In this document: positions 1 through 64,000 of the stretch, one piece after another
Position numbering within the stretch: position 1 is the first letter of the stretch
How the letters are laid out: every line of letters begins with the position of its first letter
Assembly (NCBI GenBank): GCA_964527715.1
Contig: CAZGOD010000002.1
Location: 1,736-65,735 of the forward strand
DNA from: an uncultured Thermoplasmatales archaeon
Lineage (GTDB): Archaea; Thermoplasmatota; E2; DHVEG-1
DNA: 64,000 nucleotides
Direction of reading: 5' to 3'
Translations under genes and position numbers: made by a program
The notes under the pieces: generated by a model
Databases searched by the model: none
Told to the model about the DNA's origin: nothing
The model's input: the letters and a program-made list of their open reading frames with translations, nothing else

Positions 1-175
1 CTATTTGAAATGATATCCCTCTGATTTGATTTTTTTACCATACTTTACACAACTAAAATATATGAATTGATAAAAAATTACTTGTTGCTTCAGCAGATAG
101 CTGCATACAAACAAGAAATAGACGTTTTAAATGCAGTGTTTCTCCTGTAAAATCCTTCTAACCCACCAGGTCCGT

Positions 176-868
176 CTAAAAAGTTATCGGACCAAACCAT
201 TTACCAAAAATAAGAATAGCAAGAGAACTAACAGTTATCAAAACATTATCATCAAAAGGCCCAATCTCAAACTTTTCAACAATAGACGCAGCAACAGCAG
301 CAAGAACACCCCACAAAGCAATACCCTCAATACTACCAAAATAATAACCAATAGGAATACACACACAAGCCATATACAAATTACCAATAGGATGCTTCAC
401 CCGCTCCTTAAAAGCAACATTACGAACAATACCAGTAATACCATCACCAAACGCCATAAAAGCAGGAGGAATAATAGCAATCCAAGGACTACCGGTAACC
501 CACCAAAGAACAAAAACAGCCACAGCCCACATAAAACAAAAACTCACATCATTAACATCATCACGAGTCTGAAACCAAAAAAGAATACGACCAGTACGAT
601 GAAGAACATACATAAAAACAGTCAAAACCAAACCAGAAAACAACGGATACCAAGGACTAGAAAAAACATGAGGAACAACAAGAACAATAACACCACCAGC
701 AAAAATATGAACAAACTTACGATTATAATACACCGCAGAACTCTTCTTAACACCACGACTCAACATCAAATCATAAATCTTCCTAGTAAAAAACAACAGA
801 ATAAAAATAGCATAAAATGCTAAAACAAAAACCCAGAATACCTCATTACTAAGAATCTCACTAAACAT
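176..868 (-). CDS. Dolichol/phytol kinase-like integral membrane protein (CTP-dependent polyprenol kinase family)
   Basis: Multi-TM protein with family motifs YYNRKFVHIFAGG, AFGDGITGIV and GPFDDNVLI. Confidence 0.7.
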   Translation of the reverse strand: MFSEILSNEVFWVFVLAFYAIFILLFFTRKIYDLMLSRGVKKSSAVYYNRKFVHIFAGGVIVLVVPHVFSSPWYPLFSGLVLTVFMYVLHRTGRILFWFQTRDDVNDVSFCFMWAVAVFVLWWVTGSPWIAIIPPAFMAFGDGITGIVRNVAFKERVKHPIGNLYMACVCIPIGYYFGSIEGIALWGVLAAVAASIVEKFEIGPFDDNVLITVSSLAILIFGKWFGPITF

Positions 869-933
869 TGCCCCCCGTTATCCATTCATCTTATATAAAA
901 CTAATACAGAAAAACTATCTAACTAATAGAAAC

Positions 934-942
934 TTATATAAA
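934..942 (+). promoter_or_regulatory. Putative archaeal TATA box for cspA
   Basis: TTATATAAA about 55 nt upstream of the cspA ATG; SD-like GGAGGA at 985-990. Confidence 0.4.
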
Positions 943-995
943 ACAGAGGATAATGCAGATAGTTGGAAAAACTCCAGAGCAACAGGAGGAAAAAA

Positions 996-1187
996 ATGAA
1001 CGGAAAAGTAAAATGGTATAATGCAAGAAAAGGATATGGATTCATAGAAGGAGAAGACGGAAAAGACGTCTTCGTCCACAGAACATCCATACCCCAAGGA
1101 GTCTTCCTAAACGAGGGAGATAAAGTAGAATACGAAAAAGAAGAATCAGATAGAGGACCAAAGGCAGTAAATATCAAAAAGGTATAA
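996..1187 (+). CDS. cspA: Cold-shock domain protein
   Basis: [17 protein letters not shown] (RNP1) and DVFVH (RNP2), RGPKAVNI; true start ATG 996 behind GGAGGA rather than 963. Confidence 0.95.
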
Positions 1188-1331
1188 AAAAACAATAATT
1201 TAATTTCATCAACTGCTTTTCACATCTTTTATTGGAGCATCTCACCCCATCTCTTTTATTTCAAAAAAAAATTAAAATATTTTATAGAATAATTTTTAAA
1301 ACAGCAACAGTTAACAGTTAACTGTGATGGG

Positions 1332-1526
1332 ATGACAGAACTAATCATAGAGTTAATAAGCATACTATTTTTCATAACAACACTAACATATATTATTATC
1401 CCGAGAATAAAAAAAGAAATGAAACAATTCACCTGGAACCAATATTTCAAAAAATGTGGAATCTACCAGGGCAGATCACACTGGAATGACCTATACGACT
1501 TTATAACTGAGAGAAAAAATACTTAA
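1332..1526 (+). CDS. Small hypothetical protein with N-terminal TM helix
   Basis: 64 aa ORF, hydrophobic N-terminus, same strand as the downstream operon. Confidence 0.45.
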   Translation: MTELIIELISILFFITTLTYIIIPRIKKEMKQFTWNQYFKKCGIYQGRSHWNDLYDFITERKNT

Positions 1527-1564
1527 ACAAAACAAATATAAGCTCGCTCAGGGAGAACGTTTCC

Positions 1565-2506
1565 ATGAAAGCCTTTGTAACTGGAGGAGCAGGTTTTATA
1601 GGAAGTCATCTAGTAGACAAACTAATAGAAAAAGGAAACCAAGTAACAGTATACGACAACTTGAGTTCCGGAAAAAAAGAATTCATAAAACAACACCTAG
1701 AAAACAAAAACTTTGAGTTCATCAAAGCAGACCTATTAGACCTAGAAAGAGTTAAAAAAGAAATAAAAAACCATGACATCGTATTCCACATAGCAGCAAA
1801 CCCTCATGTGCGCCTCGGAGAAACACAAACGGACCTCGACCTAAAATATGAAACAATCGCAACATACAACATCCTAGAAGCAATGAGAAACAACAACATC
1901 AAAAAAATTGTTTTCTCCTCAAGTAGCGTCATCTACGGAGAAACAAATGAACCATCTCTACCAGAAAACTACGGCCCATTACTACCAATATCACTCTATG
2001 GCGCAGGGAAACTAGGATCAGAGGGATTAATAACCGCATTCTGCGGAACATTTGACTTCCAAACATGGATATACCGATTTGCAAACGTCGTAGGAACCAG
2101 GGGGACACATGGCGTAATCGTAGATTTCATTGAAAAACTCAGAAAAAACCCTACAGAGCTAGAAATACTGGGAGATGGAAAACAACAAAAACCCTACCTG
2201 CATGTAAGCGACTGCGTAAAGGGTATAATTTTTGGTTTTGAAAAATCAAAAAATCAAATCAACCTTTTTAACCTAGGATGTAACTCAAATACAACAGTTA
2301 CAAGAATCGCAGAAATAGTAACTGAAGAAATGAACCTAAAAAACGTAAAATTCAACTACACCGGTGGCAAAAGAGGATGGAAAGGCGACATACCACGCTT
2401 CCAACTAGATATAACTAAAATCAACAGTTTAGGATGGAAACCAACATATACATCTGATGAAGCAGTAAGAAAAGCAACACAAGAAGCTTTAGAAGCCAAC
2501 CTTTAA
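1565..2506 (+). CDS. NAD-dependent sugar epimerase/dehydratase (GalE-like extended SDR)
   Basis: TGGAGFIG, SSS, YGAGK (YxxxK) motifs. Confidence 0.9.
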   Translation: MKAFVTGGAGFIGSHLVDKLIEKGNQVTVYDNLSSGKKEFIKQHLENKNFEFIKADLLDLERVKKEIKNHDIVFHIAANPHVRLGETQTDLDLKYETIATYNILEAMRNNNIKKIVFSSSSVIYGETNEPSLPENYGPLLPISLYGAGKLGSEGLITAFCGTFDFQTWIYRFANVVGTRGTHGVIVDFIEKLRKNPTELEILGDGKQQKPYLHVSDCVKGIIFGFEKSKNQINLFNLGCNSNTTVTRIAEIVTEEMNLKNVKFNYTGGKRGWKGDIPRFQLDITKINSLGWKPTYTSDEAVRKATQEALEANL

Positions 2507-2531
2507 AAGAAGTTTTTAAATACTAATTCCG

Positions 2532-3797
2532 ATGAACATCTCTATAATCGGAACAGGTTACGTAGGCCTAGTAACAGGTACATGTTTTGCAAAACTTGGT
2601 AATAACATAATTTGTGTAGATGTTGACGACGAAAAAATCGAGAAAATCAACAACGGAACCACCCCTATTTATGAAGAAGGACTAGATGAGCTTTTAACAA
2701 AATATAAAAACAAAATCAAAGCAACAAACAATTATAAAACAGCTATACAAAACACAGATATCACATTTATATGCGTTGGAACACCCTCAGACAAGGATGG
2801 AGACATGGACCTCAGCTTTATCGAAAAAGTTGCAACTGAAATAGGAAAACAACTAAAAGAAAAAAACAGTTGGCACCTAATCGTAGTAAAAAGCACCGTA
2901 CTACCTGGAACAACACAAAACTTTGTTTTACCAATACTCGAAAAAAACTCAGAGAAAAAAGCTGGAAAAGATTTTGGAATAGCTATGAACCCCGAGTTTC
3001 TGAGAGAAGGAATCGCAGTTAAAGACTTCCTACAACCAGACAGAATCGTAATAGGAACCTACGATGAAAAAAGCAGAGAAAAACTCAGCGAGCTTTACAA
3101 AGAATTCACCTGCCCGATAATCAAAACATCTCTCTCCGCAGCTGAAATGATCAAATACGCGAGCAACACATTCCTAGCAACAAAAATCTCATTCATAAAC
3201 GAAATTGGAAACATGTGCAAAAAACTAGAAATAGACACCTACGAAGTATCAGAAGGCATGGGATTAGACAAACGAATAGGTAGGCCTTTCCTTGATTCTG
3301 GGATAGGATGGGGTGGATCCTGCTTCCCAAAAGACACCGAGGCATTAGTCACATGGGCAAAAAAAGAAAAACAAACCACAAAAATAATTGAAAGCACCAT
3401 CAATGTTAACAACCTACAACCACTAAAACTCGTTGAACTATTAAAAAAACACATACCAAATCTAAAAGACAAAAAAATAGGCATACTAGGCCTCGCATTC
3501 AAACCAAACACAGACGACATAAGATACAGCAGAGCAATACCAATAATCAAAGAACTAATACAAAACGGTGCACATATAAAAGCATATGACCCCAAAGCAA
3601 TAAAAAACTTCAAAAAAATATTTCCAGAAATAGAATACTGCACATCAGCAACAGAAACACTGGAATCCGACGCAGTACTCATCACAACAAAATGGGAAGA
3701 ATTCAAAAAACTTGATTTTAAAGAAAAAATTGTTATAGACGGGAGACGATTAAAAGAAGCTGAAAACGCTAAAATATACGAAGGAGTGTGCTGGTAA
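2532..3797 (+). CDS. ugd: UDP-glucose 6-dehydrogenase (UDP-glucose/GDP-mannose dehydrogenase family)
   Basis: GTGYVG, ICVGTP, KSTVLPGT, NPEFLREG, GWGGSCFPKD, GLAFKPNTDDIR. Confidence 0.9.
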   Translation: MNISIIGTGYVGLVTGTCFAKLGNNIICVDVDDEKIEKINNGTTPIYEEGLDELLTKYKNKIKATNNYKTAIQNTDITFICVGTPSDKDGDMDLSFIEKVATEIGKQLKEKNSWHLIVVKSTVLPGTTQNFVLPILEKNSEKKAGKDFGIAMNPEFLREGIAVKDFLQPDRIVIGTYDEKSREKLSELYKEFTCPIIKTSLSAAEMIKYASNTFLATKISFINEIGNMCKKLEIDTYEVSEGMGLDKRIGRPFLDSGIGWGGSCFPKDTEALVTWAKKEKQTTKIIESTINVNNLQPLKLVELLKKHIPNLKDKKIGILGLAFKPNTDDIRYSRAIPIIKELIQNGAHIKAYDPKAIKNFKKIFPEIEYCTSATETLESDAVLITTKWEEFKKLDFKEKIVIDGRRLKEAENAKIYEGVCW

Positions 3798-3800
3798 AAA

Positions 3801-4526
3801 ATGAAAGGACTTATACCCGCAGCTGGACGAGGAACCCGGCTAGAACCCATAACACTAGCCATACCAAAAGAACTACTAATGGTAGGAGACAAAGCAATAA
3901 TCGAATACGTCATAGACGCAATGAAACAAGTAGGAATCACCGAGATCACAATCGTAGTAGGCTGGAGAAAACACGCCATTTTAGACTACCTTGGATCTGG
4001 CGAAAGACTTGGAGTAACATTAACATACGTAGTACAAGAAAAACAAAACGGACTAGCAAAAGCAGTCTACGCAGGAAAACATGCTAACAAAGATGAAACA
4101 TTCCTCGTGGTACTAGGCGATGACTTCTTCCATCCAAAAACATTCCTAAAAGATATAATCTCATTTCACAACGAAAAAAACGCAGATGCAACCATAGGCG
4201 TAGCACAAGTAGAGGACTCATCAAGACATGGAATGATAAAACCAGGAAAAAACAACATAATCGAAGGCATAGTTGAAAAACCAAAACCACAAGATAGCCC
4301 CAGCAATCTTGGATGCATAGGAGTCTACGTTTTTAAACCAGTTATTTTTAATGCCATTGAAAAAACAAAACCAGGAGTTAATAACGAGTATCAACTCACA
4401 GACGCCATAAAAATACTAACACAAGAGGATTACAAAGTTTTCTTTAAAGAAATCGAAGGTAAACACATTGACGTTGGTACACTTGATGATTTAAAAAAGG
4501 CAAACAAGTTTTTCTTAAACCATTAA
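3801..4526 (+). CDS. Sugar-1-phosphate nucleotidyltransferase (GalU/RfbA/AglF-like)
   Basis: IPAAGRGTRLEPIT..PKELL, VEKP, YQLTDAI, DVGT. Confidence 0.9.
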   Translation: MKGLIPAAGRGTRLEPITLAIPKELLMVGDKAIIEYVIDAMKQVGITEITIVVGWRKHAILDYLGSGERLGVTLTYVVQEKQNGLAKAVYAGKHANKDETFLVVLGDDFFHPKTFLKDIISFHNEKNADATIGVAQVEDSSRHGMIKPGKNNIIEGIVEKPKPQDSPSNLGCIGVYVFKPVIFNAIEKTKPGVNNEYQLTDAIKILTQEDYKVFFKEIEGKHIDVGTLDDLKKANKFFLNH

Positions 4527-4544
4527 AAAAAATTGTGATATAAA

Positions 4545-5555
4545 ATGGAATTCTCTATTATCATAGCTGTTAGAAATGAAATAAACTACATAAAAAAATG
4601 TATAAAATCAGTGTTCAACCAGGATTATAAAGGCAAATATGAAGTCATAGTAGTAGACGGAATGAGCGACGATGGAACATACGAAATCCTGCAGGATTTA
4701 AAGAAAAAACATAACTTCCAACTACTTAGAAACCCTACATTAAATGCAGCTGCTGGGAGAAACACAGGCATCAAAGAATCCAAAGGAAAACATATCGCTT
4801 TCATAGATGGGGATGCCGTAGCAGCTAAAAACTGGCTTAGCCAAATCAAAACCTCCTTTGAAAAATATAAAGTAGCAGGTGTAGGAGGACCAGATCATTT
4901 ACCAGAGGACAGCAGTGAAAAATCTCGCATGATCGGATATGTTATGACATCACCCCTCACACGAGGCGGTAAATTAAACCCATCCACCCAACATAGCCTA
5001 ATGGAAAAAGAAAAATTTGTTGACCATATACCAACCTGTAACCTATGCCTAAAAAGAGAAGTTTTTGATAAAATTGGCTTATTCGATGAAAAATTTGTAA
5101 AAGGACAAGACCTAGAATTAAACTACAGAGTTAGAAAAGCAGGATATAAAATACTCTATTCACCCAAAATAGAGGTTGTACATTACAGAAAACAACACAT
5201 AAGAGACTTTGCTAGACAAATATTTAAATGGGCAAAAGCAAAAATCGCTATAATAAAAAAACATGGAATGCACGGATTAATAAGCCATATCTATCTATGG
5301 CCCGCTTATTTTTCACTAGCTTTCTCCATATCTCTAATGCTATTCTATTTACTCAATATAATTTACATTTTCATAATTTTGTTGTTTTTAGGAGTTATAT
5401 TCTATAGCTCAGTTTTAATGTTCGAAGCAGCACAACTGTCAAAGAAATATAAAAATAAGAAACTATTTTTGTACGCAGCAGCTCTATTTCCCATAGTACA
5501 TATCTCATACTCATATGGCGTATTCTCTGCATTAATTAAAAGAAAAATATGGTGA
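4545..5555 (+). CDS. Glycosyltransferase family 2 with C-terminal TM helices
   Basis: VVDGMSDDGT, AFIDGD (DxD), GQDLELNYR, hydrophobic C-terminus. Confidence 0.9.
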   Translation: MEFSIIIAVRNEINYIKKCIKSVFNQDYKGKYEVIVVDGMSDDGTYEILQDLKKKHNFQLLRNPTLNAAAGRNTGIKESKGKHIAFIDGDAVAAKNWLSQIKTSFEKYKVAGVGGPDHLPEDSSEKSRMIGYVMTSPLTRGGKLNPSTQHSLMEKEKFVDHIPTCNLCLKREVFDKIGLFDEKFVKGQDLELNYRVRKAGYKILYSPKIEVVHYRKQHIRDFARQIFKWAKAKIAIIKKHGMHGLISHIYLWPAYFSLAFSISLMLFYLLNIIYIFIILLFLGVIFYSSVLMFEAAQLSKKYKNKKLFLYAAALFPIVHISYSYGVFSALIKRKIW

Positions 5556-5559
5556 AACC

Positions 5560-6678
5560 ATGAAAATACTAATGATTCTCTCAAACTCATTCATGGTTGA
5601 CCCCCGAGTCCATAAAGAAGCAAAAACCCTAGTTGAAAACGGCCATGAAATAACAGTCATAGTCTGGGATAGACGAAGAGAATACAAAACCGAAGACACA
5701 GTAGACAACATCAGATTAATCAGAATTCATAACAAAGGCTTATTAAAAATATTACAAAAAGACCTATTTCGCAATCCACTATGGTGGCGGAAAGCATACA
5801 AAAAAGGATTAGAAATCTACAAAAAAGATTTCAAATTTGACATAGTTCATTGCCACGACCTAGATACACTACAATCAGGAGTATGGCTCAAAGAAAAACT
5901 TGGAACTAAACTAGTATACGACGCCCATGAACTATGGGGACATCTCATAGAAAAAAACGTCCCAAAATTTGTCGTAAAAAAAGCATTCTCCATGGAAAAA
6001 AAACTAGTAAAAAAAACAGACCATATCATCACCGTCAGCACCCCATTCATGGAATACTTCAAAACAATAACTAATAAACCTATAACTCTCGTAATGAACT
6101 GCAAAGATCTAATCTATCCAAAATATGAACCACCAAAAGAAAAAAAATTCACTCTTTTATACATAGGCGGAATGAAAAAACAAAGGTTTTTCCCAGAGAT
6201 AATTGACATAATGGGAAAACTACAAAACGTACAACTAATTCTCGCAGGTAAAACCGAGGACCTATATCACGAAATGAAAAACTACAGCAAGAAATATAAC
6301 AATATAAAGTTCCTTGGTACAATACCAACAGAAGAAATCCTACCGCTAACCAGATCCGCACATGCAAATTTCATCATAGTAAATCCCACGAGTAAACACT
6401 ACCAAAAAACATTATTCAACAAACAATTTGAAGCAATGGTATGCGGAAGACCAATAATCGCAACAAAGGGAACATTTGCTGGAGAAATGACTGAAAAATT
6501 AAAATGCGGAATAAACGTGGAATACAATGAAGAATCAGTCAAAAAAACTATAATACAACTCAGAGATAACCCCTCGCTATCTGAAGAACTTGGAAAAAAC
6601 GCTTTAAAAGCGGCGAAAGATAAATACAATTGGGAGAAAGAAAAGAAAAAATTATTGACTGTTTATAAGGAGATATAA
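5560..6678 (+). CDS. Glycosyltransferase family 4
   Basis: DPRVHKEA, HCHDLDTL, YDAHE, NKQFEAMVCGRPII. Confidence 0.9.
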   Translation: MKILMILSNSFMVDPRVHKEAKTLVENGHEITVIVWDRRREYKTEDTVDNIRLIRIHNKGLLKILQKDLFRNPLWWRKAYKKGLEIYKKDFKFDIVHCHDLDTLQSGVWLKEKLGTKLVYDAHELWGHLIEKNVPKFVVKKAFSMEKKLVKKTDHIITVSTPFMEYFKTITNKPITLVMNCKDLIYPKYEPPKEKKFTLLYIGGMKKQRFFPEIIDIMGKLQNVQLILAGKTEDLYHEMKNYSKKYNNIKFLGTIPTEEILPLTRSAHANFIIVNPTSKHYQKTLFNKQFEAMVCGRPIIATKGTFAGEMTEKLKCGINVEYNEESVKKTIIQLRDNPSLSEELGKNALKAAKDKYNWEKEKKKLLTVYKEI

Positions 6679-6679
6679 C

Positions 6680-7948
6680 ATGAAAATAGTCATATTCGGA
6701 CTTGGAAGAATCGGTCTACCAATCGCTCTAGTATGCGCAGATAGCGGATATAAAGTCGTTGGAATAGATATAAACAAAAAACTTATAGACTCCCTTAAAA
6801 ACAAAGAGTTACCTTTCTATGAACCAGGCATGAAGGAGTTACTCCTCAAACACATTAATAAAAACTTTTTTCCAAAACACCAAGAAAACAACATTGAACC
6901 AGATTTAAAAGAGGCTGAATACATTGTACTCGCTGTTGGAACCAGTTTCGCCAAATACCCAGATAAACCCAAACTAGACACACTCTACTCAATTATCAAT
7001 CAAATCATAAAAATAAATTTACAAGGAAAAACCATCATCCTAAGAGTCACACTACCAATAGGAACATCCGACGATATCAAAAAACTAATCGAGAAAAAAA
7101 CAGGCCTAAAAGAAGGAAAAGATTTCTGGTTCGCATTTGTGCCAGAACGTATAATGGAAGGAAAAGCCATACAAGAAGAAAAAAAACTACCAAAAATAAT
7201 AGGCACCTACAACAACAAAGCATACGAAAAAGTAAACAGTTTTTTCAAAAAAATCGGTGGCAACATAGTAAAAGTATCAAACCCTCGAACAGCTGAATTT
7301 ATTAAACTAATCGACAACTCATGGAGAAATACACGTTTCGCATTTGCTAACGAACTAGCATTCCTAGCCGAAAAAAACAATATAAACATCATAGAAGCAA
7401 TAGAATCAGCTAACGAAGGCTATGAACGAAATGAAATACCAATACCCGGACCAGTTAGCGGATACTGCCTAGGAAAAGACCCATATCTACTAGAACTCGC
7501 TTTTGAAAAAATCTCCAAAAAACGAGGATTCAACTCAGTATGGTACTACGGACGACGAGCAAATGACTGGCTAAATAAAAAAATAATAGAAGACGTAAAA
7601 GGAAAAAACATCCTAGTAGCAGGTCTAGCATTCAAACAAGACATAGATGATTTCCGATATAGCCACAGCATAGAAATAGTCCAAAAACTAGCTGAAAAAG
7701 GATACAACGTCTACGTCCACGACCCCTATCTCGACAACAACTATTACACCACTTTACCCACAGAAATAGAAAAAAAGGTTACAAAAACCAAAAATATCAG
7801 CGAAATCATCAAAAAAATAGACACATTAATTATCGCGACTAGACACAAAGAATACAAAAACCTCAATATAAAAGAACTAAACCCATCAGCAAAAATAATG
7901 GATCTTTGGAACATATACAGAAAAACAGCAAAAACAATAAAAAAATAA
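6680..7948 (+). CDS. Nucleotide-sugar 6-dehydrogenase (UDP-HexNAc dehydrogenase, WecC/WbpA-like)
   Basis: GLGRIG, PERIMEG, KLIDNSWR, GPVSGYCLGKDP (catalytic Cys), GLAFKQDIDDFRYS. Confidence 0.85.
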   Translation: MKIVIFGLGRIGLPIALVCADSGYKVVGIDINKKLIDSLKNKELPFYEPGMKELLLKHINKNFFPKHQENNIEPDLKEAEYIVLAVGTSFAKYPDKPKLDTLYSIINQIIKINLQGKTIILRVTLPIGTSDDIKKLIEKKTGLKEGKDFWFAFVPERIMEGKAIQEEKKLPKIIGTYNNKAYEKVNSFFKKIGGNIVKVSNPRTAEFIKLIDNSWRNTRFAFANELAFLAEKNNINIIEAIESANEGYERNEIPIPGPVSGYCLGKDPYLLELAFEKISKKRGFNSVWYYGRRANDWLNKKIIEDVKGKNILVAGLAFKQDIDDFRYSHSIEIVQKLAEKGYNVYVHDPYLDNNYYTTLPTEIEKKVTKTKNISEIIKKIDTLIIATRHKEYKNLNIKELNPSAKIMDLWNIYRKTAKTIKK

Positions 7949-7979
7949 GAAAAAAACTCATTCTTCATGGAGAACTAGA

Positions 7980-8828
7980 ATGAATATAAAAAATATAACA
8001 GAAGAGGAATGGAAATTTTTAATAATTTTAGATGCCTGCAGATACGACTATTTTAAAGAAAACTACAAAACATACTTCAAAAAAGGTACACTACACAAGA
8101 CTCAAAGCCGGGCAATAGAGACAATAGAATGGGCTCAAAAAAATTTCACAAAATACTATGATGACATAATTTACATTTCAACAACGCCTTTTATAAACTC
8201 CAAAAAAGAAATCAAAAAAAGAGGCATCATGTTCAACGGAAAAAAACATTTCCACAAAGTCATAGACTTATGGGACTGGGGATGGGATGATGAAATCAAA
8301 ACCGTAAGACCTGAAAAAGTAAACGAAACTTTTGAAAAAGAATCGAAAAAATGCCCTGAAAAAAAATTCATAATACACTACATGCAGCCTCATGCACCAT
8401 ACATCTCACTTGAAAAAACATACAAAAAATATGAAGAAGAAAACAAGTTTAAAAAAAGAAAAAAGAAAACTCCCAAAAGAGACAACACGGCCAAAAAAAA
8501 ACTATTATTTCTTACGATGAAAACCTTTGGGACCGAAACAATATGGCGTCTTAACAAAATATTCGGTTTCAGAGAAGTACTACCACCGCACATGGAGATG
8601 GCATGGAGAATTGTTGGAAAAAAAGGATTAAAAAAAGCATACCTTGACAACCTGCACATCGTTCTCAAAAATGCTCAAGCTCTCTGTGAAAAACTCGATG
8701 GAAAAACAATTATAACATCGGACCATGGAGAACTATTGGGGGAAAAAGGGCTATATGGTCATGGACCACCACTGCCAAGACATGAAAAACTATTAACAGT
8801 CCCCTGGTTTATTTTAAATAAAGATTGA
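7980..8828 (+). CDS. Alkaline-phosphatase-superfamily (sulfatase-like) protein
   Basis: ILDACRYD, HYMQPHAPY, TSDHGELLGE.G.YGH metal-ligand motifs; no C/S-x-P-x-R. Confidence 0.75.
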   Translation: MNIKNITEEEWKFLIILDACRYDYFKENYKTYFKKGTLHKTQSRAIETIEWAQKNFTKYYDDIIYISTTPFINSKKEIKKRGIMFNGKKHFHKVIDLWDWGWDDEIKTVRPEKVNETFEKESKKCPEKKFIIHYMQPHAPYISLEKTYKKYEEENKFKKRKKKTPKRDNTAKKKLLFLTMKTFGTETIWRLNKIFGFREVLPPHMEMAWRIVGKKGLKKAYLDNLHIVLKNAQALCEKLDGKTIITSDHGELLGEKGLYGHGPPLPRHEKLLTVPWFILNKD

Positions 8829-8868
8829 AAAATAATAAAAATCAAAACAATAAGTTTGAGGAAACAAG

Positions 8869-10236
8869 ATGAGCAATCAAAATCTTGAAGAGAAAACATA
8901 TGTATTTCTTGTTACTGTTGATGATCTCCGCGCTGACCATTTAGGATATATGGGATACAAAAAAAACATATCACCAAATATTGACTCTTTTGCCAAAAAA
9001 AACATAGTTTATACCAATGCCCTCTCTAATGCACCACAGACAACAATTTCGTTTCCATCAATACTTTATGGAGTTTATGCTACTGATTTTTTTGATAAAA
9101 AAAACTATCTTAAAAAAAGAAGCATTGCAACAGTTTTAAAAGAAAATGGTTACAAAACCCTGGCTTTTAACTCTAATCCTCATTTTAAAATGTGGGGCTT
9201 TAGTAAAGGATTCGATTATTTTGAAGATTTCTTATCAGAAACCAGAGGTGAAAGAGATAAGACCGTCGAGAAAGCTAAAAAAAAATTAGTTAAAAAAATC
9301 GGTAAAAAAAACATACTGATAAAAGGTTTATCAAAAATCTTGACTCGTTTATCAGGGCACATCGCAAAACCTTATGCAGATGCAGAGTTAATGAATAAAA
9401 AATTCTTTGAAGAAATTGACAAAAAAGACAACCAAAAAATATTCTGCTGGATGCATTACATGGATCTACATTATCCTTTTTTGCCACCTACAAAAGATAT
9501 AGAAATCAAAATGGCAAAAGAAGAAATCCTAAGGTTGAACAGATTGCAAAGAAGAGCATTGCATTTCAAAGAAAAATTACCAGATGATGATGTTAAAAAA
9601 ATAATAGCTCTCTATGATGCTGAAATAAGATATCTAGATTCACACTTCAACTTTTTTATTGATGGTCTTAAAAAAAGAGGTATTTATGATAAATCCATCA
9701 TAATTTTTACATCAGACCATGGAGAATTATTCGGTGAACACAATAGATTCGGCCATGATCAAGATGTTCTGTATCAAAAACAGTTACATGTTCCCTTAAT
9801 CATTAAAACATATGGAAATAATAAGAAAGTTTTTGACAAACCTGCATCACTTGTAAATATCCCATCTACATTCCTGGAGATTTTAAAAATAAAAAATTCT
9901 TATTTTGACACAGAATCAATCTTCAAAGAAAATGAATATGTTATAAGTGAAGGAATCATCTGGAGCTCTTTTGAAAAACAACAAACAATCAAAAAAAATG
10001 AGATAATGGTATCATGCCAAAAAGAAAATTGGAAATTGATAATTGATAATATACATAACAGGAAAGAACTTTATAATCTAGCTGATGACCCTGATGAATC
10101 ATCAAATCTTTATCCGTCAATGAAAGACGTTGCAGGTAAGTTAAGTAAAATAATTGAAAGTCATTTAAATAAATCAGAGGAAAAAGATTTGATTACAAAC
10201 AAAATTAAATTACTTAGAAAAGCAGGCAAAATATAG
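8869..10236 (+). CDS. Sulfatase-like hydrolase/transferase
   Basis: TVDDLRADH, HYMDLHYPF, YDAEIRYLD, TSDHGELFGEH..FGH, ELYNLADDPDE; nucleophile region NAPQTTISFPS. Confidence 0.85.
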   Translation: MSNQNLEEKTYVFLVTVDDLRADHLGYMGYKKNISPNIDSFAKKNIVYTNALSNAPQTTISFPSILYGVYATDFFDKKNYLKKRSIATVLKENGYKTLAFNSNPHFKMWGFSKGFDYFEDFLSETRGERDKTVEKAKKKLVKKIGKKNILIKGLSKILTRLSGHIAKPYADAELMNKKFFEEIDKKDNQKIFCWMHYMDLHYPFLPPTKDIEIKMAKEEILRLNRLQRRALHFKEKLPDDDVKKIIALYDAEIRYLDSHFNFFIDGLKKRGIYDKSIIIFTSDHGELFGEHNRFGHDQDVLYQKQLHVPLIIKTYGNNKKVFDKPASLVNIPSTFLEILKIKNSYFDTESIFKENEYVISEGIIWSSFEKQQTIKKNEIMVSCQKENWKLIIDNIHNRKELYNLADDPDESSNLYPSMKDVAGKLSKIIESHLNKSEEKDLITNKIKLLRKAGKI

Positions 10237-10266
10237 AAAAAGCATATCTTTGAGAGGAAAAAAATA

Positions 10267-11199
10267 ATGGAAAAAAAACAAATAGAAGAAAGATTAGGGA
10301 AGTACCACATAGAAATGAAATATAATACAAATAGGCCTACAATTAGTACTTATAAACTTGATAAAAAAGGAGTTTTGATTTATAAAATACCTTACACAAA
10401 TTCTTTTGATTATTATCCCGTGAGTATCACTTTATATGCTCTAGGAAATTTCGAGATGCATCTAGACACAAATAATGATAAATATATAGATAATTTCCTT
10501 AAACAGGTGGATTGGCTAGTAAATAACATTTCCATCAAAGATGATTTTGGCGTATGGGAACATAAATTTGTAATTCCTTATTATAATTTCAACAGAGTTC
10601 CATGGGTTCATGGTATGGCTCAAGGTTTAGCCATATCTTCCTTACTTCGGGCATATCAACTCACTAGCAACAAAGTTTATTTAGAAACTGCTGAGAAAGC
10701 ATATGGTGCATTTCAGAAGGATATTAATGACGGAGGAGTAAGATACATCGACAAAGAAGGAAATGCCTGGCTTGAAGAATATGCCATACAACCCCCACCT
10801 CATATTTTAAATGGGTTTATTTTTGCTTTGTTTGGAGTCTATGATTTTTATAGAGTTACAAAAAATAATAACGCATTAGCGCTATGGAACAAGGGGATAA
10901 ATACATTAGAAAAGAACTTGTTCAGATATAACACCAAATATTGGTCACTGTATAATTTATTGCAAAAATATCCAGCTACTAAAAAATATCACAATTTGCA
11001 TATAAAACAATTAAATGTTTTGTATGAAATGACAAGTAGAAAAATTTTCAAAAATTATGCTCTAAAATGGAATAGTTATGGAGAGAGGAAATTAAATCTT
11101 ATCCGAGGGAAAACAAGAAGAGGAATGATTCATCTAAGAAGACATGGACTGATAGATTGTATAAAACAATACAGGTTGAAGGAAAAGTGGATGAAATGA
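10267..11199 (+). CDS. D-glucuronyl C5-epimerase family protein (C-terminal catalytic domain)
   Basis: WVHGMAQGLAISSLLRAYQLT, WLEEY, HILNGFIFALFG.YD, WSLY, YHNLHI.QL match the C5-epimerase catalytic domain; gene lies within a glycan cluster. Confidence 0.8.
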   Translation: MEKKQIEERLGKYHIEMKYNTNRPTISTYKLDKKGVLIYKIPYTNSFDYYPVSITLYALGNFEMHLDTNNDKYIDNFLKQVDWLVNNISIKDDFGVWEHKFVIPYYNFNRVPWVHGMAQGLAISSLLRAYQLTSNKVYLETAEKAYGAFQKDINDGGVRYIDKEGNAWLEEYAIQPPPHILNGFIFALFGVYDFYRVTKNNNALALWNKGINTLEKNLFRYNTKYWSLYNLLQKYPATKKYHNLHIKQLNVLYEMTSRKIFKNYALKWNSYGERKLNLIRGKTRRGMIHLRRHGLIDCIKQYRLKEKWMK

Positions 11200-12164
11200 A
11201 AATCTGCTTTTTTGGCAACATATCATATACTTTTATCAGGAGAGATTTTGAAATCTTGAAAAAATATTTTGATGTTGATTTGGTAAATTCACCAAAGAAA
11301 AAAACTGGATGGTTAAAATATCCTTCTGTCGTTGCAAAAAAAGTAAAGAATTGTGATGTAATTTTCTGTTGGTTTGCAGGATGGCATTCAGCTTTTGCTA
11401 TTCATTACGCAAAGAAATATAAAAAAAAATCAATCGTAGTTGCAGGAGGGTACGACGCTGCGTATGTTCCTGAAATAAATTATGGAGCTTTTACCAACTT
11501 AAAAGAAAAAATAGCTGCAAGATATGTGCTAAAAAACGCTGATTTAGTTTTAGCAGTCTCCAAATTTACCAAGAACGAGATTTTGAAAAAAATAAAACCC
11601 ATAAAGATAAAACTCGTTTATAACAGCGTAGATGTTGAAAAATTCAAACCATATGGAAAAAAGGAAGATATTATTATTACAATTGGAGAAGAAATAAAAT
11701 TGAAAGGTTTAGAAACTTTTGCAAAAGCATCTAACAAGTTACTGGGATATAAATTCGTGATAATCGGAAAAAAAGAAAAAACTGCTCTTTTCAAATTAAA
11801 AAAAGAAAATCCAGATATTATACTCACGGGCAAATTATCCCATAGCGACGTTCTAAAATGGCATCAGAAAGCAAAGATTTATTGTCAACTATCCTACATA
11901 GAATCTTTTGGAATAGGAGTCGCAGAAGCGATGGCATGCGAGTGCATTCCTATTGTAACAAATAGAGGCGGATTACCAGAAGTGGTCGGGGGTACTGGTT
12001 TTTACGTTCCCTATGGAGATGAAAAAGCAACTGCTGAAGCAATAAAAAAAGCATTAACTAATTCAGATGGATTAGGGAAAAAAGCAAGAACTAGAATCGA
12101 AGAAAAATTTTCACTAAAAGAACGAGAAAAAGTTCTGAAAAATTTAATAGAAAAAATTGCATGA
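11196..12164 (+). CDS. Glycosyltransferase family 4
   Basis: ESFGIGVAEAMACECIPIVTNRGGLPEVVG; start ATG 11196 overlaps the upstream TGA (ATGA coupling). Confidence 0.9.
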   Translation: MKICFFGNISYTFIRRDFEILKKYFDVDLVNSPKKKTGWLKYPSVVAKKVKNCDVIFCWFAGWHSAFAIHYAKKYKKKSIVVAGGYDAAYVPEINYGAFTNLKEKIAARYVLKNADLVLAVSKFTKNEILKKIKPIKIKLVYNSVDVEKFKPYGKKEDIIITIGEEIKLKGLETFAKASNKLLGYKFVIIGKKEKTALFKLKKENPDIILTGKLSHSDVLKWHQKAKIYCQLSYIESFGIGVAEAMACECIPIVTNRGGLPEVVGGTGFYVPYGDEKATAEAIKKALTNSDGLGKKARTRIEEKFSLKEREKVLKNLIEKIA

Positions 12165-12285
12165 TTAAATCTGGAGATTTTTTCGTATTTCGGACAATAT
12201 TTCTTAGAGCAATGATTATATAACAACACCTTATTATTGCGCTGTCACTTACTTATCAATTTCAAGATAGATATTCGTGAAATAA

Positions 12286-13572
12286 ATGAAAAATAAAAAA
12301 CAAACAAAACAAAAATCCGGAAAAGCGTTTTTTTTCCTTAGACATAACAATGATATCGATCAGATCGTTCCAGTTATACACAAATGGCTTTCAATTGAAA
12401 ATATTCCCACAGATATAATTATTTTAACCAAACGAAAAACCTTAGATGATTTTAGAATAAATTTATTAAAAGAATTTAACAACGCCCGGGTCATACATAT
12501 AAAAGATCTATTTGGAAAGCATAGATTAGCTCATTATGTAAATATCTATTCATTATGTTTTAAATTAAGAGTATTTCTAAGAAAATATAGGACTCTACGG
12601 AAATTGTTCAACAAGCTCTTTAAAAAAGATTTAAAACGAATATTCGAGGATGTGGACAAAGGAATTGTAGTATTTGATTGGATTGAATCATTTTTCCCAC
12701 AAGAAATCGTTAAAATGGCCAAAAAAAAAGGATTAATAACCGTTTCATTACCACATGGTGACGCTCCTTACTTCAATTATATGGAAAAAATAGATGACTT
12801 AAATTACATTACCTGGGAAAATAAGAAAAAAACGACAATATATGATTATTTAGTTGTTCCTAATCGTCTGGTTTACAATAGATATAAAGATTCTCCGGAA
12901 AAAGACAAAATAAAAATACTTGGTTCAGCTAGATACAGTGATGAATGGTTAAATATTATTTCAAAATCAATTCCCGATTTTAATATAGAAGGAAGTAAAA
13001 ATAAGCTGAAAATCGTGTTTTTTTTAAGAAATGCAACTTTCCCTATTTTTTGGGATGAAGTGGTTAGAACAATGAAACTAATTATTCAATTTCCTAACGT
13101 CTATCTAGTTGTAAAGCATCATCCGAGAGATATGAGAAATGCAAAACAAATTACCAAATCACTTTTTCGTTTATATCCTGATGTGAAAAAGAATCTAGGG
13201 GTTAATTTAAAATTTATTTATGGTGAGGTAAGCTCAGATTCATTAATTAGGTGGGCAGATATAATTATAGACTTAGGTACAAGTGTCACATGGGAACCTG
13301 TTAAAAAAGGAATACCTGTACTTTTACCAGAATATTTACATTCCAGCTATTCCACTGTTGCCTATTATATAAAAGCATCTGAGCTTAAATGTAGAGATCA
13401 TCTTTACGATACATTAAAAGAATTTACAGAAAACAAAAATCAGGAGTTTTATGATGAAAAAGAGAGAAGAAAATTTATCAAGGAGATTATAGATGTACCT
13501 GATAAACACGTTTTGGAGAGGTACTGTAAATTTTTAGAGAAGTGTTTAAATGAGTCATCAGAAAAAAAATGA
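12286..13572 (+). CDS. Hypothetical GT-B-like polysaccharide biosynthesis protein (possible ulosonate or glycerophosphate transferase)
   Basis: LPHG, GSARY and VVKHHPRD motifs; directly upstream of the aldolase/kdsB cassette. Confidence 0.45.
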   Translation: MKNKKQTKQKSGKAFFFLRHNNDIDQIVPVIHKWLSIENIPTDIIILTKRKTLDDFRINLLKEFNNARVIHIKDLFGKHRLAHYVNIYSLCFKLRVFLRKYRTLRKLFNKLFKKDLKRIFEDVDKGIVVFDWIESFFPQEIVKMAKKKGLITVSLPHGDAPYFNYMEKIDDLNYITWENKKKTTIYDYLVVPNRLVYNRYKDSPEKDKIKILGSARYSDEWLNIISKSIPDFNIEGSKNKLKIVFFLRNATFPIFWDEVVRTMKLIIQFPNVYLVVKHHPRDMRNAKQITKSLFRLYPDVKKNLGVNLKFIYGEVSSDSLIRWADIIIDLGTSVTWEPVKKGIPVLLPEYLHSSYSTVAYYIKASELKCRDHLYDTLKEFTENKNQEFYDEKERRKFIKEIIDVPDKHVLERYCKFLEKCLNESSEKK

Positions 13573-14320
13573 TTTAAAATATAAACTAAGAAATGGGAAA
13601 ATCACATTTGGATCTTGGATAACAATAGGCCATCCGATAGTTGCAGAGATAATGGCAAACTCTGGATTTGAGTGGTTAACAGTTGACATGGAACATAGTG
13701 CAATAACATTGGATGTTGCACAGAATTTAATCAGAACCATTGAATTGTCTGGATGTGTACCCCTAGTTAGGGTTGGGGAGAATAATCCTTTCATCATCAA
13801 ACAGGTCATGGATGCAGGGGCTTATGGCGTTATTGTACCTATGGTTAATTCAAAAGAGGAAGCAGAAAAGGCTGTAAAATCAGTGAAATATCCACCAAAA
13901 GGTTTTAGAGGAGTTGGACTTGCTAGGGCACAAAAATATGGGTTTGATTTCGAAGGGTATAAAAATTGGTTAGAAAAAGAGAGTATTGTTATAGTACAAA
14001 TTGAACATTTATCTGGTGTAAAAAACCTTTCTGATATTTTGTCAGTTGATGGTGTAGATGGATTCATTGTTGGTCCATATGATATTTCTGGTTCACTTGG
14101 CGTGCCAGGTAATTTTGAACATCCTGAATTCAAAAACTGTATAAAAGAGATCATGGATGTTTCAAAAAATCTAAAAAAACCTGCAGGTTTTCATGTCATA
14201 CCCCCAGATAAAAAAGAGGTACAAAAAATCATAGATCTTGGATACAAATTCATTGCAATAAGTTTGGATACATTATTCCTTGGAAAACTTTGTAAAAATG
14301 TGCTAAATGAATTTAAATAA
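13550..14320 (+). CDS. HpcH/HpaI class II pyruvate aldolase
   Basis: FGSWITI, VDMEHS, LVRV, MDAGA.GVIVPMV, VQIEH, GPYDISGSLG. Confidence 0.9.
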   Translation: MSHQKKNDLKYKLRNGKITFGSWITIGHPIVAEIMANSGFEWLTVDMEHSAITLDVAQNLIRTIELSGCVPLVRVGENNPFIIKQVMDAGAYGVIVPMVNSKEEAEKAVKSVKYPPKGFRGVGLARAQKYGFDFEGYKNWLEKESIVIVQIEHLSGVKNLSDILSVDGVDGFIVGPYDISGSLGVPGNFEHPEFKNCIKEIMDVSKNLKKPAGFHVIPPDKKEVQKIIDLGYKFIAISLDTLFLGKLCKNVLNEFK

Positions 14321-14348
14321 TCTAAAAAGCAATATCGAGGGGGAAAAA

Positions 14349-15125
14349 TTGGTGAAAATTGTAGGATTTATTCCCGCAAGAATGGAATCGAGCAGATTTC
14401 CAGGTAAACCCCTTGCAAAAATCAATGGTATGCCAATGGTGGGTCATGTTTATTTTCGTACTAAGATGAGCGGGCTTTTGAGCGATGTTTATGTTGCGAC
14501 ATGCAATAAGGAGATTGAGGAATATATTTCATCTATTAACGGTAAAACAGTTATGACTTCAGATAAACATGAAAGAGCTTCAGATAGAATTGCAGAGGCT
14601 TTAGTTAAAGTTGAAAAACAAACAGGAGAAAAAATAGATATAGTTGTTATGATACAAGGCGATGAACCTATGGTTCATCCTAAAATGATTGACGAGGCGG
14701 TTAAGCCTTTTCTAGAAGATAAAGGCATTCTTGTAACAAATCTAATGGCACCCTTAAAAACACCTGAGGAGCATAGGGATCCTAATGAAGTAAAAGTTGT
14801 AGTAGATAAAAATAATTTTGCTTTGTATTTTTCGAGAGAACCTATTCCCTCTGATAAAAAAGAAAGAAATAATAATTATATGTTTAAACAAGTTTGTATT
14901 ATACCTTTTGCACGTGATTTTTTAATTAAGTTTAATGAGTTTGAGCCTACGCCTTTAGAGACCATTGAATCTGTAGATATGCTCAGAGTACTAGAAAATG
15001 GTTATAATGTCAAAATGGTGCAAACTAAATTTGAGACTTATAGTGTTGATAATGAAAGTGATCTGAGGCAGGTTGAAAAAATAATGGAAAAAGATGAACT
15101 AGTTAAAAAATATAAAAATAGTTGA
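14349..15125 (+). CDS. kdsB: CMP-ulosonate synthetase (CMP-Kdo synthetase-like cytidylyltransferase)
   Basis: IPARMESSRFPGKPLA, QGDEP, VKVV.D...ALYFSREPIP, ESVDMLRVLE; likely TTG/GTG start at 14349/14352 behind GAGGGGG. Confidence 0.85.
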   Translation: MVKIVGFIPARMESSRFPGKPLAKINGMPMVGHVYFRTKMSGLLSDVYVATCNKEIEEYISSINGKTVMTSDKHERASDRIAEALVKVEKQTGEKIDIVVMIQGDEPMVHPKMIDEAVKPFLEDKGILVTNLMAPLKTPEEHRDPNEVKVVVDKNNFALYFSREPIPSDKKERNNNYMFKQVCIIPFARDFLIKFNEFEPTPLETIESVDMLRVLENGYNVKMVQTKFETYSVDNESDLRQVEKIMEKDELVKKYKNS

Positions 15126-15127
15126 TT

Positions 15128-16063
15128 ATGATGAAAGTATTGATCTCTAGCAGGTCTTTTGGCAAGATTAATTCAGGTGCTCTTGAATTATTAAAAAAAA
15201 TTGGATTAAATCCCGTTCTTAACCCTCATGGGAAAAAGTTGTCAGAGACTGAAATACTGGATTTGTTGGATGATGCTATAGGGATTATTGCTGGAACTGA
15301 GAAGATAACAAAAAATATTATTTATCATAATGATAATCTTAAGGTTATTTCAAGATATGGAATTGGTCTTGATAATATTGATTTGAAAGCAGCTAGTGAA
15401 AGAAATGTACTTGTTTTTAACACACCTGAAACACCAAAGATTGCAGTCGCAGAACTTACATTGACATTAATATTAACTCTTTTGAAAAAAATTATAAACA
15501 TTGATAACAACTCAAAAAAAGGATCGTGGAAGCCTGAAATTGGAAATCTTTTAACAGGGAAAACAATAGGAATCATTGGCCTGGGTAGAGTAGGAAAACA
15601 GCTAGTTCAATTCTTGTTGCCTTTTAATGTAAAAATCTTAGTACACGAAATAAAACCAGATAAAAGATTTGTGTCAAAGTATAAGATAGAGTTAACTTCC
15701 TTTGATGATCTAATAAGCAATAGTGACATAATTACTATCCATTGTCCCTTAACTAGACAAACAAAGTACATAATCGGTGAAAAAGAACTATCAAAAATGA
15801 AAAACAATGCTATTTTAATAAATACAGCACGCGGAGGATTAATTGATGAATTAGCGCTTTATAAATTTTTAAGAGAAAAAAAAATTGCAGGTGCTGCAAT
15901 TGACGTTTTTGAAGATGAGCCCAATACAGGAAAATTAAAAGAACTAGATAATGTTATATTAACCCCACATATAGGTACCTATACTATTGAAACGAGAAAA
16001 CAAATGGAAATAGAAGCAGCAGAAAATCTAATAAAAGGATTAAAAAAGGTGAAGATTTTATGA
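15128..16063 (+). CDS. D-isomer-specific 2-hydroxyacid dehydrogenase (SerA-like)
   Basis: SRYGIGLDNID, GLGRVG, HCPL, INTARGG, DVFEDEP, TPHIG. Confidence 0.9.
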   Translation: MMKVLISSRSFGKINSGALELLKKIGLNPVLNPHGKKLSETEILDLLDDAIGIIAGTEKITKNIIYHNDNLKVISRYGIGLDNIDLKAASERNVLVFNTPETPKIAVAELTLTLILTLLKKIINIDNNSKKGSWKPEIGNLLTGKTIGIIGLGRVGKQLVQFLLPFNVKILVHEIKPDKRFVSKYKIELTSFDDLISNSDIITIHCPLTRQTKYIIGEKELSKMKNNAILINTARGGLIDELALYKFLREKKIAGAAIDVFEDEPNTGKLKELDNVILTPHIGTYTIETRKQMEIEAAENLIKGLKKVKIL

Positions 16064-16938
16064 AAGTGCTGATTGTTGGCGGATCTGGATTCCTGGGCAG
16101 CCATACAGCCGATGCATTAACGGAAGCAGGATACAATGTAAAAATTTTTGATATTGTAAAATCTCCGTATCTCCAAAAAGATCAAGAAATGATCGTCGGC
16201 GATATCCTCGATAAAGAAGCTATAGAAAAAGCAGTGAAAGGATGCAACGTTGTATATAATTTCGCAGGCATGGCCAATATAGACGAAGCATATGCTAAGC
16301 CTCTTGTAACCATTGAAAAAAATATTATTGGTAATACAATTATTTTGGAAGCATGCCGTAAAAATAAGGTGGAAAGATTTGTTTTTGCAAGTACCATATA
16401 CGTTTACAGTAAATCTGGTTCATTTTATAGAAGTAGTAAGCAGGCATGCGAATTAATTATTGAAAACTATAACGAGGCTTTTGGGTTGCCATATACTATA
16501 CTCAGATACGGATCATTATATGGCCCCAGAGCAAAAGATAATAACTGGATTCATAAAATTATCAAACAGGCACTAACAGAAGGAAAAATTACACGACATG
16601 GCGATGGAGAAGAAATAAGAGAATATATCCATGTCGGTGACGCTGCGAAGCTTAGTGTAAAAATTCTATCAAAAGAATATGAAAATCTAAATGTAACTAT
16701 AACTGGAAATCAACCAATGAAAATAAAAGATTTACACACTATGATCAAAGAAATTCTTGGAAATAAAATAAAACTAGAATATTTACCGGATGTCTCAAAC
16801 TCTCACTATGAAATAACGCCTTATAGTTATAATCCAAAAGTAGCACAAAAATTAGTTAGTACACAATTTCACGATATTGGACAAGGAATACTAGAGTGTC
16901 TGGCAGAGGTGGATAAAGAATCAAAAACAAAAAAATGA
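16060..16938 (+). CDS. NAD-dependent epimerase/dehydratase
   Basis: GGSGFLG, ASTIYVY, FYRSSK (YxxxK), LRYGSLYGP. Confidence 0.85.
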   Translation: MKVLIVGGSGFLGSHTADALTEAGYNVKIFDIVKSPYLQKDQEMIVGDILDKEAIEKAVKGCNVVYNFAGMANIDEAYAKPLVTIEKNIIGNTIILEACRKNKVERFVFASTIYVYSKSGSFYRSSKQACELIIENYNEAFGLPYTILRYGSLYGPRAKDNNWIHKIIKQALTEGKITRHGDGEEIREYIHVGDAAKLSVKILSKEYENLNVTITGNQPMKIKDLHTMIKEILGNKIKLEYLPDVSNSHYEITPYSYNPKVAQKLVSTQFHDIGQGILECLAEVDKESKTKK

Positions 16939-16958
16939 TACAATAACTCAGGTATATT

Positions 16959-17627
16959 ATGTTTATTTTATTATCCCATAAAATTAACTTAGATACTCCG
17001 ATGTATGGTGGAAAAGAAGGATTTTTATCTAAAAAATTGAGTTCAATAGAGCTAGGAGACTCTGCAAATACATCAAAATGGGAATTTCCTAATCATCTGG
17101 GAACACATATCGATTTTCCGTATCACTTTTATCAAAATGGTCAAACTGTAGATGATTTTCCAGCAGATTTCTGGATCTTTGATGGGAAAAAAATACAGGT
17201 ATTGGAAGTTAATGTGCCTGAAAACAATTTTTTAATTGAACCCGATCACATTGAAAAACACGATTTTAACGTTGATACAGAATTCTTGATTTTAAAAACA
17301 AACATTGGAAAACATCGTAATGAAGAAAAATTTTGGAAATACAATCCAGGATTAAACGTTGAGATGGCAAATTTGATTATTAGAAATTTCAAGAAGATAA
17401 AAGTTATCGGTCTTGATTCAATTTCAATTTCTTCATGGCAACATAGAGATATCGGAAGAATAGTTCACAAAAAAATGCTTGATCCAAAAAATCCTATTTT
17501 ATTTATCGAAGATATGGACTTATCTAAAGTTAGCAAAGATACTGTTTTTAAAATAGTTTACGTTGCACCAATGATGGTAAGTAAATCGGATGGAGGGCCT
17601 TGTACAATTTTGGCTGAGGTGAAATAG
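16959..17627 (+). CDS. Cyclase/kynurenine formamidase (KynB-like) metal-dependent hydrolase
   Basis: HLGTHIDFPYHF (HxGTHxDxPxH), GLDSISI, FIED, GGPCTILA. Confidence 0.85.
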   Translation: MFILLSHKINLDTPMYGGKEGFLSKKLSSIELGDSANTSKWEFPNHLGTHIDFPYHFYQNGQTVDDFPADFWIFDGKKIQVLEVNVPENNFLIEPDHIEKHDFNVDTEFLILKTNIGKHRNEEKFWKYNPGLNVEMANLIIRNFKKIKVIGLDSISISSWQHRDIGRIVHKKMLDPKNPILFIEDMDLSKVSKDTVFKIVYVAPMMVSKSDGGPCTILAEVK

Positions 17628-17629
17628 TT

Positions 17630-18280
17630 ATGAGTAAAATCGATATCCAAATTGATTCATTTCAAGCAATATTGTTTGATTTTGATGGCGTCCTATGTGA
17701 ATGTACGGATGTTAAAACAGAAGCTTTTGCTAAATTGTTTGAATCCTTTGGAGAAGAAGTGGTTAAAAAAGTTGTGGATCATCATGTAAAACATGGTGGC
17801 ATTTCAAGGTATAAAAAAATTAAGTTTTATTATAAAGAATATCTAAACGAGAGAATATCTGATGAAAAGTTAAATGAGCTTGCTCAGAGATTTTCTGAAC
17901 TTGTTGTAAACAAAGTGATTGCATCAGATTGGGTAAAAGGAGCAAAAGAATTTTTAGAAAAATATTACAAAAATATTGATTTATATGTTGTTTCTGGTAC
18001 CCCTCAAAAAGAGCTGAAATTAATCATAGAAAAAAGAAACATGAGAAGATATTTTAAAGGGGTTTTTGGAACTCCTGAGACCAAGCCGGAAATCGCTAAA
18101 CGTCTAATTTCTAATAATAATTACAATAGAGACAAAGTTCTTTACATAGGTGATAGTTTATCCGACTATTATGATTCCCAAAAAGCAGGGATAAAGTTTC
18201 TTGGTAGATTACTAGAAAAGATGACACCAAAATTTCCAGAAACGGTAAAAATCATCCGTGATTTTAACGATGTTTTATAA
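17630..18280 (+). CDS. HAD-superfamily hydrolase
   Basis: FDFDGVL, VVSGT, TKPE, IGDSLSD. Confidence 0.9.
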   Translation: MSKIDIQIDSFQAILFDFDGVLCECTDVKTEAFAKLFESFGEEVVKKVVDHHVKHGGISRYKKIKFYYKEYLNERISDEKLNELAQRFSELVVNKVIASDWVKGAKEFLEKYYKNIDLYVVSGTPQKELKLIIEKRNMRRYFKGVFGTPETKPEIAKRLISNNNYNRDKVLYIGDSLSDYYDSQKAGIKFLGRLLEKMTPKFPETVKIIRDFNDVL

Positions 18281-18363
18281 TAATATATGACTAAATTAGT
18301 GATGTTAAACGACTAACTTGGGGGAAAAAATCCAAGTTATCTATTACTAAAAATACTATATTT

Positions 18364-19053
18364 TTATTCATCTAACTCACATATCCAGTTATTTCTCTTT
18401 CTAAACTTAGTAACACCAGATTCTATGTTTTTTTGATATTTATTAGGTATCTTCCAATCTTTTCCATAGAGGAAACGAACGTGTTTTTCTGCGTTTTTTG
18501 GAATTCTAACTGTCATATCATAAAAATTCACTAATTTCGTCTCAGTCTTTGGAAATATTAAAGTCCTTTTTAAAGAAAAAAAACCTGCAATATCTTCCAG
18601 AGTATTATCTATTATGCTTATATTTATTCTAGATTGGAATAAACGTATGGTTTTAGCTATTATGTTAATTCTAAATGTTTCTTTACGAGCGGGTTTTCCT
18701 CTCACTAAAACAAATTCGTATATATCTACATGAAACGAGGAGTTTGATATAGTAGGAGCTTTGATTTGAATTAGTTGTGTATTATATTTTGAGTTTTCCC
18801 ACCTCAGCTCTACTTCTAGTTTCATTTTTTTAAACTTAGGTAGGAGTTTCTTAACTTTTTCAAAATCAATCACGACAAGATCTATATCATGGTCCCAAGG
18901 TATTATTCTTTTTTCTCTCAGATAACCGAGCAGAGTGCCATATTCTATCCAGTAATCTATTCTGTTTTCCTCTAGTACTGTTTTAATTTTTTTAAGAAAT
19001 TCCACCTTTTTGTGTTCTTCGATATTATCTTCGTTGTCTTTTATACTTCCCAC
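18364..19053 (-). CDS. LicD/fukutin-family phosphotransferase
   Basis: YGTLLGYLRE..IIPWDHDID, VDIY, LYGKDWKIP. Confidence 0.85.
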   Translation of the reverse strand: MGSIKDNEDNIEEHKKVEFLKKIKTVLEENRIDYWIEYGTLLGYLREKRIIPWDHDIDLVVIDFEKVKKLLPKFKKMKLEVELRWENSKYNTQLIQIKAPTISNSSFHVDIYEFVLVRGKPARKETFRINIIAKTIRLFQSRINISIIDNTLEDIAGFFSLKRTLIFPKTETKLVNFYDMTVRIPKNAEKHVRFLYGKDWKIPNKYQKNIESGVTKFRKRNNWICELDE

Positions 19054-19781
19054 TATTTAACTCCTGATATTATAGCAAAGAGCCAATCCATATAAATGTC
19101 ACCATTAAAAATCTTCATATTATAAACTTTTTTGATATATTCAGGACTATCTAAATGCATGTCGTAAATTTTTCTGCATGTCTTTTTACTTAATCCTGAG
19201 TTATCCAGCCAATTATTTATACTTACATTAGGCATTTTATGAATAATAAATTCAATGTTTTTAAAAACACCGTCTTCCAGTAGCTCTATCAGATCATCAA
19301 TGGTATATGTTCTTCGTTTTTCTTTCAATTTAAATACGGCGGTATAGAATTTTCTTGCTCCGGGTGGTGGTATACCTTCCGAAATGACAAATTTACCATT
19401 TGGTTTTAAAATATCATGACAATTTTTTATTGCCGCTTGTTGATCGTTTATATGATGAAAACACATCCTTGCGGTAACACAGTTAAACATATTTGAATTA
19501 AAATCCATACTTTCTGCGTTCATAATTTTATAATCTATGTTTTCGGAATTATGTTTCTGTCTTGCAACATTTAACATGTCTTCTGATATGTCTATTGCTT
19601 TTATTTCCTTACAATACTTTGAAACAGCATTTGCGATAGTGCCTGTTCCTGTACCAATATCGCATACATAGTAACTTGATTTCAAATCACACATCTTGAG
19701 AAATTTTCCCATATATTCTTGTCTGCTAGTCCAATCAAGTTTGTCGTATATTTTTGACCGAGATTCCCATTCATCATGCAT
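19053..19781 (-). CDS. Class I SAM-dependent methyltransferase
   Basis: VCDIGTGTG, AIDISEDML, FHHI...LKPNGKFVI. Confidence 0.85.
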   Translation of the reverse strand: MHDEWESRSKIYDKLDWTSRQEYMGKFLKMCDLKSSYYVCDIGTGTGTIANAVSKYCKEIKAIDISEDMLNVARQKHNSENIDYKIMNAESMDFNSNMFNCVTARMCFHHINDQQAAIKNCHDILKPNGKFVISEGIPPPGARKFYTAVFKLKEKRRTYTIDDLIELLEDGVFKNIEFIIHKMPNVSINNWLDNSGLSKKTCRKIYDMHLDSPEYIKKVYNMKIFNGDIYMDWLFAIISGVK

Positions 19782-19871
19782 GCTAGTTCTCTACCTATAA
19801 TTTTGTTTAAACATATGACTTCTTTCGACCGAATCTCATCATCAATACTTAAGATTTATTATCGTTGGTAG

Positions 19872-20066
19872 GTACTGTCGACTAAAGGATTTTTATCCCA
19901 TCCTATTAATAGCAAGTTTGGTGAACAATCTAGGAGATAGGACACGATCAGAATTGCAAGGAAGTTATTAAAAGAAAAACATATCGTTATACGGGGGGGA
20001 CATCCGTTGAAACCACATCCTATACTATGTTTCTCTATCTCGGTAGACTACCACCGGAAGATGTAA
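19872..20066 (+). pseudogene. Possible decayed C-terminal fragment of a PLP aminotransferase
   Basis: Manual translation ...KGFLSHPINSKFGEQSR*DTIRIARKLLKEKHIVIRGG...FSISVD resembles class I/II aminotransferase C-termini; internal stop, no start. Confidence 0.2.
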
Positions 20067-20199
20067 AAACACACTTTTTCAATAATAGAAAGAAAACGGA
20101 TGAGGTAAATTTTTATTCGCAATTAATTTCCAAATACCATGGACAAAGTTTTTAAAAGGGTTACAATACTGTGTATAATCAAAGTCGAGGTAGATATTT

Positions 20200-21174
20200 A
20201 TGAATATACTTAAAGATAAAGTAATTCTATTGACTGGAGGGACAGGATCATTTGGTAATAAATTTACAGAGGTTGCTCTAAAAGAGCAAAATCCTAACGC
20301 TATAAGAATTTTTTCACGTGGGGAAAAGAAACAGCTAGATATGATGATTAGATTCAACGATGATAGATTACGGTTTTTTATTGGTGATGTAAGGGATAAA
20401 GATAGGCTCCATAGGGCAATGACTGGCGTTGATATTGTGATTCATGCTGCTGCTTTAAAGCAAGTTCCTGCATGTGAATATAATCCAATTGAAGCAGTAA
20501 GAACAAATGTAGATGGAGCTGTTAATGTTATTGATGCTGCCATAGACAATGGGATAGACCGAGTTATGGCCATTAGTACCGACAAGGCAGTTCATCCCGT
20601 GAATCTTTATGGAGCTACTAAGATGACGGCTGAAAAACTTTTTGTTCAAAGTAATTCCTATTCCGGCAAAAAAGATACAAAATTCAGTTGTGTTAGATAT
20701 GGAAACGTAATAGGGAGCAGAGGGAGCGTTATACCGCTTTTTTTACAGCAAAAAAAGAAGGGTGTATTAACTATTACTGACGAAAGAATGACCAGATTTT
20801 GGATAAGATTAGAAGAAGGGGTTAAATTTGTTATTAATTGTATTAACAAAATGAAGGGTGGTGAGGTTTTTATTCCTAAGATTGCCAGTATGAAAATTTT
20901 AGATCTTGCAGAGGCTATCGCACCCGATACAGAGAAAAAAGTCATTGGTATTAGACCGGGAGAAAAACTCCATGAAATTCTTTTAACTGAGGAGGAAGCT
21001 AAGCATAGTAAAGAACTTGATGATTATTTTGTTATAGAACCTGAGCATCCTTTTTGGAGCAGTAAAAATTTAAAGGAGGGAGAGCCTCTACCTGAGGATT
21101 TTCGTTACACAAGTGAAACGAATGATAGATGGTTTTCTAGAGAGGAGTTAACGAAAGTAATTAAGGAATTATAA
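20200..21174 (+). CDS. pseB: UDP-N-acetylglucosamine 4,6-dehydratase (inverting)
   Basis: TGGTGSFG, HAAALKQVPACEYNP, STDKAVHPVNLYGATK, RYGNVIGSRGSV, TDERMTRFW, GIRPGEKLHE. Confidence 0.92.
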   Translation: MNILKDKVILLTGGTGSFGNKFTEVALKEQNPNAIRIFSRGEKKQLDMMIRFNDDRLRFFIGDVRDKDRLHRAMTGVDIVIHAAALKQVPACEYNPIEAVRTNVDGAVNVIDAAIDNGIDRVMAISTDKAVHPVNLYGATKMTAEKLFVQSNSYSGKKDTKFSCVRYGNVIGSRGSVIPLFLQQKKKGVLTITDERMTRFWIRLEEGVKFVINCINKMKGGEVFIPKIASMKILDLAEAIAPDTEKKVIGIRPGEKLHEILLTEEEAKHSKELDDYFVIEPEHPFWSSKNLKEGEPLPEDFRYTSETNDRWFSREELTKVIKEL

Positions 21175-21217
21175 ATGTGTACAACTTTGGCTATTAAGAG
21201 TAGAAAATCAACTAGAA

Positions 21218-21367
21218 AAAATATTACCTTACGGGCAACATTGGGTGGAAGAGAATAATATACAAGCATTGTGTGATGTTCTTAAATCTAACTAGATTAG
21301 TCAGGATCCAAAAATAAAAGTAAATCCAGAAATCATAGCTGAGGAAGTAAGTAATAAGTTAAAGTAA
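21218..21367 (+). pseudogene. Remnant of a pseC-like aminotransferase 5' end
   Basis: Translates to KILPYGQHWVEENNIQALCDVLKSN*ISQDPKI, ungapped with 12/33 identities to the intact PseC N-terminus KNIPYGHQYIDDEDIKEVTNVLQSDWITQGSKI; TAG sits at the conserved Trp. Confidence 0.75.
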
Positions 21368-21398
21368 TATTCCTGAAAATAGGGAGGATTAGAATATT

Positions 21399-22313
21399 AT
21401 GGAACGAGAGGATTTGAAAGGAGTAATAACTATAATGCCAACTGCCTTCAAAAAGGATGGAGAATTTGATGAGGAAAACTATCGCAAAAATATCGATAAA
21501 ATTTGTAGAACGGGCGTAAAAGGTATAATGACTATGGGAACTACAGGAGAGTTTAGCAATATCTCCTACAAAGAATACGAAAAAATTGTTGATGTGCTGA
21601 TGGATGAAACGTCAGGGAGAATAAAAGTTATTGTAGGTGCTTCTGATGTAAACATAAGTGAAGCTATAAAGAGAACAAACTATGCAGAAAAAAAGGGTGC
21701 TGATGCTGTAATAAATGTGGTTCCCTTTTATCAACCCCTTACACAAAATGAAATCGTAAAATATTTCATGAGATTATCAAGTAAATGTAAAGATATCTCG
21801 ATTCTTGCATACAATAATCATATTACTACAAAGGTCTTGATTTCACCAGATACTTATAAAAAATTATCTAAGATTAAAAATTTCATTGGAAGTAAAGAGA
21901 TAACTACAGATGTTTTTTATTACATGAACATTAGGAGAGCTGCACCAGATCTAGGATTATTACCGGTGGAAGGTTTAATTGTTCCTGCAGCTATGTTAGG
22001 ATGTGAAGGTTTTTTTTCAAGTATAATATTTATGAATCCAGAATTTCAGGATAAAGTGTATGAAGCTTGCAAAAATAAAAAATGGGATAAAGCAATTAGT
22101 ATGCAATATAAAATAGTTGATTTTTTAAGAGATATAGTTGTTCCATTAAGGGAGAAATATAGCGAAATCTCTTTAGCTAAAGCGTTGGTTAATGCTAGTG
22201 GTTTCCTATATGTAGGCCCCCCAAGATTACCATACATACCTGTTACACCTGATGACCAGAAAAAATTACGACATGATTTAGAAAAAATATGCCCATATTT
22301 GATTTACAAATAA
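21399..22313 (+). CDS. DapA/NanA-family class I aldolase
   Basis: MGTTGE substrate motif, LAYN, IGSKE (Schiff-base Lys), GPPRLP. Confidence 0.85.
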   Translation: MEREDLKGVITIMPTAFKKDGEFDEENYRKNIDKICRTGVKGIMTMGTTGEFSNISYKEYEKIVDVLMDETSGRIKVIVGASDVNISEAIKRTNYAEKKGADAVINVVPFYQPLTQNEIVKYFMRLSSKCKDISILAYNNHITTKVLISPDTYKKLSKIKNFIGSKEITTDVFYYMNIRRAAPDLGLLPVEGLIVPAAMLGCEGFFSSIIFMNPEFQDKVYEACKNKKWDKAISMQYKIVDFLRDIVVPLREKYSEISLAKALVNASGFLYVGPPRLPYIPVTPDDQKKLRHDLEKICPYLIYK

Positions 22314-22351
22314 GACTAAATGATTGATGAAAACAAGAATGGAGGAATAAT

Positions 22352-23392
22352 ATGAAAGCTGTTAAAATTGGAGATAAACTGGTTGGTGATGGTCACCCTT
22401 GTTTCATATCAGTTGAACCAGGAGCTACGCATACGGGACTGGAAAGCGCAAAAAAACTGGCTAAAGCCGCAAAAGAAGCAGGCGCAGATGCAGTAAAATT
22501 TCAAACAATGTTAACTGAAGAATTAATGTCACGAGAAGCGCATAAACTAATGATTGAATTTGAAACTAAAGAAGGAAAGAAAAAAGAAAGTATTTACGAT
22601 GCATTAAAAAGAAGAGAATTAACTTTTGATGACTGGAGAGATCTAAAGAAATATTGCGACAAACTTGGCATATTATTTATATCTGCCCCAAGTGGCCCCT
22701 CAACAGTAGACTTGCTTGCAGATATAAATGCTGCAGCAATAAAAGTTTCAAAATCTGATGTTAATAACAGATACTTAATAAGACAAATTGCAAAAAAACA
22801 TCTACCAGTTATTGTAGATGCAAGAGAAAAATTTCAGGATGTAGAAAATGCCATTAGAATATGCGAAGGAGAGGGCAATGATGATGTTATAATAATGCAT
22901 TGTCCATCAGGCTACCCTGCTGAATTTGCGGGTATCCATCTACAAGTTATTCCAGTTATCAAAGGTATTTTTGGAAGGCCAGTGGCATACTCAGACCACT
23001 CTGTTGGAGATTATATGAACTACGCAGCTTTAGGTCTAGGTACAAACATGTTAGAGAAAACAATATCTCTAGACAAATACACTAATGCTGTAGAACATTA
23101 CATGTCATTAGAGCCCGAGGAAGTAAAAGAATTCACAAGAAGAGTAAGAGAAGTTGAAAAAGCATTTGGTAACCCCCGAGTGATTTTTAACTCCAGAGTG
23201 AAAGACGCGAATCGTAGAAGCATAATGGCAAAAAAGAAGATACCTAGAGGTAAAAAAATCGAGATCGATGATCTTACATTTAAACGACCAGGAACCTATA
23301 TTTCCGTGGAGAGATATGAAGAAATAATTGGAAAAAAAGCAACACGCAATATAGAAACTGACGAATTTCTATCTGAACATGATTTTGAATAA
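22352..23392 (+). CDS. Divergent NeuB-family nonulosonate synthase-like protein with SAF domain
   Basis: GADAVKFQT, HCPSGYP, SDH, C-terminal RRSI..KRPG SAF domain; several active-site motifs altered. Confidence 0.8.
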   Translation: MKAVKIGDKLVGDGHPCFISVEPGATHTGLESAKKLAKAAKEAGADAVKFQTMLTEELMSREAHKLMIEFETKEGKKKESIYDALKRRELTFDDWRDLKKYCDKLGILFISAPSGPSTVDLLADINAAAIKVSKSDVNNRYLIRQIAKKHLPVIVDAREKFQDVENAIRICEGEGNDDVIIMHCPSGYPAEFAGIHLQVIPVIKGIFGRPVAYSDHSVGDYMNYAALGLGTNMLEKTISLDKYTNAVEHYMSLEPEEVKEFTRRVREVEKAFGNPRVIFNSRVKDANRRSIMAKKKIPRGKKIEIDDLTFKRPGTYISVERYEEIIGKKATRNIETDEFLSEHDFE

Positions 23393-24341
23393 ATCCTATC
23401 TGGAAAATATTCTCTGCGATCATTACTTAAAAAATGATCAAAACATATTATCAATTAATCCTGGGGAGGGGCACAGTATTAATTCAAAAAATTTTAGAAT
23501 TTTATTAAAAACGGGTGAAAGTTTTTATCTTAAAGTGGTAGATGAATTTAATGCGGACACAAAAACAAAGATTAGGATCATAAATGAATGTTATCATGAT
23601 AATATAAAAGTTCCTGAGATTATAAAAAATAAACAAGGTGAAATAACAACGATCAAGGAAAACAAATTATTTCTTTTGATGAAATATTGTGAAGGGAGAA
23701 GATACAGCTTTAAATTAAAAGAAATACATTCTGCTGCAGAGAACCTTGCTGTTTTAAATGAAGAATTAGGTAAGATAGATACAATCCTAAAAAGGAAAGA
23801 TTTTTATGATGATTTAAGCGGAGGAGATTTGGAGAAAATTAAAAATAAAATAGATAAAAAAGAGTCTTTTAATAAAAAAGTCCACATCCTATGTGAAAAA
23901 CTGCCTCGATTGTATCACAGAATAAATGATATAATTCAACCTTATGAAAATAAAAAACAATTGGTTCATCTTGATTACCATACGCGAAATGTTCTTTTTA
24001 AAAATGATCAAGTTTTGGTTATCTTGGACTTCGACTCAATATTAACATCCTTGGAATTACAATCGGTTGCTTTTGCTTGTGATAGATTCTCAAAAGATAT
24101 CACTGGTTTTATTACATTTATCAAAGGCTATCAGTCACATGGTAGAAATTTTACATCAGATGAACTAAAAATTTTACCTTACTTCGCTGAAAAAGAAGCA
24201 GTTTGTAGAATTAACTATATTTTAAGAAGACATTTTTTCTTTAATGATACAACCTGGAGTTTTGAATTAGATAAACACCTAAAAATTTTAAAAAGAATGC
24301 AGTATGTGGAAAATGAATTAAAGAATATAATTTTACGGTGA
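23379..24341 (+). CDS. APH/choline kinase/homoserine kinase type II-like phosphotransferase
   Basis: HLDYHTRNVLF (HxDxxxxN) and ILDFD motifs. Confidence 0.8.
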   Translation: MILNKSYLENILCDHYLKNDQNILSINPGEGHSINSKNFRILLKTGESFYLKVVDEFNADTKTKIRIINECYHDNIKVPEIIKNKQGEITTIKENKLFLLMKYCEGRRYSFKLKEIHSAAENLAVLNEELGKIDTILKRKDFYDDLSGGDLEKIKNKIDKKESFNKKVHILCEKLPRLYHRINDIIQPYENKKQLVHLDYHTRNVLFKNDQVLVILDFDSILTSLELQSVAFACDRFSKDITGFITFIKGYQSHGRNFTSDELKILPYFAEKEAVCRINYILRRHFFFNDTTWSFELDKHLKILKRMQYVENELKNIILR

Positions 24342-24345
24342 AAAG

Positions 24346-25023
24346 ATGAATTCTGGATATATAAAAAAACAAAATTTAAATTTTCTTATAGACAATACAA
24401 ATAATATCTTAAAATGGGCCTTCAAAAAGTATCCTGGAAAAATATTTGGTACAACAGCTTTTGGTGCAAATGGGATAGTTCTCTTAGATCTAGTTAATAA
24501 AATTGACAAAAAAGTTCCTTTTTATTTTATCAACACTGGCTATCATTTCCGTGAAACTCTAGATGTCTTAGAACACTATAAAAAAAATGGTTTTAATATA
24601 ATTGGAGTTACTTCAAATGTTGATGATTCAAATCATTTACTTGTAGATATGGGCCCAGATGTTTGCTGTAGTATAAATAAGGTTGAACCAATGCGTAAAA
24701 TTCTTCAGGAAAATAAGGGTAATCTGTGGATTGCTGCAGTTAGCCGGGGTCAATCGTCAACCAGAAGGAATTTTAGATTCCTTGAACCACAGGATAATAA
24801 TATTATTAAAATTTGTCCGATGTTGGTTTGGAAAGAAGATGAAATATGGAGTTACATAAACGAAAATAAGCTAGTTTATAACAAACTTTATGATAAAGGT
24901 TATAAAAGTATCGGCTGTGAGCCTTGTACAACAAAAGTCGAAGATGGGGAAGATAGTCGCGCGGGGAGATGGAGAGGTTCGAATAAAGAAGAATGCGGAT
25001 TACAGACAGAATTTGGTAAATAA
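24346..25023 (+). CDS. cysH: APS/PAPS reductase (4Fe-4S APS-reductase type)
   Basis: TAFG, NTGYHFRET, CC..NKVEP, GYKSIGCEPCT, RAGRW, ECGL. Confidence 0.85.
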   Translation: MNSGYIKKQNLNFLIDNTNNILKWAFKKYPGKIFGTTAFGANGIVLLDLVNKIDKKVPFYFINTGYHFRETLDVLEHYKKNGFNIIGVTSNVDDSNHLLVDMGPDVCCSINKVEPMRKILQENKGNLWIAAVSRGQSSTRRNFRFLEPQDNNIIKICPMLVWKEDEIWSYINENKLVYNKLYDKGYKSIGCEPCTTKVEDGEDSRAGRWRGSNKEECGLQTEFGK

Positions 25024-25071
25024 AATAATAAGAGTTCATTTGGCATAAATGATTTTTGAGATGAAAAAGAT

Positions 25072-26214
25072 ATGAAAAACATACCATATGGACATCAATA
25101 TATCGATGATGAAGATATAAAAGAAGTAACAAACGTTTTGCAATCTGATTGGATCACTCAAGGAAGTAAAATCGAAGAATTTGAAAAAGCTATATCAAAA
25201 TTTACTGGAGCAAAATACACTATAGCTGTTTCAAGTGGAACTGCTGCTTTACATCTAGCTGCAATAGCTGCAGATATAAAAAATAAAGATGAAGTAATTA
25301 CTTCTCCTATAACTTTTGTTGCATCTGCCAACTGTGTTTTGTACTGTGGCGGAAAACCAGTATTTGCTGATATTGAAAACAAAATTCCAAATATAGACCC
25401 AAATCAGATTAGTAAAAAAATTACAAAAAAAACAAAGGCAATAATCCCTGTTGATTACTCAGGTCACCCCTGCGATTTAAAAGAGATTTATGAAATAGCT
25501 GAAAATAAAAATCTTACTGTAATAGAAGATGCATCACATGCTCTTGGTGCAGAATACAAAGGAACGAAAATTGGCTCCTGTCAATATTCAGATATAGGAG
25601 TCTTTAGTTTTCATCCAGTGAAACATATTACAACCGGTGAAGGTGGAGCAATACTAACAAACGATGAGGAATTATATGAAAAACTAACGATGTTAAGGGC
25701 TCATGGCATAACCAAGGAAAAAAACAAATTAGAAAAAAATGATGGACCTTGGTATTATGAACAACAGTTGCTAGGCTACAATTACCGGATTACCGATTTT
25801 CAATGTGCTCTTGGAATTTCACAACTAAAAAAACTTTACAAATTTATTAAAAAAAGAAGAGAAATAGTTGATATCTATAATAAAGAACTAAAGAACTTAG
25901 ATTCGATAGAGTTACCTTTTGAGAAAGAATATGTAAAATCTTCATGGCATCTCTACTATATACAAATTAAAAACCATAACAAAAGAAGAGATATCTTTGA
26001 AAAATTAAGAAAAAATAATATCAGATGTCAGGTACACTACATGCCCGTTTATTTACAACCATATTATCAAAAAATAGGATATTCTAAAGATCTGTGCCCA
26101 AGAGCTGAAGAATTCTATAAAAAAGTGATAAGTATACCAATATATCCAACGATGAAGGCTAGTGAAATAGAATATGTTATAAAAACTTTAAAGAAAGTTT
26201 CAAATGATTATTAA
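25072..26214 (+). CDS. pseC: UDP-4-amino-4,6-dideoxy-L-altrosamine transaminase (DegT/DnrJ family)
   Basis: IPYGHQ, VSSGTAALH, EDASHALGA, FSFHPVKHITTGEGG, GYNYRITDFQCALG. Confidence 0.9.
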   Translation: MKNIPYGHQYIDDEDIKEVTNVLQSDWITQGSKIEEFEKAISKFTGAKYTIAVSSGTAALHLAAIAADIKNKDEVITSPITFVASANCVLYCGGKPVFADIENKIPNIDPNQISKKITKKTKAIIPVDYSGHPCDLKEIYEIAENKNLTVIEDASHALGAEYKGTKIGSCQYSDIGVFSFHPVKHITTGEGGAILTNDEELYEKLTMLRAHGITKEKNKLEKNDGPWYYEQQLLGYNYRITDFQCALGISQLKKLYKFIKKRREIVDIYNKELKNLDSIELPFEKEYVKSSWHLYYIQIKNHNKRRDIFEKLRKNNIRCQVHYMPVYLQPYYQKIGYSKDLCPRAEEFYKKVISIPIYPTMKASEIEYVIKTLKKVSNDY

Positions 26215-26254
26215 GGATGGATATAATTTATATGAAATTTCGTGGTGATCTTTT

Positions 26255-26959
26255 ATGAGAATAATAAAAGATCCTCTTTGTATAATTCCAGCGAGAGGGG
26301 GATCAAAAAGATTAGAAAGGAAAAATATTACAATATTGGCAGGTAGACCATTATTATTCTACTCTATCGATTCAGCAGTTAAAAGTGAGATTTTTGATAA
26401 AATATGTGTCTCTTCTGAAGACAATGAAATTTTAGAAACAGCAAGGAAATATGCGAAAAACAATAAAATTTTAGTATTAAAAAGACCTGCTGAACTGTCA
26501 GCAGATAACATACAAGTTAAACATGTATGTAAATACCTTTTAGAATACTTCTTTAATAAGGGGATAAAATATACAAGTTTTGGAGTAATTCTTCCAACTA
26601 GTCCTCTAAGAAACCAAGGAGATATTAAAGAAGCATATAAGATATTTAAAGGAAAAAATGCTGAATGTGTTATGAGCATTGTTCCATTTTCTCATCCCCC
26701 TCAAAGAGCAGTTTGGGTAAAAAACAGATATGTTGAACCTTACTTTGGTTTAAAACATATGAAGCAGACTCAAGAACTTGATAAGCTTTATAGACACGAC
26801 GGGGCAATTATTTTTTGTAAAAGTGATTCATTTTTGAAAAATGATGGATTTTACACAAACAAAATTTTGCCGTATTTCATTCCAAAAGAGAGAACAGTAG
26901 ATATAGATTCGCCTTTAGATTTGAAATGGGCTGAGTTTCTATTATCTAAACAAAAATAA
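26255..26959 (+). CDS. pseF: Acylneuraminate/pseudaminic acid cytidylyltransferase
   Basis: IPARGGSKRLERKNI, PTSPLR, DIDSPLD; located in the pse cluster. Confidence 0.85.
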   Translation: MRIIKDPLCIIPARGGSKRLERKNITILAGRPLLFYSIDSAVKSEIFDKICVSSEDNEILETARKYAKNNKILVLKRPAELSADNIQVKHVCKYLLEYFFNKGIKYTSFGVILPTSPLRNQGDIKEAYKIFKGKNAECVMSIVPFSHPPQRAVWVKNRYVEPYFGLKHMKQTQELDKLYRHDGAIIFCKSDSFLKNDGFYTNKILPYFIPKERTVDIDSPLDLKWAEFLLSKQK

Positions 26960-26968
26960 GGTGATAAC

Positions 26969-27994
26969 ATAATAGGTAACATCGCTTTTCGGGTTGATGC
27001 CTCAAAAAAAATTGGCATCGGTCATTTAATGCGTTGTTTAGCTCTATCAGAAGAATTAATGAAGAGGGGAAACGTCTGTTATTTTGTATCAAAAATTGAT
27101 GAAGATGAACTAATTACCAGAATCCAGAAGGCAAATATAATTTCTCAAAAAATAAAAAATGATGCCGACCTAGAAGAGGATTTAGAAGTATTGCTTGAAT
27201 TTTCAGATAAAAATCATATAGACTGGGTTATAACCGATCATTATGACATAGATTCCAGATATACAAAAGAGATAAAAAGAAAAGGATTCAATGTTCTATC
27301 AATAGATGATACATCTCAAATTCACTACTATTCAGATGTAGTTTTGAATCAAAACATTGGTGCTGAAAAACTTAAGTTTTCAGCAGAAAAAGATACAGAA
27401 TTTCTACTAGGGACAGATTACGTTATGATTAGAAATGAATTATTAAAGAAAGATGAAAAAATTGAGAATGAAACTGTTAAAAAAATATTAGTTACAATTG
27501 GTGGAACAGATGATGACAACTTTACTTTAAAAATTTTGAAATATTTGGAATCAATTAACAAAGATATTGAATTCAAAGTAGGGATAGGCCCGTTTAATTC
27601 ATTTTATAATGAAATTTATGAATATTCTAAAACATCAAATTGTAAAATAAGATTAATCAAATCTCCAGTGTGCATGACAGAACTTTATTTAGAATCAGAT
27701 ATAGCCATCAGCGCAGGTGGAAGTTCATGCTATGAATTAGCCTATTTTGGTATCCCAAATATTATTGTAGCTATAGCAGATAATCAGTCAAATATTGCAC
27801 ATGGATTAGACAAAAAAAATGTCAGTATGTTTGTATGTGAAAAAGAGGGATTTAATGAAAAAAAATTAATGCAAAATGTAAATGAATTAATTAACAATCA
27901 TGATTTAAGAATGAATATGATTAGGAATGGCCAACAATTAATCGATGGAAAAGGAAAAAAGCGAGTAGTAGATTTTATGGAGAGATTAAATTGA
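26969..27994 (+). CDS. pseG: UDP-2,4-diacylamido-trideoxy-altropyranose hydrolase
   Basis: IAFRVDASKKIGIGHLMRC lies upstream of the first ATG (27029); TDHY, SIDD, TIGGTD, AISAGGSSCYEL, ADNQ, DGKG; probable start is ATA at 26969 after SD GGTGAT. Confidence 0.85.
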   Translation: MIGNIAFRVDASKKIGIGHLMRCLALSEELMKRGNVCYFVSKIDEDELITRIQKANIISQKIKNDADLEEDLEVLLEFSDKNHIDWVITDHYDIDSRYTKEIKRKGFNVLSIDDTSQIHYYSDVVLNQNIGAEKLKFSAEKDTEFLLGTDYVMIRNELLKKDEKIENETVKKILVTIGGTDDDNFTLKILKYLESINKDIEFKVGIGPFNSFYNEIYEYSKTSNCKIRLIKSPVCMTELYLESDIAISAGGSSCYELAYFGIPNIIVAIADNQSNIAHGLDKKNVSMFVCEKEGFNEKKLMQNVNELINNHDLRMNMIRNGQQLIDGKGKKRVVDFMERLN

Positions 27995-29022
27995 AAAAAG
28001 AAGTTAAAATTGGGGAAAAAATAATTGGCGAAGGATACCCCACATATATAATTGCAGAAATCGGATCAAATCATAACAAGGATAAAAAGATTGCAAAAAA
28101 AATGATTGATGAAGCGGCAAAGGCCGGTGTAGATGCAGTAAAATTTCAAACTTTTAGAGCGGAAAAACTCTACTCTAAGAAAACACCAAAATTTTCAAAG
28201 GATACAGTAAAACCATTCGATTTAATAAAATCTATAGAAATTCCTAGAGAGTGGCATAAAGATTTATTATCATATGCAGGTAATAAAGGGCTAGACTTTC
28301 TCTCTTCACCATTTGATTATGAAGCAGTAGATGAACTCGATAAAATAGGTGTAATTGCTTTTAAAATTGCGTCCTTTGAAATTGTCGATCTTGAATTAAT
28401 TAAATATGTTGCAAAAAAGAAAAAAACTATCATACTTTCTACAGGTATGGCAAATCTCGGAGAAATCGAAGATGCAATAAATACGATCAAATCACAAGGT
28501 AACGATGATATAATTTTAATGCATTGTAATTCTTTGTATCCTACGCCGGTAAATGTAGTAAATCTTAACGCTATTGAAACAATGTATTCAGCTTTTAAAG
28601 TACCAGTAGGTTTTTCAGATCATACTCTTGGAACGAATATTGCAATTGCTGCAGTTACTAAAGGCGCAAAAGTTATTGAAAAACACTTTACATTGGATAG
28701 AACCATGAGTGGGCCAGATCATTCTTTCGCTATTGAGCCACATGAGTTAAAAAAGCTAGTAACTGAGATTAGAGACGTCGAAAAAGCATTGGGTAATGGT
28801 ATGAAACATAGATCTGATGATGAGGATGAAATGTTTGAAAAAGGACGAAGGAGCATTATAGCAGCAATAGATATTCCTAAAGGGATAAGAATTAAGAGGG
28901 AGATGCTTGTAATAAAAAGACCAGGTTATGGGATAAAACCGAAATTTATTGATATTGTTGCTGGAAAAACCACAAAAAAAGACATAAAAGCAGATGAATG
29001 GATCACTTGGGATATGATATAA
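27991..29022 (+). CDS. pseI: Nonulosonic (pseudaminic) acid synthase, canonical NeuB family
   Basis: IAEIGSNH, KFQT, SSPFD, KIASFE, STGM, HCNSLYP, SDHT, EKHFTLD, DHSF; TTG start. Confidence 0.88.
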   Translation: MKKEVKIGEKIIGEGYPTYIIAEIGSNHNKDKKIAKKMIDEAAKAGVDAVKFQTFRAEKLYSKKTPKFSKDTVKPFDLIKSIEIPREWHKDLLSYAGNKGLDFLSSPFDYEAVDELDKIGVIAFKIASFEIVDLELIKYVAKKKKTIILSTGMANLGEIEDAINTIKSQGNDDIILMHCNSLYPTPVNVVNLNAIETMYSAFKVPVGFSDHTLGTNIAIAAVTKGAKVIEKHFTLDRTMSGPDHSFAIEPHELKKLVTEIRDVEKALGNGMKHRSDDEDEMFEKGRRSIIAAIDIPKGIRIKREMLVIKRPGYGIKPKFIDIVAGKTTKKDIKADEWITWDMI

Positions 29023-29540
29023 TGATTAAAAACGCTTGTTTAATGGCAGGTAGACAAGCAGGAGCTATAGGAGTTTTAACTGTTTTGGCTAAAAAAATAG
29101 ATATTTTAGCAATAGTGGCATATGACGAAAATGTAGAAATGGTTTCAAAGGAATTTAAAATACCTCTTTTTGAAACAATCCATAATGGAAAATTTTTAAA
29201 AAAACTTAGTCAAGCAGATTTACTTATTTGCGTTCATGGCAAAGAAATTGTACCAGAAGAAATTCTTAATCTGCCTAAAATAAATAGTATAAACGTACAT
29301 CCTTGCTTATATAAATATAGAGGCAAAAACCCGGTTGAACGTCTTTTAAAAGATGGTAATGCTAAAGCAAGTGTCGGTGTCCACTATATGACTAAAAAAA
29401 TAGATGCAGGAAAAATAATAGCAGAGGAATTTGTTAACGTAAGTGAAATAGAGAACGTTGAAGCTGTATATAATATTCTTTATCCGTATTACTCTTTATC
29501 TCTTTCTATTGCTATAGATAAAATCAATAAGAAGTTATAA
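29022..29540 (+). CDS. N-formyltransferase (formyl-THF dependent, N-terminal domain only)
   Basis: INVHPCLYKYRG.NP and GVHYMT.KIDAGKII formyltransferase motifs; ATG overlaps the pseI stop. Confidence 0.8.
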   Translation: MIKNACLMAGRQAGAIGVLTVLAKKIDILAIVAYDENVEMVSKEFKIPLFETIHNGKFLKKLSQADLLICVHGKEIVPEEILNLPKINSINVHPCLYKYRGKNPVERLLKDGNAKASVGVHYMTKKIDAGKIIAEEFVNVSEIENVEAVYNILYPYYSLSLSIAIDKINKKL

Positions 29541-29544
29541 AGAT

Positions 29545-31206
29545 TTATTTAAGCAACTCAGCTATAACAGCATCGATTTTTTTATTTTCGTTTATTAAGT
29601 AGTTCTGTAAATTTTTTTTGTTCCACTTATTATATTTAGATTTTTTGTCATATTCAATTAAATCAATATAATGGTGTTTAAAATGTTCTAGATAATACAA
29701 ATATCTAGCAACATTTACTTTTTGTTCTTTAGAGATTTTTAGACTTTTAGCTCTATCTATAAGACCAAAATAATTCAATTTATTTTCAGGATATAATAAA
29801 TCCAAAGTTTTATGATATGGGGGAGTGCCAGCGATGATACAAGGAATACCTAAATATGTTAATTCCATACCTACACTAGATCTCCAGACAAGCCCACATG
29901 TGATATATGGATAAAGTTGCTTTACATTAAAGAGTCTTGGATTTAACAATAAAATGTTATCATATTCCTCTATATCACTTTCAATGAAAGATTCTAAAGT
30001 TTGACTTGGTTCTTTTTGGGGTTCATCCGGTCTGGACTCTGAAGGATGCGGTTTAAGAATTAAAAGATTGTCTTTATTTTTAAAAGATTCGACTGTGCTT
30101 TTAATCCAATCTAACATATTCTCGAAAGAGAGTGAGGAGTCATCCCATGGTGTATCATAAAATAAATGAGAAAAAAGAACAAAGACGGATAAATTATTAG
30201 AGTTGTATTTTTCTATTAAATCAATTACTTTTTTCTGATTTATGTTAAATTTTGATGTTTCAAATTTCTTTAAAGATTTATTGAGAGGTTTTATTAGTTC
30301 ATTTTCATCAATATCACTATTTCGAATCCTTTCTAATTCATCTTTTGTTATAATCAATCGATTTTGGACTTTTGAACGTGTTAGATTAGCTAGTGAAATA
30401 TAACTTTCTCTGGAATGATAACCAAAATAATGCATGTAACCTCTAGCTAAATCAATGTACTCAATGTCATTATTTTCTGAAAGGGAATCACATAGCAGTC
30501 TAAAAACACCATTGGGAATGTAACTTGTTTCCCAACCGACGATTTTTATTTTTTTATTTTGTTCTTTAGAATATTTTTTCAAAATTAAAAAATAGTGAAA
30601 TAATAAATCACAACTTTTTATCATTTCACTACATGTAGATATAACATTCTTATCTCTGAAATCAATCTCATATCTTTTGTATAAAGATTGTAAAGTATTT
30701 CTGATAACCGGAAAGAAATTCACATTACTGACTTCAATTTTTTCTTTTTCATAGTTAATTTTCCACTTAAAATTTAATTCAGTGTTTTTACAATCATTAT
30801 AAATTACATATTTAGATTGCCTGTTATATAAAGAGAAGCTTATTTTCGCATTATCAACAATTAATTTAGGTAAATATGATTCGGAAATATACTTTCTAAG
30901 GATAAAAGATTCATTTCTTCCAGAATTAAAAATCATACGAGATATCTTTGGAGAATAATTTCTGATGATGCCATCCCTAAACAAAAAAGAGCAGGGATAG
31001 CCTTTTTTTGATAATGCATGAGCTGTTAGAAGGTAAAGTTTTTTATAAAACTGACTACCACGATGACTGAAAAGAAATATTTTATCGGATCTTTCAATAT
31101 CCAATTTTGGTATATCCTCAAGTAATTTACGGGTTAAAAAATTGTCATTTATCATTTGAACTTTATGTTTTAAAAAGGAAAAGTGACTGCTCATGGTTAC
31201 CATCAT
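29545..31206 (-). CDS. Capsule-polysaccharide biosynthesis protein (KpsS/Capsule_synth-like), candidate ulosonate transferase
   Basis: ETSYIPNG, HLFYDT, LILKPHPSE, SSVGMELTYLGIP. Confidence 0.55.
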   Translation of the reverse strand: MMVTMSSHFSFLKHKVQMINDNFLTRKLLEDIPKLDIERSDKIFLFSHRGSQFYKKLYLLTAHALSKKGYPCSFLFRDGIIRNYSPKISRMIFNSGRNESFILRKYISESYLPKLIVDNAKISFSLYNRQSKYVIYNDCKNTELNFKWKINYEKEKIEVSNVNFFPVIRNTLQSLYKRYEIDFRDKNVISTCSEMIKSCDLLFHYFLILKKYSKEQNKKIKIVGWETSYIPNGVFRLLCDSLSENNDIEYIDLARGYMHYFGYHSRESYISLANLTRSKVQNRLIITKDELERIRNSDIDENELIKPLNKSLKKFETSKFNINQKKVIDLIEKYNSNNLSVFVLFSHLFYDTPWDDSSLSFENMLDWIKSTVESFKNKDNLLILKPHPSESRPDEPQKEPSQTLESFIESDIEEYDNILLLNPRLFNVKQLYPYITCGLVWRSSVGMELTYLGIPCIIAGTPPYHKTLDLLYPENKLNYFGLIDRAKSLKISKEQKVNVARYLYYLEHFKHHYIDLIEYDKKSKYNKWNKKNLQNYLINENKKIDAVIAELLK

Positions 31207-31417
31207 TTTAATCTAATTTATTAACATAATAATCTATTGGCCGAGGACAGATACCAGTTTTAATATAAATAGATAACTCATCATATTTCTTGTGACTTTT
31301 TTATTTATACAGAATTCTTTGAAATGAAGATGATTTTAGAAAGATTTTTGATAATCTTTATAAATATGGAAGTTACTCTCACTGAAAAAATTCAATAACA
31401 ATCAAGTTGTATGTAAT

Positions 31418-33217
31418 ATGAAAGCGAAAAAAATGAAAAAGAAAGAAAATAAGTTGAAAGCAGTTTGGTTTTTCCTTCGTCGATGTAGACTATATTTTGT
31501 GTTTATTATAGGTTTGGCCATACTTACGGGGATATTGGAAGCCTTAAATGTTGGACTAATGTATCCCATTATAAATAATATTTTGAACTCGCCAGGGGGA
31601 AAGAATTTTTTTATTACTCTTATTGATCCTTACACGAGGATTCTACCGATAGAAGATGAGCTTGTAAGATATTCAGTTGTGTTTATTATCATAGCAATCG
31701 TCACATTTGTTATTAAGACTTTATACTACCATTTATCGATAAAATTTATTGCAAAAATTGTAAAGAAGGCAAAACAAGATGTGTTCAACAAATGTATAAC
31801 ATCGGACTACCAGTTTTTTGTTGATAATAAACAAGGGGAAATACTTTATAAGACCTCGCAAGCGCCTAATAGCATAGCTAAATCATTACAGATACTATCA
31901 GATATTTTCATATATTTTTTCCTAACACTCTCAGTTTTGTCCGTGCTTCTTTTTATGTCTTGGAAACTAGTCATTATTATAATTATTGCGGGAGCCTTAT
32001 ATTTTTATTTGATCAAGTACATTAGTGCCGCAATATCATATAAGACTGGTAGAAAAAAACGTGAGTCAGGACAAAAAGAAAGAGTTATCGTAACTGAGTA
32101 TACAAGTGGGATAAAACAAATCAAAGTATTTGAAACCTATGAATATTGGAAACAAATGTTTGACAAAGCACTGGATACCTTCTGGTTTCATCATAGAAGA
32201 AATTATTTTTGGAGAAAAATCCCAGAACTCTTGCTATGGATGGTAATTTATATATCCATCGGTGGTGCCATCATAATAATAAAATTACAGTACCCTGGAA
32301 GATTCATGTACTTCCTTCCATTGATTGGTACGTTTGCAACTGGAATATTCCTAATTTTACCAAAAATTGCCCAATTTGGAAAATATAGAATGGAGTTTGT
32401 CCATGAGCTGCCTAATGTCGAAACAGTTTACGAATTGTTAAAGGATAAAAGTTATACTAAAATTAGGAATGGAACTAAAAAGTTTACGTGGTTAAAAAAA
32501 GGATTATTCTTAAGAGATGTTACTTTTTCACACAAAGAGAGAGACATCCTATTGGAGAATATCGATCTCGAAATAAAAAAAGATCAGACAACTGCACTTG
32601 TCGGCCCATCTGGTAGTGGTAAATCAACAATTGTAAACTTGTTGTTAAGACTTTATGATGTAGAAAAAGGCAGTGTCTATATAGATGATACGAACATAAA
32701 AGAATATGACATTTTTTCTTACCTTGACAGGGTGGGATTTGTAAGCCAGGATACCTTCATATTTAATGGCACAATAAAAGACAATATTGCATTTGGCAAT
32801 AACTACACTGACGGAGAAATAATAAAAGCCGCAAAGATGGCTGACGCGGATGAATTCATTCGTAAACTACCTGATAGTTACAATACCCTAGTTGGAGACC
32901 GCGGGATGAGACTCTCCGGCGGAGAGAAACAGAGGATTGCTATTGCAAGAGCGATGATAAGAAAACCTGAAATATTAATTCTAGACGAAGCGACAAGTTC
33001 TTTAGACAACATATCAGAAAACATTGTGCAAAAAGCAATTGATAAAGTATCAAAGAGCTGTACAACATTTATCATAGCTCATCGCCTGTCAACGATAAAA
33101 AACGCTAATGTCATACATATATTAGACAAGGGCAAAATTATAGAAAGCGGAACACAAGAAGAACTACTTAAGAAAAAAGGAAAATATTGGGAATTTTACA
33201 AAATTCAAAATAAATAG
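31418..33217 (+). CDS. Fused ABC transporter permease/ATPase (MsbA/PglK-like exporter)
   Basis: N-terminal TM domain; GPSGSGKST, LSGGEKQR, LDEATSSLD, AHRLST. Confidence 0.92.
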   Translation: MKAKKMKKKENKLKAVWFFLRRCRLYFVFIIGLAILTGILEALNVGLMYPIINNILNSPGGKNFFITLIDPYTRILPIEDELVRYSVVFIIIAIVTFVIKTLYYHLSIKFIAKIVKKAKQDVFNKCITSDYQFFVDNKQGEILYKTSQAPNSIAKSLQILSDIFIYFFLTLSVLSVLLFMSWKLVIIIIIAGALYFYLIKYISAAISYKTGRKKRESGQKERVIVTEYTSGIKQIKVFETYEYWKQMFDKALDTFWFHHRRNYFWRKIPELLLWMVIYISIGGAIIIIKLQYPGRFMYFLPLIGTFATGIFLILPKIAQFGKYRMEFVHELPNVETVYELLKDKSYTKIRNGTKKFTWLKKGLFLRDVTFSHKERDILLENIDLEIKKDQTTALVGPSGSGKSTIVNLLLRLYDVEKGSVYIDDTNIKEYDIFSYLDRVGFVSQDTFIFNGTIKDNIAFGNNYTDGEIIKAAKMADADEFIRKLPDSYNTLVGDRGMRLSGGEKQRIAIARAMIRKPEILILDEATSSLDNISENIVQKAIDKVSKSCTTFIIAHRLSTIKNANVIHILDKGKIIESGTQEELLKKKGKYWEFYKIQNK

Positions 33218-33230
33218 TCATTAAGGAAAC

Positions 33231-34436
33231 TTAGAGTATTTTTGAATGCGGTTTAATTTCACCAGAGGCCACAGCTCCAGGACCAATGAGGACATTGTTG
33301 CCAATTATACTACTAACATTGATTATAGAGTTAATACCTGTTTGAACATTATCACCCATTATTACCCCAAGTTTCCTAAGTTTACTATCAATTTTTTTAC
33401 CATTCAAGCTAATATTGATAGTTTTTTTATCTAAGCGGAGATTAGCTATTTTTGTTCCAGATCCAAGGTTACAGTTTTGTCCGATGACGGAATCACCGAC
33501 ATAGTTATGATGTGGTACATTAGTATTATTCATAATTATTGAATTTTTTATTTCACAAGCATTGCCAATATGACAATTGTTCCCTATTGAGGTATGAGGT
33601 CTTATGTAGCAATTTGGTCCGATTTTACAACCACTACCTATTATTACAGGTCCTTCGATATAGCTTCCAGCCATAATCCTAGAATTTTTACCAATAATAA
33701 TATTACCATTAAGGCAAGTATTTTTTTCTACATTACCTTCGATTTTTTTGTCTATTTTATCTAAAATTTCTTCATTTGCATCGAGAAGATGCCAAGGATA
33801 AGCAACATCTCTCCATTCCTTTAGTAAAACCCCTTCAATATCATTGTTTTTTATCATCATATTTATAGAATCAGTGATTTCATATTCCCCACGTGGGGAT
33901 TTTTTAGTTTTTTCTATGAAATTGAATATTTTGTTATTAAAATGATATATACCTGCATTTATAATATTTGAAAAAGGTTTTGGCATTTTCTCGTAGATTT
34001 TTACAATTTTTTTTCCTTTTGTTTCAACAATTCCATATTCCTCAGGAGAATCTACTTTTACTAGCCCTATGCTCATTTCCTTTTTTATAATATTTTTGAT
34101 ATCTTGGGATCCAAAGATTGTGTCTCCGCATAAAACAATGAATTTATTTGTGAATTTTTTCACCATTCCAATAGCATGAGCAGTTCCAAGAGCGTCTCCT
34201 TGGTTAACATAGTTTATGTTAACATTCCATTTCTCACCTTTGCCAAAATAGTTTCTTACCATTTCGCTTTTGTACCCCACGACAAAGATGAATTCTTTTA
34301 AACCAGCTTTTTTCGCGTTTAGGAGATTCCATTCCATAATGGGTTTATTTGCAATTGGGAGCATAACTTTTGGACGAGTAAATGTTAATGGATGCATCCG
34401 TTTTCCTTCGCCGGCTGCGAGTATTACACATTTCAT
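33231..34436 (-). CDS. glmU: Bifunctional sugar-1-phosphate nucleotidyltransferase/acetyltransferase (archaeal GlmU)
   Basis: LAAGEGKRMHPLT..RPK, hexapeptide repeats, HHNYVGDSVIG, NLGSGTKIAN. Confidence 0.88.
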   Translation of the reverse strand: MKCVILAAGEGKRMHPLTFTRPKVMLPIANKPIMEWNLLNAKKAGLKEFIFVVGYKSEMVRNYFGKGEKWNVNINYVNQGDALGTAHAIGMVKKFTNKFIVLCGDTIFGSQDIKNIIKKEMSIGLVKVDSPEEYGIVETKGKKIVKIYEKMPKPFSNIINAGIYHFNNKIFNFIEKTKKSPRGEYEITDSINMMIKNNDIEGVLLKEWRDVAYPWHLLDANEEILDKIDKKIEGNVEKNTCLNGNIIIGKNSRIMAGSYIEGPVIIGSGCKIGPNCYIRPHTSIGNNCHIGNACEIKNSIIMNNTNVPHHNYVGDSVIGQNCNLGSGTKIANLRLDKKTINISLNGKKIDSKLRKLGVIMGDNVQTGINSIINVSSIIGNNVLIGPGAVASGEIKPHSKIL

Positions 34437-34453
34437 ATTTTTCTAATATCTCC

Positions 34454-36268
34454 TTATTCAACTGTTACTGATTTTGCAAGATTACGGGGTTTATCAATAG
34501 GGCAACCACGCAGGTTTGCCACATGATAAGCAAGAAGTTGAAGGATGACAGTTATTGGGATACACGAAAGAAGGTCTAGATTTGAGGGAAACCTCAGGAT
34601 AAAATCAGCGTGTTTATCAATTTCGGTATCATTATCCTCAGCAATAGCTATGACTTGAGGACCTCTAGCTTTTATTTCTCCAATATTAGCAATTATTTTA
34701 TCATATGTTGAATCATTTGTAACTATTGCAACAACTGGTGTGAATTTAGTTAGAAGCGCAAAAGGCCCATGTTTAAGTTCACCAGCTGCAAAACCTTCAG
34801 CGTGAATGTATGATATCTCTTTGAGTTTCAATGCTCCTTCTAACGAAAGAGGATAGTTGATACCTCTCCCAATGAAAAAAACTGAACGGCAGTTCTTGAG
34901 ATGTTTTGCGACTTTTAATATCTCATTGTTTTGATCTAATACCTGTCTAATTTCGCGTGGTAGTTCTTTCAGTTGTAATATGTAGTTGTATAGTTCATCA
35001 GTACCAATAGTGTTTTTTATCATTGCGATTTTTAATGCGATTAAAAATAATACTAGAATCTGGGATGTAAAAGTTTTTGTTGCAGCGACACATATTTCAG
35101 GCCCTGACTGGCTGAGAATGTATGCATCACTAATCCTAGTAGCTGTACTACCTATAGTATTTGTCACTACGAGAGTTCTACATCCTGAGTTTCTGGCTTC
35201 CTTTAACGCTGCGAGTGTATCTGCTGTTTCACCAGATTGAGTGACGCCTATGATCAGTGATTTTTCGTTTCTGGTTCCAAAGTATCTATATTCTGATGCT
35301 AATTCTACGAAAACAGGTATATTCGTTAGTTTTTCTATTAAGTATTTACCTGCCAAGGATGAATAATATGAAGTGCCGCAAGCGACTATATGGATTGAAT
35401 CCAAGCCGTTACTGAGTATATTTTCTATTTTTTCATTAAATTCTATGGTTCGGTTTATCTCTGAGGCTCTGCCTCGTAAAACTTGAGTTATTGAATCGGG
35501 TTGGTCATAGATTTCTTTGAGCATAAAATGTGGAAAACCTGATTTTTCAGCGTCTTTAAAATCCCATTTTATTAGATTTACTTTCTTGTTTACCTCTTTT
35601 TTGTTTTCATCTAAAACTCTTACCGAATTTTTGGAGACAACACATATCTCTCCATCATCAAGATAGATAACTCGGTTAGTATATCTCAATAAAGCAGGTA
35701 TATCTGAAGCGATAAAGTTTTCATTGTCACCTACTCCGATTATTAGGGGGCTTTCGTTTCTAGCGCCAACAAGTTTCTCAGGTTCATCTTCACAAACAAC
35801 GGCTATGGCATATGATCCTTTGAGTTTTTTAATAGCTGAGTAAACAGCATCTTCAAGATCGCCTTTGTAGTAATTGCTGATTAAATGTGTTATTACTTCT
35901 GTGTCTGTTGCTGAGTTAAATTTTATTCCTTTTTTCTCTAACTCCTCCTTTAATTCTTTGAAATTTTCAATTATGCCATTATGTATAACCGCGATTTTTT
36001 TATTTTGACTTATATGCGGGTGAGCATTTTCACGGGTGACACTCCCATGTGTGGCCCATCTGGTATGGCCTATTCCAATATCGCCGTCTAGTGTCGGTAT
36101 TTCTTTTTCTAGTTTTGATATTTCTCCTACTTCTTTGAATATTTTTAGTTTTTTCCCGATTACTCCTATTCCAGCTGAATCATAACCTCTATACTCTAAT
36201 CTTTTTAAGCAGTCGATAAGTACTTTATCTGCTTCTCTGAAACCGTTATATCCTATTATCCCGCACAA
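34454..36268 (-). CDS. glmS: Glutamine-fructose-6-phosphate transaminase
   Basis: MCGIIG, LEYRGYDSAG, GHTRWATHG, SQSGETADT, AATKTF, ELKHGP, PRNLAKSVTVE. Confidence 0.97.
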   Translation of the reverse strand: MCGIIGYNGFREADKVLIDCLKRLEYRGYDSAGIGVIGKKLKIFKEVGEISKLEKEIPTLDGDIGIGHTRWATHGSVTRENAHPHISQNKKIAVIHNGIIENFKELKEELEKKGIKFNSATDTEVITHLISNYYKGDLEDAVYSAIKKLKGSYAIAVVCEDEPEKLVGARNESPLIIGVGDNENFIASDIPALLRYTNRVIYLDDGEICVVSKNSVRVLDENKKEVNKKVNLIKWDFKDAEKSGFPHFMLKEIYDQPDSITQVLRGRASEINRTIEFNEKIENILSNGLDSIHIVACGTSYYSSLAGKYLIEKLTNIPVFVELASEYRYFGTRNEKSLIIGVTQSGETADTLAALKEARNSGCRTLVVTNTIGSTATRISDAYILSQSGPEICVAATKTFTSQILVLFLIALKIAMIKNTIGTDELYNYILQLKELPREIRQVLDQNNEILKVAKHLKNCRSVFFIGRGINYPLSLEGALKLKEISYIHAEGFAAGELKHGPFALLTKFTPVVAIVTNDSTYDKIIANIGEIKARGPQVIAIAEDNDTEIDKHADFILRFPSNLDLLSCIPITVILQLLAYHVANLRGCPIDKPRNLAKSVTVE

Positions 36269-36269
36269 T

Positions 36270-37454
36270 TTACATCACTTTGCTTCCGCTTGAAATGTTC
36301 TTAGTTATTCTTTTTATTGGGGCGATATTGCATTTTCTTCCGATTATTACACCAGGGTCCACGACTACATGGCTACCTATGGTGCAATCCTCTCCAATCA
36401 TAGCTCCAAGGTTCTTTAATTGTTTAAATTCATGATCGATTTCTATTGTGCTACTACCCGGAACACTAGAGAAATTGTTATCAATTATACTCCCCCGGGC
36501 TATTATCGAATTTGAAATAAAAGAGCTTGAACCAATATGTGCATTGTCCATTATGACACTGTTTCTGATTTCAGAGAAAGGATGAATTACAGAGTTGTCA
36601 CCAATAGTGGTTGAGGGAAAAATGCAGGTATTTGGTCCTATTTCACATCCTTCACCTACGACTACTGGGCCAACTATATAACAACCGGAATAAATCTTGG
36701 TGTCTTTCCCAATGGATACACCACCTTTTATGGTTACTCCTTTTTCAATTACGCCGCTAACAGACGCAGTGGTGTTGTGTATCATGCTTTCATTGACTTG
36801 TATTAAGTCCCATGGGTACACAATATCCATCCAGCAGTCTGCAAGGATTGTATTTATTTGTTTTCCATCATTAATAATTGATTGTGCTACAGAAGAAAGA
36901 GCATAAGTTCCTTGGGAGGTTATTTCTTCTATTTTGTTGAATATTGTTTTTGGTAGTTTGTATATGCCTGTTGATATGAATTTACCCCTCTCCTCTTTTG
37001 GTTTTTCAACTATTTCTTTGAGATTGTTTTTTTCTATGAAAACCACTCCGTATTTTGATGGATGCGGGTGTTCTTTTATTAGAATTGAATATTCTGAGTC
37101 ATTTTTTATTAGATTTGAGATGCTATTCTGATCGATGAAGTTATCACCAGCTAAAACAATAAATGAGTTCTTCACATGTTTTTTAGCTTGTAATAATGCA
37201 TGGGCGGTTCCTAGTTGTTTATCTTGTTCAACATATGTTATTTTAATTTTTTTGTAGTCTTTAAAATAGTCCATTATTACTTCTTTTTTGTATCCTACGA
37301 CCATGATGATTTCATTTATTCCACTGTTTTTCACAGCATCAATTACATGTTCCAAGATAGGTTTATTGGCAACAGGTAACATAACCTTAGGCATTGTTTC
37401 TGTGAATGGCCTTAATCTTTTTCCTTCCCCGGCAGCGAGTATAACTGCTTTCAT
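36270..37454 (-). CDS. Second GlmU-like nucleotidyltransferase with hexapeptide repeats
   Basis: LAAGEGKRLRPFT..PK, VEKP, left-handed beta-helix C-terminus. Confidence 0.85.
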   Translation of the reverse strand: MKAVILAAGEGKRLRPFTETMPKVMLPVANKPILEHVIDAVKNSGINEIIMVVGYKKEVIMDYFKDYKKIKITYVEQDKQLGTAHALLQAKKHVKNSFIVLAGDNFIDQNSISNLIKNDSEYSILIKEHPHPSKYGVVFIEKNNLKEIVEKPKEERGKFISTGIYKLPKTIFNKIEEITSQGTYALSSVAQSIINDGKQINTILADCWMDIVYPWDLIQVNESMIHNTTASVSGVIEKGVTIKGGVSIGKDTKIYSGCYIVGPVVVGEGCEIGPNTCIFPSTTIGDNSVIHPFSEIRNSVIMDNAHIGSSSFISNSIIARGSIIDNNFSSVPGSSTIEIDHEFKQLKNLGAMIGEDCTIGSHVVVDPGVIIGRKCNIAPIKRITKNISSGSKVM

Positions 37455-37547
37455 GATAATCGCCTTCCTTGGTGGTAAGCTTTATTCCTCTATTTTACAT
37501 TTACTCACAGAAAGTTAGAAAAATATTTTAAACAAAGAAGTTTGGAA

Positions 37548-38405
37548 CTAATTTATGAACAATATGGAGTAATCACATTTTTCTGCTATTTTTTGTTTAA
37601 AACGTTTAACTGGTAGACCTAGTATGCCTTTTTTTTTCTTTTCACGTCCGATTATTATTAAATCTGCTTTGAGTTTTTTTGCTGCTTTGAAAATTTCTTT
37701 TTCCGAGCTTCCTTTTACCAAGTTAATGTTTATCTCTTTTTCCTTAAGCTCTTTTACAAAGTTTTGGCCATTTTTTATGAGGGCTTTCGATGTTTTAGTT
37801 CCGGATCGTTTACCGGCGGTATCAACTTGTACACTGTCCTCTACGTCTACGATATATATCATGTGTAAGTTGCATCCTAATGACTTAGCTAGTTTGATAC
37901 TGAAATCTGGTACTTTTTGATTTGGTGCTAGGTTTGAACAAACAGCAAGTATGTTTTTAATTTCATTGTTTGCTTCTATCCAGATTGGTATATTGACTTC
38001 GTCAAATAGTCGATAGTTGAGTATGCATTCTTTTTCAAAGCCCATTACAATTAGATCGTATTCTTTTAATCTTAATTCTCTTTTTACGACGACGCTAAAT
38101 TCTCCTTCAGCTATTTTCTCTTCAAAATTGATTTCTTTGTCTTTAAAAAAGAATTTTGCGTCATTAAAAATAATGTTATATGCAGCAAGTTTTTGTTTAC
38201 TAATTATTTCTTTTTTTGTTTCTGCTATTTCCTGGGACGTCAGATAGATATTTGATAATTTATCTGTTTGATTGAGGGTTTTTTCTTCAATTATGTAAAC
38301 TAGAGTTAAATTACTTTTAAATTTTTCAGCGAGAAAAGCACTTCTTTTTAGTATGTTTTTTGAGTAAAATTCAGAGGATACAGGAATTAAAATATTTTTA
38401 AACAC
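37548..38405 (-). CDS. Universal stress protein (tandem USP domains)
   Basis: FKNILIPV, DLIVMG, ADLIIIGR, CDYSILFI; GTG start. Confidence 0.75.
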   Translation of the reverse strand: MFKNILIPVSSEFYSKNILKRSAFLAEKFKSNLTLVYIIEEKTLNQTDKLSNIYLTSQEIAETKKEIISKQKLAAYNIIFNDAKFFFKDKEINFEEKIAEGEFSVVVKRELRLKEYDLIVMGFEKECILNYRLFDEVNIPIWIEANNEIKNILAVCSNLAPNQKVPDFSIKLAKSLGCNLHMIYIVDVEDSVQVDTAGKRSGTKTSKALIKNGQNFVKELKEKEININLVKGSSEKEIFKAAKKLKADLIIIGREKKKKGILGLPVKRFKQKIAEKCDYSILFIN

Positions 38406-38453
38406 GTGGATTTGTTCCCCCTGCAGAAATATTTCGACTTGTATTTATATTTT

Positions 38454-39881
38454 TCATAGGTGTAAAACTCCTATCCAGTAGACAACTGCGATGACAAAAA
38501 TTAGGATTATACATAAAACATTAGCTAAAACACCTGCTTTTAGTAGATCCCGTGTTGAAAAATAACCTGAAGAATATGTGATAGCATTTCCTGGTGTCGA
38601 TATTACGAATACAAATGCTAATCCACCAGTTAGTGCAATTGTCATTGATGCTAATAGAGGGCTGATATTCGTTATTGTTGTTGCAATTGAGAGACCAATT
38701 GGCAACAGTATTGCTACTGCTGCTATGTTTGACATAATATTTGTTAAAATTACTGTAAAGAGTATCATGGCTAATATTACGATTAGCGGATTATTTCCTG
38801 CTATGTTAAAGATTCCATCAGCTATCCATCCTCCTGCACCCGTTGTTTGCATGCCAATGCCAAGTGTGATTGCTCCCCCATATAGTATTATTAGTCCCCA
38901 GGGTACACGGTTTTCTACATCTTTCCATGAGATGGATCTGGTTAAAAATAGAAGTATGCTTCCAAGTATTGAGATGACTGCTAGTCCATAGTATGTTGTT
39001 GATGAAAATAGGACCCATAGGAGGATTGTTAAAATGAGGATGAACAGGACAATTAGCTCATCTTTACTTATTTTTCCGGCTTTAACTACTTGTTGACTGA
39101 TTTCTCTTTTTGCAGCGGATATATCTCTAATTTCTATTGGGAAAGAGAACTGTAAAATGAACCATACCAGGGGTAATGCAATGATTACTACTGGTATCGA
39201 ATAGGTCATCCATTCAAAAAATGTAACGTTTATATCTGCTTGTTGTAGGATGTCAACTGTGTAAATGTTACGGGCGCCACCTATGAGTGTCCCAAGACTT
39301 CCAATTGAGCAGCCGTAGGCGACTGCGAGCATGCTAACTTTTCCAAAGTTACTCTGCTTTGGTACAATTTCCATAGCGATTAGTATTGAGACTATGATAG
39401 GTAGGAATAGTGCAGCGACACCGTGCTCCGGCATTACAAAGGAGAGAGATGCACATGAAAGCATTATTCCAAAGGTGAAAAATCGAGGGTTGTTTTCGAA
39501 GAGACTTAAGAATTTTAGGGCGATTCGGCGATGAAGGCCATGTTTTTCAATGGCACCTGCGATGATAAACGCGCCTATTAGAAAGAAAACAGCGTTACTT
39601 CCAAATGAAGAGAAAACCTGCGTTGGTGTTCTAATATGTAGGAGCGGCTGCATGACCATTATTAGTAAACCTGTGACTGGTAGTGGTATTGGCTCTGTGA
39701 TCCATAATATTGCTGCCATTAGCAGTATTCCTATCATTAGTTGCCCATTATGTGTTAAGCCGTCTGCTGTAGGTATAAAATAAAATAGTGCGATGACAAG
39801 AAACGCTACTAAAATAAAAACAATGTCTCTCAGAGATAAGAATGAACTTTTGGTTTTAAGGAAGTTTTTATTGTCTATCAT
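38454..39881 (-). CDS. SLC13/DASS family sodium:sulfate (or dicarboxylate) symporter
   Basis: WITEPIPLPVT, EKHGLHRRIAL, SIGSLGTLIGGARN, TNIMSNIAA, STPGNAI. Confidence 0.88.
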   Translation of the reverse strand: MIDNKNFLKTKSSFLSLRDIVFILVAFLVIALFYFIPTADGLTHNGQLMIGILLMAAILWITEPIPLPVTGLLIMVMQPLLHIRTPTQVFSSFGSNAVFFLIGAFIIAGAIEKHGLHRRIALKFLSLFENNPRFFTFGIMLSCASLSFVMPEHGVAALFLPIIVSILIAMEIVPKQSNFGKVSMLAVAYGCSIGSLGTLIGGARNIYTVDILQQADINVTFFEWMTYSIPVVIIALPLVWFILQFSFPIEIRDISAAKREISQQVVKAGKISKDELIVLFILILTILLWVLFSSTTYYGLAVISILGSILLFLTRSISWKDVENRVPWGLIILYGGAITLGIGMQTTGAGGWIADGIFNIAGNNPLIVILAMILFTVILTNIMSNIAAVAILLPIGLSIATTITNISPLLASMTIALTGGLAFVFVISTPGNAITYSSGYFSTRDLLKAGVLANVLCIILIFVIAVVYWIGVLHL

Positions 39882-40453
39882 TTTCTTCTTTGTCTGTATA
39901 ATTCTTGGTCTACTACATTTATCATCTTTTTCATATCAATGTCAGGTAGTTTGAGGAATTCACAGATTTTTTTTATGTTGGTTTTAGGGTTTAATAAGGT
40001 GTCGTTATAGTTTATTAGTAGAACTTTGGTGTCTTCTCTGTTTTGTATTTTGTTTTTTATTATATTGTTCAGTTTGATGAAGGTTTTTTTGGTTTCTTCG
40101 CGGTTTTTATCTTTTATCCCCGTCATTTTTTCCATGGAGTCTAATATTTCTTCGATGTTTCTTTCTGAGTATATTATTTTGTAGTTTCCATGGGGTAGAA
40201 ATTTTAGGCCGTATGCTGTTATTTTTATGAATTTTCCTTTGTGTTTTTCTAATGGAAATGTTCCGTCCATTAGTTTGTTGATGATTTTTCCGCCTTCGAG
40301 TTCGTAGTAACCTTTTGGGTTGTTTTCATCTGATGTTCTTGACCTGTCGAAAGCAGCTGGTATCTCGCCCGCGTTTAATATTTGCATTAGCATAGATGTG
40401 CCAGACCGTTCGAGTCCAGAGATTATGTAGTTTGTGTTGATATCTAGTACCAT
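39878..40453 (-). CDS. PAPS-dependent sulfotransferase domain protein
   Basis: 5'-PSB loop SGLERSGTSML; 3'-PB-like IYSERNIEEILDS; stop overlaps the SLC13 start. Confidence 0.8.
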   Translation of the reverse strand: MVLDINTNYIISGLERSGTSMLMQILNAGEIPAAFDRSRTSDENNPKGYYELEGGKIINKLMDGTFPLEKHKGKFIKITAYGLKFLPHGNYKIIYSERNIEEILDSMEKMTGIKDKNREETKKTFIKLNNIIKNKIQNREDTKVLLINYNDTLLNPKTNIKKICEFLKLPDIDMKKMINVVDQELYRQRRK

Positions 40454-40458
40454 AGAGT

Positions 40459-41070
40459 CTACCTTTGTATGAGGCCTAGTTCTCCTAGTTTGTTTAGTAC
40501 TTTTTCAGCGCTTTCTTCAATGTTTTCCTTATCTGTGTCTATGAGTATTTCAGGGTTTTCTGGTTCTTCATAGGGGGCATTTATTCCTGTGAAGTCTTTT
40601 ATTATGCCTTCTCTTGCTTTTTTGTAGAGGCCTTTTGGGTCTCTTTTTTCACATGTTTCTAATGATGCCTTGGTGTAGATTTCAAGGAATCTGCCTTTTC
40701 CTGCTAGTTCTCTGCAAAAGTTTCGGTATTTCTTATATGGTGAGATGAAAGCAGTTATTGCGATGACACCTGCGTCTGCAAATAGGTTTGCTACTTCTGA
40801 TATTCTTCGGATGTTTTCGTTTCTATCTTCTGGTGAGAACCCGAGGTCTTTGTTTAGTCCGTGTCTTATGTTATCTCCGTCGAGTACGTATGTTAGGTGC
40901 CCCATTGTGTGTAGTTTGTAGGCTACTTCATTTGCGACAGTTGACTTTCCGCTGCCTGATAGGCCTGTGAACCAGATTACTACTCCTGTTTGTTTTAGGA
41001 GTTTTTCTCGGTCTTCTTTACTTACTTTATGTTCATGCCATGTGACATTTGTTGCTTTTTGTTCTTTCAT
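40459..41070 (-). CDS. cysC: Adenylyl-sulfate kinase
   Basis: WFTGLSGSGKST, LDGDNIRHGL..DLGFS, AFISPY, RDPKGLYKKAR, FTGINAPYE. Confidence 0.97.
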   Translation of the reverse strand: MKEQKATNVTWHEHKVSKEDREKLLKQTGVVIWFTGLSGSGKSTVANEVAYKLHTMGHLTYVLDGDNIRHGLNKDLGFSPEDRNENIRRISEVANLFADAGVIAITAFISPYKKYRNFCRELAGKGRFLEIYTKASLETCEKRDPKGLYKKAREGIIKDFTGINAPYEEPENPEILIDTDKENIEESAEKVLNKLGELGLIQR

Positions 41071-41079
41071 ATTTTATTT

Positions 41080-42069
41080 TCACCTTCCTTCTGGGTTTAT
41101 TTTTAAAAAATTTAATATTTCATTTGAGAATGATTCTGTTTTGTTTTTTGGGACTATTGCCCCTAAGACTTCTGTTTTTCCTCCACATTTGAACCCGAGT
41201 GTTTTTCCTCTTTGTATCATGGGTTCTATGTTTTTGTTGCTCCTCACATAGATTTGGTCTTTGTCATTGAAGAATCCTGTATTGATTACTATTGTGTTTT
41301 TTCCGCTTCCCCATGCGACCTTACGTGTTATCGTTGATATTATGTTGTATGGTGTGTCTATTTTTTTGTAGATTATGCCGTTGAGCTCGTCTTCTGGTTT
41401 CTCCAGTTGTTTTGTGATTTCTTCGTTTAATTTTGTGTAGTTCTGGTTCCATGTTGGGTTGTTTAGTATATCACTTGGTGAGTCGTAGTTTAGAAGAGCA
41501 TGTGGTGCTTTTTCCACAGATGTTTTATCGCCTAGTTTGTAGTTAGAATCTAAGAGATAAGCTATTTTTAGTAGGTCGTCGAAGATTAGGTTGTTTTCGT
41601 TGCAGAAATCAGTTATGATTTTGTAGAATTCTGTGTTGTTTTTGATTTTTTGTTCGTGATCCCCAATTATTCCAAGTAATGCGTATAGGTTTATTGGGTT
41701 TCCTAGGTGGCTGTTTACAATCCAGCTAGCTGATGGGTATTTATCTGGGTTTTCTCCTTTTATAATAGGGTTGTTGTGGTATACTTGTTTGATTTCTTTT
41801 CCTAGGTGGTGGTCGAATATTATTATTTTGGCGTTTTTTGCTAGTCGTAGTATGTTGTCTTCTGGTAGTGACATGTCTGCGATGATTATGAAATCGTATT
41901 TTGAGTATTCATCTAGTTCTTTTTCTGTTAGATAATAGTTGCCTAGTTCTGGTGTTTTATTATCTATGTTTTTGTCCGAGAGGTGTCTTAGTAGTAGTGC
42001 TGCTGAGCATATTCCATCGGTGTCCCAGTGATGGATTAGTAGTCCTTTTCCGTTTAGTTCCTGTAGCAT
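41080..42069 (-). CDS. DHH-family phosphoesterase
   Basis: HHWDTDG, ADMS, IFDHH, GIIGD, C-terminal CGG; real start ATG 42069 behind GAGGAG, not 42696. Confidence 0.85.
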   Translation of the reverse strand: MLQELNGKGLLIHHWDTDGICSAALLLRHLSDKNIDNKTPELGNYYLTEKELDEYSKYDFIIIADMSLPEDNILRLAKNAKIIIFDHHLGKEIKQVYHNNPIIKGENPDKYPSASWIVNSHLGNPINLYALLGIIGDHEQKIKNNTEFYKIITDFCNENNLIFDDLLKIAYLLDSNYKLGDKTSVEKAPHALLNYDSPSDILNNPTWNQNYTKLNEEITKQLEKPEDELNGIIYKKIDTPYNIISTITRKVAWGSGKNTIVINTGFFNDKDQIYVRSNKNIEPMIQRGKTLGFKCGGKTEVLGAIVPKNKTESFSNEILNFLKINPEGR

Positions 42070-42095
42070 GTTTTTTTGTTCTCCTCTTGTTTTTT

Positions 42096-43220
42096 TTATT
42101 CTACGAATGGTTTTTTGTATTTGAGTATGGTTTCTGCTACTTCTTTTCGCATCATGTCTTCTGGTGGTATTTCTCCGTTTCTGAGTAGTTCTCTGATTTT
42201 TTTGCCGCTGAAGTTGATGTGGTATTTTTGGTCGTGCGGGCAGATTTTGTCGTTTACGACGCTTCCGCATTTTGTGCAGCGTGAGAATGATCTGAAAAAT
42301 ATGGGTATTATTCCTAGGTCTGGGAATTCTGAGAATATTTCGTGTGCATCGTATGGCCCGTAGTAGTTGCCTACTCCTGCGTGGTCTCTTCCTACGATGA
42401 AGTGTGTGCAGCCGAAGTTTTTTCTCATGATGGCGTGGTGTATGGCTTCTCTTGGTCCTGCGTATTTCATGGATGTTCGTAGTATGGACATTACTGATCG
42501 TTCTTTTAGGTAGTAGTATTTCATTAGGGTCTCGTAGGATGAGAGTATTACTTCGTCTTTGAAGTCTCCTGTTTTTTTCTTTCCGATGATTGGGTTTATG
42601 AATATTCCGTCTACGAAGGTGAGTGCTGTTTTTTGTACGTATTCGTGGCCTATGTGTGGTGGGTTTCTTGTTTGGAAGGCGACTATTTCTCTCCATCCTT
42701 TTTCTTTGAATAGTAGTCTTGTTTCTTTTGGTGTGAGGTTGTATTCGTCAAATTGTCTAGGTTTGTTGTTGATGAGGTTTATTTTTCCGCCTAGTAGGTG
42801 GTTTTTCATGTTTTGTATGTTTGCTACTCCCGGGTGGTTTATGTCTTGTGTTTTGTATACTGATTGTGCTAGTGTTTTTTTATTGTAGTTGTAGAGTTCT
42901 TCTATGTCAAGTAGGGCATGTAGTCCGATTTCTTTGTTTGTTAGTAGTATTGTGTCTCCTTCTTTTATGTTGTTTTTTTCGAAGTCTAGTAGTATAGGTA
43001 TTGTCCATGGTGTGTCGTTTTCTAGTCTTTTTTGTGCTACTACGTTTTCCAGGTTGTTTTTTGTTAGGAAGCCTTCTAGCGGCGAGAATACTCCTGTTGA
43101 GATATTTATTATGTCTTCTGCGAGGTTTGTGTTTATTTCGATTTGTGGGTATTCTTTTAGGTCTGTTGGTTGTTTTTTGATTTGTCTTGTTATTAGTTTT
43201 CCTCCGTGTGGTATTGGCAT
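42096..43220 (-). CDS. sat: Sulfate adenylyltransferase (homo-oligomeric Sat)
   Basis: GVFSPLEGF, AFQTRNPPHIGHE, MKYAGPREAIHHA..RKNFGCTHFIVGRDHAG, SGKKIRE. Confidence 0.97.
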   Translation of the reverse strand: MPIPHGGKLITRQIKKQPTDLKEYPQIEINTNLAEDIINISTGVFSPLEGFLTKNNLENVVAQKRLENDTPWTIPILLDFEKNNIKEGDTILLTNKEIGLHALLDIEELYNYNKKTLAQSVYKTQDINHPGVANIQNMKNHLLGGKINLINNKPRQFDEYNLTPKETRLLFKEKGWREIVAFQTRNPPHIGHEYVQKTALTFVDGIFINPIIGKKKTGDFKDEVILSSYETLMKYYYLKERSVMSILRTSMKYAGPREAIHHAIMRKNFGCTHFIVGRDHAGVGNYYGPYDAHEIFSEFPDLGIIPIFFRSFSRCTKCGSVVNDKICPHDQKYHINFSGKKIRELLRNGEIPPEDMMRKEVAETILKYKKPFVE

Positions 43221-43233
43221 TTTGTTTCCACCT

Positions 43234-43467
43234 CTAGTCTAGGTATCCTAGTGCTCGTAGTCTTTCTTTGACTTTTTCTTCGTCTTCTTTGCTGAATGCT
43301 TCTTCTGTTTCTTCTTCTGTTCCTGCTATTATTTCTCTTAGTACGTATGTTGCGTAGGAGGATAGGGATGTGAATCCTGTTCCTTTTATGCGTTTTTTTA
43401 TTTTTTCTGCTAGTGGTGTTGGTATTGATATTGTTGTGAATTTTTTTTCATCTTTTTTTTCTTCCAT
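43234..43467 (-). CDS. CopG/ribbon-helix-helix transcriptional regulator with C-terminal RLRALGYLD tail
   Basis: beta-strand TTISIP followed by two helices (LAEKIK..., LSSYATYVLREII); SD AGGTGAT upstream. Confidence 0.8.
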   Translation of the reverse strand: MEEKKDEKKFTTISIPTPLAEKIKKRIKGTGFTSLSSYATYVLREIIAGTEEETEEAFSKEDEEKVKERLRALGYLD

Positions 43468-43476
43468 TTTATCACC

Positions 43477-43526
43477 TAATTATATTTAACTATATTTCAT
43501 TATATTTAGTTACATGTAATTATGAT
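43477..43526. repeat. Five imperfect 10-bp tandem repeats (consensus TAATTATATT)
   Basis: TAATTATATT, TAACTATATT, TCATTATATT, TAGTTACATG, TAATTATGAT are contiguous between the RHH SD and a TATA-like element at about 43526-43533. Confidence 0.6.
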
Positions 43527-43662
43527 ATATAAATTTTATGAAAAAAACAGCTTTGCACAATAACTCTAACTTTACACAGCAATTATTTATGTGTTGGTGA
43601 TAAAAACAATAAAAAAAGAAATAACATAGACACCCATTACACCACTGCTACAAGGTGAAAAA

Positions 43663-44499
43663 TTGAACAAAAAAGACGCAAAAATTGCAATACTCCGCAT
43701 AGAAGGTACAAACTGTGAACAAGAATCATACGATTCATTCAAAAGACTTGGGGCAAACCCAGAGTTCGTACATCTGAAACAACTACTAAACATAGACTGT
43801 AATAAAGATGAAAAACGAGATGTTTTTGATTACCAATGTATAATGATACCAGGAGGGTTTTCCGCAGGTGACTATATCAGGGCAGGTGCAATCTTTGCTG
43901 CAAGGATGAAAAGTAAACTTCAAAAAAAATTAGAAGAGTTCGTGAAACAAGAATACCCCATACTTGGCGTTTGTAATGGATTCCAGATCTTAACCGAGCT
44001 TGGGTTACTCCCAGGCATTGATAAAATAATTAGTGCAGTCCCAGAGTCTTGTCTGAATATCAATGACTCAGATAGATTTGAATGTAGACCAATTCTTCTT
44101 AAACATGAAAACAATGGTAACTGTGTTTTTACTTCTAAAATCCCAAAAAACGATATCCGTTTAATACCCTGTGCTCATGCAGAGGGAAAATTAATGTTTC
44201 CTTTGGATAAACAAAAAGAATATCTTAAAAAACTGGCGGAAAATGATCAGATAGTCTTCCGATATGTTGACCCTGATGGAAACTACGCGGGTTATCCTTG
44301 GAATCCAAATGGTTCAATAGATAACATAGCAGGTATTTGTAACCATATTGGAAATGTTTTTGGTATGATGCCTCATCCTGAGCGGACATTTTATAGACAT
44401 CAACATCCAAATTGGACTAAGGTTGGGCTTGGTAAGAATCTTGGCGATGGCCGAGCTGTTTTTGAATCTGTTTTAGACTATATATGTAAAAGGTTTTAG
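43663..44499 (+). CDS. purQ: Phosphoribosylformylglycinamidine synthase subunit PurQ
   Basis: GTNCE, PGGFSAGDY, GVCNGFQIL, AHAEG, GMMPHPER; TTG start. Confidence 0.95.
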   Translation: MNKKDAKIAILRIEGTNCEQESYDSFKRLGANPEFVHLKQLLNIDCNKDEKRDVFDYQCIMIPGGFSAGDYIRAGAIFAARMKSKLQKKLEEFVKQEYPILGVCNGFQILTELGLLPGIDKIISAVPESCLNINDSDRFECRPILLKHENNGNCVFTSKIPKNDIRLIPCAHAEGKLMFPLDKQKEYLKKLAENDQIVFRYVDPDGNYAGYPWNPNGSIDNIAGICNHIGNVFGMMPHPERTFYRHQHPNWTKVGLGKNLGDGRAVFESVLDYICKRF

Positions 44500-44500
44500 A

Positions 44501-44911
44501 ATGCCGAGGGTTGTCACCTGTTTATTAGTAGATAACGAGAGCAATTTGCTTATTTTAAAGCGTAGTGACAAGGTTAGGACTTACAAGGGTTTATGGGGTA
44601 GTGTCGCTGGTTATGTTGAAGAAGGTGAGAATCCTGAGGATACTGCTTTTAAAGAGATAAAGGAAGAAGTAGGTTTAGAGAGAAGGAATGTATCTTTGCT
44701 CAAAAAAGGAAAACCAATCATTTTTACTGATTTTTATGAAGGGGAACACTATGATTGGGAGGTACTTCCTTTTTTGTTTAGAATTGAAAAAAAAGGCAAA
44801 TTACAAATAGACTGGGAGCATTCTGAGTACCGGTGGATAGCACCTCCTGATATTGAAAAATATGATACAGTTCCACATCTTAGAAATGTTGTGAATGAGC
44901 TGTTATTGTGA
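44501..44911 (+). CDS. NUDIX hydrolase
   Basis: Nudix box AGYVEEGENPEDTAFKEIKEEVG. Confidence 0.9.
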   Translation: MPRVVTCLLVDNESNLLILKRSDKVRTYKGLWGSVAGYVEEGENPEDTAFKEIKEEVGLERRNVSLLKKGKPIIFTDFYEGEHYDWEVLPFLFRIEKKGKLQIDWEHSEYRWIAPPDIEKYDTVPHLRNVVNELLL

Positions 44912-44917
44912 ATATTT

Positions 44918-44981
44918 GGATGGGGAAGCCGTGGAGGTGGTGAGGAGAGATAGGAAAAAATTAGGATTAACTCCCCCATCC
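44918..44981. terminator. Inverted repeat between convergent genes (possible terminator)
   Basis: GGATGGGG (44918-44925) pairs with CCCCATCC (44974-44981). Confidence 0.25.
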
Positions 44982-45074
44982 TAACATACTATAATTACTT
45001 TGGAAGTATATAAATTTTTTTATAATAATCTTGGATAAATATATAATCTATACTAAACACTTAAAAAAACAATA

Positions 45075-45974
45075 TTAAAAACCAAAAAAAACCAAAAGCA
45101 CTGGTACTAAAAACGCAAGAAGACCAACAAAAATAGCAACTAAAGTAAACCTCCTATAAATCCTAACATGAGGCTTTTTCTTAAAAATCAACTGAAAAGA
45201 CGTACTAAGCAACATAGTATCAGTCAAAAAAATAAGAGCTAAATAAAAATAATTTAAATAATAAAGCTCAAATCTCTCCATAAAAAAAGGCAAAAAACTC
45301 AAACAAATAGCAAACAAATAAAACACTGCAGCCAATATGTTTGACCCGCGAACACCAACATAAAAAGGAAAAGATTTCACACCCCTCGCTCTGTCACCCT
45401 CAAAATCCATAACATCTTTCATAATCTCCCGGCCAACGCCAGTAAGAAACGCTATAAAAGCAATAATATAAATCACAAGAGGAACATCAACAAACAAAGA
45501 ACCGTCCTGAACCATAGCAACACCACCAAAAACAAAAGGAATAGCCATTGCATAGGCTATGTAAAAATTCCCAAGAATCTTTATCTTTTTAAGACTAACA
45601 TCATAGAATACCCCTAGAAGACCAGTTATAAGAGCGATGATAAAACAAGTCAAATTAACGAAAAATGAACATATTACGCCGAGTGGGAACAATATTACAA
45701 AGATATACAACGCAGTTTCTCTGGATAAATCACCCCTAACAAGGGGCCTATCCATTCTCCTGTTTTTCTTATCTATTTCAAGATCATAATAATCATTAAG
45801 AGCAAACGTACTTGCCTCAAGGAAAAGAACAGTAAAAAAAGTAAGAATAAACTTGTCAAAACTTGGAAGACTCTCACCTCCCAGTGCTACTAGTGAACCT
45901 ATTAACACTGCTATGGCAATCATTATACCATGCTCTAATCGCATGAGCTCCCAGATTGCTCTGAGTTTTTTCAT
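45075..45974 (-). CDS. Digeranylgeranylglyceryl phosphate synthase (UbiA family)
   Basis: NDYYDLEIDK.N..DRPL.RG and REIMKD.MDFEGD aspartate-rich motifs; multi-TM. Confidence 0.85.
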   Translation of the reverse strand: MKKLRAIWELMRLEHGIMIAIAVLIGSLVALGGESLPSFDKFILTFFTVLFLEASTFALNDYYDLEIDKKNRRMDRPLVRGDLSRETALYIFVILFPLGVICSFFVNLTCFIIALITGLLGVFYDVSLKKIKILGNFYIAYAMAIPFVFGGVAMVQDGSLFVDVPLVIYIIAFIAFLTGVGREIMKDVMDFEGDRARGVKSFPFYVGVRGSNILAAVFYLFAICLSFLPFFMERFELYYLNYFYLALIFLTDTMLLSTSFQLIFKKKPHVRIYRRFTLVAIFVGLLAFLVPVLLVFFGF

Positions 45975-45987
45975 TTCTCACCTATTT

Positions 45988-47016
45988 TTATAGTTCAATG
46001 ATAATTTTAATTGAATTTTTTGATTGAGCTGCAAGTTTGAATCCTTTTGCAGCTTCACTTAGAGGGAATCTGTGAGTGATCAAATCTGTGACTTTCACTT
46101 TTTTACTTTTTATCAGTTCAATTGACTCTTTTAAATCTGCTGGCGCCCCTGCATACGTTGATACTATTTTTACTTGTTTATTCCATAAATCGAACATTGG
46201 AAATGGGATTATAATACCCGGTTCAGTTGGTGCAAAAAGTAGAATTGTTCCGCCTGCGGCAACTGAATTCATTGCCTGCTTTGCAGCGGAGGGTACACCT
46301 GCACATAATATCACGAGATCTGTCAATTTTCCATCATTATGTTTTTTTACTTCTTCAGCTACTTTTTCCTTTGCATTAATTGCTATATCTGCGCCCATTT
46401 TTTTCGCGGTTTTTAATCTAAAATCATCAATATCTGTAGCAAATATCTTACTTGCACCCATTGCTTTTGCTAGTTTAATATTTAGAAGACCCGCTGTGCC
46501 ACTTCCTAGAACAAGAACGCTTTGCCTTGATTTCATTTCCGCAATTCGCATACCTCTGACAGTACATGCAAGTGGTTCTATGAATGTGCCTTCTTCATAA
46601 GTCATTTCTTTTGGTAAAATAAATACTCCTCGATCAACATTTATCGCTGGGACTCTCAGGTATTCTGCGAAACCCCCTGGGTAAAAATTAGTGGAATGTA
46701 ATGTCTTACAGAGTGTATGCTGATCGTTTTCACAAAAACTACAGTTATTACATGGTACATGATGAGAAATGAATACTCTATCCGCGGCTTTTAACTTTTT
46801 TACGTTTTTTCCAACTTTTACAATGTCTCCGGACATTTCGTGACCTAGAACCCGGGGAGCTTTCTTCAATCGATACCATTCCATCACGTCACTGCCACAG
46901 ATACCACATGCCTGAACTTTTACAAGAATCTCATCGTCATTTATTTTTGGTATTGGCATTTCTTCAATTTGGACTTTGTTATTATTGTAATACATTGCGA
47001 CTTTCATTTTTTCCAT
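45988..47016 (-). CDS. Zn-dependent alcohol dehydrogenase (sorbitol/threonine dehydrogenase-like)
   Basis: CGICGSD, GHEMSG, structural Zn C..C..C motif, EPLAC, GSGTAG. Confidence 0.9.
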   Translation of the reverse strand: MEKMKVAMYYNNNKVQIEEMPIPKINDDEILVKVQACGICGSDVMEWYRLKKAPRVLGHEMSGDIVKVGKNVKKLKAADRVFISHHVPCNNCSFCENDQHTLCKTLHSTNFYPGGFAEYLRVPAINVDRGVFILPKEMTYEEGTFIEPLACTVRGMRIAEMKSRQSVLVLGSGTAGLLNIKLAKAMGASKIFATDIDDFRLKTAKKMGADIAINAKEKVAEEVKKHNDGKLTDLVILCAGVPSAAKQAMNSVAAGGTILLFAPTEPGIIIPFPMFDLWNKQVKIVSTYAGAPADLKESIELIKSKKVKVTDLITHRFPLSEAAKGFKLAAQSKNSIKIIIEL

Positions 47017-47090
47017 GTGATGACCTAAAAGTGAAAAGATTAATTATTTATTATATGTTACCACTGTGCAGTTAAACAAAAAGAGGATAT

Positions 47091-47558
47091 ATGAACATGG
47101 GATTATTTGGACCACCTGGAATAACTTTGATGCTGGAAAAATACAATTTTAACCCTGGAGAAATAGCTAAAGGAAATATTACAATCAATTTGAAAAAACC
47201 AACATACGCCAGAAAATTAATGGTTTCATTAATTGGTGTTAGAAGGGTCAGACGAGGTAATAGTTGGCAATGGCAAAAAGTATATGATTTTGACATGCCA
47301 ATATCAGGTGAAAAAGACTATCAAAACGAACAAGTTCCGTTTCAATTGCAAATACCGCCAGATATTTTACAGGCCAAAACAAGTCAACAGGCGGTACAAG
47401 AAGGCCTTCAAGATAAATTAGGCGCCGCAGGGTCCTTAATTAGTGCAATTTCTGTTGGAACAGGTGTTACTAAATGGAAAATAAGAGCGCAATTAGATAT
47501 TCCAAAGAAATTGGATGTTAAAGCAGACCAAGATATACAGCTCTATGCGGAAAGTTAA
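47091..47558 (+). CDS. Hypothetical protein, arrestin-N/SpoOM-like beta-sandwich
   Basis: PGEIAKGNITINL, PFQLQIP, WKIRAQLDIPKKLD pattern. Confidence 0.5.
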   Translation: MNMGLFGPPGITLMLEKYNFNPGEIAKGNITINLKKPTYARKLMVSLIGVRRVRRGNSWQWQKVYDFDMPISGEKDYQNEQVPFQLQIPPDILQAKTSQQAVQEGLQDKLGAAGSLISAISVGTGVTKWKIRAQLDIPKKLDVKADQDIQLYAES

Positions 47559-47585
47559 ACCCAGTTTGGTGATATGGTAAGTTAA

Positions 47586-48494
47586 TTACATCGATCTTAA
47601 TCTTCTAATTCTCTCATCTATTGGTGGATGTGTCGACCAAATTGATTCTATGTTTTGCTGCTTAAATGGGTTCGCAATGTAGAGAGGGGCTACGGTCTTT
47701 GAACCTTTTGGCTTCCCTTTTGGATGATCAGATTTAATTTTTCCCAATGCCTTTGCCAATCCCCCGGGGTTTCTGGTTAGATATGCCCCATTTGAATCTG
47801 CTAGATATTCCCTACGTCGTGAAATCATAAGATAAACAAGTCTCGAAAATATGGGTGCGAGTATGACAAGGAGGATTGCAATAATAAGAATTACAGCATT
47901 TCCACCGTTTCTTCCTCTACTTCTTCCGGCTCCACCCCAAAACATTGAATAAAATAAAATTTCAGCAAGAAGAGCTATTGTGCCAACAACAGCTAGTGTC
48001 ACTGTTGCAATAAGAATATCGTGATTTTTAATATGACTCATCTCATGCGCCATTACCCCCTCAAGTTCATCCTTATCAAGTTTTTTTAATGCACCAGTAG
48101 TTACACATATTACTGAATTCTCTGGTTTTTTACCTGTCGCAAATGCATTAATATTGTCTGATTCCTGGACATACGCCTTTGGAGTTGGAAGTCCTGCAGC
48201 TATAGCCATTTCTTCAACTTTATAGATGAATAATTTTTCCTCTCTTACATGTGGGTTTGCAGGACGAGCCTTAGCTGCAGATATTACTGTCCGTACAGAA
48301 AATGAATAAGTTATGGCAACGTATGCAATTGCAATAGGGATTCCGAATATAAGTCCGAGATATATACTTCCTGTAAAGATATACCCAAAGGCAAAAACAA
48401 CACCTAAAAACAATATCGCCATAATTGTACAAATGAGTATAGTGTTGCGCTTGTTTTTCCGGATATGATCTTCCATCTGCAGATGTTTTGCCAT
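47586..48494 (-). CDS. htpX: HtpX-like M48 zinc metalloprotease
   Basis: NAFATG, AHEMSH (HExxH), SRRREYLAD, STHPPIDERI. Confidence 0.92.
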   Translation of the reverse strand: MAKHLQMEDHIRKNKRNTILICTIMAILFLGVVFAFGYIFTGSIYLGLIFGIPIAIAYVAITYSFSVRTVISAAKARPANPHVREEKLFIYKVEEMAIAAGLPTPKAYVQESDNINAFATGKKPENSVICVTTGALKKLDKDELEGVMAHEMSHIKNHDILIATVTLAVVGTIALLAEILFYSMFWGGAGRSRGRNGGNAVILIIAILLVILAPIFSRLVYLMISRRREYLADSNGAYLTRNPGGLAKALGKIKSDHPKGKPKGSKTVAPLYIANPFKQQNIESIWSTHPPIDERIRRLRSM

Positions 48495-48516
48495 GGTATC
48501 AAACGTTTACAATCAT

Positions 48517-49074
48517 TTAGAATTTTACTTTTGGCAGTTCTCTAGATGCTTCTGGAATTTGTAGCATTTCTCTCATTTTCTTTCCCATTCTGCGTGCAAA
48601 GAAGTTGCCAGGGAATGTCTCTATTGTGTTGTTAAATGATAAAACAGTATCATTGTAGTGTTGTCTTGAGTAGGCAATTTTATCCTCGGTGTGGGTGAGT
48701 TCATCCTGTAGGTTCAAGAAATTCTGATTTGCCTTTAAATCAGGATAATTTTCCGCTACTGCAAATAGTGTTTTTAATGCCCCAGTAAGCATGTTATCTG
48801 CTTCAATGTTTTTTTGTGGTGTCTTTGCATTCATAAGAGATGTTCGTGCTTTGGTTACATTTTCAAGCACTTCTTTTTCATGCTTCATGTAGCCTTTGAC
48901 GGTCTCCATGAGATTTGGAATGAGCTCTGCTCTTCTTCTGAGTTGAACATCAATTTGAGCCCAGGAGTTGTCTATCCTGTTTTCCACTCTTATTATCTTG
49001 TTGTAATATCCTACATAGATAAGGAGGAATATTACTGCAATTATTATTACAATTAAAACAATCCATAACCACAT
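48517..49074 (-). CDS. lemA: LemA family protein
   Basis: WAQIDVQLRRR.ELIPNL, AVAENYPDLKANQNF, RQHYND. Confidence 0.95.
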   Translation of the reverse strand: MWLWIVLIVIIIAVIFLLIYVGYYNKIIRVENRIDNSWAQIDVQLRRRAELIPNLMETVKGYMKHEKEVLENVTKARTSLMNAKTPQKNIEADNMLTGALKTLFAVAENYPDLKANQNFLNLQDELTHTEDKIAYSRQHYNDTVLSFNNTIETFPGNFFARRMGKKMREMLQIPEASRELPKVKF

Positions 49075-49186
49075 TTTCTATTTCCCCTTTCTTTTTTGAG
49101 GTGGGTTAATAATGTTTTTTATTTAAAGCTATCGTATTTAAATAATAGGTTTATAAATCATTAGTTTATTTCATCATCGAGATGGG

Positions 49187-50116
49187 ATGAAAAAGAATAT
49201 GATAGTCATCGGAGTGGCGATTTTACTACTATTGGTTATTTTAATCAGTTTCCTTGGAGGAGATGACGAAGATAACTATAAAGTTACTAACATACAGAGA
49301 GCTATAGATCGTGCAAAATCTGGTGATACAATAAAGGTTCCAGTTGGTACATACTATGAGAATATCATTATTGATAAGCCTATTAAGTTAATTGGTGAAC
49401 ATAAGCGGTTAACTGTTATTGATGGGAACAATAGTGGTAGTGTGATTACCATTTACGCAAATGGAGTGACTATCAAGGGATTTACCATTATAAATAGTGG
49501 TAATCATCCTAATGCCTGCGGGGTGTTTGTGAATTCAAACAATAATGTCATACAGGGGAACAGTATAGTAAATAATGATTATGGAATAGGGTTATGGGGT
49601 GCTGAGAATAATAAAATACTTGGCAATCAAATTTCAGAAAGCAACTGGTCAGGGATCTACTTAGCCTCCTCATCAGACCATAATACTCTAACTGGGAATA
49701 CAGTCATTGGGAATATCTCTGATGATAACGATGATGATTACTGCATTCATCTAAATGGTGCATCAAATAATGTAATCCAAGAAAACAGTGTCTCTTATTG
49801 TTACAATGGCATATCTTTAACGAATTCCGATGAAAATACACTCTTAGAGAATATTGTTGAGAATAATACTAATGGATTAGGGATCACTGAATCTGATGAT
49901 AATCAAATTTTCAAAAATAATTTCATAAATAATCTGCATCATGCTTTTGATAATTCAAATAACACATGGTATACGGCTAGTTTAGAAGAGGGGAACTACT
50001 GGGATGATTACACTGGAAAAGATAGCGACAGCGATGGGGTTGGCGACACATCCTACAAAATCGATGATGGGACTAACCAGGACAATTACCCATTGATGAA
50101 TAAAGTTGAAATTTAA
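49187..50116 (+). CDS. Secreted/anchored parallel beta-helix (NosD/CASH) protein
   Basis: N-terminal hydrophobic anchor, IQRAID, GTYYENI, repeated N...N..GI.L units, GNYWDDY, D.YPL. Confidence 0.8.
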   Translation: MKKNMIVIGVAILLLLVILISFLGGDDEDNYKVTNIQRAIDRAKSGDTIKVPVGTYYENIIIDKPIKLIGEHKRLTVIDGNNSGSVITIYANGVTIKGFTIINSGNHPNACGVFVNSNNNVIQGNSIVNNDYGIGLWGAENNKILGNQISESNWSGIYLASSSDHNTLTGNTVIGNISDDNDDDYCIHLNGASNNVIQENSVSYCYNGISLTNSDENTLLENIVENNTNGLGITESDDNQIFKNNFINNLHHAFDNSNNTWYTASLEEGNYWDDYTGKDSDSDGVGDTSYKIDDGTNQDNYPLMNKVEI

Positions 50117-50134
50117 CTAATTAAATCCCTTGGT

Positions 50135-50920
50135 CTATTTTTTGTTTGATTTGAATATATCATAGGCTTCTTTTGGTTTTGCTTTTTTATGAACAATTGC
50201 ATTTACTGCTTTGATCATACCAACAGGATTACTACTTTGAAAAATATTCCTACCCATATCTACTCCAATCGCTCCTGCTTGAAGGGCATCATAAGCCATC
50301 TGAAGCGCATCTTTTTCAGAGACTTTTTTGCCACCAGCAACCACTATTGGAACAGGACAAGTGTTGACTACTTTTTCGAAGCCCTTACAATAATAGGTTT
50401 TAACTATACTTGCGCCTAGTTCAGCTGCCATACGAGATGCAAGTGACAAATATCGCACATCTTTGCCAAGACCTTTACCAACAGCGGTTACAGCAAGAAC
50501 AGGTATCCCATATCTATTTGCTTCATCGATATACTCAGTCATAGCAAGGAGAGTATCTCTTTCAAATGGTTGACCTACAAGTATTGAAAAAGCAACTGCT
50601 GCAACATTTAGTCTTATTGCATCTTCAATATCAACTGAAATTCCTTCATGAAGTAAATTTGTTTCATTAAGGATACTTGTTCCACCAGATACTCTTAAGC
50701 ATATTGGAATATCTGTTTCAGGAGGAATATAGTTGCGCAAACCTCCCCTTGTTGGCATAAGAACGTCAGCATACGGTATGAGTGGTCTTACCATTTCTCC
50801 AAGGTTTTCCAGACCTGTGGTTGGTCCCATGAAATACCCATGATCAACAGCTAACATAACAGTATGTCCATCTTTTGGTTGAATAATTTTTGAAAGACGG
50901 TTTTTCATTCCCCAATCCAT
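50135..50920 (-). CDS. lsrF: LsrF-like class I aldolase/thiolase (DhnA family)
   Basis: MDWGMKNRL, MLAVDHGYFMGPTTGL, AELGA.IVKTYY, AGGKK, DMGRNIFQ; start taken at ATG 50920. Confidence 0.88.
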   Translation of the reverse strand: MDWGMKNRLSKIIQPKDGHTVMLAVDHGYFMGPTTGLENLGEMVRPLIPYADVLMPTRGGLRNYIPPETDIPICLRVSGGTSILNETNLLHEGISVDIEDAIRLNVAAVAFSILVGQPFERDTLLAMTEYIDEANRYGIPVLAVTAVGKGLGKDVRYLSLASRMAAELGASIVKTYYCKGFEKVVNTCPVPIVVAGGKKVSEKDALQMAYDALQAGAIGVDMGRNIFQSSNPVGMIKAVNAIVHKKAKPKEAYDIFKSNKK

Positions 50921-51046
50921 AATAAATCGCCTCTGACTTTCTAGGATAATAAGCAAAGATTATATAAAATATCTCTAAGGGGTTTATAGTAAATCTTTAA
51001 ATTTGATGATGTATTACCAGTGTTGCAATATAGGGAGGCGTAATAG

Positions 51047-52495
51047 ATGTCAGTTATTGAAAATTTGGAGCCGAAATTGGTATGGAAGCATTTTGATGAA
51101 ATCAGGAAAATACCTCGGTGTTCTAAACATGAGGAAAAGATACGAGAGCACATCATTGATTTTGCAAAACAACACAATTTGAAATTAAAAACAGATAAGA
51201 CTGGAAATGTTGTTATTTCAAAATCAGCAAGTTCGGGAATGGAAGGAAAACCCACTGTTGTTCTGCAAGGCCATATGGATATGGTTTGTGAGAAAAACAG
51301 TGATGTGGAGTTTGATTTTGCAAACGATCCTATAAAACTCAAACTAGATGGTGACATTCTCACTGCTGATGGGACAACTCTTGGTGCAGATGATGGTATC
51401 GGTGTTGCTACGATACTTGCTATACTTGAAGACACTTCTTTGAAACATGGACCTATTGAAGCATTGTTTACAATTGATGAGGAGACGGGGCTTACGGGTG
51501 CATTTGCAATGGAATCAGATATGTTAACAGGAAAAATACTGCTTAACCTTGACAGCGAAGATTTTGGTGTTATAACTGTTGGATGTGCTGGTGGTGGAGA
51601 TTCAGAGATAGAATTTCCATTCAAAACCCAACCAATAAATGGAAGTCTGGAAAGTGTGACTATTAAAATCTCTGGATTACGAGGTGGACATTCTGGCGTT
51701 GATGCTCATGAACAGCGTGGAAATGCAATAAAACTGTTGACAAGAATGCTTTGGGAAGCAAAATATGGTCATAAATTCTATATAACAGAGATGAAGGGCG
51801 GAGATAAGCATAATGCCATACCTCGTGAAGCATATGCAAAAGTCTCTATCGACAAATCAGATAAAGATAAGTTCATCTCTACATTAAAAGCAGAAGGAAA
51901 AGACATACTTGAGGAAATTAAGCCAATCGATCCAAATTTCAGAGTAGATGTAGAAAATATTGAAAAACTCCATACAACGCTCACTAATGAATCACAAAAT
52001 AAACTGTTAAATCTCTTACATGGCCTTCCACATGGAGTTGACAAAATGAGCTACGATATTCCTGGCCTTGTCGAGACATCAACTAATCTTGCTGCAGTTG
52101 CATTCAACGAAAGCAATGTCTCAATAGATTTGAGCACGCGAAGTTCGATAAAATCTGCGTTACAGGACTTCCGTGACCGTATACGTGCAGTTGCAGAACT
52201 GTCTGGTGCAAAGGTCTCCGAGGAAGCACCGTATCCTGGCTGGAAGCCAAACCTTGATTCAAAGATTCTTGACCTTTCAAAGAAAATATTCAAAGATATG
52301 TACAATGAAGAGCCTGTTGTAGAAGCGATACATGCTGGGCTTGAGTGTGGGATCATTGGTGAGAAATTCCCAGGAATGGATATGGTGTCCATAGGGCCAA
52401 CTGTTAAATATCCGCATTCACCAGAGGAACAAGTGCATGTTAGTACTGTTGACAAGTTCTACAAGTACGTGCTAAAAATATTAGAAAATGTATAA
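51047..52495 (+). CDS. pepD: Aminoacyl-histidine dipeptidase (M20C)
   Basis: LQGHMDMV, GTTLGADDGIG, DEETGL.GA, NLDSE, GGHSG, IHAGLECG, HSPEE. Confidence 0.95.
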   Translation: MSVIENLEPKLVWKHFDEIRKIPRCSKHEEKIREHIIDFAKQHNLKLKTDKTGNVVISKSASSGMEGKPTVVLQGHMDMVCEKNSDVEFDFANDPIKLKLDGDILTADGTTLGADDGIGVATILAILEDTSLKHGPIEALFTIDEETGLTGAFAMESDMLTGKILLNLDSEDFGVITVGCAGGGDSEIEFPFKTQPINGSLESVTIKISGLRGGHSGVDAHEQRGNAIKLLTRMLWEAKYGHKFYITEMKGGDKHNAIPREAYAKVSIDKSDKDKFISTLKAEGKDILEEIKPIDPNFRVDVENIEKLHTTLTNESQNKLLNLLHGLPHGVDKMSYDIPGLVETSTNLAAVAFNESNVSIDLSTRSSIKSALQDFRDRIRAVAELSGAKVSEEAPYPGWKPNLDSKILDLSKKIFKDMYNEEPVVEAIHAGLECGIIGEKFPGMDMVSIGPTVKYPHSPEEQVHVSTVDKFYKYVLKILENV

Positions 52496-52501
52496 ACAAG
52501 G

Positions 52502-52521
52502 GAAAGGAAGTCGTTCCTTTC
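52502..52521 (+). terminator. Hairpin downstream of pepD
   Basis: GAAAGGAA-GTCG-TTCCTTTC perfect 8-bp stem followed by a pyrimidine-rich tract. Confidence 0.45.
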
Positions 52522-52579
52522 TAATTCCTCTTTCTTTTCAAAATATTCAATAACAACTAGCATATTTCTCCATTAACAA

Positions 52580-52651
52580 GCGGATATGATCTAGTGGTTA
52601 TGATCTTGGCTTCCCAAGCCAAGCGCTCGGGTTCAAATCCCGGTATCCGCA
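52580..52651 (+). tRNA. tRNA-Gly(CCC)
   Basis: Acceptor GCGGATA/TATCCGC, anticodon arm TTGGC-TTCCCAA-GCCAA, T-loop GTTCAAAT, discriminator A, no encoded CCA, no intron. Confidence 0.97.
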
Positions 52652-52675
52652 TGATAAATACCGGAGAGGAAATGC

Positions 52676-52867
52676 GTGGTAAAAGTTGGAGATAGAATTG
52701 AAATAATTGAAATATATGACACTTGGACAAAACTTAAAAAAGGAGACAAAGGAACTGTTGCAAAGATTGAAAAAGATCAAGATATTATATGGGCAACTTG
52801 GGATAACGGCGAAAAGATTGCTCTTCTCGATGGCGTTGATAAATATAAGGTGATTAAAAAAAGGTGA
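52676..52867 (+). CDS. Small SH3-like protein (DUF4314-like)
   Basis: VGDRIE..D......G.KGTV......I...WDNG..IAL..GVD pattern; GTG start after GGAGAGGA. Confidence 0.6.
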   Translation: MVKVGDRIEIIEIYDTWTKLKKGDKGTVAKIEKDQDIIWATWDNGEKIALLDGVDKYKVIKKR

Positions 52868-52871
52868 TAAA

Positions 52872-53588
52872 ATGAATAGGAACCTATTGCTTGTTAGCAA
52901 TTCAACACTTCACGGAAGCGGATATTTAGATCATTGCGCTGATGAAATTAAAAAATTCCTAGGGAAAAGAAAAAGTGTTCTATTTATACCATACGCGCGA
53001 CCAGGTGGTATGACTCATGATGAATACACGAAACTCGCTTGGGAGCGTTTTAAAAAAATGGGATACGAGCTTACAGGCATCCATGAATATAAAGACCAGA
53101 AAAAAGCTGTTAAATCCGCTGAGGCTATATTTATTGGAGGGGGAAACACTTTTGTTCTTCTAGATAGGCTCTACAAAGCAGATGTCATCGAGGGCATTAG
53201 AAAAAGAGTGAAAGAGGGATTGCCCTATATTGGTACCAGTGCAGGTTCAAATGTTGCTTGTAGAAGTATCAAAACAACAAACGATATGCCGATTGTGTAC
53301 CCGCCTTCTTTCAAAGCCTTAAATCTTGTCCCATTTAACATTAACCCACATTATCTTGACCCTGATCCAAATTCTAAACATAAAGGCGAAACAAGGGAGA
53401 CGAGAATCAAAGAATTCCATTTCTACAATAATGAATACGTCGTAGGATTGAGAGAAGGAGCAATATTACATATTGTCAACGATGACATCACTCTTAAGGG
53501 CACTACAGGTGCAAGAATACTCAAAAAACAAAATGAGCCGAAGGAGTATAAACCCGGAGACAAACTTGATTTTCTCTTAAAAGGTTAA
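52872..53588 (+). CDS. pepE: Dipeptidase E (peptidase S51)
   Basis: LFIPYA, FIGGGNTF, GTSAG, INPHY, GETRETRI.EF, GLREG. Confidence 0.95.
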   Translation: MNRNLLLVSNSTLHGSGYLDHCADEIKKFLGKRKSVLFIPYARPGGMTHDEYTKLAWERFKKMGYELTGIHEYKDQKKAVKSAEAIFIGGGNTFVLLDRLYKADVIEGIRKRVKEGLPYIGTSAGSNVACRSIKTTNDMPIVYPPSFKALNLVPFNINPHYLDPDPNSKHKGETRETRIKEFHFYNNEYVVGLREGAILHIVNDDITLKGTTGARILKKQNEPKEYKPGDKLDFLLKG

Positions 53589-53655
53589 TAAAAACATTTA
53601 TCGAGAAAGCAGATAGACTCACAGTTATAGCTTTAAAAGTTGAAAACGACTGAGA

Positions 53656-54678
53656 CTAGAAAAGTGTTTTTTGTTTCATCATATTCTCAACATTCGAGAA
53701 TTTATTGAGAACTGAGGCCACTCGCTCCAGGATAAACTGATGTTCATCACAGAGCATCCTTAAAATCGCTTCCTTATCTGCAGATGTCCATTCAAGTTTA
53801 TAGTCATCTGTGACTTTTGGCTTTAGAAACATTTTCCGGATTTCCTTGATTTCATCAAAAGTAGGAGCATCATTAGCACCAAAAGTTGAAAGAGCATTCT
53901 CAGCATTACCTGCTTTTTTGATCATCTGAAGGCTTTTCTTAGGACCCACACCCTTAATTCCATCATTAAAATCAGTTCCAATAAGAATAGCCATATCAAC
54001 TAATTGTTTCTGAGTCACACCAAGGATTTTAAGGTTTTTCTGTAACCTTATAATCTCAGGGTTAACCTTTGTATAAGATTGCTTACCGGGCAACTTCCGT
54101 CTACCCGAAGAAGTAAGATTACGGATTAAAACAGGTGAACCCACGAGGAGGCAATCATAATCTTGTGAACCCACTGCATATGCATCACCTTTTTTAACCA
54201 TATAACTAGCTTGCGCCTCTCCTTCCATAGGAGCTTGAATATGAGGTATTCCAAATGCATCCAGTAGTTCTTTACTCTGATTTATTATTTCATCTGTTAC
54301 ACGTGACGTCTGCTGGGCTTTTGATCTAGCTGTTTCTAAGTCCCCTTTTTCAAGTGCTTCCTTCCATTCTTTTTCAGCTTTTTCTTTCCGCGCCCTACGC
54401 TCCTGTAATGTTTTTGCTTTCAGCGGGTGAGGCTTACCATCAAAAACATAAACCGGTCTTATACGTGACTCTAACATATTAGCAGTTCTATAAAGCAGAC
54501 CAGATAGATGGGAGGTCACACGTCCTTTTGAGTCCTTAAGAGGCGTTCCATCTCTCCCACGTATAATCGCAAGAAATTGATGAAGAACATTATGAGCATC
54601 AATAACAACTACTCTATCATGCAAATCATTAAATGAAATTTTTTCTTTTTTAAATAAATCCCCTAAATCAACACCCAT
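53656..54678 (-). CDS. fen: Flap endonuclease 1
   Basis: MGVDL, IDAHN, VFDG, EGEAQA, SQDYD, GTDFN.G..G.G, C-terminal PIP box QKTLF. Confidence 0.97.
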   Translation of the reverse strand: MGVDLGDLFKKEKISFNDLHDRVVVIDAHNVLHQFLAIIRGRDGTPLKDSKGRVTSHLSGLLYRTANMLESRIRPVYVFDGKPHPLKAKTLQERRARKEKAEKEWKEALEKGDLETARSKAQQTSRVTDEIINQSKELLDAFGIPHIQAPMEGEAQASYMVKKGDAYAVGSQDYDCLLVGSPVLIRNLTSSGRRKLPGKQSYTKVNPEIIRLQKNLKILGVTQKQLVDMAILIGTDFNDGIKGVGPKKSLQMIKKAGNAENALSTFGANDAPTFDEIKEIRKMFLKPKVTDDYKLEWTSADKEAILRMLCDEHQFILERVASVLNKFSNVENMMKQKTLF

Positions 54679-54763
54679 CTCTCAAAAACCCTGAATAGGT
54701 TCTATGAATATAGATTTTCCCCACAGCGATAATTTTAAAGAAGAAAACAACATTCCCACGTCG

Positions 54764-55675
54764 ATGAAACGAGACCTTATATCAATGCTTGATGTAAAAG
54801 AGGATCTAGAAGAAATCATTGATCTAGGAATTGACCTTAAAAGAAAATCAAAAAGCGGAATGACAATAGAACACCTTAAAGGTAAAACACTTGGCATGAT
54901 ATTTGAAAAATCTAGCACTCGTACACGTGTCTCTTTTGAAGTAGCAATGGAAAAACTCGGCGGTCACGCCCTGTTTCTAAGTAAAAACGACATACAACTT
55001 GGAAGAGGAGAAAACATTGAGGACACAGCAATAGTACTCTCCCGTTACGTTGACATGATAATGTACCGTGCAATGAGCCATGAAGCAATGAAAGAACTCA
55101 CAAAACACGCAACAGTACCAGTAATAAGCGGACTTGATGATAAAGAACACCCATGCCAGGTTGTCACCGATCTCATGACAATAAAAGAAAACAAGGGAAA
55201 ACTCAAAGGTTTAAACTTTGTCTACATAGGCGATGGAAAAAACAACATGTCACATTCATATCTACTTGGCTGTGGCATCACCGGTATGAATATAAAAATT
55301 GTTGCACCAAAAGAATATTGGCCAGATGAATACTACGTTAAAGAAGCAAAAAAATATGGAGTAAAAGTTGAAATCACAGATGAAATAGAAGGTTCAACTA
55401 TTGACGCAGACGTTGTTGCAACAGACACGTGGGTTTCTATGGGTGATGAAAAACAAAAAGAACAGAGATTGAAAGATTTCAAAGGATACACTATAGATGG
55501 AGAACTAATGAAACAAGCTAGAAATGATGCAATTTTCCTACATTGCCTACCAGCATATTATGGCTACGAAGTAACAAAAGAAGTAGCACATGGGCCACAA
55601 AGCGTTATTTTTGATGAGGCAGAAAACCGTATGTGGGCACAAATCGCAGTAATGGTTACACTCTGTAAAAAATAA
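54764..55675 (+). CDS. argF: Ornithine carbamoyltransferase
   Basis: FEKSSTRTR, HPCQ, TDTWVSMG, FLHCLP, AENR; start taken at ATG 54764. Confidence 0.95.
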   Translation: MKRDLISMLDVKEDLEEIIDLGIDLKRKSKSGMTIEHLKGKTLGMIFEKSSTRTRVSFEVAMEKLGGHALFLSKNDIQLGRGENIEDTAIVLSRYVDMIMYRAMSHEAMKELTKHATVPVISGLDDKEHPCQVVTDLMTIKENKGKLKGLNFVYIGDGKNNMSHSYLLGCGITGMNIKIVAPKEYWPDEYYVKEAKKYGVKVEITDEIEGSTIDADVVATDTWVSMGDEKQKEQRLKDFKGYTIDGELMKQARNDAIFLHCLPAYYGYEVTKEVAHGPQSVIFDEAENRMWAQIAVMVTLCKK

Positions 55676-55688
55676 AATACACTTATTT

Positions 55689-56756
55689 TTAACTTAAAAT
55701 TTTACTCAGTAACTTTTTCTTATTAGCAAATTTTATCTCTTGAGCAATTCTTCTTCCCGTCGACAGACCTGCTTGGATAAGTTCTGAATAAGGAGATCCT
55801 GAAATATATGGGTTTGTACCCGCAACAATACGAGCTGAGACCTCAAAAACTTTAAACTCCAAATCCTCAGTGACAACAGTCTCTAAACAAAAAGAACCAA
55901 CGATGCCGCCAAACAGCTCAAGTGATTTCTCAACAACTGCCTCACCCATCTTAAAAACCTTAGGCAACAATGACTCACGCATGACAATAGGAATATTACC
56001 AGTTACAACAAAAGTAGGATGAATGCCAAGCTCCTCCAGCTCAGCTATGCTACCCAGACGCTGAACCTCATCAATAGTAGTCTCATCACGACGATCCATA
56101 GACAAAAGCTGAAGACTTCCTTTATCAAGTTTATATGCATTATCTTGGATGGGGGAATAAAAATAATGCAAATAATAACGAGTACCCAACACAAACTCCT
56201 GAATAATAAATGATTCATTCTTATTCACACGTCTAACAAACTCATCATAAGTCTTAGCGACAAAAAAACCTTTACCGCCTTTAGCACCATGATACTTTAC
56301 AATAACTGGTCTATCAATTTTTTTAGGATCCTTGATCTCCCTAGGCATGGTAAGACCAGCGCTTTCCAGCCATTTTCTCTCTTTGTTACGATTGGATTCC
56401 CATAGAAGAACTTCTCTATTACCAAAAGTTGGTAAATCAAGTTTCAAAAAATTCTTAGCACCAAGGTACTCAACAAAAGAGCCATGAGGAATCACAATAA
56501 CATTTTCCTCTCTCAATTCATCTGTATGTTTCAAAATATCTTTATAATCATCCACAATAAAGAATTCATTGGGTTTACCCCGCGGGAAAGCATCATAAAA
56601 CTTCTTTTTCGATCCAACAGAAATACCCAGTGTTTTGAAACCTTCTTTACGTGCACCATCAAAAATCTGGAGGCTAGAATGAGAACAAACAGTGCATACA
56701 GTAAGATTATTTTTATCATAAGAGGCAAGCATGCCATCTATCTTAGTATCATTCAT
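55689..56756 (-). CDS. purP: Formate-phosphoribosylaminoimidazolecarboxamide ligase (ATP-grasp)
   Basis: CSHSSLQIFDGARKEGF, PHGSFVEY, GAKGGKG, GN.P...RESLL, FEVSARIVAGTN; start taken at ATG 56756. Confidence 0.92.
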   Translation of the reverse strand: MNDTKIDGMLASYDKNNLTVCTVCSHSSLQIFDGARKEGFKTLGISVGSKKKFYDAFPRGKPNEFFIVDDYKDILKHTDELREENVIVIPHGSFVEYLGAKNFLKLDLPTFGNREVLLWESNRNKERKWLESAGLTMPREIKDPKKIDRPVIVKYHGAKGGKGFFVAKTYDEFVRRVNKNESFIIQEFVLGTRYYLHYFYSPIQDNAYKLDKGSLQLLSMDRRDETTIDEVQRLGSIAELEELGIHPTFVVTGNIPIVMRESLLPKVFKMGEAVVEKSLELFGGIVGSFCLETVVTEDLEFKVFEVSARIVAGTNPYISGSPYSELIQAGLSTGRRIAQEIKFANKKKLLSKILS

Positions 56757-57121
56757 ATTAATGACACCCTTGCAGTCCTCTAATAGAACAGTGTCTTTTA
56801 TTAGTTTCGATGAACAAAAAAAACATAGGATAACATATGCTAAATGCAAATGATAACACTTGTACAACAACGCTTTAAAAGCAAGAAATCAAACTACAAA
56901 TTAGATCACCATGATGATTGTAGGACAAGTATCAAGCAAAGAGGAAGCAAAAGAGATAACTTTCATCGCTAAATTATTCGTAGTTGGACAACGAGCAAGA
57001 GATCTTGCCCGTCAAAAAGAAAAACACAACTAAGCCCACCTAACACTTACATTTCCTTCTTTTATTTCAAAAAAGTTTATTTAGTCGCTGTATGTTCAAA
57101 AAATAGAAACGGTGACTAAAC

Positions 57122-58534
57122 TTGGTAAAACTCACATTTTATGGGGGAGTCGAAGAGATAGGTGGAAACAAAATCCTCCTTGACGACCAAGGTACAAAAA
57201 TATTCTTAGATTTTGGCATGAGTTTTAAAAGAAGAGGACTGTATTTTGAAGAATTTTTGATGCCACGATCAGCAAATGGCATCGGAGATTTCCTTGAACT
57301 AAATTTAGTCCCCGATATAAAAGGAGTCTACCGGGATGATTTATTAGAACACTTTGGAAGGAAATCAGAGAACCCTGAAATCGATGCTGTAGTGTTATCT
57401 CATGCACATGCAGATCATGCAAACTATATCTCGTTTCTCCATAAAGACATACCAATTTATTGTGGTGAAACATGCAAATACATATTAGAAGCAGTTAAAG
57501 AACAGAGTCAGCGAACTATTGAAAACGAAGTTATTGACTATAAACAAAGACCAGTTTTCAAATGTGATTATCGCAAACCACCAATAAAACGAAAGTTTCA
57601 CACATTCCGAACTGGGAACAAATTTCACATCGACTCAATAGAAATTGAACCAATTCATGTAGACCATAGTGTCCCTGGGGCCTATGGGTTTATAATACAC
57701 ACCTCGGAAGGAGTTATTGCATACACGGGGGATCTTCGTATGCATGGTCTCCATGCAGAAATGACCAGTGATTTCATAAACACTGCAAAAGAAGCTAAAC
57801 CAATCGCTATGATAACTGAGGGGACAAGAATCGATACCGGGCAAACAAATGAATCTGAAGAAAAAGTCCATTCACATGCGAAAAAAGAAATTAGCTCATG
57901 TAAAGACCTAGCAATCGTTGATTTTAATTTTAAAGATGTTGATAGATTTACAACGTTTTATAAAATCGCGAAGGAACTTGGAAAAAAACTTGTGATAAGT
58001 TTTAAACACGCCTGTTTTCTTGAACGATACCATAAGGACAAGATACTTAGAACACCTGATAGCACTGATGATCATATTTTGTTATTAAAACCAAAGAGAC
58101 TCACAGGGACATATATAGATGATGACTACTCAGATTATTACATAAAAAAACGATTAAACTATCCTAACATTATTACTGCCGACGATATTAGAAAAAAACC
58201 TTCAGATTATGTAGTGGTTTTAAACTTTTGGTATCTTAACATGCTTGTTGATTTAAAACCAGAAAATGGTGTGTACATCCATTCCTTATCCGAGCCGTTT
58301 AATGAAGAGATGGAAATATCATATGAAAGGATGATGAACTGGTTGAATCAATTCAACCTAAAATTTGTTCAATCACATTGCTCTGGTCATATCTGTGGTA
58401 GTGATCTCAAAAATCTTGTTACAGATATCAAACCAAGATTATTGTATCCTATTCATACTGAACATCCTGACATGTTCAAGAAACTTGATATAAATACCAG
58501 GGTTGTCGGAGAAGGAAAAGTGTATAAACTTTGA
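57122..58534 (+). CDS. MBL-fold metallo-hydrolase, RNase J/beta-CASP-like
   Basis: GGVEEIGGN, LDFG, SHAHADH, DHS, YTGD.R.HG, HCSGH, PIHTEH. Confidence 0.85.
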   Translation: MVKLTFYGGVEEIGGNKILLDDQGTKIFLDFGMSFKRRGLYFEEFLMPRSANGIGDFLELNLVPDIKGVYRDDLLEHFGRKSENPEIDAVVLSHAHADHANYISFLHKDIPIYCGETCKYILEAVKEQSQRTIENEVIDYKQRPVFKCDYRKPPIKRKFHTFRTGNKFHIDSIEIEPIHVDHSVPGAYGFIIHTSEGVIAYTGDLRMHGLHAEMTSDFINTAKEAKPIAMITEGTRIDTGQTNESEEKVHSHAKKEISSCKDLAIVDFNFKDVDRFTTFYKIAKELGKKLVISFKHACFLERYHKDKILRTPDSTDDHILLLKPKRLTGTYIDDDYSDYYIKKRLNYPNIITADDIRKKPSDYVVVLNFWYLNMLVDLKPENGVYIHSLSEPFNEEMEISYERMMNWLNQFNLKFVQSHCSGHICGSDLKNLVTDIKPRLLYPIHTEHPDMFKKLDINTRVVGEGKVYKL

Positions 58535-58580
58535 ATGTATAGGAGATTCAGTCTTAGTTTTATCTGGGGGAATAAAGGAA

Positions 58581-59666
58581 ATGCCAGATCTTTACAAATA
58601 TGATGATAAAAAAAAGGATGAACAAACTATGATTGAGACAGACACTGGTAAAAGAAAGAAAGAACAATACATTGAGAATTTAAGAGAGGGAGATGTAGTT
58701 AACGAACTATTTGCTGTGAAAATAAAAAACCCTCCTAGGCCCTACAAGAAAGGTACATGGTTTAGCCTACTAGCAACAGACAAAACAGGGGAAATAGATG
58801 TTAAATTCTGGGGAGGGGAAAACAAAGATCGCGTTAAAAGACTTTACGACAGTTTCAAAACAGGAGATGTAATCCAAATAAGACTGGGACATGTTGAAAT
58901 TTATGATGATAAACCACAGATATCTATTAGCGAAAGCACAGGTGGGTTAAGACGATGCAGTCCGAATGAATATTACATCAGCGATTTCATACCATCACTA
59001 GAAAAAGAAGAAATAAAAGAATTGTTTGATGTTATTAAAGAGGAGATAAAAAACATAAAAAATGAACAACTGAAGAACCTTCTCAACTTGTTTTTCAGTG
59101 ACGATGATTTTGTAAAAGAGTTTAATAGTTCGCCTTCGGCTATGACACATCATCATAACTATGTAGGGGGAAACCTGCAACATAGTGTTGGAGTTATTAG
59201 ACTCTGTAAAAACATCTGTGAAATGTACCCAGGGATAAACAAGGATCTAGTTGTAACAGGTGCAATACTACATGATATAGGTAAACTTAAGGAATACAAA
59301 ACTACAGCTGCAATAGATAAAACCGATGAGGGTAATTTCATAGGACACATAGTTATAGGCAATAGATGGATTCGGGAAAAAATAGCTGAAATGAAAAAAA
59401 AAGGTAAAGATTTTGACAAAGAATTGGAGACACATCTATCCCATATAATTCTTAGCCATCATGGTAAATATGAGTTTGGTTCACCACGATTACCGAAAAC
59501 TATAGAAGCATGTATAATTCATCAAGCTGATAACATGGATGCACAAGTTAAAAACTTCATTCAAATCATTGAAGAGGGGCGGAGAAGAACAGATGAAGAT
59601 TGGGCTTTTATTTGGGACTCTGATGCAGGTATGAAAAGACCAATGTATCTTGGTGAGAACTATTGA
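58581..59666 (+). CDS. YhaM-like OB-fold/HD-domain nuclease
   Basis: N-terminal OB fold, HH.Y.GG.L.H, LHDIGK, GHI, SHHG..EFGSP, AD.MDA; start uncertain (58581 or 58629). Confidence 0.88.
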   Translation: MPDLYKYDDKKKDEQTMIETDTGKRKKEQYIENLREGDVVNELFAVKIKNPPRPYKKGTWFSLLATDKTGEIDVKFWGGENKDRVKRLYDSFKTGDVIQIRLGHVEIYDDKPQISISESTGGLRRCSPNEYYISDFIPSLEKEEIKELFDVIKEEIKNIKNEQLKNLLNLFFSDDDFVKEFNSSPSAMTHHHNYVGGNLQHSVGVIRLCKNICEMYPGINKDLVVTGAILHDIGKLKEYKTTAAIDKTDEGNFIGHIVIGNRWIREKIAEMKKKGKDFDKELETHLSHIILSHHGKYEFGSPRLPKTIEACIIHQADNMDAQVKNFIQIIEEGRRRTDEDWAFIWDSDAGMKRPMYLGENY

Positions 59667-61639
59667 TTCATGAAACTATCGATATCGCTCAATAAATTTT
59701 TTGACTCTTTTAAATCCCTAATATACTTCTTAAAACGAGGTGCTCGACGGTCGAGAATAACCACGACTCCTCTATCGCTTTCATCGCGTATAAGACGGCC
59801 AATACTTTGAAGTAGTTTACGAGCAGTGGGGGCCTCAACAGTGTATTCCCAACCTTTTCTAAACTTGATATCATAGTAATGCTGCAGGCCACGTTGCCGT
59901 GCTGTGGGCTTAGGATATGGTATACCAACTATTACTGCTAATTCAAGTTGCTCGGCTGGAAAATCCAAGCCTTCACTAACCCGTCCACCCATAACGGAAA
60001 ACATAGCCGCGCGATCATCAACACTTGAGTCTTTGAAATCTGAGACAACATCCATCAACTCCACCTGAGACATACCCTGTTCTTCAACAAAAACACAACG
60101 ATTAATATCACTTTTCAAACCCTGATTTACAAAATTAAACATCATATCAAAACTTGGGAAAAAAACCATGGTATTCCTAGGGAAACTATTGCAAATGTTT
60201 ACAATATGTTGTTTCATCCTTGGAACAATTTTTTCATCACGGGCTATTTCATCATATTTAGTTGTGACATCACGAACAAAAAGTATCCTCCTATTGTCAA
60301 ATGGAAACGGAGAAGGATAAGAAATAAGCTCGGTATCCTCTCCTAGACCTATCGAGTCGCGATATTCCTCTAATGGCTCCAACGTCCCAGACATATGAAT
60401 ACTACTATGAAAATCCTTAATAATACTAGTACCAACAGAGGGGTCCAAACAGAAGGCCTCAACACGCGGATTTTTACCGCCAGCAGAGTCAACAACTAAT
60501 TTCGCATACTGATCCATCTCAAGGCTAATCCATACATCCAAAAACAAACCAAGTTTATGAATATATGAACGCGGAAGTTTACCTTCCTTCTGACGATACT
60601 CCTGAATTTTCTCACCGTAGGCCATCAAATCACTAACAATCTCATGAAGAGTTTTACTAATAATTTTCAAACGTGATAAAACCTCAGAGTCAAACTCATA
60701 CGATGGAATAAAAGCATCATTATTCCTAATAGAGCCCATTCTAATACCATTTTCTAGAATCCCATAAACATAGGTGTCTCTCAACTCCTGAACAATTTCA
60801 ATTAAGGTTTTACAAAAACTTGAAACAGAAAAGCGACCATCAACTAGACTAGGATCACCATATTTTTCTGCCTCTAAAACACAATTATTCAACATAAAAA
60901 AAGAAAGATGAATAGAAAATAAATCACGAATATAATCTGGGAGATTGTGAGCCTCATCAACAACAAGAATCATGTCCTCCTCAGGTACCGAAAGCCAGTC
61001 AAAAAGCATATTACGAATCATCAAATCAAAAACATAAATATATGGGACAACAACAAGAGGAGCCTCACGAATTAGAAATTTATTGAGCTCATATGGACAA
61101 AGTTTCTTTTTCTCACAATACTCAATATATTCCTCAGCAGTTGGAAGTTTATCCCTCGCCCAACTAAGAGCCTTATCAACCTCTTCTTTATTTGAGAGAA
61201 AACTCCGATAATAAATACAACCATCCTCTTTCCCCTTACTGGGATTAGACCTTGCCTTCTTTTTTTCATTCGCGCAAAGACGTGATAACTCCTCAGAATT
61301 ACCTTTGGAAAACTCAGGATCACTCCTAGCTAGGGTACACATATTGTTCCTACCTTGGATGCCGACTCCAAATATTTTTGCTTGTAAATCCTTGTTTTTT
61401 TTCCTAATCGCCCTTAACTCAATTATTACTTGTCTCTGTTGGGCATTCGTACGCGTTGTGTAAATGATTTTTTTATTGTTTTCTATGGCATATTCAAGAG
61501 CTGATGTTAATGTACAGATTGTTTTACCTGAGCCAGTGCCTGACTCGAAAACAATATTTCTTTGGGTTTCCAACATGTTCTTAATAGTTTGCATAATAGC
61601 TGTTTGATTTTTGCGTGGTTTATAGGGAAAAAGATTCAT
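59660..61639 (-). CDS. xpd: XPD/Rad3/DinG-like Fe-S DNA helicase
   Basis: SGTGSGKT, Cys cluster (C..C..C..CPY), DEAHN, SGTL, SEGLDF, Q..GRLIR. Confidence 0.9.
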   Translation of the reverse strand: MNLFPYKPRKNQTAIMQTIKNMLETQRNIVFESGTGSGKTICTLTSALEYAIENNKKIIYTTRTNAQQRQVIIELRAIRKKNKDLQAKIFGVGIQGRNNMCTLARSDPEFSKGNSEELSRLCANEKKKARSNPSKGKEDGCIYYRSFLSNKEEVDKALSWARDKLPTAEEYIEYCEKKKLCPYELNKFLIREAPLVVVPYIYVFDLMIRNMLFDWLSVPEEDMILVVDEAHNLPDYIRDLFSIHLSFFMLNNCVLEAEKYGDPSLVDGRFSVSSFCKTLIEIVQELRDTYVYGILENGIRMGSIRNNDAFIPSYEFDSEVLSRLKIISKTLHEIVSDLMAYGEKIQEYRQKEGKLPRSYIHKLGLFLDVWISLEMDQYAKLVVDSAGGKNPRVEAFCLDPSVGTSIIKDFHSSIHMSGTLEPLEEYRDSIGLGEDTELISYPSPFPFDNRRILFVRDVTTKYDEIARDEKIVPRMKQHIVNICNSFPRNTMVFFPSFDMMFNFVNQGLKSDINRCVFVEEQGMSQVELMDVVSDFKDSSVDDRAAMFSVMGGRVSEGLDFPAEQLELAVIVGIPYPKPTARQRGLQHYYDIKFRKGWEYTVEAPTARKLLQSIGRLIRDESDRGVVVILDRRAPRFKKYIRDLKESKNLLSDIDSFMNQ

Positions 61640-61752
61640 GACTAACAACTGGAATACAAACTTTAGTAAAAAGGGTTGCTGGAGACATCACTTAAAGTAT
61701 TAAACATTGTGCATGAAATTTTATACCATTGACATATTAAATAGAATGAAAT

Positions 61753-62598
61753 ATGAGCCTAACACCCTGGGAAAAAATCAGAACATCTCTTTCAAAAAAC
61801 ATTCCATCAAATCTCATCAATATTTTACCAGATAAATGGGAGAAAATTGGAGATGTAGCAATAATAAAACTACCCTCTGAACTTAAAAACCATTGGGAAC
61901 AAATCGGCAAAGAATATGCAAAGGTTTTAAACTGTAGAACCGTCCTCAACGACATCGGTGGAATAGAAGGAATCTACAGGAAGCCAAAAGTCGAACATAT
62001 TTATGGCTCAAAAGATACTGAAACAATTCATAAAGAAAATGGGATTCGATACAAGTTAGACCCGCAGAAAATCATGTTCTCCTCAGGTAACATGGATGAG
62101 CGAATACGTATGGCAACAATCTCAAATGAAGATGAGATAGTTGTCGATCTTTTTGCTGGTGTTGGATATTTTACTTTGCCTATGGCGGTTCATAGTAAGC
62201 CTAAGAAGATCTTTGCTTGTGAGCTTAATCCTGTTGCATATAATTACTTATGCGAAAATATTGTGTTAAATAATGTCTCAAATATTGTGAAACCTTTAAA
62301 AGGAGACAGCAGGAAAGTTGCTCCAGAAAATGTTGCAGATAGAGTTATTTTAGGATTTTTTGGGGAGATAAACAAGTTTTTACCTGCTGCACTTAAATGT
62401 TTGAAAGATTACAAAGGGGTTATCCACTACCATGATAAATTTCCGGATAAAATTATACCTGATAAACCATTAAAAATAGTAGAATCTACAGTTGAAAAAT
62501 ATGATAGACGATTAGAGCTACTAGGTTGTAAAAATGTTAAATCTTATGCCCCGGGTATTAGTCATTTTGTTTTTGATATACGAATAGGTGAAAAATGA
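61753..62598 (+). CDS. taw2: Trm5/TYW2-family SAM-dependent tRNA enzyme, most like Taw2 aminocarboxypropyltransferase
   Basis: ENGIRY.LD, MFSSGN..ER.RM, VDLFAGVGYFTL, CELNP, ADRVILG. Confidence 0.8.
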   Translation: MSLTPWEKIRTSLSKNIPSNLINILPDKWEKIGDVAIIKLPSELKNHWEQIGKEYAKVLNCRTVLNDIGGIEGIYRKPKVEHIYGSKDTETIHKENGIRYKLDPQKIMFSSGNMDERIRMATISNEDEIVVDLFAGVGYFTLPMAVHSKPKKIFACELNPVAYNYLCENIVLNNVSNIVKPLKGDSRKVAPENVADRVILGFFGEINKFLPAALKCLKDYKGVIHYHDKFPDKIIPDKPLKIVESTVEKYDRRLELLGCKNVKSYAPGISHFVFDIRIGEK

Positions 62599-63098
62599 AA
62601 TTATTTGTTTATCATGCAAATGAGGATGATCCTGAGAAGTGTAGTGCGAAAAAACTAGCTAGATTTGGTTTTGTAAAACTTGAAACAAATATCAGAAAGA
62701 CATCGAGAGATGCAATATTACTGAATCCTTTTGCTGAAAAAAGTCTCTCTAGAGAAGATTTATATTGCGCAGAGACAAATGGGATTTTAGCAGTTGATTG
62801 CTCCTGGAAAAACATAGAAAAAAGTTTTAAATATCTAAATAAGAAAAATCATCCAAGAGCCCTTCCTTTCTTAGTCGCTAGTAACCCTGTGAATTATGGT
62901 AAACCTTTCAAGCTTTCAACATTGGAAGCTTTTGCAGCTGCATTATATATACTAGGGGAAGATGAACTCTCCAAGGAAATATTGAAAATTTATAAATGGA
63001 GTCCGCATTTTTTAGAGCTAAACAAACAACCTTTAGAGGAATATAGAAAGGCGGATAACAGCACTGAGATAATCGAAATTATGAAGAATTACATATAA
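62595..63098 (+). CDS. tsr3: 16S rRNA aminocarboxypropyltransferase
   Basis: DDPEKCSAKKL, VDCSW, RALPFLVASNPVNYGKPFKLSTLEA. Confidence 0.93.
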   Translation: MKLFVYHANEDDPEKCSAKKLARFGFVKLETNIRKTSRDAILLNPFAEKSLSREDLYCAETNGILAVDCSWKNIEKSFKYLNKKNHPRALPFLVASNPVNYGKPFKLSTLEAFAAALYILGEDELSKEILKIYKWSPHFLELNKQPLEEYRKADNSTEIIEIMKNYI

Positions 63099-63168
63099 AA
63101 ATTGTATTGCACTAATTTTAAGTAATTAAATACGTTGTCAGAGATACTGTTTAAATTGAGGGTTTTGT

Positions 63169-64000
63169 ATGGGTAAAGATCTTACAACTTTTTTCAAACC
63201 AAAAAGCATAGCAGTTGTAGGGGCTTCAAAAGATTCCAGGAAAATTGGTCATGCTGCTTTGAAAAATATTCTTATATCTGATTATGAATGCGAAATCTAT
63301 CCAATAAATCCAAAGGAAAAAGAGATCCTTGGTCTTAAATGTTACAAAAAACTAACAGATGTACCTAGGAATATTGATCTTGTTTTAATTTCAGTTCCAG
63401 CTCCTATTGTGCCACAGATTTTAATAGACTGTGTAAAAAAGAATGTTAAAAATGTGATTATTATTTCCTCTGGATTCAGTGAAGCAGGAAACCATGAACT
63501 AGAAGAAGAATTGAAAAAAATTATTGCAAAAACAAATATACGCGTGCTTGGTCCCAATGTAATGGGTTACAAAAACGCCTCTGACGGTTTAGATGCATCA
63601 TTTGTCTTTGGTAACCCTAGGAAAGGAAATGTTTCATTGATTAGCCAGAGTGGCGCACTAGGAATCGGTATGATATACTTGGCTAATAACGAGTTTATGG
63701 GTGTTTCAAAAATAATAGGAGTTGGAAACAAAATAGACATCGATGATGATGATCTTATTGATTATTTCACCAAGGACCCAGATACAAAAGTAATAGGATT
63801 ATACATTGAAGGTGTCAAAGACGGGCGAGCTTTTATGAATAGTATAAAAGCCTGTCATAAACCAGTTTTAGTTGTAAAAGCTGGGAGAAGCCTGGCAGGA
63901 ACACGTGCAACAGCATCACATACGGGGAGTATGGCTGGTAGTGATGAAATCTACGATGCTGCAATAAAACAAGCAGGTGGAATAAGATGCAGAGATATTG
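63169..64000 (+). CDS. acdA: Acetate-CoA ligase (ADP-forming) alpha subunit, partial (runs off the window; absent from the ORF track)
   Basis: Manual translation: FKPKSIAVVGAS, YPINP, GPNVMG, SQSGAL, GNKID, YIEG, KAGRS, ASHTG (phospho-His). Confidence 0.92.
   Translation, partial: MGKDLTTFFKPKSIAVVGASKDSRKIGHAALKNILISDYECEIYPINPKEKEILGLKCYKKLTDVPRNIDLVLISVPAPIVPQILIDCVKKNVKNVIIISSGFSEAGNHELEEELKKIIAKTNIRVLGPNVMGYKNASDGLDASFVFGNPRKGNVSLISQSGALGIGMIYLANNEFMGVSKIIGVGNKIDIDDDDLIDYFTKDPDTKVIGLYIEGVKDGRAFMNSIKACHKPVLVVKAGRSLAGTRATASHTGSMAGSDEIYDAAIKQAGGIRCRDI

Follow-up and report, generated by a model that had tools for sequence, protein, structure and literature searches.

RESULTS

A four-gene cassette lies between pseB and pseC

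The window analysed here is a stretch of 64,000 nucleotides from an uncultured Thermoplasmatales archaeon (contig CAZGOD010000002.1, assembly GCA_964527715.1). It carries pseB, the gene of an inverting UDP-GlcNAc 4,6-dehydratase (20200-21174, + strand; 502 bits on TIGR03589, whose cut-off is 408), and pseC (25072-26214, +; TIGR03588, 527 bits), and between them lie four further genes, all on the + strand. These encode a DHDPS-family aldolase (21399-22313; PF00701, 173.6 bits, full-length), a divergent NeuB/PseI paralogue that we call neuBx-A (22352-23392; PF03102 and SAF, PF08666), a small-molecule kinase of the APH fold (23379-24341; a weak PF01636 match of 33 bits) and CysH, a thioredoxin-type APS reductase (24346-25023; TIGR00434, 202 bits with a cut-off of 165.1). 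The genes are separated by 38 nt, by an overlap of 14 nt and by 4 nt, with 48 nt left before pseC. A sequence-only reading of this DNA had described four co-oriented genes between pseB and pseC, the last three tightly spaced or overlapping; gene calls and distances bear this out, and the family matches support its divergent NeuB, kinase and APS reductase.

Its label 'DapA' for the aldolase has to be dropped. The protein contains the motifs GTTGE, AYNN and GSKE, which align with the corresponding DHDPS motifs and place it in the class I (Schiff-base) superfamily, but it is neither DapA (138.8 bits on TIGR00674, cut-off 206.15) nor NanA (101 against 382 bits on TIGR00683 and 127 against 281 bits on NF003164). 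In E. coli DapA, R138 binds the carboxylate of aspartate-semialdehyde; when aligned to DHDPS 2yxg, the Arg of the DapA motif 'YNVPSRT' is Thr in the aldolase ('YNNHITT'). The position that we take to be the GxDE sugar-binding motif of NanA reads PVEG by eye. In a set of 5.8 billion proteins only 15 were close homologues (at least 68% identity), and each of these on a long contig comes from a cassette contig. The aldolase forms a cassette-specific subfamily and is a late, lineage-specific addition.

Downstream of pseC follow pseF, pseG, pseI and a formyltransferase gene (26255-29540, +; TIGR03584, TIGR03590, TIGR03586/TIGR03569 and PF00551), so that the cassette sits inside a complete set of pseB, C, F, G and I, like that of the PseB-PseC-PseH-PseG-PseI-PseF pathway of Campylobacter and Helicobacter. 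A GNAT-type PseH was not found in the pse locus, where the formyltransferase stands in its place. The true PseI of the locus, present besides neuBx, is encoded at 27991-29022 and scores 338 and 382 bits on the equivalog models of NeuB and PseI. On the opposite strand, 29545-31206 encodes a 553-aa protein (fam18) without a family match. It is about 50% identical to module-flanking genes of two cassette-related loci, one of them the metagenome contig L127, and less similar homologues are encoded upstream of pseB in relatives. In other loci with a neuBx-A gene, a different neighbour family has a PF05159 Capsule_synth domain. We regard fam18 as a candidate ulosonate transferase that travels with the module. 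It is followed by an MsbA/PglK-like ABC exporter (31418-33217, +; PF00664 and PF00005), homologues of which recur beside the module in five other loci. Upstream, the window holds a HAD phosphatase (17630-18280), a LicD-family gene (18364-19053), a 2-hydroxyacid dehydrogenase and a second CMP-transferase; the phosphatase, dehydrogenase and transferase recur together beside the module in one further locus, and yet another locus has a HAD phosphatase near the module.

The cassette replaced part of a resident pse locus

Between pseB and the aldolase gene we found the fossil of a pseC 5' end of about 34 codons (21218-21319, +), interrupted by TAG at the position of a PseC Trp. The fossil matches the PseC N-termini of relatives at 16-19 of 34 positions, compared with 13/34 for the resident PseC, and reads as the scar of a replacement event. 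In three same-family relatives pseB is directly followed by pseC. PseB is 74-79% identical to PseB of same-family relatives. The resident PseC is 74-78% identical to that of the cassette contigs L127 and L128 and only 58-66% to that of the same-family relatives, and was probably acquired together with the cassette. The kinase was present in one of the 197 genomes of the class, namely our own, and missing from the other 196. The stop-interrupted fossil, the abutting pseB and pseC of relatives and the missing kinase together show that the cassette came from elsewhere. We regard it as an accessory branch that the Pse locus gained by horizontal transfer. The insertion into the pse locus that had been supposed from the sequence alone has left its traces in the fossil and in the uninterrupted arrangement of the relatives.

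The conserved core is a NeuB paralogue and a kinase

A search of other genomes for the four-gene neighbourhood had been proposed beforehand, and it showed the genes to be co-conserved in five other contigs or metagenome-assembled genomes (MAGs). Three metagenome contigs (L127, L128 and the P0005 contig) have the order pseB, the four genes, pseC, and two Elusimicrobiota MAGs (L002 and L003) have the four genes in order; protein identities across these five are 53-85%. The order of the cassette genes is thus conserved across phyla and domains. Downstream of the cassette, L002 carries additional PLP enzymes, a GHMP kinase and an ATP-grasp ligase, which could be the users of sulfite there and in that case speak against the mechanism favoured below.

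neuBx-A belongs to what would be a large, uncharacterised family of NeuB paralogues. This family falls into two clades with about 70 genome loci, has at least 120 protein clusters (49% identity or more), and counts the culturable Ca. Nitrosotalea devanaterra among its carriers. Clade A, which contains neuBx-A, is monophyletic (support 0.995), and in all 26 of its loci, archaeal as well as bacterial, the neuBx-A gene is followed by the kinase gene; none of the 41 loci of the kinase-less sister clade B has it (Fisher p = 4e-19). The functional unit is not the set of four genes that had been assumed but neuBx-A with the kinase. The DHDPS aldolase occurs in a single shallow subclade, and an APS reductase adjoins the pair in no more than about half of the clade-A loci. 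As the conserved core, the pair is smaller and far more widespread than the four-gene cassette.

The neuBx-A protein falls below the equivalog cut-offs of both NeuB (256 against 399.65 bits) and PseI (193 against 340.25 bits). Its AlphaFold model (pLDDT 94.6) has a NeuB fold (TM 0.86 to NmNeuB, 1xuu), that is, a TIM barrel with a C-terminal SAF/antifreeze-like domain in which R314 is invariant. Like PseI and NeuB it retains most residues that contact PEP and the sugar: E25, K53, Q55, K129, Y186, S213, H215, E234 and R314 are kept (NmNeuB numbering). Other positions of the site are changed (H236T, D247E, S154D, E134D, N29T and I248H), and clade A alone adds S132K, M157R and N158E. The metal ligand H215 is retained, while the second His ligand, H236, is lost: position 236 is Thr in 26/26 clade-A and 47/47 clade-B sequences and His in 42/42 canonical ones. 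We therefore describe neuBx-A as a paralogue of NeuB/PseI whose active site has been remodelled.

In the kinase, whose gene overlaps neuBx by 14 nt, the motifs HxDxxxxN and DFD are intact; across 32 sequences D199, N204 and D217 do not vary, and H197 is conserved as well. The top structural matches of its model (pLDDT 94.9) are all APH-fold kinases, the nearest being homoserine kinase II (2ppq; TM 0.72, 16% identity), YtaA (2q83) and NahK (4ocj). The likeness to type II homoserine kinase is structural only (40 against 271 bits, NF003558). By its position and constancy the kinase is the obligate, translationally coupled partner of neuBx-A.

APS reductases recur beside the core

CysH carries the [4Fe-4S] ligands CC...CxxC (VCC and CEPC) and the catalytic C-terminal Cys, as expected of a thioredoxin-dependent APS reductase, which is its predicted activity. 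Its C-terminus is ECGLQ, where orthologues have the canonical ECGLH; the catalytic Cys is kept, and the Q also occurs in a 96%-identical relative. We note this ending as a point that speaks against the mechanism favoured below. The cassette CysH is the sole strong PF01507 match and the only CysH of the genome, in which (with 9% of it missing) a NIR_SIR sulfite reductase was not found. Assimilatory CysH of B. subtilis, M. tuberculosis and P. aeruginosa resembles it in its full-length match, Fe-S ligands and C-terminal catalytic Cys, but differs from it in the C-terminal ending, the genomic sulfite reductase and the setting, which here is a glycan locus. Since the genome cannot reduce sulfite further, sulfite is probably a building block.

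Comparison of the clades points the same way. An APS/PAPS reductase or sulfate-activation gene adjoins 13 of the 26 clade-A loci and none of the 41 clade-B loci (p = 4e-7). Beside the clade-A pair we found three non-homologous types of APS/PAPS reductase: bacterial-type CysH, archaeal-type CysH (in one locus just below the cut-off, in a second above it and in a third by homology) and AprA/AprB. The latter occurs in one locus, which sits in a flagellin glycosylation island; there AprA (NF005331, 846 bits) accompanies a fusion protein in which AprB (TIGR02060, E = 2e-17) precedes neuBx at the N-terminal end. A Patescibacteria locus has a Sat-CysC fusion. CysH was undetected in 6 of 13 tested clade-A genomes without an adjacent copy; these MAGs are possibly incomplete, and the count covered CysH, not AprAB. 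Because of these six genomes sulfite may be optional. The link to sulfur suggested by the sequence-only reading hence gains strong comparative support from the three reductase types, the AprB::neuBx fusion and the missing sulfite reductase, and it is weakened by the loci, about half of them, that have no reductase next to the pair.

The same reading had placed Sat 17 kb away, and the distance from the end of cysH is indeed 17.07 kb. Sat (42096-43220, -; PF01747 and PUA_2) lies with a DHH phosphatase (PF01368) and APS kinase (40459-41070, -; PF01583) at 40459-43220 (-), in a PAPS sulfation operon that also has a sulfotransferase (PF00685) and an SLC13 transporter (PF00939). By its predicted function Sat can supply APS, but it belongs to this separate operon and is not dedicated to the cassette.

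DISCUSSION

In this study we describe a cassette whose probable role is to supply sulfite for a surface sugar that contains sulfur and has not been described before. We found no published description of such a cassette. The explanation that we favour, to which we would give an even chance, is a horizontally acquired accessory Pse branch with a sulfite-consuming core of neuBx-A and kinase and a C-sulfonated product; such a product is likely from gene neighbourhood and residue patterns. The Fe-S APS reductase, the recurrent third part, would turn APS from the nearby Sat into sulfite. The kinase would turn a hydroxyl group on an intermediate of the sugar pathway into an activated phosphate ester, and sulfite would replace, or add to, the activated position at or next to neuBx-A. 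In this enzyme the PEP-binding residues are kept, one metal ligand is missing, and a new Lys and a new Arg could well bind an anion. The product might be a 3-deoxy-2-ulosonic acid with a C-sulfonate group or else a sulfonated derivative of Pse, to be activated by the single CMP-transferase of the locus (PseF), attached by the fam18 transferase and exported by the ABC transporter. The substrate of the aldolase might be a 2-keto-3-deoxy acid, on which the enzyme could carry out, for instance, an extra aldol step or an elimination/addition assisted by the Schiff base. That an APS reductase adjoins only half of the clade-A loci counts against this mechanism, and we know of no biochemical precedent for a NeuB-family enzyme that uses sulfite.

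Parts of this scheme have counterparts elsewhere. Sulfite from APS or PAPS reduction enters a C-sulfonated surface-glycan sugar through the UDP-sulfoquinovose synthases SQD1/SqdB/Agl3, for example in the Sulfolobus N-glycan. SQD1 is, however, an SDR of about 390 aa, and none was recognised in the window, where the SDRs have 292, 313 and 324 aa and best match LegB/GalE/PseB in a search without an SQD1-specific model; the cassette proteins belong to other families. The Pse pathway of Campylobacter and Helicobacter needs no kinase, whereas neuBx-A always travels with one. A kinase together with a NeuB-family synthase is known from the animal sialic acid route (GNE ManNAc kinase, NANS Neu5Ac-9-P synthase and NANP) and from the Kdn-9-P synthase and phosphatase of Bacteroides, and NANS and Kdn-9-P synthase show that a NeuB homologue can accept an aldose made anionic by phosphorylation. 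The animal route differs in that its kinase is of the ROK type and not of the APH fold, in that the context here is 6-deoxy Pse, and in that it has no counterpart to the APS reductase link.

It might be possible that the pair works without sulfur, the kinase phosphorylating a hexose that neuBx-A condenses with PEP to a phosphorylated nonulosonate, in the manner of the animal enzymes and of the Kdn-9-P synthase of Bacteroides. The Lys and Arg of clade A would then bind phosphate, and CysH would be loosely associated, for example in sulfite/PAPS homeostasis beside the sulfation genes. The sugar kinase NahK is among the nearest kinase structures (TM 0.75), DAHPS and KDO8PS, PEP-aldolase relatives from the fold search, use phosphorylated aldoses as substrates, HAD phosphatases lie nearby both here and in another locus, and half of the pairs have no adjacent reductase, with six genomes in which CysH was undetected. 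We nevertheless consider this route unlikely: it leaves unexplained three independent recruitments of APS reductase, the AprB::neuBx fusion and a CysH in a genome in which no sulfite reductase was found, and the hexoses of the Pse pathway are 6-deoxy sugars, which lack the usual site of 6-phosphorylation.

Rather improbable in our view is that neuBx-A adds sulfite to PEP itself, giving phosphosulfolactate or a related C3 sulfonate that would be attached to Pse or glycan outside the nine-carbon skeleton, as a sulfolactyl-type or phospho-linked substituent. Among enzymatic ways of forming a C-S bond, the joining of PEP and sulfite has the best precedent, known from ComA of coenzyme M biosynthesis (B. 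subtilis YitD), which likewise has a PEP-binding TIM barrel and a dedicated source of sulfite. The kept PEP-binding residues beside an altered aldehyde-activating metal site would fit, the AprB::neuBx fusion hints that sulfite is passed on directly, and the LicD-family gene and the recurring upstream dehydrogenase, phosphatase and CMP-transferase speak for this reading as well. However, neuBx-A has conserved the SAF domain, Arg314 (which binds the N-acyl group of the sugar in NmNeuB) and the sugar-contacting Q55 and Y186, and with the phosphate already supplied by PEP it is hard to see what an obligate kinase would do. ComA has neither a SAF domain, nor a kinase partner, nor a link to nonulosonate loci, and no cassette protein matched it in Pfam and NCBIfam.

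That the genes cluster by chance, with a housekeeping assimilatory CysH beside a NanA/NanK-like pair for nonulosonate salvage, is largely refuted and deserves hardly any credence: CysH does score as a normal cysH, and the DHDPS family includes NanA lyases (with a partial match to NF003164), but a cassette absent from all 196 class relatives cannot be housekeeping, its gene order is conserved over phyla and domains, a sulfite reductase was not found in the genome, no transporter or NanE-type gene is present, and the aldolase does not reach the cut-offs of the NanA models and, as we read it, has no GxDE motif.

In favouring the C-sulfonated product we propose, tentatively and with somewhat less than even confidence, that neuBx-A is a sulfite-utilising member of the NeuB family, which together with the kinase and sulfite from APS reductase makes a new class of C-sulfonated nonulosonic acids. 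This prediction is directly testable, since Ca. Nitrosotalea devanaterra is a culturable carrier. Nonulosonic acids such as sialic, legionaminic and pseudaminic acid shape microbial surface recognition; the groups known to decorate them are acyl, amidino, methyl and O-sulfate. If our proposal is true, a carbon-bound sulfonate or a related group would join nonulosonic acid chemistry, and such sugars would occur on the cell surface or the flagella of many archaea and bacteria that are uncultured, among them DPANN, Thaumarchaeota, CPR, Elusimicrobiota, Planctomycetes and Verrucomicrobia. It would also explain why organisms without sulfate assimilation keep APS reductases, and would give a role to the 'orphan' APS reductases of small genomes without sulfite reductase.

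The four-gene cassette and its recurrence

Between pseB and pseC the window carries four co-oriented genes, an observation of the sequence-only reading that ORF calls and family profile scores confirmed as written. The first (21399-22313, +) encodes a DHDPS-family aldolase that matches PF00701 over its full length (173.6 bits) and scores under the dapA, nanA and KDG-aldolase cut-offs. It is followed by neuBx (22352-23392, +), a NeuB paralogue with NeuB and SAF domains that falls below both the NeuB and the PseI equivalog cut-offs, by a kinase with a weak match to the APH family (23379-24341, +) and by the APS reductase gene cysH (24346-25023, +), which passes its cut-off (202 versus 165 bits). 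The successive junctions are a 38-nt spacer, a 14-nt overlap and a 4-nt spacer. The flanking pseB and pseC are bona fide, and pseF, pseG, pseI and a formyltransferase gene come next. Sat, placed about 17 kb away by the earlier reading, was indeed found 17.07 kb downstream; it belongs to a PAPS sulfation operon whose other genes encode a DHH phosphatase, CysC, a sulfotransferase and an SLC13 transporter. The window is archaeal, encoding archaeal FEN-1, a GGGP-type prenyltransferase, PurP and Taw2.

The GNAT PseH is missing from the pse locus of the window. Its 180-aa formyltransferase (28998-29540) overlaps the end of pseI and suggests 7-N-formyl pseudaminic acid (Pse); in another module locus, L009, pseG is followed by the same formyltransferase family.

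The four genes had been proposed to act together, and when the same neighbourhood was sought in other genomes its order was found to recur. Metagenome contig L127 reads fam18-pseB-DHDPS-neuBx-kinase-CysH-pseC (fam18 being the family of a 553-aa window protein) and L128 reads pseB-DHDPS-neuBx-kinase-CysH-pseC; the contig of protein match P0005 has pseB-methyltransferase-DHDPS-neuBx-kinase-CysH-pseC-pseF, and two Elusimicrobiota MAGs (L002, L003) have pseI-DHDPS-neuBx-kinase-CysH-ABC exporter. An Aenigmatarchaeota MAG (L012) shows pseC-DHDPS-neuBx where its contig ends. The L127 and L128 proteins are 74-75% (DHDPS), 54-57% (kinase) and 67-75% (CysH) identical to those of the window; the neuBx of L127 is 85% identical to that of the window, and that of L128 has its best match, at 81%, in locus L004. 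Two of the families are rare: at the search sensitivity used the kinase family comprised 14 proteins among 5.8 billion, and the DHDPS subfamily has 15 close members, the next identity down being 45%. That outgroup, P0150, adjoins an Ldh_2 gene on a short contig and is uninformative.

neuBx and the kinase form the core

neuBx is far more widespread than the cassette, the 120 best matches listed all being at least 49% identical. A census by pattern scan with one genome per species gave 80 loci, which ORF calling and BLAST mapping divided into two clades: clade A (neuBx-A; at least 45% identity to the window neuBx, support 0.995) and clade B (neuBx-B; 35-44% identity). Together they stand apart from canonical PseI/NeuB with support of 0.973. 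The kinase lies immediately 3' of neuBx, mostly overlapping it, in 26/26 clade A loci, whereas it does so in 0/41 of clade B (Fisher p = 4e-19). The pairing of neuBx-A and kinase is thus obligate, and the real core of the module is neuBx plus kinase. Archaeal carriers of clade A include Nitrosopumilaceae, Ca. Nitrosotalea devanaterra, Micrarchaeota, Aenigmatarchaeota and Methanosarcinales; it also occurs in Patescibacteria, Omnitrophota, Verrucomicrobiota, Pirellulales, Dehalococcoidia, Caenarcaniphilales and a deltaproteobacterium. Clade B (loci L028-L091, 41+ genomes of Proteobacteria, SAR11, Desulfobacterota and others) has the order pseB-pseC-neuBx-pseF in otherwise canonical pse loci, with neither kinase nor CysH and with the extra partners absent.

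The DHDPS aldolase is confined to a shallow subclade nearest the window. As its replacement where it is absent we considered a neighbour family of about 370-430 aa (fam9) and rejected it. This family is equally common in the kinase-less clade B loci, and one member has a faint PP-loop (diphthamide synthase) match. Because of this match and of the ~207-aa and ~260-aa genes adjoining it in many loci, which we take to be of HisH/HisF type, we read it as a PseA/WbpG-type amidotransferase. In locus L001, which is without the aldolase, CysH is directly followed by a third NeuB-family gene (11757-12818), this one of the canonical type.

Active sites and folds

Structure models confirmed the assigned folds. 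Mapped onto N. meningitidis NeuB, both neuBx clades keep E25, K53, Q55, K129, Y186, S213, H215, E234 and R314 and share the changes N29T, E134D, S154D, H236T (a metal ligand), D247E and I248H; S132K, M157R and N158E are found in clade A only. In neuBx-B, which has H236T, S154D and D247E in common with clade A, the clade A Lys and Arg are absent. S132 and S154 of the meningococcal enzyme are presumably contacts to the PEP phosphate. The AlphaFold model of neuBx (pLDDT 94.6) superimposes on NeuB with a TM-score of 0.86, and its remoter matches are DAHP and KDO8P synthases.

The kinase retains HxDxxxxN and DFD. The closest structures to its model (pLDDT 94.9) are homoserine kinase II, B. subtilis YtaA and NahK, an anomeric N-acetylhexosamine kinase (TM 0.67-0.75, 13-16% identity); it is therefore a small-molecule kinase, possibly for a sugar, the fold itself not revealing the substrate. 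In the aldolase, Schiff-base Lys, catalytic Tyr and GTTGE motif are all present, and the DapA Arg is absent.

Association with sulfite-producing enzymes

Genes of sulfate reduction or activation adjoin neuBx-A/kinase in 13/26 loci, as against 0/41 in clade B (p = 4e-7). The enzymes differ. A bacterial-type Fe-S CysH with the ECGLH motif is present in the window, the P0005 contig, L001, L002, L003, L009, L013 and L014; L127 and L128, fetched after the 26-locus census and outside its counts, have this type as well. Loci L023, L024 and L026 carry an archaeal-type CysH (GECGIH; 185 bits versus a cut-off of 154 in L024), the Patescibacteria locus L023 having a Sat-CysC fusion besides, and L042 has CysD and a CysH fragment. 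In a bacterial flagellin island (L007/L008) there is a dissimilatory-type AprA (NF005331, 846 bits versus a cut-off of 557), and an AprB domain is fused to the neuBx N-terminus (best match TIGR02060, E = 2e-17). These solutions are non-homologous, and conversion of APS or PAPS to sulfite is the only chemistry common to them; the association of neuBx-A/kinase with sulfite-producing enzymes is significant and convergent. Among the 13 clade A genomes without an adjacent CysH, 7 encode one elsewhere and none was detected in 6.

The cassette CysH is the sole real CysH of the window's genome (1.54 Mb, 91% complete). A search of that assembly for NIR_SIR sulfite reductase found none, the same search being positive in 11/14 controls, so sulfite would be a dead end there unless the locus consumes it. 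The C-terminus of the window CysH (24346-25023) reads ECGLQ, not ECGLH; a 96%-identical metagenome relative has the same ending, and every other cassette orthologue has His at this place. A cytidylyltransferase holds the position of the CysH-like protein in L004, and a role as nucleotidyl-transferase was considered; it was rejected, as the protein conserves its catalytic Cys and Fe-S ligands and AprAB replaces CysH elsewhere.

Insertion into the pse locus

The cassette has been inserted into the pse locus. In the 225-nt gap 3' of pseB the N-terminal part of a PseC survives over about 34 codons, a TAG standing at a conserved Trp. In three genomes of the same family (G072, G101, G044) pseB is 74-78% identical and pseC abuts it, with nothing between. 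The fossil matches the PseC N-termini of these genomes at 16-19 of 34 positions, versus 13 of 34 for the resident PseC, which is 74-78% identical to the post-cassette PseC of L127 and L128 and 58-66% to that of the family relatives. The kinase is present in 1/197 genomes of the class, the window's own. From the fossil, the PseC identities and the rarity of the kinase it follows that a donor segment with the cassette and a pseC took the place of the native pseC through recombination, leaving the fossil as a scar.

Other genes near the module

A six-gene set at 13550-18280 (+) encodes a class II aldolase of the HpcH/HpaI type, a KdsB-like CMP-transferase scoring above its cut-off (NF009905, 310 bits), a 2-hydroxyacid dehydrogenase resembling PGDH, an SDR, a member of the cyclase family and a HAD phosphatase. 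Four of the six recur in a deltaproteobacterial MAG (L013; identities of 69%, 45%, 60% and 39%), immediately upstream of its pse/neuBx-kinase-CysH locus, and the set recurs partially in L009. It may be functionally linked to the module, for example through a second CMP-activated acid. The fam18 protein (29545-31206, -; 553 aa) had no match in Pfam or NCBIfam. It is about 50% identical to module-flanking genes of L004 and L127, family relatives have weaker homologues upstream of pseB, and the protein is a candidate for the transfer of pseudaminyl or ulosonate residues.

Divergent from pseB are a LicD-family gene and a class I methyltransferase gene (18364-19781, -). LicD enzymes transfer phospho-alcohols from CDP-activated donors, and the gene could be related to the kinase; no LicD was detected at the other module loci. 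A polysaccharide locus at 7980-11199 (+) encodes a protein with the sulfatase fold (PF00884), a second ORF with weak resemblance to sulfatases and a protein with a glucuronyl C5-epimerase domain; for an archaeon this is sulfated-glycan chemistry of a heparosan-like kind. After the cassette in the Elusimicrobiota MAG L002 (13477-20620) lie a sulfotransferase, two PALP enzymes similar to threonine synthase and cysteate synthase, a GHMP kinase, an ATP-grasp ligase and a Lyase_1 protein, possibly a side branch for sulfo-amino acids that draws on sulfite as well.

Proposed mechanism

We infer that sulfite is a substrate of the module. Both the fusion with AprB and the Lys/Arg pair gained in clade A point to neuBx-A as the place at or near which a C-S bond would be formed, with the kinase supplying a phosphate leaving group or an anionic handle. 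The product would be a sulfonated 3-deoxy-2-ulosonate or a sulfonated Pse derivative. As a cytidylyltransferase always adjoins the neuBx-A/kinase pair, the single CMP-transferase of the module loci would activate it, and fam18 or a KpsS-like transferase together with an ABC exporter, which travel with the module, would handle it. The weakest step is that of the aldolase, which might aid by Schiff-base chemistry on a 2-keto-3-deoxy acid; the DHDPS family offers a precedent in KdgD, with elimination at C4.

DAHP and KDO8P synthases take phosphorylated aldoses, and KDO8PS has metal-independent forms; a sulfur-free phospho-sugar route would be in keeping with this and with the clade A genomes in which CysH was not detected, and next to the recurrent sulfite-producing neighbours we consider it unlikely. 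A ComA-like reaction of PEP with sulfite, giving a C3 sulfonate substituent, would likewise draw on those neighbours; we hold it to be rather improbable. That the clustering is fortuitous is hardly credible.

Relation to known pathways

The module shares with animal sialic acid synthesis the logic of a kinase and a NeuB homologue, and with SQD1/Agl3 and ComA the sulfite-consuming sulfonation of a sugar or acid, although it is a member of neither. By analogy it would work most like a hybrid of the animal sialic acid route and SQD1/Agl3 plus ComA. We found no published account of such a module in the literature on nonulosonic or pseudaminic acid with PAPS reductase, sulfonate or sulfite, where the only sulfonated flagellin glycan was the taurine-containing type B of C. 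difficile, whose genes are unrelated. We class the finding as nonulosonate biosynthesis with an undescribed sulfite-linked branch, and it is conceivable, if somewhat doubtful, that the module defines a new class of sulfonated sugars.

Follow-up and report, generated by a model that had tools for sequence, protein, structure and literature searches.

What does a sediment archaeon use ATP sulfurylase and APS kinase for: the reduction of sulfate, or its transfer to a biosynthetic product? The locus that raises this question lies in a 64,000-nucleotide stretch of DNA (the window) from an uncultured Thermoplasmatales archaeon. On the minus strand, from 43467 to 37548, seven co-oriented genes encode in order an RHH-like small protein, Sat, a DHH protein, CysC, a compact sulfotransferase (ST), a DASS transporter and a tandem universal stress protein (USP) (Table 1). 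A preliminary description had proposed a complete module of sulfate import, activation, transfer and recycling, followed by glmU-glmS-glmU. Its seven genes, the gaps between them (13, 26, 9, 5, -4 and 48 bp from the RHH-like gene to USP) and the 93-bp step to the glm genes agree exactly with the ORF coordinates. Pfam and NCBIfam profile searches, used here to name domains, also back its names for Sat, DHH, CysC, ST, DASS and USP; its "regulator" matched no profile.

Table 1. Features of the sulfation locus and related genes in the window (positions of the window).
Feature	Coordinates	Strand	Basis
Promoter/operator region	43477..43533	-	Sequence reading, Tandem Repeats Finder
RHH-like protein, 77 aa, with acidic linker and conserved C-terminal peptide FSKEDEEKVKERLRALGYLD	43234..43467	-	Homologue annotations
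Sat, homo-oligomeric ATP sulfurylase, 374 aa	42096..43220	-	PF01747, PF14306, NF003166
DHH-family PAP phosphatase, MtPAPP type (predicted), 329 aa	41080..42069	-	DHH (Pfam), homology to PDB 8A8K
CysC, APS kinase, 203 aa	40459..41070	-	PF01583, TIGR00455
Compact cytoplasmic PAPS-type sulfotransferase, 191 aa	39878..40453	-	PF00685, PF13469, AF2 model
DASS/SLC13-family transporter, putative sulfate importer, 475 aa	38454..39881	-	PF00939, TIGR00785
Tandem universal stress protein, two USP domains, 285 aa	37548..38405	-	PF00582
glmU-like, glmS and glmU, UDP-GlcNAc supply	33231..37454	-	TIGR03992, Arch_glmU (twice), glmS
Fe-S-type CysH, thioredoxin-dependent APS/PAPS reductase	24346..25023	+	TIGR00434, NF002537

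Sat converts sulfate and ATP to APS and PPi, and CysC converts APS and ATP to PAPS. The Sat of the operon matches PF01747 (ATP-sulfurylase; 5e-89), PF14306 (PUA_2; 9e-41) and NF003166 (504 bits, cut-off 387), and keeps both the QTRNPPHIGH and GRDHAG motifs. In two loci from two genera its place is occupied by CysD and CysN, and this in-place swap indicates that selection at that position acts on ATP-sulfurylase activity. CysC matches PF01583 (APS_kinase; 2e-69) and TIGR00455 (278 bits, cut-off 139) and keeps the P-loop GLSGSGKST, DGDNIRHGLN and FISPY. Family membership and intact catalytic motifs thus support the earlier assignment of both proteins as the makers of PAPS. Removal of PAP, which a PAP phosphatase converts to AMP and Pi, would fall to the DHH protein. 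We set its start at the ATG at 42069 because homologues and the alignment to the characterized archaeal PAP phosphatase MtPAPP start at that Met; the mechanical ORF extends back to 42696, inside sat. The protein contains a DHH Pfam domain (1e-09), and a PDB search returned one entry alone, 8A8K, which is the M. thermolithotrophicus PAP phosphatase (E=9.6e-42 over residues 10-315). The Mn ligands of MtPAPP (PMC10322725) have their aligned counterparts in HHWDTDG, the D of IADMS, DHH and GD, and all metal ligands of that enzyme are kept. The operon protein is thus a clear homologue of a biochemically proven PAP phosphatase and predicted to share its activity, in line with the recycling step proposed earlier.

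The candidate for the transfer step is the compact ST, which matches PF00685 (Sulfotransfer_1; 2e-10) and PF13469 (Sulfotransfer_3; 9e-09). It is the sole match to either family in its genome and thus the only recognizable sulfotransferase there. Its AF2 model is confident (pLDDT 94), and the top fold matches in a Foldseek search of the PDB are exclusively sulfotransferases, the best being Teg12, Teg14, StaL, TPST1/2, the CurM/OLS ST and SULTs (TMq 0.5-0.6). The invariant residues are G13, R16, G18, T19, S20, N45, G48, E51, K77, R98 and S106, and include the PAPS-binding motifs (5'-PSB GxxRSGTS; 3'-PB R98...S106); ST retains every catalytic motif. Identity across the class is 49-74%, a conservation equal to that of Sat. 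Our best guess for the acceptor is a sugar, a nucleotide-sugar or a lipid-linked envelope glycan, and conservation at the level of Sat is what one would expect for a conserved metabolite at least as much as for a variable surface glycan.

Of 20 loci examined in relatives, 17 repeat the gene order, which excludes chance juxtaposition. The order RHH-Sat-PAPP-CysC-ST-DASS-USP, or a variant with ST preceding CysC, is retained in four families of the class, and the same arrangement occurs in a second Thermoplasmatota lineage, represented by "Thermoplasmatales archaeon ex4484_6"; four bacterial loci have adjacent Sat, CysC and ST genes. ST was found in 97 of 197 genomes and 46 of 77 genera of the class, and CysC co-occurs in 94 of the 97 ST-positive genomes. 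CysC is commoner than ST (139 of 197 genomes), so some relatives put PAPS to other uses. The operon shows vertical conservation and is not island-like. Its link to the amino-sugar genes downstream (glmU-like 37454-36270, glmS 36268-34454, glmU 34436-33231; TIGR03992 359 and 529 bits for glmU-like and glmU, glmS 783 bits) appears to be one of position only. The adjacency on which the earlier suggestion of co-regulation drew is real, but it occurs in loci of one family only (gaps 57-880 bp), and the 93-bp gap contains T-runs and an A/T-rich TATA-like stretch, TTTAAAATATTTTT.

Pfam, NCBIfam and PDB profile searches gave no match to the 77-aa protein and so do not confirm an RHH fold. Its label as a regulator derives from homologue annotations ("Arc/MetJ-type RHH" at JGI, "CopG family" at NCBI) and a strand-helix-helix sequence pattern; identity among the four families is 62-90%. 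Upstream of its gene, a 10-bp unit (consensus TAATTATATT; 4.7 copies; Tandem Repeats Finder period 10, score 59) is repeated after a TATA-like element (TTTATATA, 43533-43526) down to the Shine-Dalgarno sequence AGGTGA at 43477-43472. In 12-13 of 16 loci, GC-rich genomes included, the orthologous gene is preceded by TAATTAC(A), an element whose background frequency in the organism's own genome is 0.06 per kb. The C-terminus of the 77-aa protein is borne by no other ORF in that genome (1 of 10,061); by comparison, 18 of 19 class loci and 31 of 80 diverse loci have an ORF with the tail no more than 5 kb from ST. In archaea, bacteria and viruses alike, the tail peptide KERLRALGYLD recurs on unrelated proteins encoded beside members of this ST family; the bacterial examples include sulfatase-fold and NPP-fold proteins that adjoin ST homologues. 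In eight ST proteins the tail is fused to ST itself, and a model of a fused ST shows it as a helix (pLDDT 85-90). Bare pairs of an RHH-tail gene and ST, with gaps of -34 to +91 nt, occur in archaea and two bacterial phyla, and viral contigs carry ST homologues, one with an RHH-tail gene. Sixty-seven tails contain a Tyr; the few hits to the relaxed pattern that lack it are CysC C-termini or unrelated ORF ends. Gene linkage, the fusions and this one pLDDT profile suggest that the tail probably binds ST and may be an ST-docking tag, and we propose that the 77-aa protein is both an autoregulator and a partner of ST.

The last 4 bp of ST are also the first 4 of the DASS gene, which couples the two translationally. 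The transporter matches PF00939 (Na_sulph_symp; 5e-65) and TIGR00785 (292 bits, cut-off 199), and in the PDB it is closest to VcINDY (1e-52) and human NaS1 (SLC13A1; 6e-41). Like these, it is a full-length family member that retains the second hairpin motif SN[ITV] and the TPxNA motif, but the Ser-Asn-Thr of their first hairpin, which is a Na+ and substrate site in VcINDY, is Pro-Glu/Ala-His in the operon subfamily. The sequence here is P-E-H (FVMPEHGVAAL), and the MP[EA]HG variant is conserved among operon-linked orthologues of two classes. Of the sulfate import ascribed earlier to the SLC13 protein, then, family membership stands, while the missing first SNT motif counts against it; the protein probably carries sulfate inward. 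The USP (PF00582, 1e-20 over two stretches) is encoded after the DASS gene in every DASS-containing locus. In Halomonas elongata, the USP TeaD, also encoded directly after a transporter gene, regulates the ectoine transporter TeaABC and is thought to tune transport to the ATP state. The operon differs in having a tandem USP and a DASS carrier; by this likeness, its USP would be a nucleotide-sensing partner of the transporter.

Several other readings of the locus deserve weight. Sat and CysC, joined here by CysH, could be the front half of assimilatory sulfate reduction, with an unrecognized reductase taking sulfite to cysteine and ST incidental. Sat or CysDN with CysC has been read as assimilatory in the related Thermoprofundales and MGIIb (Zhou et al. 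2019, PMC6461988; Orellana et al. 2019, PMC6864105), and in M. thermolithotrophicus homologous ATPS, APSK and PAPP do support assimilation (PMC10322725). The window also contains a genuine Fe-S CysH (TIGR00434 202 bits, cut-off 165; NF002537 200, cut-off 154) with CC...CxxC and a C-terminal EECGLQ. This gene, however, lies 13 kb from the operon inside a nonulosonic-acid gene cluster, a variable sugar island, and full-length homologues are sporadic (about 8 of 197 class genomes, 31-42% identity), whereas ST is a fixed operon member translationally coupled to the transporter gene. The siroheme sulfite reductase domain NIR_SIR, common to DsrAB, Fsr and assimilatory sulfite reductases, was found in 0 of 197 class genomes, this one included, and in 11 of 14 control genomes. 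AprA or an AprA-like PAPS reductase was not found in the organism's own genome (best match only 23 bits). These absences make sulfation, not reduction, the supported function, and the preliminary description's own counter-explanation of sat, aprAB or dsr genes elsewhere, fails on them. We consider the assimilatory reading highly improbable, with the qualification that CysH may be an accessory, second consumer of APS/PAPS that draws part of the flux to sulfite. PAPS might instead serve mainly consumers outside the operon, leaving ST a minor or regulatory role. About 28 kb away, a glycan island encodes two Sulfatase-family proteins (7980-10236), a PF06662 glucuronyl C5-epimerase homologue (10267-11199), two UDP-sugar dehydrogenases and glycosyltransferases. 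In Halobacterium salinarum the sulfatase-fold Agl30 and Agl31 sulfate the IdoA and GlcA of the envelope N-glycan, PAPS being unmentioned in their paper (PMC11980604). The two cases share sulfatase-fold genes in a sugar setting but differ in that the operon ST has the classical PAPS-type fold and that Agl32, which forms IdoA, is cellobiose-2-epimerase-like (PMC12624080) and not a PF06662 homologue. The 455-aa sulfatase-like protein has homologues in 18 class genomes, of which 14 also have ST (97 of 197 overall), and the tail-bearing bacterial sulfatase- and NPP-fold neighbors of ST point the same way. Yet genes found in 18 of 197 genomes cannot be the main purpose of an operon found in 97, both sulfatase-fold proteins of the window lack the conserved tail, and the operon ST has kept its catalytic motifs, so that this reading seems improbable to us.

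The RHH-like gene invites comparison with type II toxin-antitoxin systems with RHH antitoxins of the ParD, RelB or CcdA type. Shared features are a small N-terminal DNA-binding domain, a flexible acidic linker, a C-terminal partner-binding peptide, a gene directly ahead of the partner enzyme and operator repeats over the promoter. Unlike such systems, the full operon sets three metabolic genes between the RHH-like gene and ST, and the tail is found on sulfatase- and NPP-fold enzymes too, as well as fused to ST; we know of no toxin-antitoxin system with its tail so placed. The pair could nevertheless be toxin-antitoxin-like or protein-modifying, with ST sulfating the invariant Tyr of the tail or another protein and Sat, CysC and PAPP merely supplying the donor. 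The antitoxin-then-enzyme layout of the bare pairs, the phenol, peptide and tyrosine sulfotransferases (Teg12/14, StaL, TPST) nearest to ST in structure, the persistence of the Tyr and the viral homologues speak for this. But tyrosine sulfation usually has an acidic residue at -1, and the tail Tyr stands in L-G-Y-L; fusion to ST suits a docking or structural role better than that of a substrate; and the modification of a single regulator would hardly call for a vertically conserved core-genome operon of seven genes, a transporter among them. We hold it to be very unlikely. A likelier rival concerns DASS: its cargo could be a di- or tricarboxylate, or else the sulfated product, which it would export or exchange. 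Among solved structures, dicarboxylate carriers such as VcINDY stand nearest to it, and the first SNT, present even in the sulfate carrier NaS1, is lost. Against this, the DASS start runs into the ST stop codon, the gene accompanies the operon in two classes with the MP[EA]HG variant always kept, a sulfate-consuming operon requires some uptake route, and Jespersen & Wagner (2023, PMC10322725) likewise proposed DASS/SulP carriers for the sulfate of M. thermolithotrophicus. We judge a role other than sulfate import to be unlikely, if still a serious contender.

Known bacterial systems that pair PAPS synthesis with a sulfotransferase include Sinorhizobium nodPQ/nodH, Xanthomonas raxPQ/raxST and Mycobacterium cysDNC with stf genes; in these, CysDN and CysC are fused, and the PAP phosphatase, of CysQ type, is encoded elsewhere. 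As in the operon, dedicated sulfate activation feeds a PAPS-dependent sulfotransferase for a biosynthetic product and not cysteine, although the operon ST belongs to a family of much smaller proteins (191 aa). To our knowledge, no such bacterial system puts the transporter, sulfate activation and transfer, PAP removal and the regulator into one operon, nor is any of them archaeal. The nearest archaeal counterpart is M. thermolithotrophicus, in which a stand-alone Sat-type ATPS, APSK and the unusual DHH-fold PAPP are likewise encoded together (PMC10322725). There, PAPS passes to an AprAB-like PAPS reductase and Fsr for assimilation; neither exists in the genome studied here, and the operon adds a sulfotransferase, a DASS transporter, a USP and an RHH-like gene. 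A route from ATPS, APSK and PAPP to a sulfotransferase was proposed for archaea unable to grow on sulfate, and the operon matches this "route 1c", only hypothetical in that work (Jespersen & Wagner 2023, PMC10322725).

Taken as a whole, the locus is likely one transcription unit for a self-sufficient cytoplasmic sulfation pathway. Sulfate would enter probably via DASS, which the tandem USP probably adjusts to the adenine-nucleotide state. Sat and CysC, by family membership and intact motifs, would form APS and then PAPS; the 191-aa ST, by fold and PAPS-binding motifs, would move the sulfuryl group to the acceptor; and the MtPAPP-type phosphatase would clear inhibitory PAP. The RHH-like protein is probably the operon repressor, acting on the helically phased 10-bp repeats between TATA and start codon, and its invariant C-terminal peptide probably binds ST much as a type II antitoxin tail binds its toxin, which would couple transcription to the state of the enzyme. 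Because sulfite reductase is absent from the class genomes, the pathway would end in sulfate esters, not sulfide. Sulfation in place of assimilation or respiration, as suggested in the preliminary description, is therefore supported as far as sequence can tell, CysH aside, and what has been reported from such archaea as "partial sulfate assimilation" is better understood as sulfation.

The operon comprises seven co-oriented genes, and their coordinates in the ORF table exactly reproduce the intergenic gaps of 13, 26, 9, 5, -4 and 48 bp given in the preliminary description of this DNA. That description had named a regulator, Sat, a DHH protein, CysC, a sulfotransferase, an SLC13 transporter and a universal stress protein (USP); both Pfam and NCBIfam back every one of these names except the first, as the protein encoded by the first gene matches neither. 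We set the start of the DHH gene at Met 42069. The mechanical ORF reaches into sat, and Met 42069 agrees with the starts of homologues and with the start of the alignment to MtPAPP, the PAP phosphatase (PAPP) of Methanothermococcus thermolithotrophicus. The operon is followed after 93 bp by a glmU-like gene, glmS and glmU.

Coordinates of the sulfation operon and of the other features discussed (window positions)
Feature	Position	Strand	Length	Setting
Small RHH-like protein	43467-43234	minus	77 aa	operon
Sat	43220-42096	minus	374 aa	operon
DHH protein	42069-41080	minus	329 aa	operon
CysC	41070-40459	minus	203 aa	operon
Sulfotransferase (ST)	40453-39878	minus	191 aa	operon
DASS transporter	39881-38454	minus	475 aa	operon
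Tandem USP	38405-37548	minus	285 aa	operon
TATA-like element	43533-43526			upstream of first gene
GlmU paralogue, divergent	36270-37454	minus		operon-adjacent
GlmU paralogue, orthodox archaeal	33231-34436	minus		distal
UbiA gene	45075-45974			near operon
CysH	24346-25023	plus		nonulosonic-acid sugar cluster
Glycan island	2532-12164	plus
Sulfatase-fold genes	7980-8828, 8869-10236	plus		glycan island
D-glucuronyl C5-epimerase homologue (PF06662)	10267-11199	plus		glycan island

The three enzymes of activation and recycling could each be assigned from family matches and motifs. Sat is classed as an ATP sulfurylase of the homo-oligomeric type, N-terminal PUA-like domain included, on the basis of its matches to PF01747 (5e-89), PF14306 (9e-41) and NF003166 (504 bits, cut-off 387) and the presence of FQTRNPPHIGH (QxRNPxHxxH) and VGRDHAGVG (GRDHAG). 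CysC is similarly classed as an APS kinase: it matches PF01583 (2e-69), scores 278 against the TIGR00455 equivalog cut-off of 139, and contains the P-loop GLSGSGKST as well as LDGDNIRHG and AFISPY. The DHH protein has a sole match in the whole PDB, 8A8K (E=9.6e-42), and the alignment covers both its DHH and its DHHA1 domain (query residues 10-315, chain residues 22-325). 8A8K is MtPAPP, a fast, PAP-specific enzyme encoded together with ATPS and APSK, whose Mn2+ ligands are His6, Asp8, Asp10, Asp57, His76/His77 of DHH, and Asp127 (Jespersen & Wagner, PMC10322725). The 8A8K alignment places identical residues at these ligands in the DHH protein. Between the DHH protein and MtPAPP, IHHWDTDG is identical, the D of "IADMS" corresponds to that of "ILDLN", "FDHHLG" corresponds to "IDHHLQ", and "GIIGD" to "GAVGD". 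We predict that the DHH protein is of the MtPAPP type and hydrolyzes the 3'-phosphate of PAP.

The proposed transfer step depends on the compact sulfotransferase (ST), which matches Sulfotransfer_1 and Sulfotransfer_3 in Pfam and is the only protein of the genome to match either. Across an alignment of 50 homologues, extending down to 32% identity, G13, R16, G18, T19 and S20 of the 5'-phosphosulfate loop (G13-L-E-R16-S-G18-T19-S20) are invariant, as is the 3'-phosphate pair R98 and S106, the region of which aligns with the corresponding region of the CurM ST and SULT1B1. N45, G48, E51 and K77 are likewise invariant in these homologues, and no His is; E51 and K77 are candidate catalytic residues. 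Searching the PDB by sequence gave marginal matches only (E>=0.04), and a comparison of folds was therefore needed. When the AF2 model of ST (pLDDT 94, pTM 0.90) was compared with the PDB by Foldseek, the first seven matches and most of the top 50 were sulfotransferases, led by Teg12, Teg14, StaL, TPST1/2 and the CurM/OLS ST domains, and the remainder consisted of a small number of P-loop kinases, namely guanylate kinase and a sugar kinase. TMq values were only 0.5-0.6, moderate scores that we attribute to ST being a minimal, 191-aa version of the fold. The model and the alignment together show that ST has the PAPS-dependent sulfotransferase fold with both phosphate-binding motifs.

We found ST in 97 of the 197 genomes of the class to which the source archaeon belongs, in 46 of its 77 genera and in 47 of its 76 high-quality genomes. 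Conservation of the operon was assessed in 20 kb fetched around ST from 20 of the 97 ST-positive genomes. The order RHH-Sat-PAPP-CysC-ST, or the variant Sat-PAPP-ST-CysC, is present at 17 of these 20 loci in four families, and DASS-USP comes next in most loci with contigs long enough. The same gene set occurs, with ST moved to the front, in "Thermoplasmatales archaeon ex4484_6" (locus L103). Sat, CysC and ST genes are also adjacent in several bacterial phyla. CysD and CysN form a heterodimeric ATP sulfurylase unrelated to Sat, and in two genera of one family sat is replaced in place by cysD and cysN (L038:6152-8331, L039:6256-8435); the CysC encoded at these two loci is of a more divergent type, about 47-49% identical. 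That a non-orthologous enzyme has taken over the exact position of Sat argues strongly for selection on the operon as a pathway. CysC is present in 94 of the 97 ST-positive genomes and in 139 of the 197 class genomes overall, a distribution wider than that of ST, which implies that PAPS has further uses in some relatives. The source genome itself comprises 39 contigs that total 1.54 Mb, with a completeness of about 91%; the DNA runs containing the locus come from salt-marsh and marine-sediment metagenomes, no RNA run contains it, and the relatives are sediment and vent MAGs. Marine Group II (Poseidoniia), suggested by the cysDN-cysC reported for MGIIb and by homologues labelled "Thermoplasmatales archaeon", was rejected as the source group in view of these sediment origins.

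In DASS/SLC13 transporters, two hairpin-tip Ser-Asn-Thr motifs form the Na+ and substrate sites. The operon DASS is a full-length member of the family (TIGR00785, 292 bits versus 198.6; PF00939, 5e-65), and it lacks the canonical pair of these motifs when compared with VcINDY and NaS1. Its first hairpin motif is P-E-H (SFVMPEHGVAAL, versus SMWISNTATAAM in VcINDY and SMWLSNTSTAAM in the human sulfate carrier NaS1, both of which keep Ser-Asn-Thr there), and its second is S-N-I. The MP[EA]HG variant is kept in operon-linked DASS orthologues of four families and at L103, which is of another lineage, and its His is invariant in 15 of the 15 orthologues checked, including the 43%-identical one from L103. 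These features point to a DASS-like function, but canonical Na+ coupling and the substrate should not be assumed; it is reasonable to infer sulfate import from the operon context, not from the sequence itself. The gene directly after that of DASS always encodes the USP, which matches PF00582 (1.4e-20) in two stretches corresponding to two USP domains.

Genes for Sat or CysDN together with CysC could also belong to sulfate assimilation or to sulfate respiration, and the preliminary description had favored sulfation over both. Assimilatory sulfite reductases (CysI, Sir), Fsr and DsrAB all share the siroheme NIR_SIR domain. We found it neither in the source genome nor in any of the 197 class genomes; the same search was positive in 11 of 14 control genomes. 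The best match to AprA (TIGR02061) in the source genome scored 23 bits against a cut-off of 642. With neither AprA nor the NIR_SIR domain as carried by DsrAB, the genome does not have the makings of dissimilatory sulfate reduction, and searches for the aprAB or dsr genes that had been named as potential refuting evidence were negative for AprA and NIR_SIR. Two published genomic surveys of related archaea met this truncated gene set and interpreted it as sulfate assimilation: one of Thermoprofundales (PMC6461988), and one of MGIIb, with cysDN-cysC, whose authors also remarked on finding no known sulfate transporter (PMC6864105). In 2023, Jespersen & Wagner considered the role of ATPS, APSK and PAPP in archaea unable to grow on sulfate and proposed an unknown sulfotransferase (PMC10322725), for which the operon supplies a candidate in this lineage. 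Operon context and the class-wide absence of sulfite reductase support a sulfation pathway, as initially claimed, and overturn the "partial assimilation" reading. If these archaea sulfate rather than assimilate, they would still depend on reduced sulfur.

A reductase of the kind used in assimilation is nevertheless encoded in the same window. This CysH scores 202 bits to TIGR00434 (cut-off 165), also exceeds the NF002537 cut-off, and carries both the CC...CxxC motif that ligates the cluster in APS reductases of the Fe-S type and, at its C-terminus, EECGLQ (ECGL motif). Its gene sits outside the operon, between those of an APH-family kinase and a DegT aminotransferase, and full-length homologues (31-42% identity) are present in only about 8 of the 197 class genomes. 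Setting and distribution identify it as an accessory gene of a variable island, outside the conserved pathway. In this strain, CysH may divert part of the APS/PAPS to sulfite for a sulfonated product (sugar or acid). Elsewhere, at L080:6622-7887 in an archaeal MAG, the gene just ahead of that for an ST homologue encodes a fusion of a PAPS_reduct domain with a hexapeptide acyltransferase. Genus g40 of the class has CysC but not ST, and there the C-terminal half of CysH finds matches within proteins of ~671 aa. Both may be alternative users of PAPS or APS.

For the 77-aa protein encoded by the first gene, we obtained no Pfam match to an RHH domain even at E<=10, and a PDB profile search returned no RHH structure; the best match in the RHH search, a dynein light chain (E=0.002), was regarded as spurious. 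Homologues of the protein are annotated as RHH/CopG (JGI, NCBI), a strand-helix-helix pattern can be read from its sequence alone, and it is 62-90% identical across families. Its C-terminal peptide (SKEDEEKVKERLRALGYLD), hereafter the tail, shows higher conservation than the putative DNA-binding part, and Aminicenantes bacteria have a nearly identical version. Upstream of the gene lies a TATA-like element (TTTATATA), and between this element and the Shine-Dalgarno sequence a 10-bp unit is repeated in 4.7 copies. A TAATTAC core precedes the orthologous first gene at 12-13 of 16 loci, including those of GC-rich genomes, where the A/T block is conspicuous; its background in the source genome is 0.06 per kb. 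These promoter repeats fit binding of an RHH-type repressor to phased repeats and constitute a putative operator. A scan for sigma-70 promoters and intrinsic terminators gave counts equal to the shuffled expectation and is uninformative for an archaeon.

The tail, which is shared with other proteins, is the most novel lead of this analysis. Its consensus spans ~15 residues (E-E-K-[VI]-K-E-R-L-[RK]-x-L-G-Y-[LI]-[DE]), and the 77-aa protein is the only one of the 10,061 ORFs of the genome with this ending. ORFs ending in the tail were located no more than 5 kb from ST at 18 of 19 class loci, 31 of 80 diverse genomic loci and 2 of 30 IMG/VR loci. Three genes separate the RHH-tail gene from the ST gene in the window; bare adjacent pairs of the two occur in other archaea, in Aminicenantes and in a Thermodesulfobacteriota polysaccharide cluster. 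Eight ST homologues carry the tail fused to their own C-terminus, two of them on contigs that look viral. In bacterial MAGs (L089-L091, L106, L120, L122, L136, L137, L148-L150), Sulfatase (PF00884) and type I phosphodiesterase/NPP (PF01663) proteins of 450-840 aa, encoded beside ST homologues, end in ...ERL[KR]xLGY[LI]. Large viral contigs (L153-L158, IMG/VR, 45-155 kb) encode ST homologues of 39-53% identity. On L155, an 81-aa RHH-tail protein is encoded 424 bp downstream of the ST homologue, and L154 encodes a 136-aa protein of unassigned fold with the same tail. The small contigs L054-L058, which carry tail-fused STs, contain numerous short ORFs, and genes for glutaredoxin and HSP20-like proteins lie among them.

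AlphaFold models the tail of a fused ST as a helix (pLDDT 85-90) that follows a low-confidence linker, a result suggesting that the fused tail packs on the enzyme. We infer that the tail may be a docking peptide for ST, comparable in function to the segment by which an RHH antitoxin binds its toxin. Carried by the RHH-like protein, it would make operon transcription respond to the enzyme's state; carried by proteins of the sulfatase and nucleotide-pyrophosphatase folds, it would assemble multi-enzyme sulfation complexes; and in some STs, several of them from small contigs of viral appearance, it is fused in cis. A further clue is that the last 16 residues of CysC (AEKVLNKLGELGLIQR, window 40459-40510) resemble the RHH tail (EEKVKERLRALGYLD), as do those of the orthologues at L037 and L073. 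This likeness may be due to chance, or the tail may mimic the last helix of a kinase-like fold. Given its likeness to the C-terminal helix of APS kinase, the tail may act in trans to complete a kinase-like fold that is truncated in ST. That the tail is a portable docking tag for the compact ST family is a tentative proposal, which we consider rather unlikely.

As for the acceptor, several neighborhoods favor a sugar or glycan. The glmU-like/glmS/glmU trio is found beside the operon throughout family f1 of the class, and its conservation there would be in keeping with such an acceptor. We also counted for a sugar or glycan a viral ST homologue followed by a gene for a GlmU-like nucleotidyltransferase (L156), the one bacterial RHH-tail/ST pair in a polysaccharide cluster, and the 30 kb upstream of the operon, which form a glycan island. 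The GlmU paralogues flanking glmS differ, the distal one scoring 529 bits to TIGR03992 and the operon-adjacent one 359 bits, and T-runs and a TATA-like stretch in the 93-bp gap make a separate promoter for the glmU genes likely. In the glycan island, two UDP-sugar dehydrogenases and glycosyltransferases are encoded with the sulfatase-fold proteins and the epimerase homologue, a set that resembles the chemistry of the sulfated IdoA/GlcA N-glycan of Halobacterium salinarum, where Agl30 and Agl31 are of the sulfatase fold; the Agl30/Agl31 paper makes no mention of PAPS (PMC11980604). Homologues of the gene for the 455-aa sulfatase-like protein are somewhat enriched with ST (14 of 18 carriers are ST-positive, versus 97 of 197 genomes overall). 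A variable surface glycan appears disfavored by the conservation of ST, which is as strong as that of Sat. In families f1 and f8, UbiA genes are found 2-3 kb or less from the operon, the one in the window being syntenic in f1 and the matches near the operon in f8 being weakly UbiA-like. A UbiA-family prenyltransferase is also encoded immediately after an ST homologue in a Bathyarchaeia MAG (L139:7710-9545). These neighbors could be a hint of a lipid acceptor, or a coincidence. The neighbors of isolated ST homologues gave no common clue to the acceptor; their contexts are mixed and comprise a BNR protein, an aldo-keto reductase, the PAPS_reduct-hexapeptide fusion, a Bac_transf sugar transferase and, at the one Bathyarchaeia locus, the UbiA prenyltransferase.

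PAPS-plus-sulfotransferase systems are already known in bacteria. An archaeal PAPP has been known since 2023 (PMC10322725). In the literature searched, we found no description of a conserved archaeal operon joining a transporter, activation, transfer, PAP removal and a regulator. The sulfation interpretation of this operon, supported by the evidence presented here, corrects a recurring annotation: in Thermoplasmatota that are abundant and uncultured, CysC together with Sat or CysDN is read as assimilation or is at risk of being read as sulfur respiration. It also names a specific, clonable enzyme as a candidate for the route by a "non-canonical sulfotransferase" that Jespersen & Wagner postulated for archaea with ATPS, APSK and PAPP (PMC10322725), and because all parts lie in one 6-kb unit, heterologous reconstitution and a search for the sulfated product of the lineage should be straightforward. 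If true, the docking tag would amount to a code for protein interactions in prokaryotic sulfation that has not been described before, and it could also account for the way in which "sulfotransferases" of the sulfatase fold, such as Agl30/Agl31, obtain activated sulfate. In archaea, bacteria and viruses alike, the shared tail points to an unrecognized physical connection of sulfation enzymes with their regulator.
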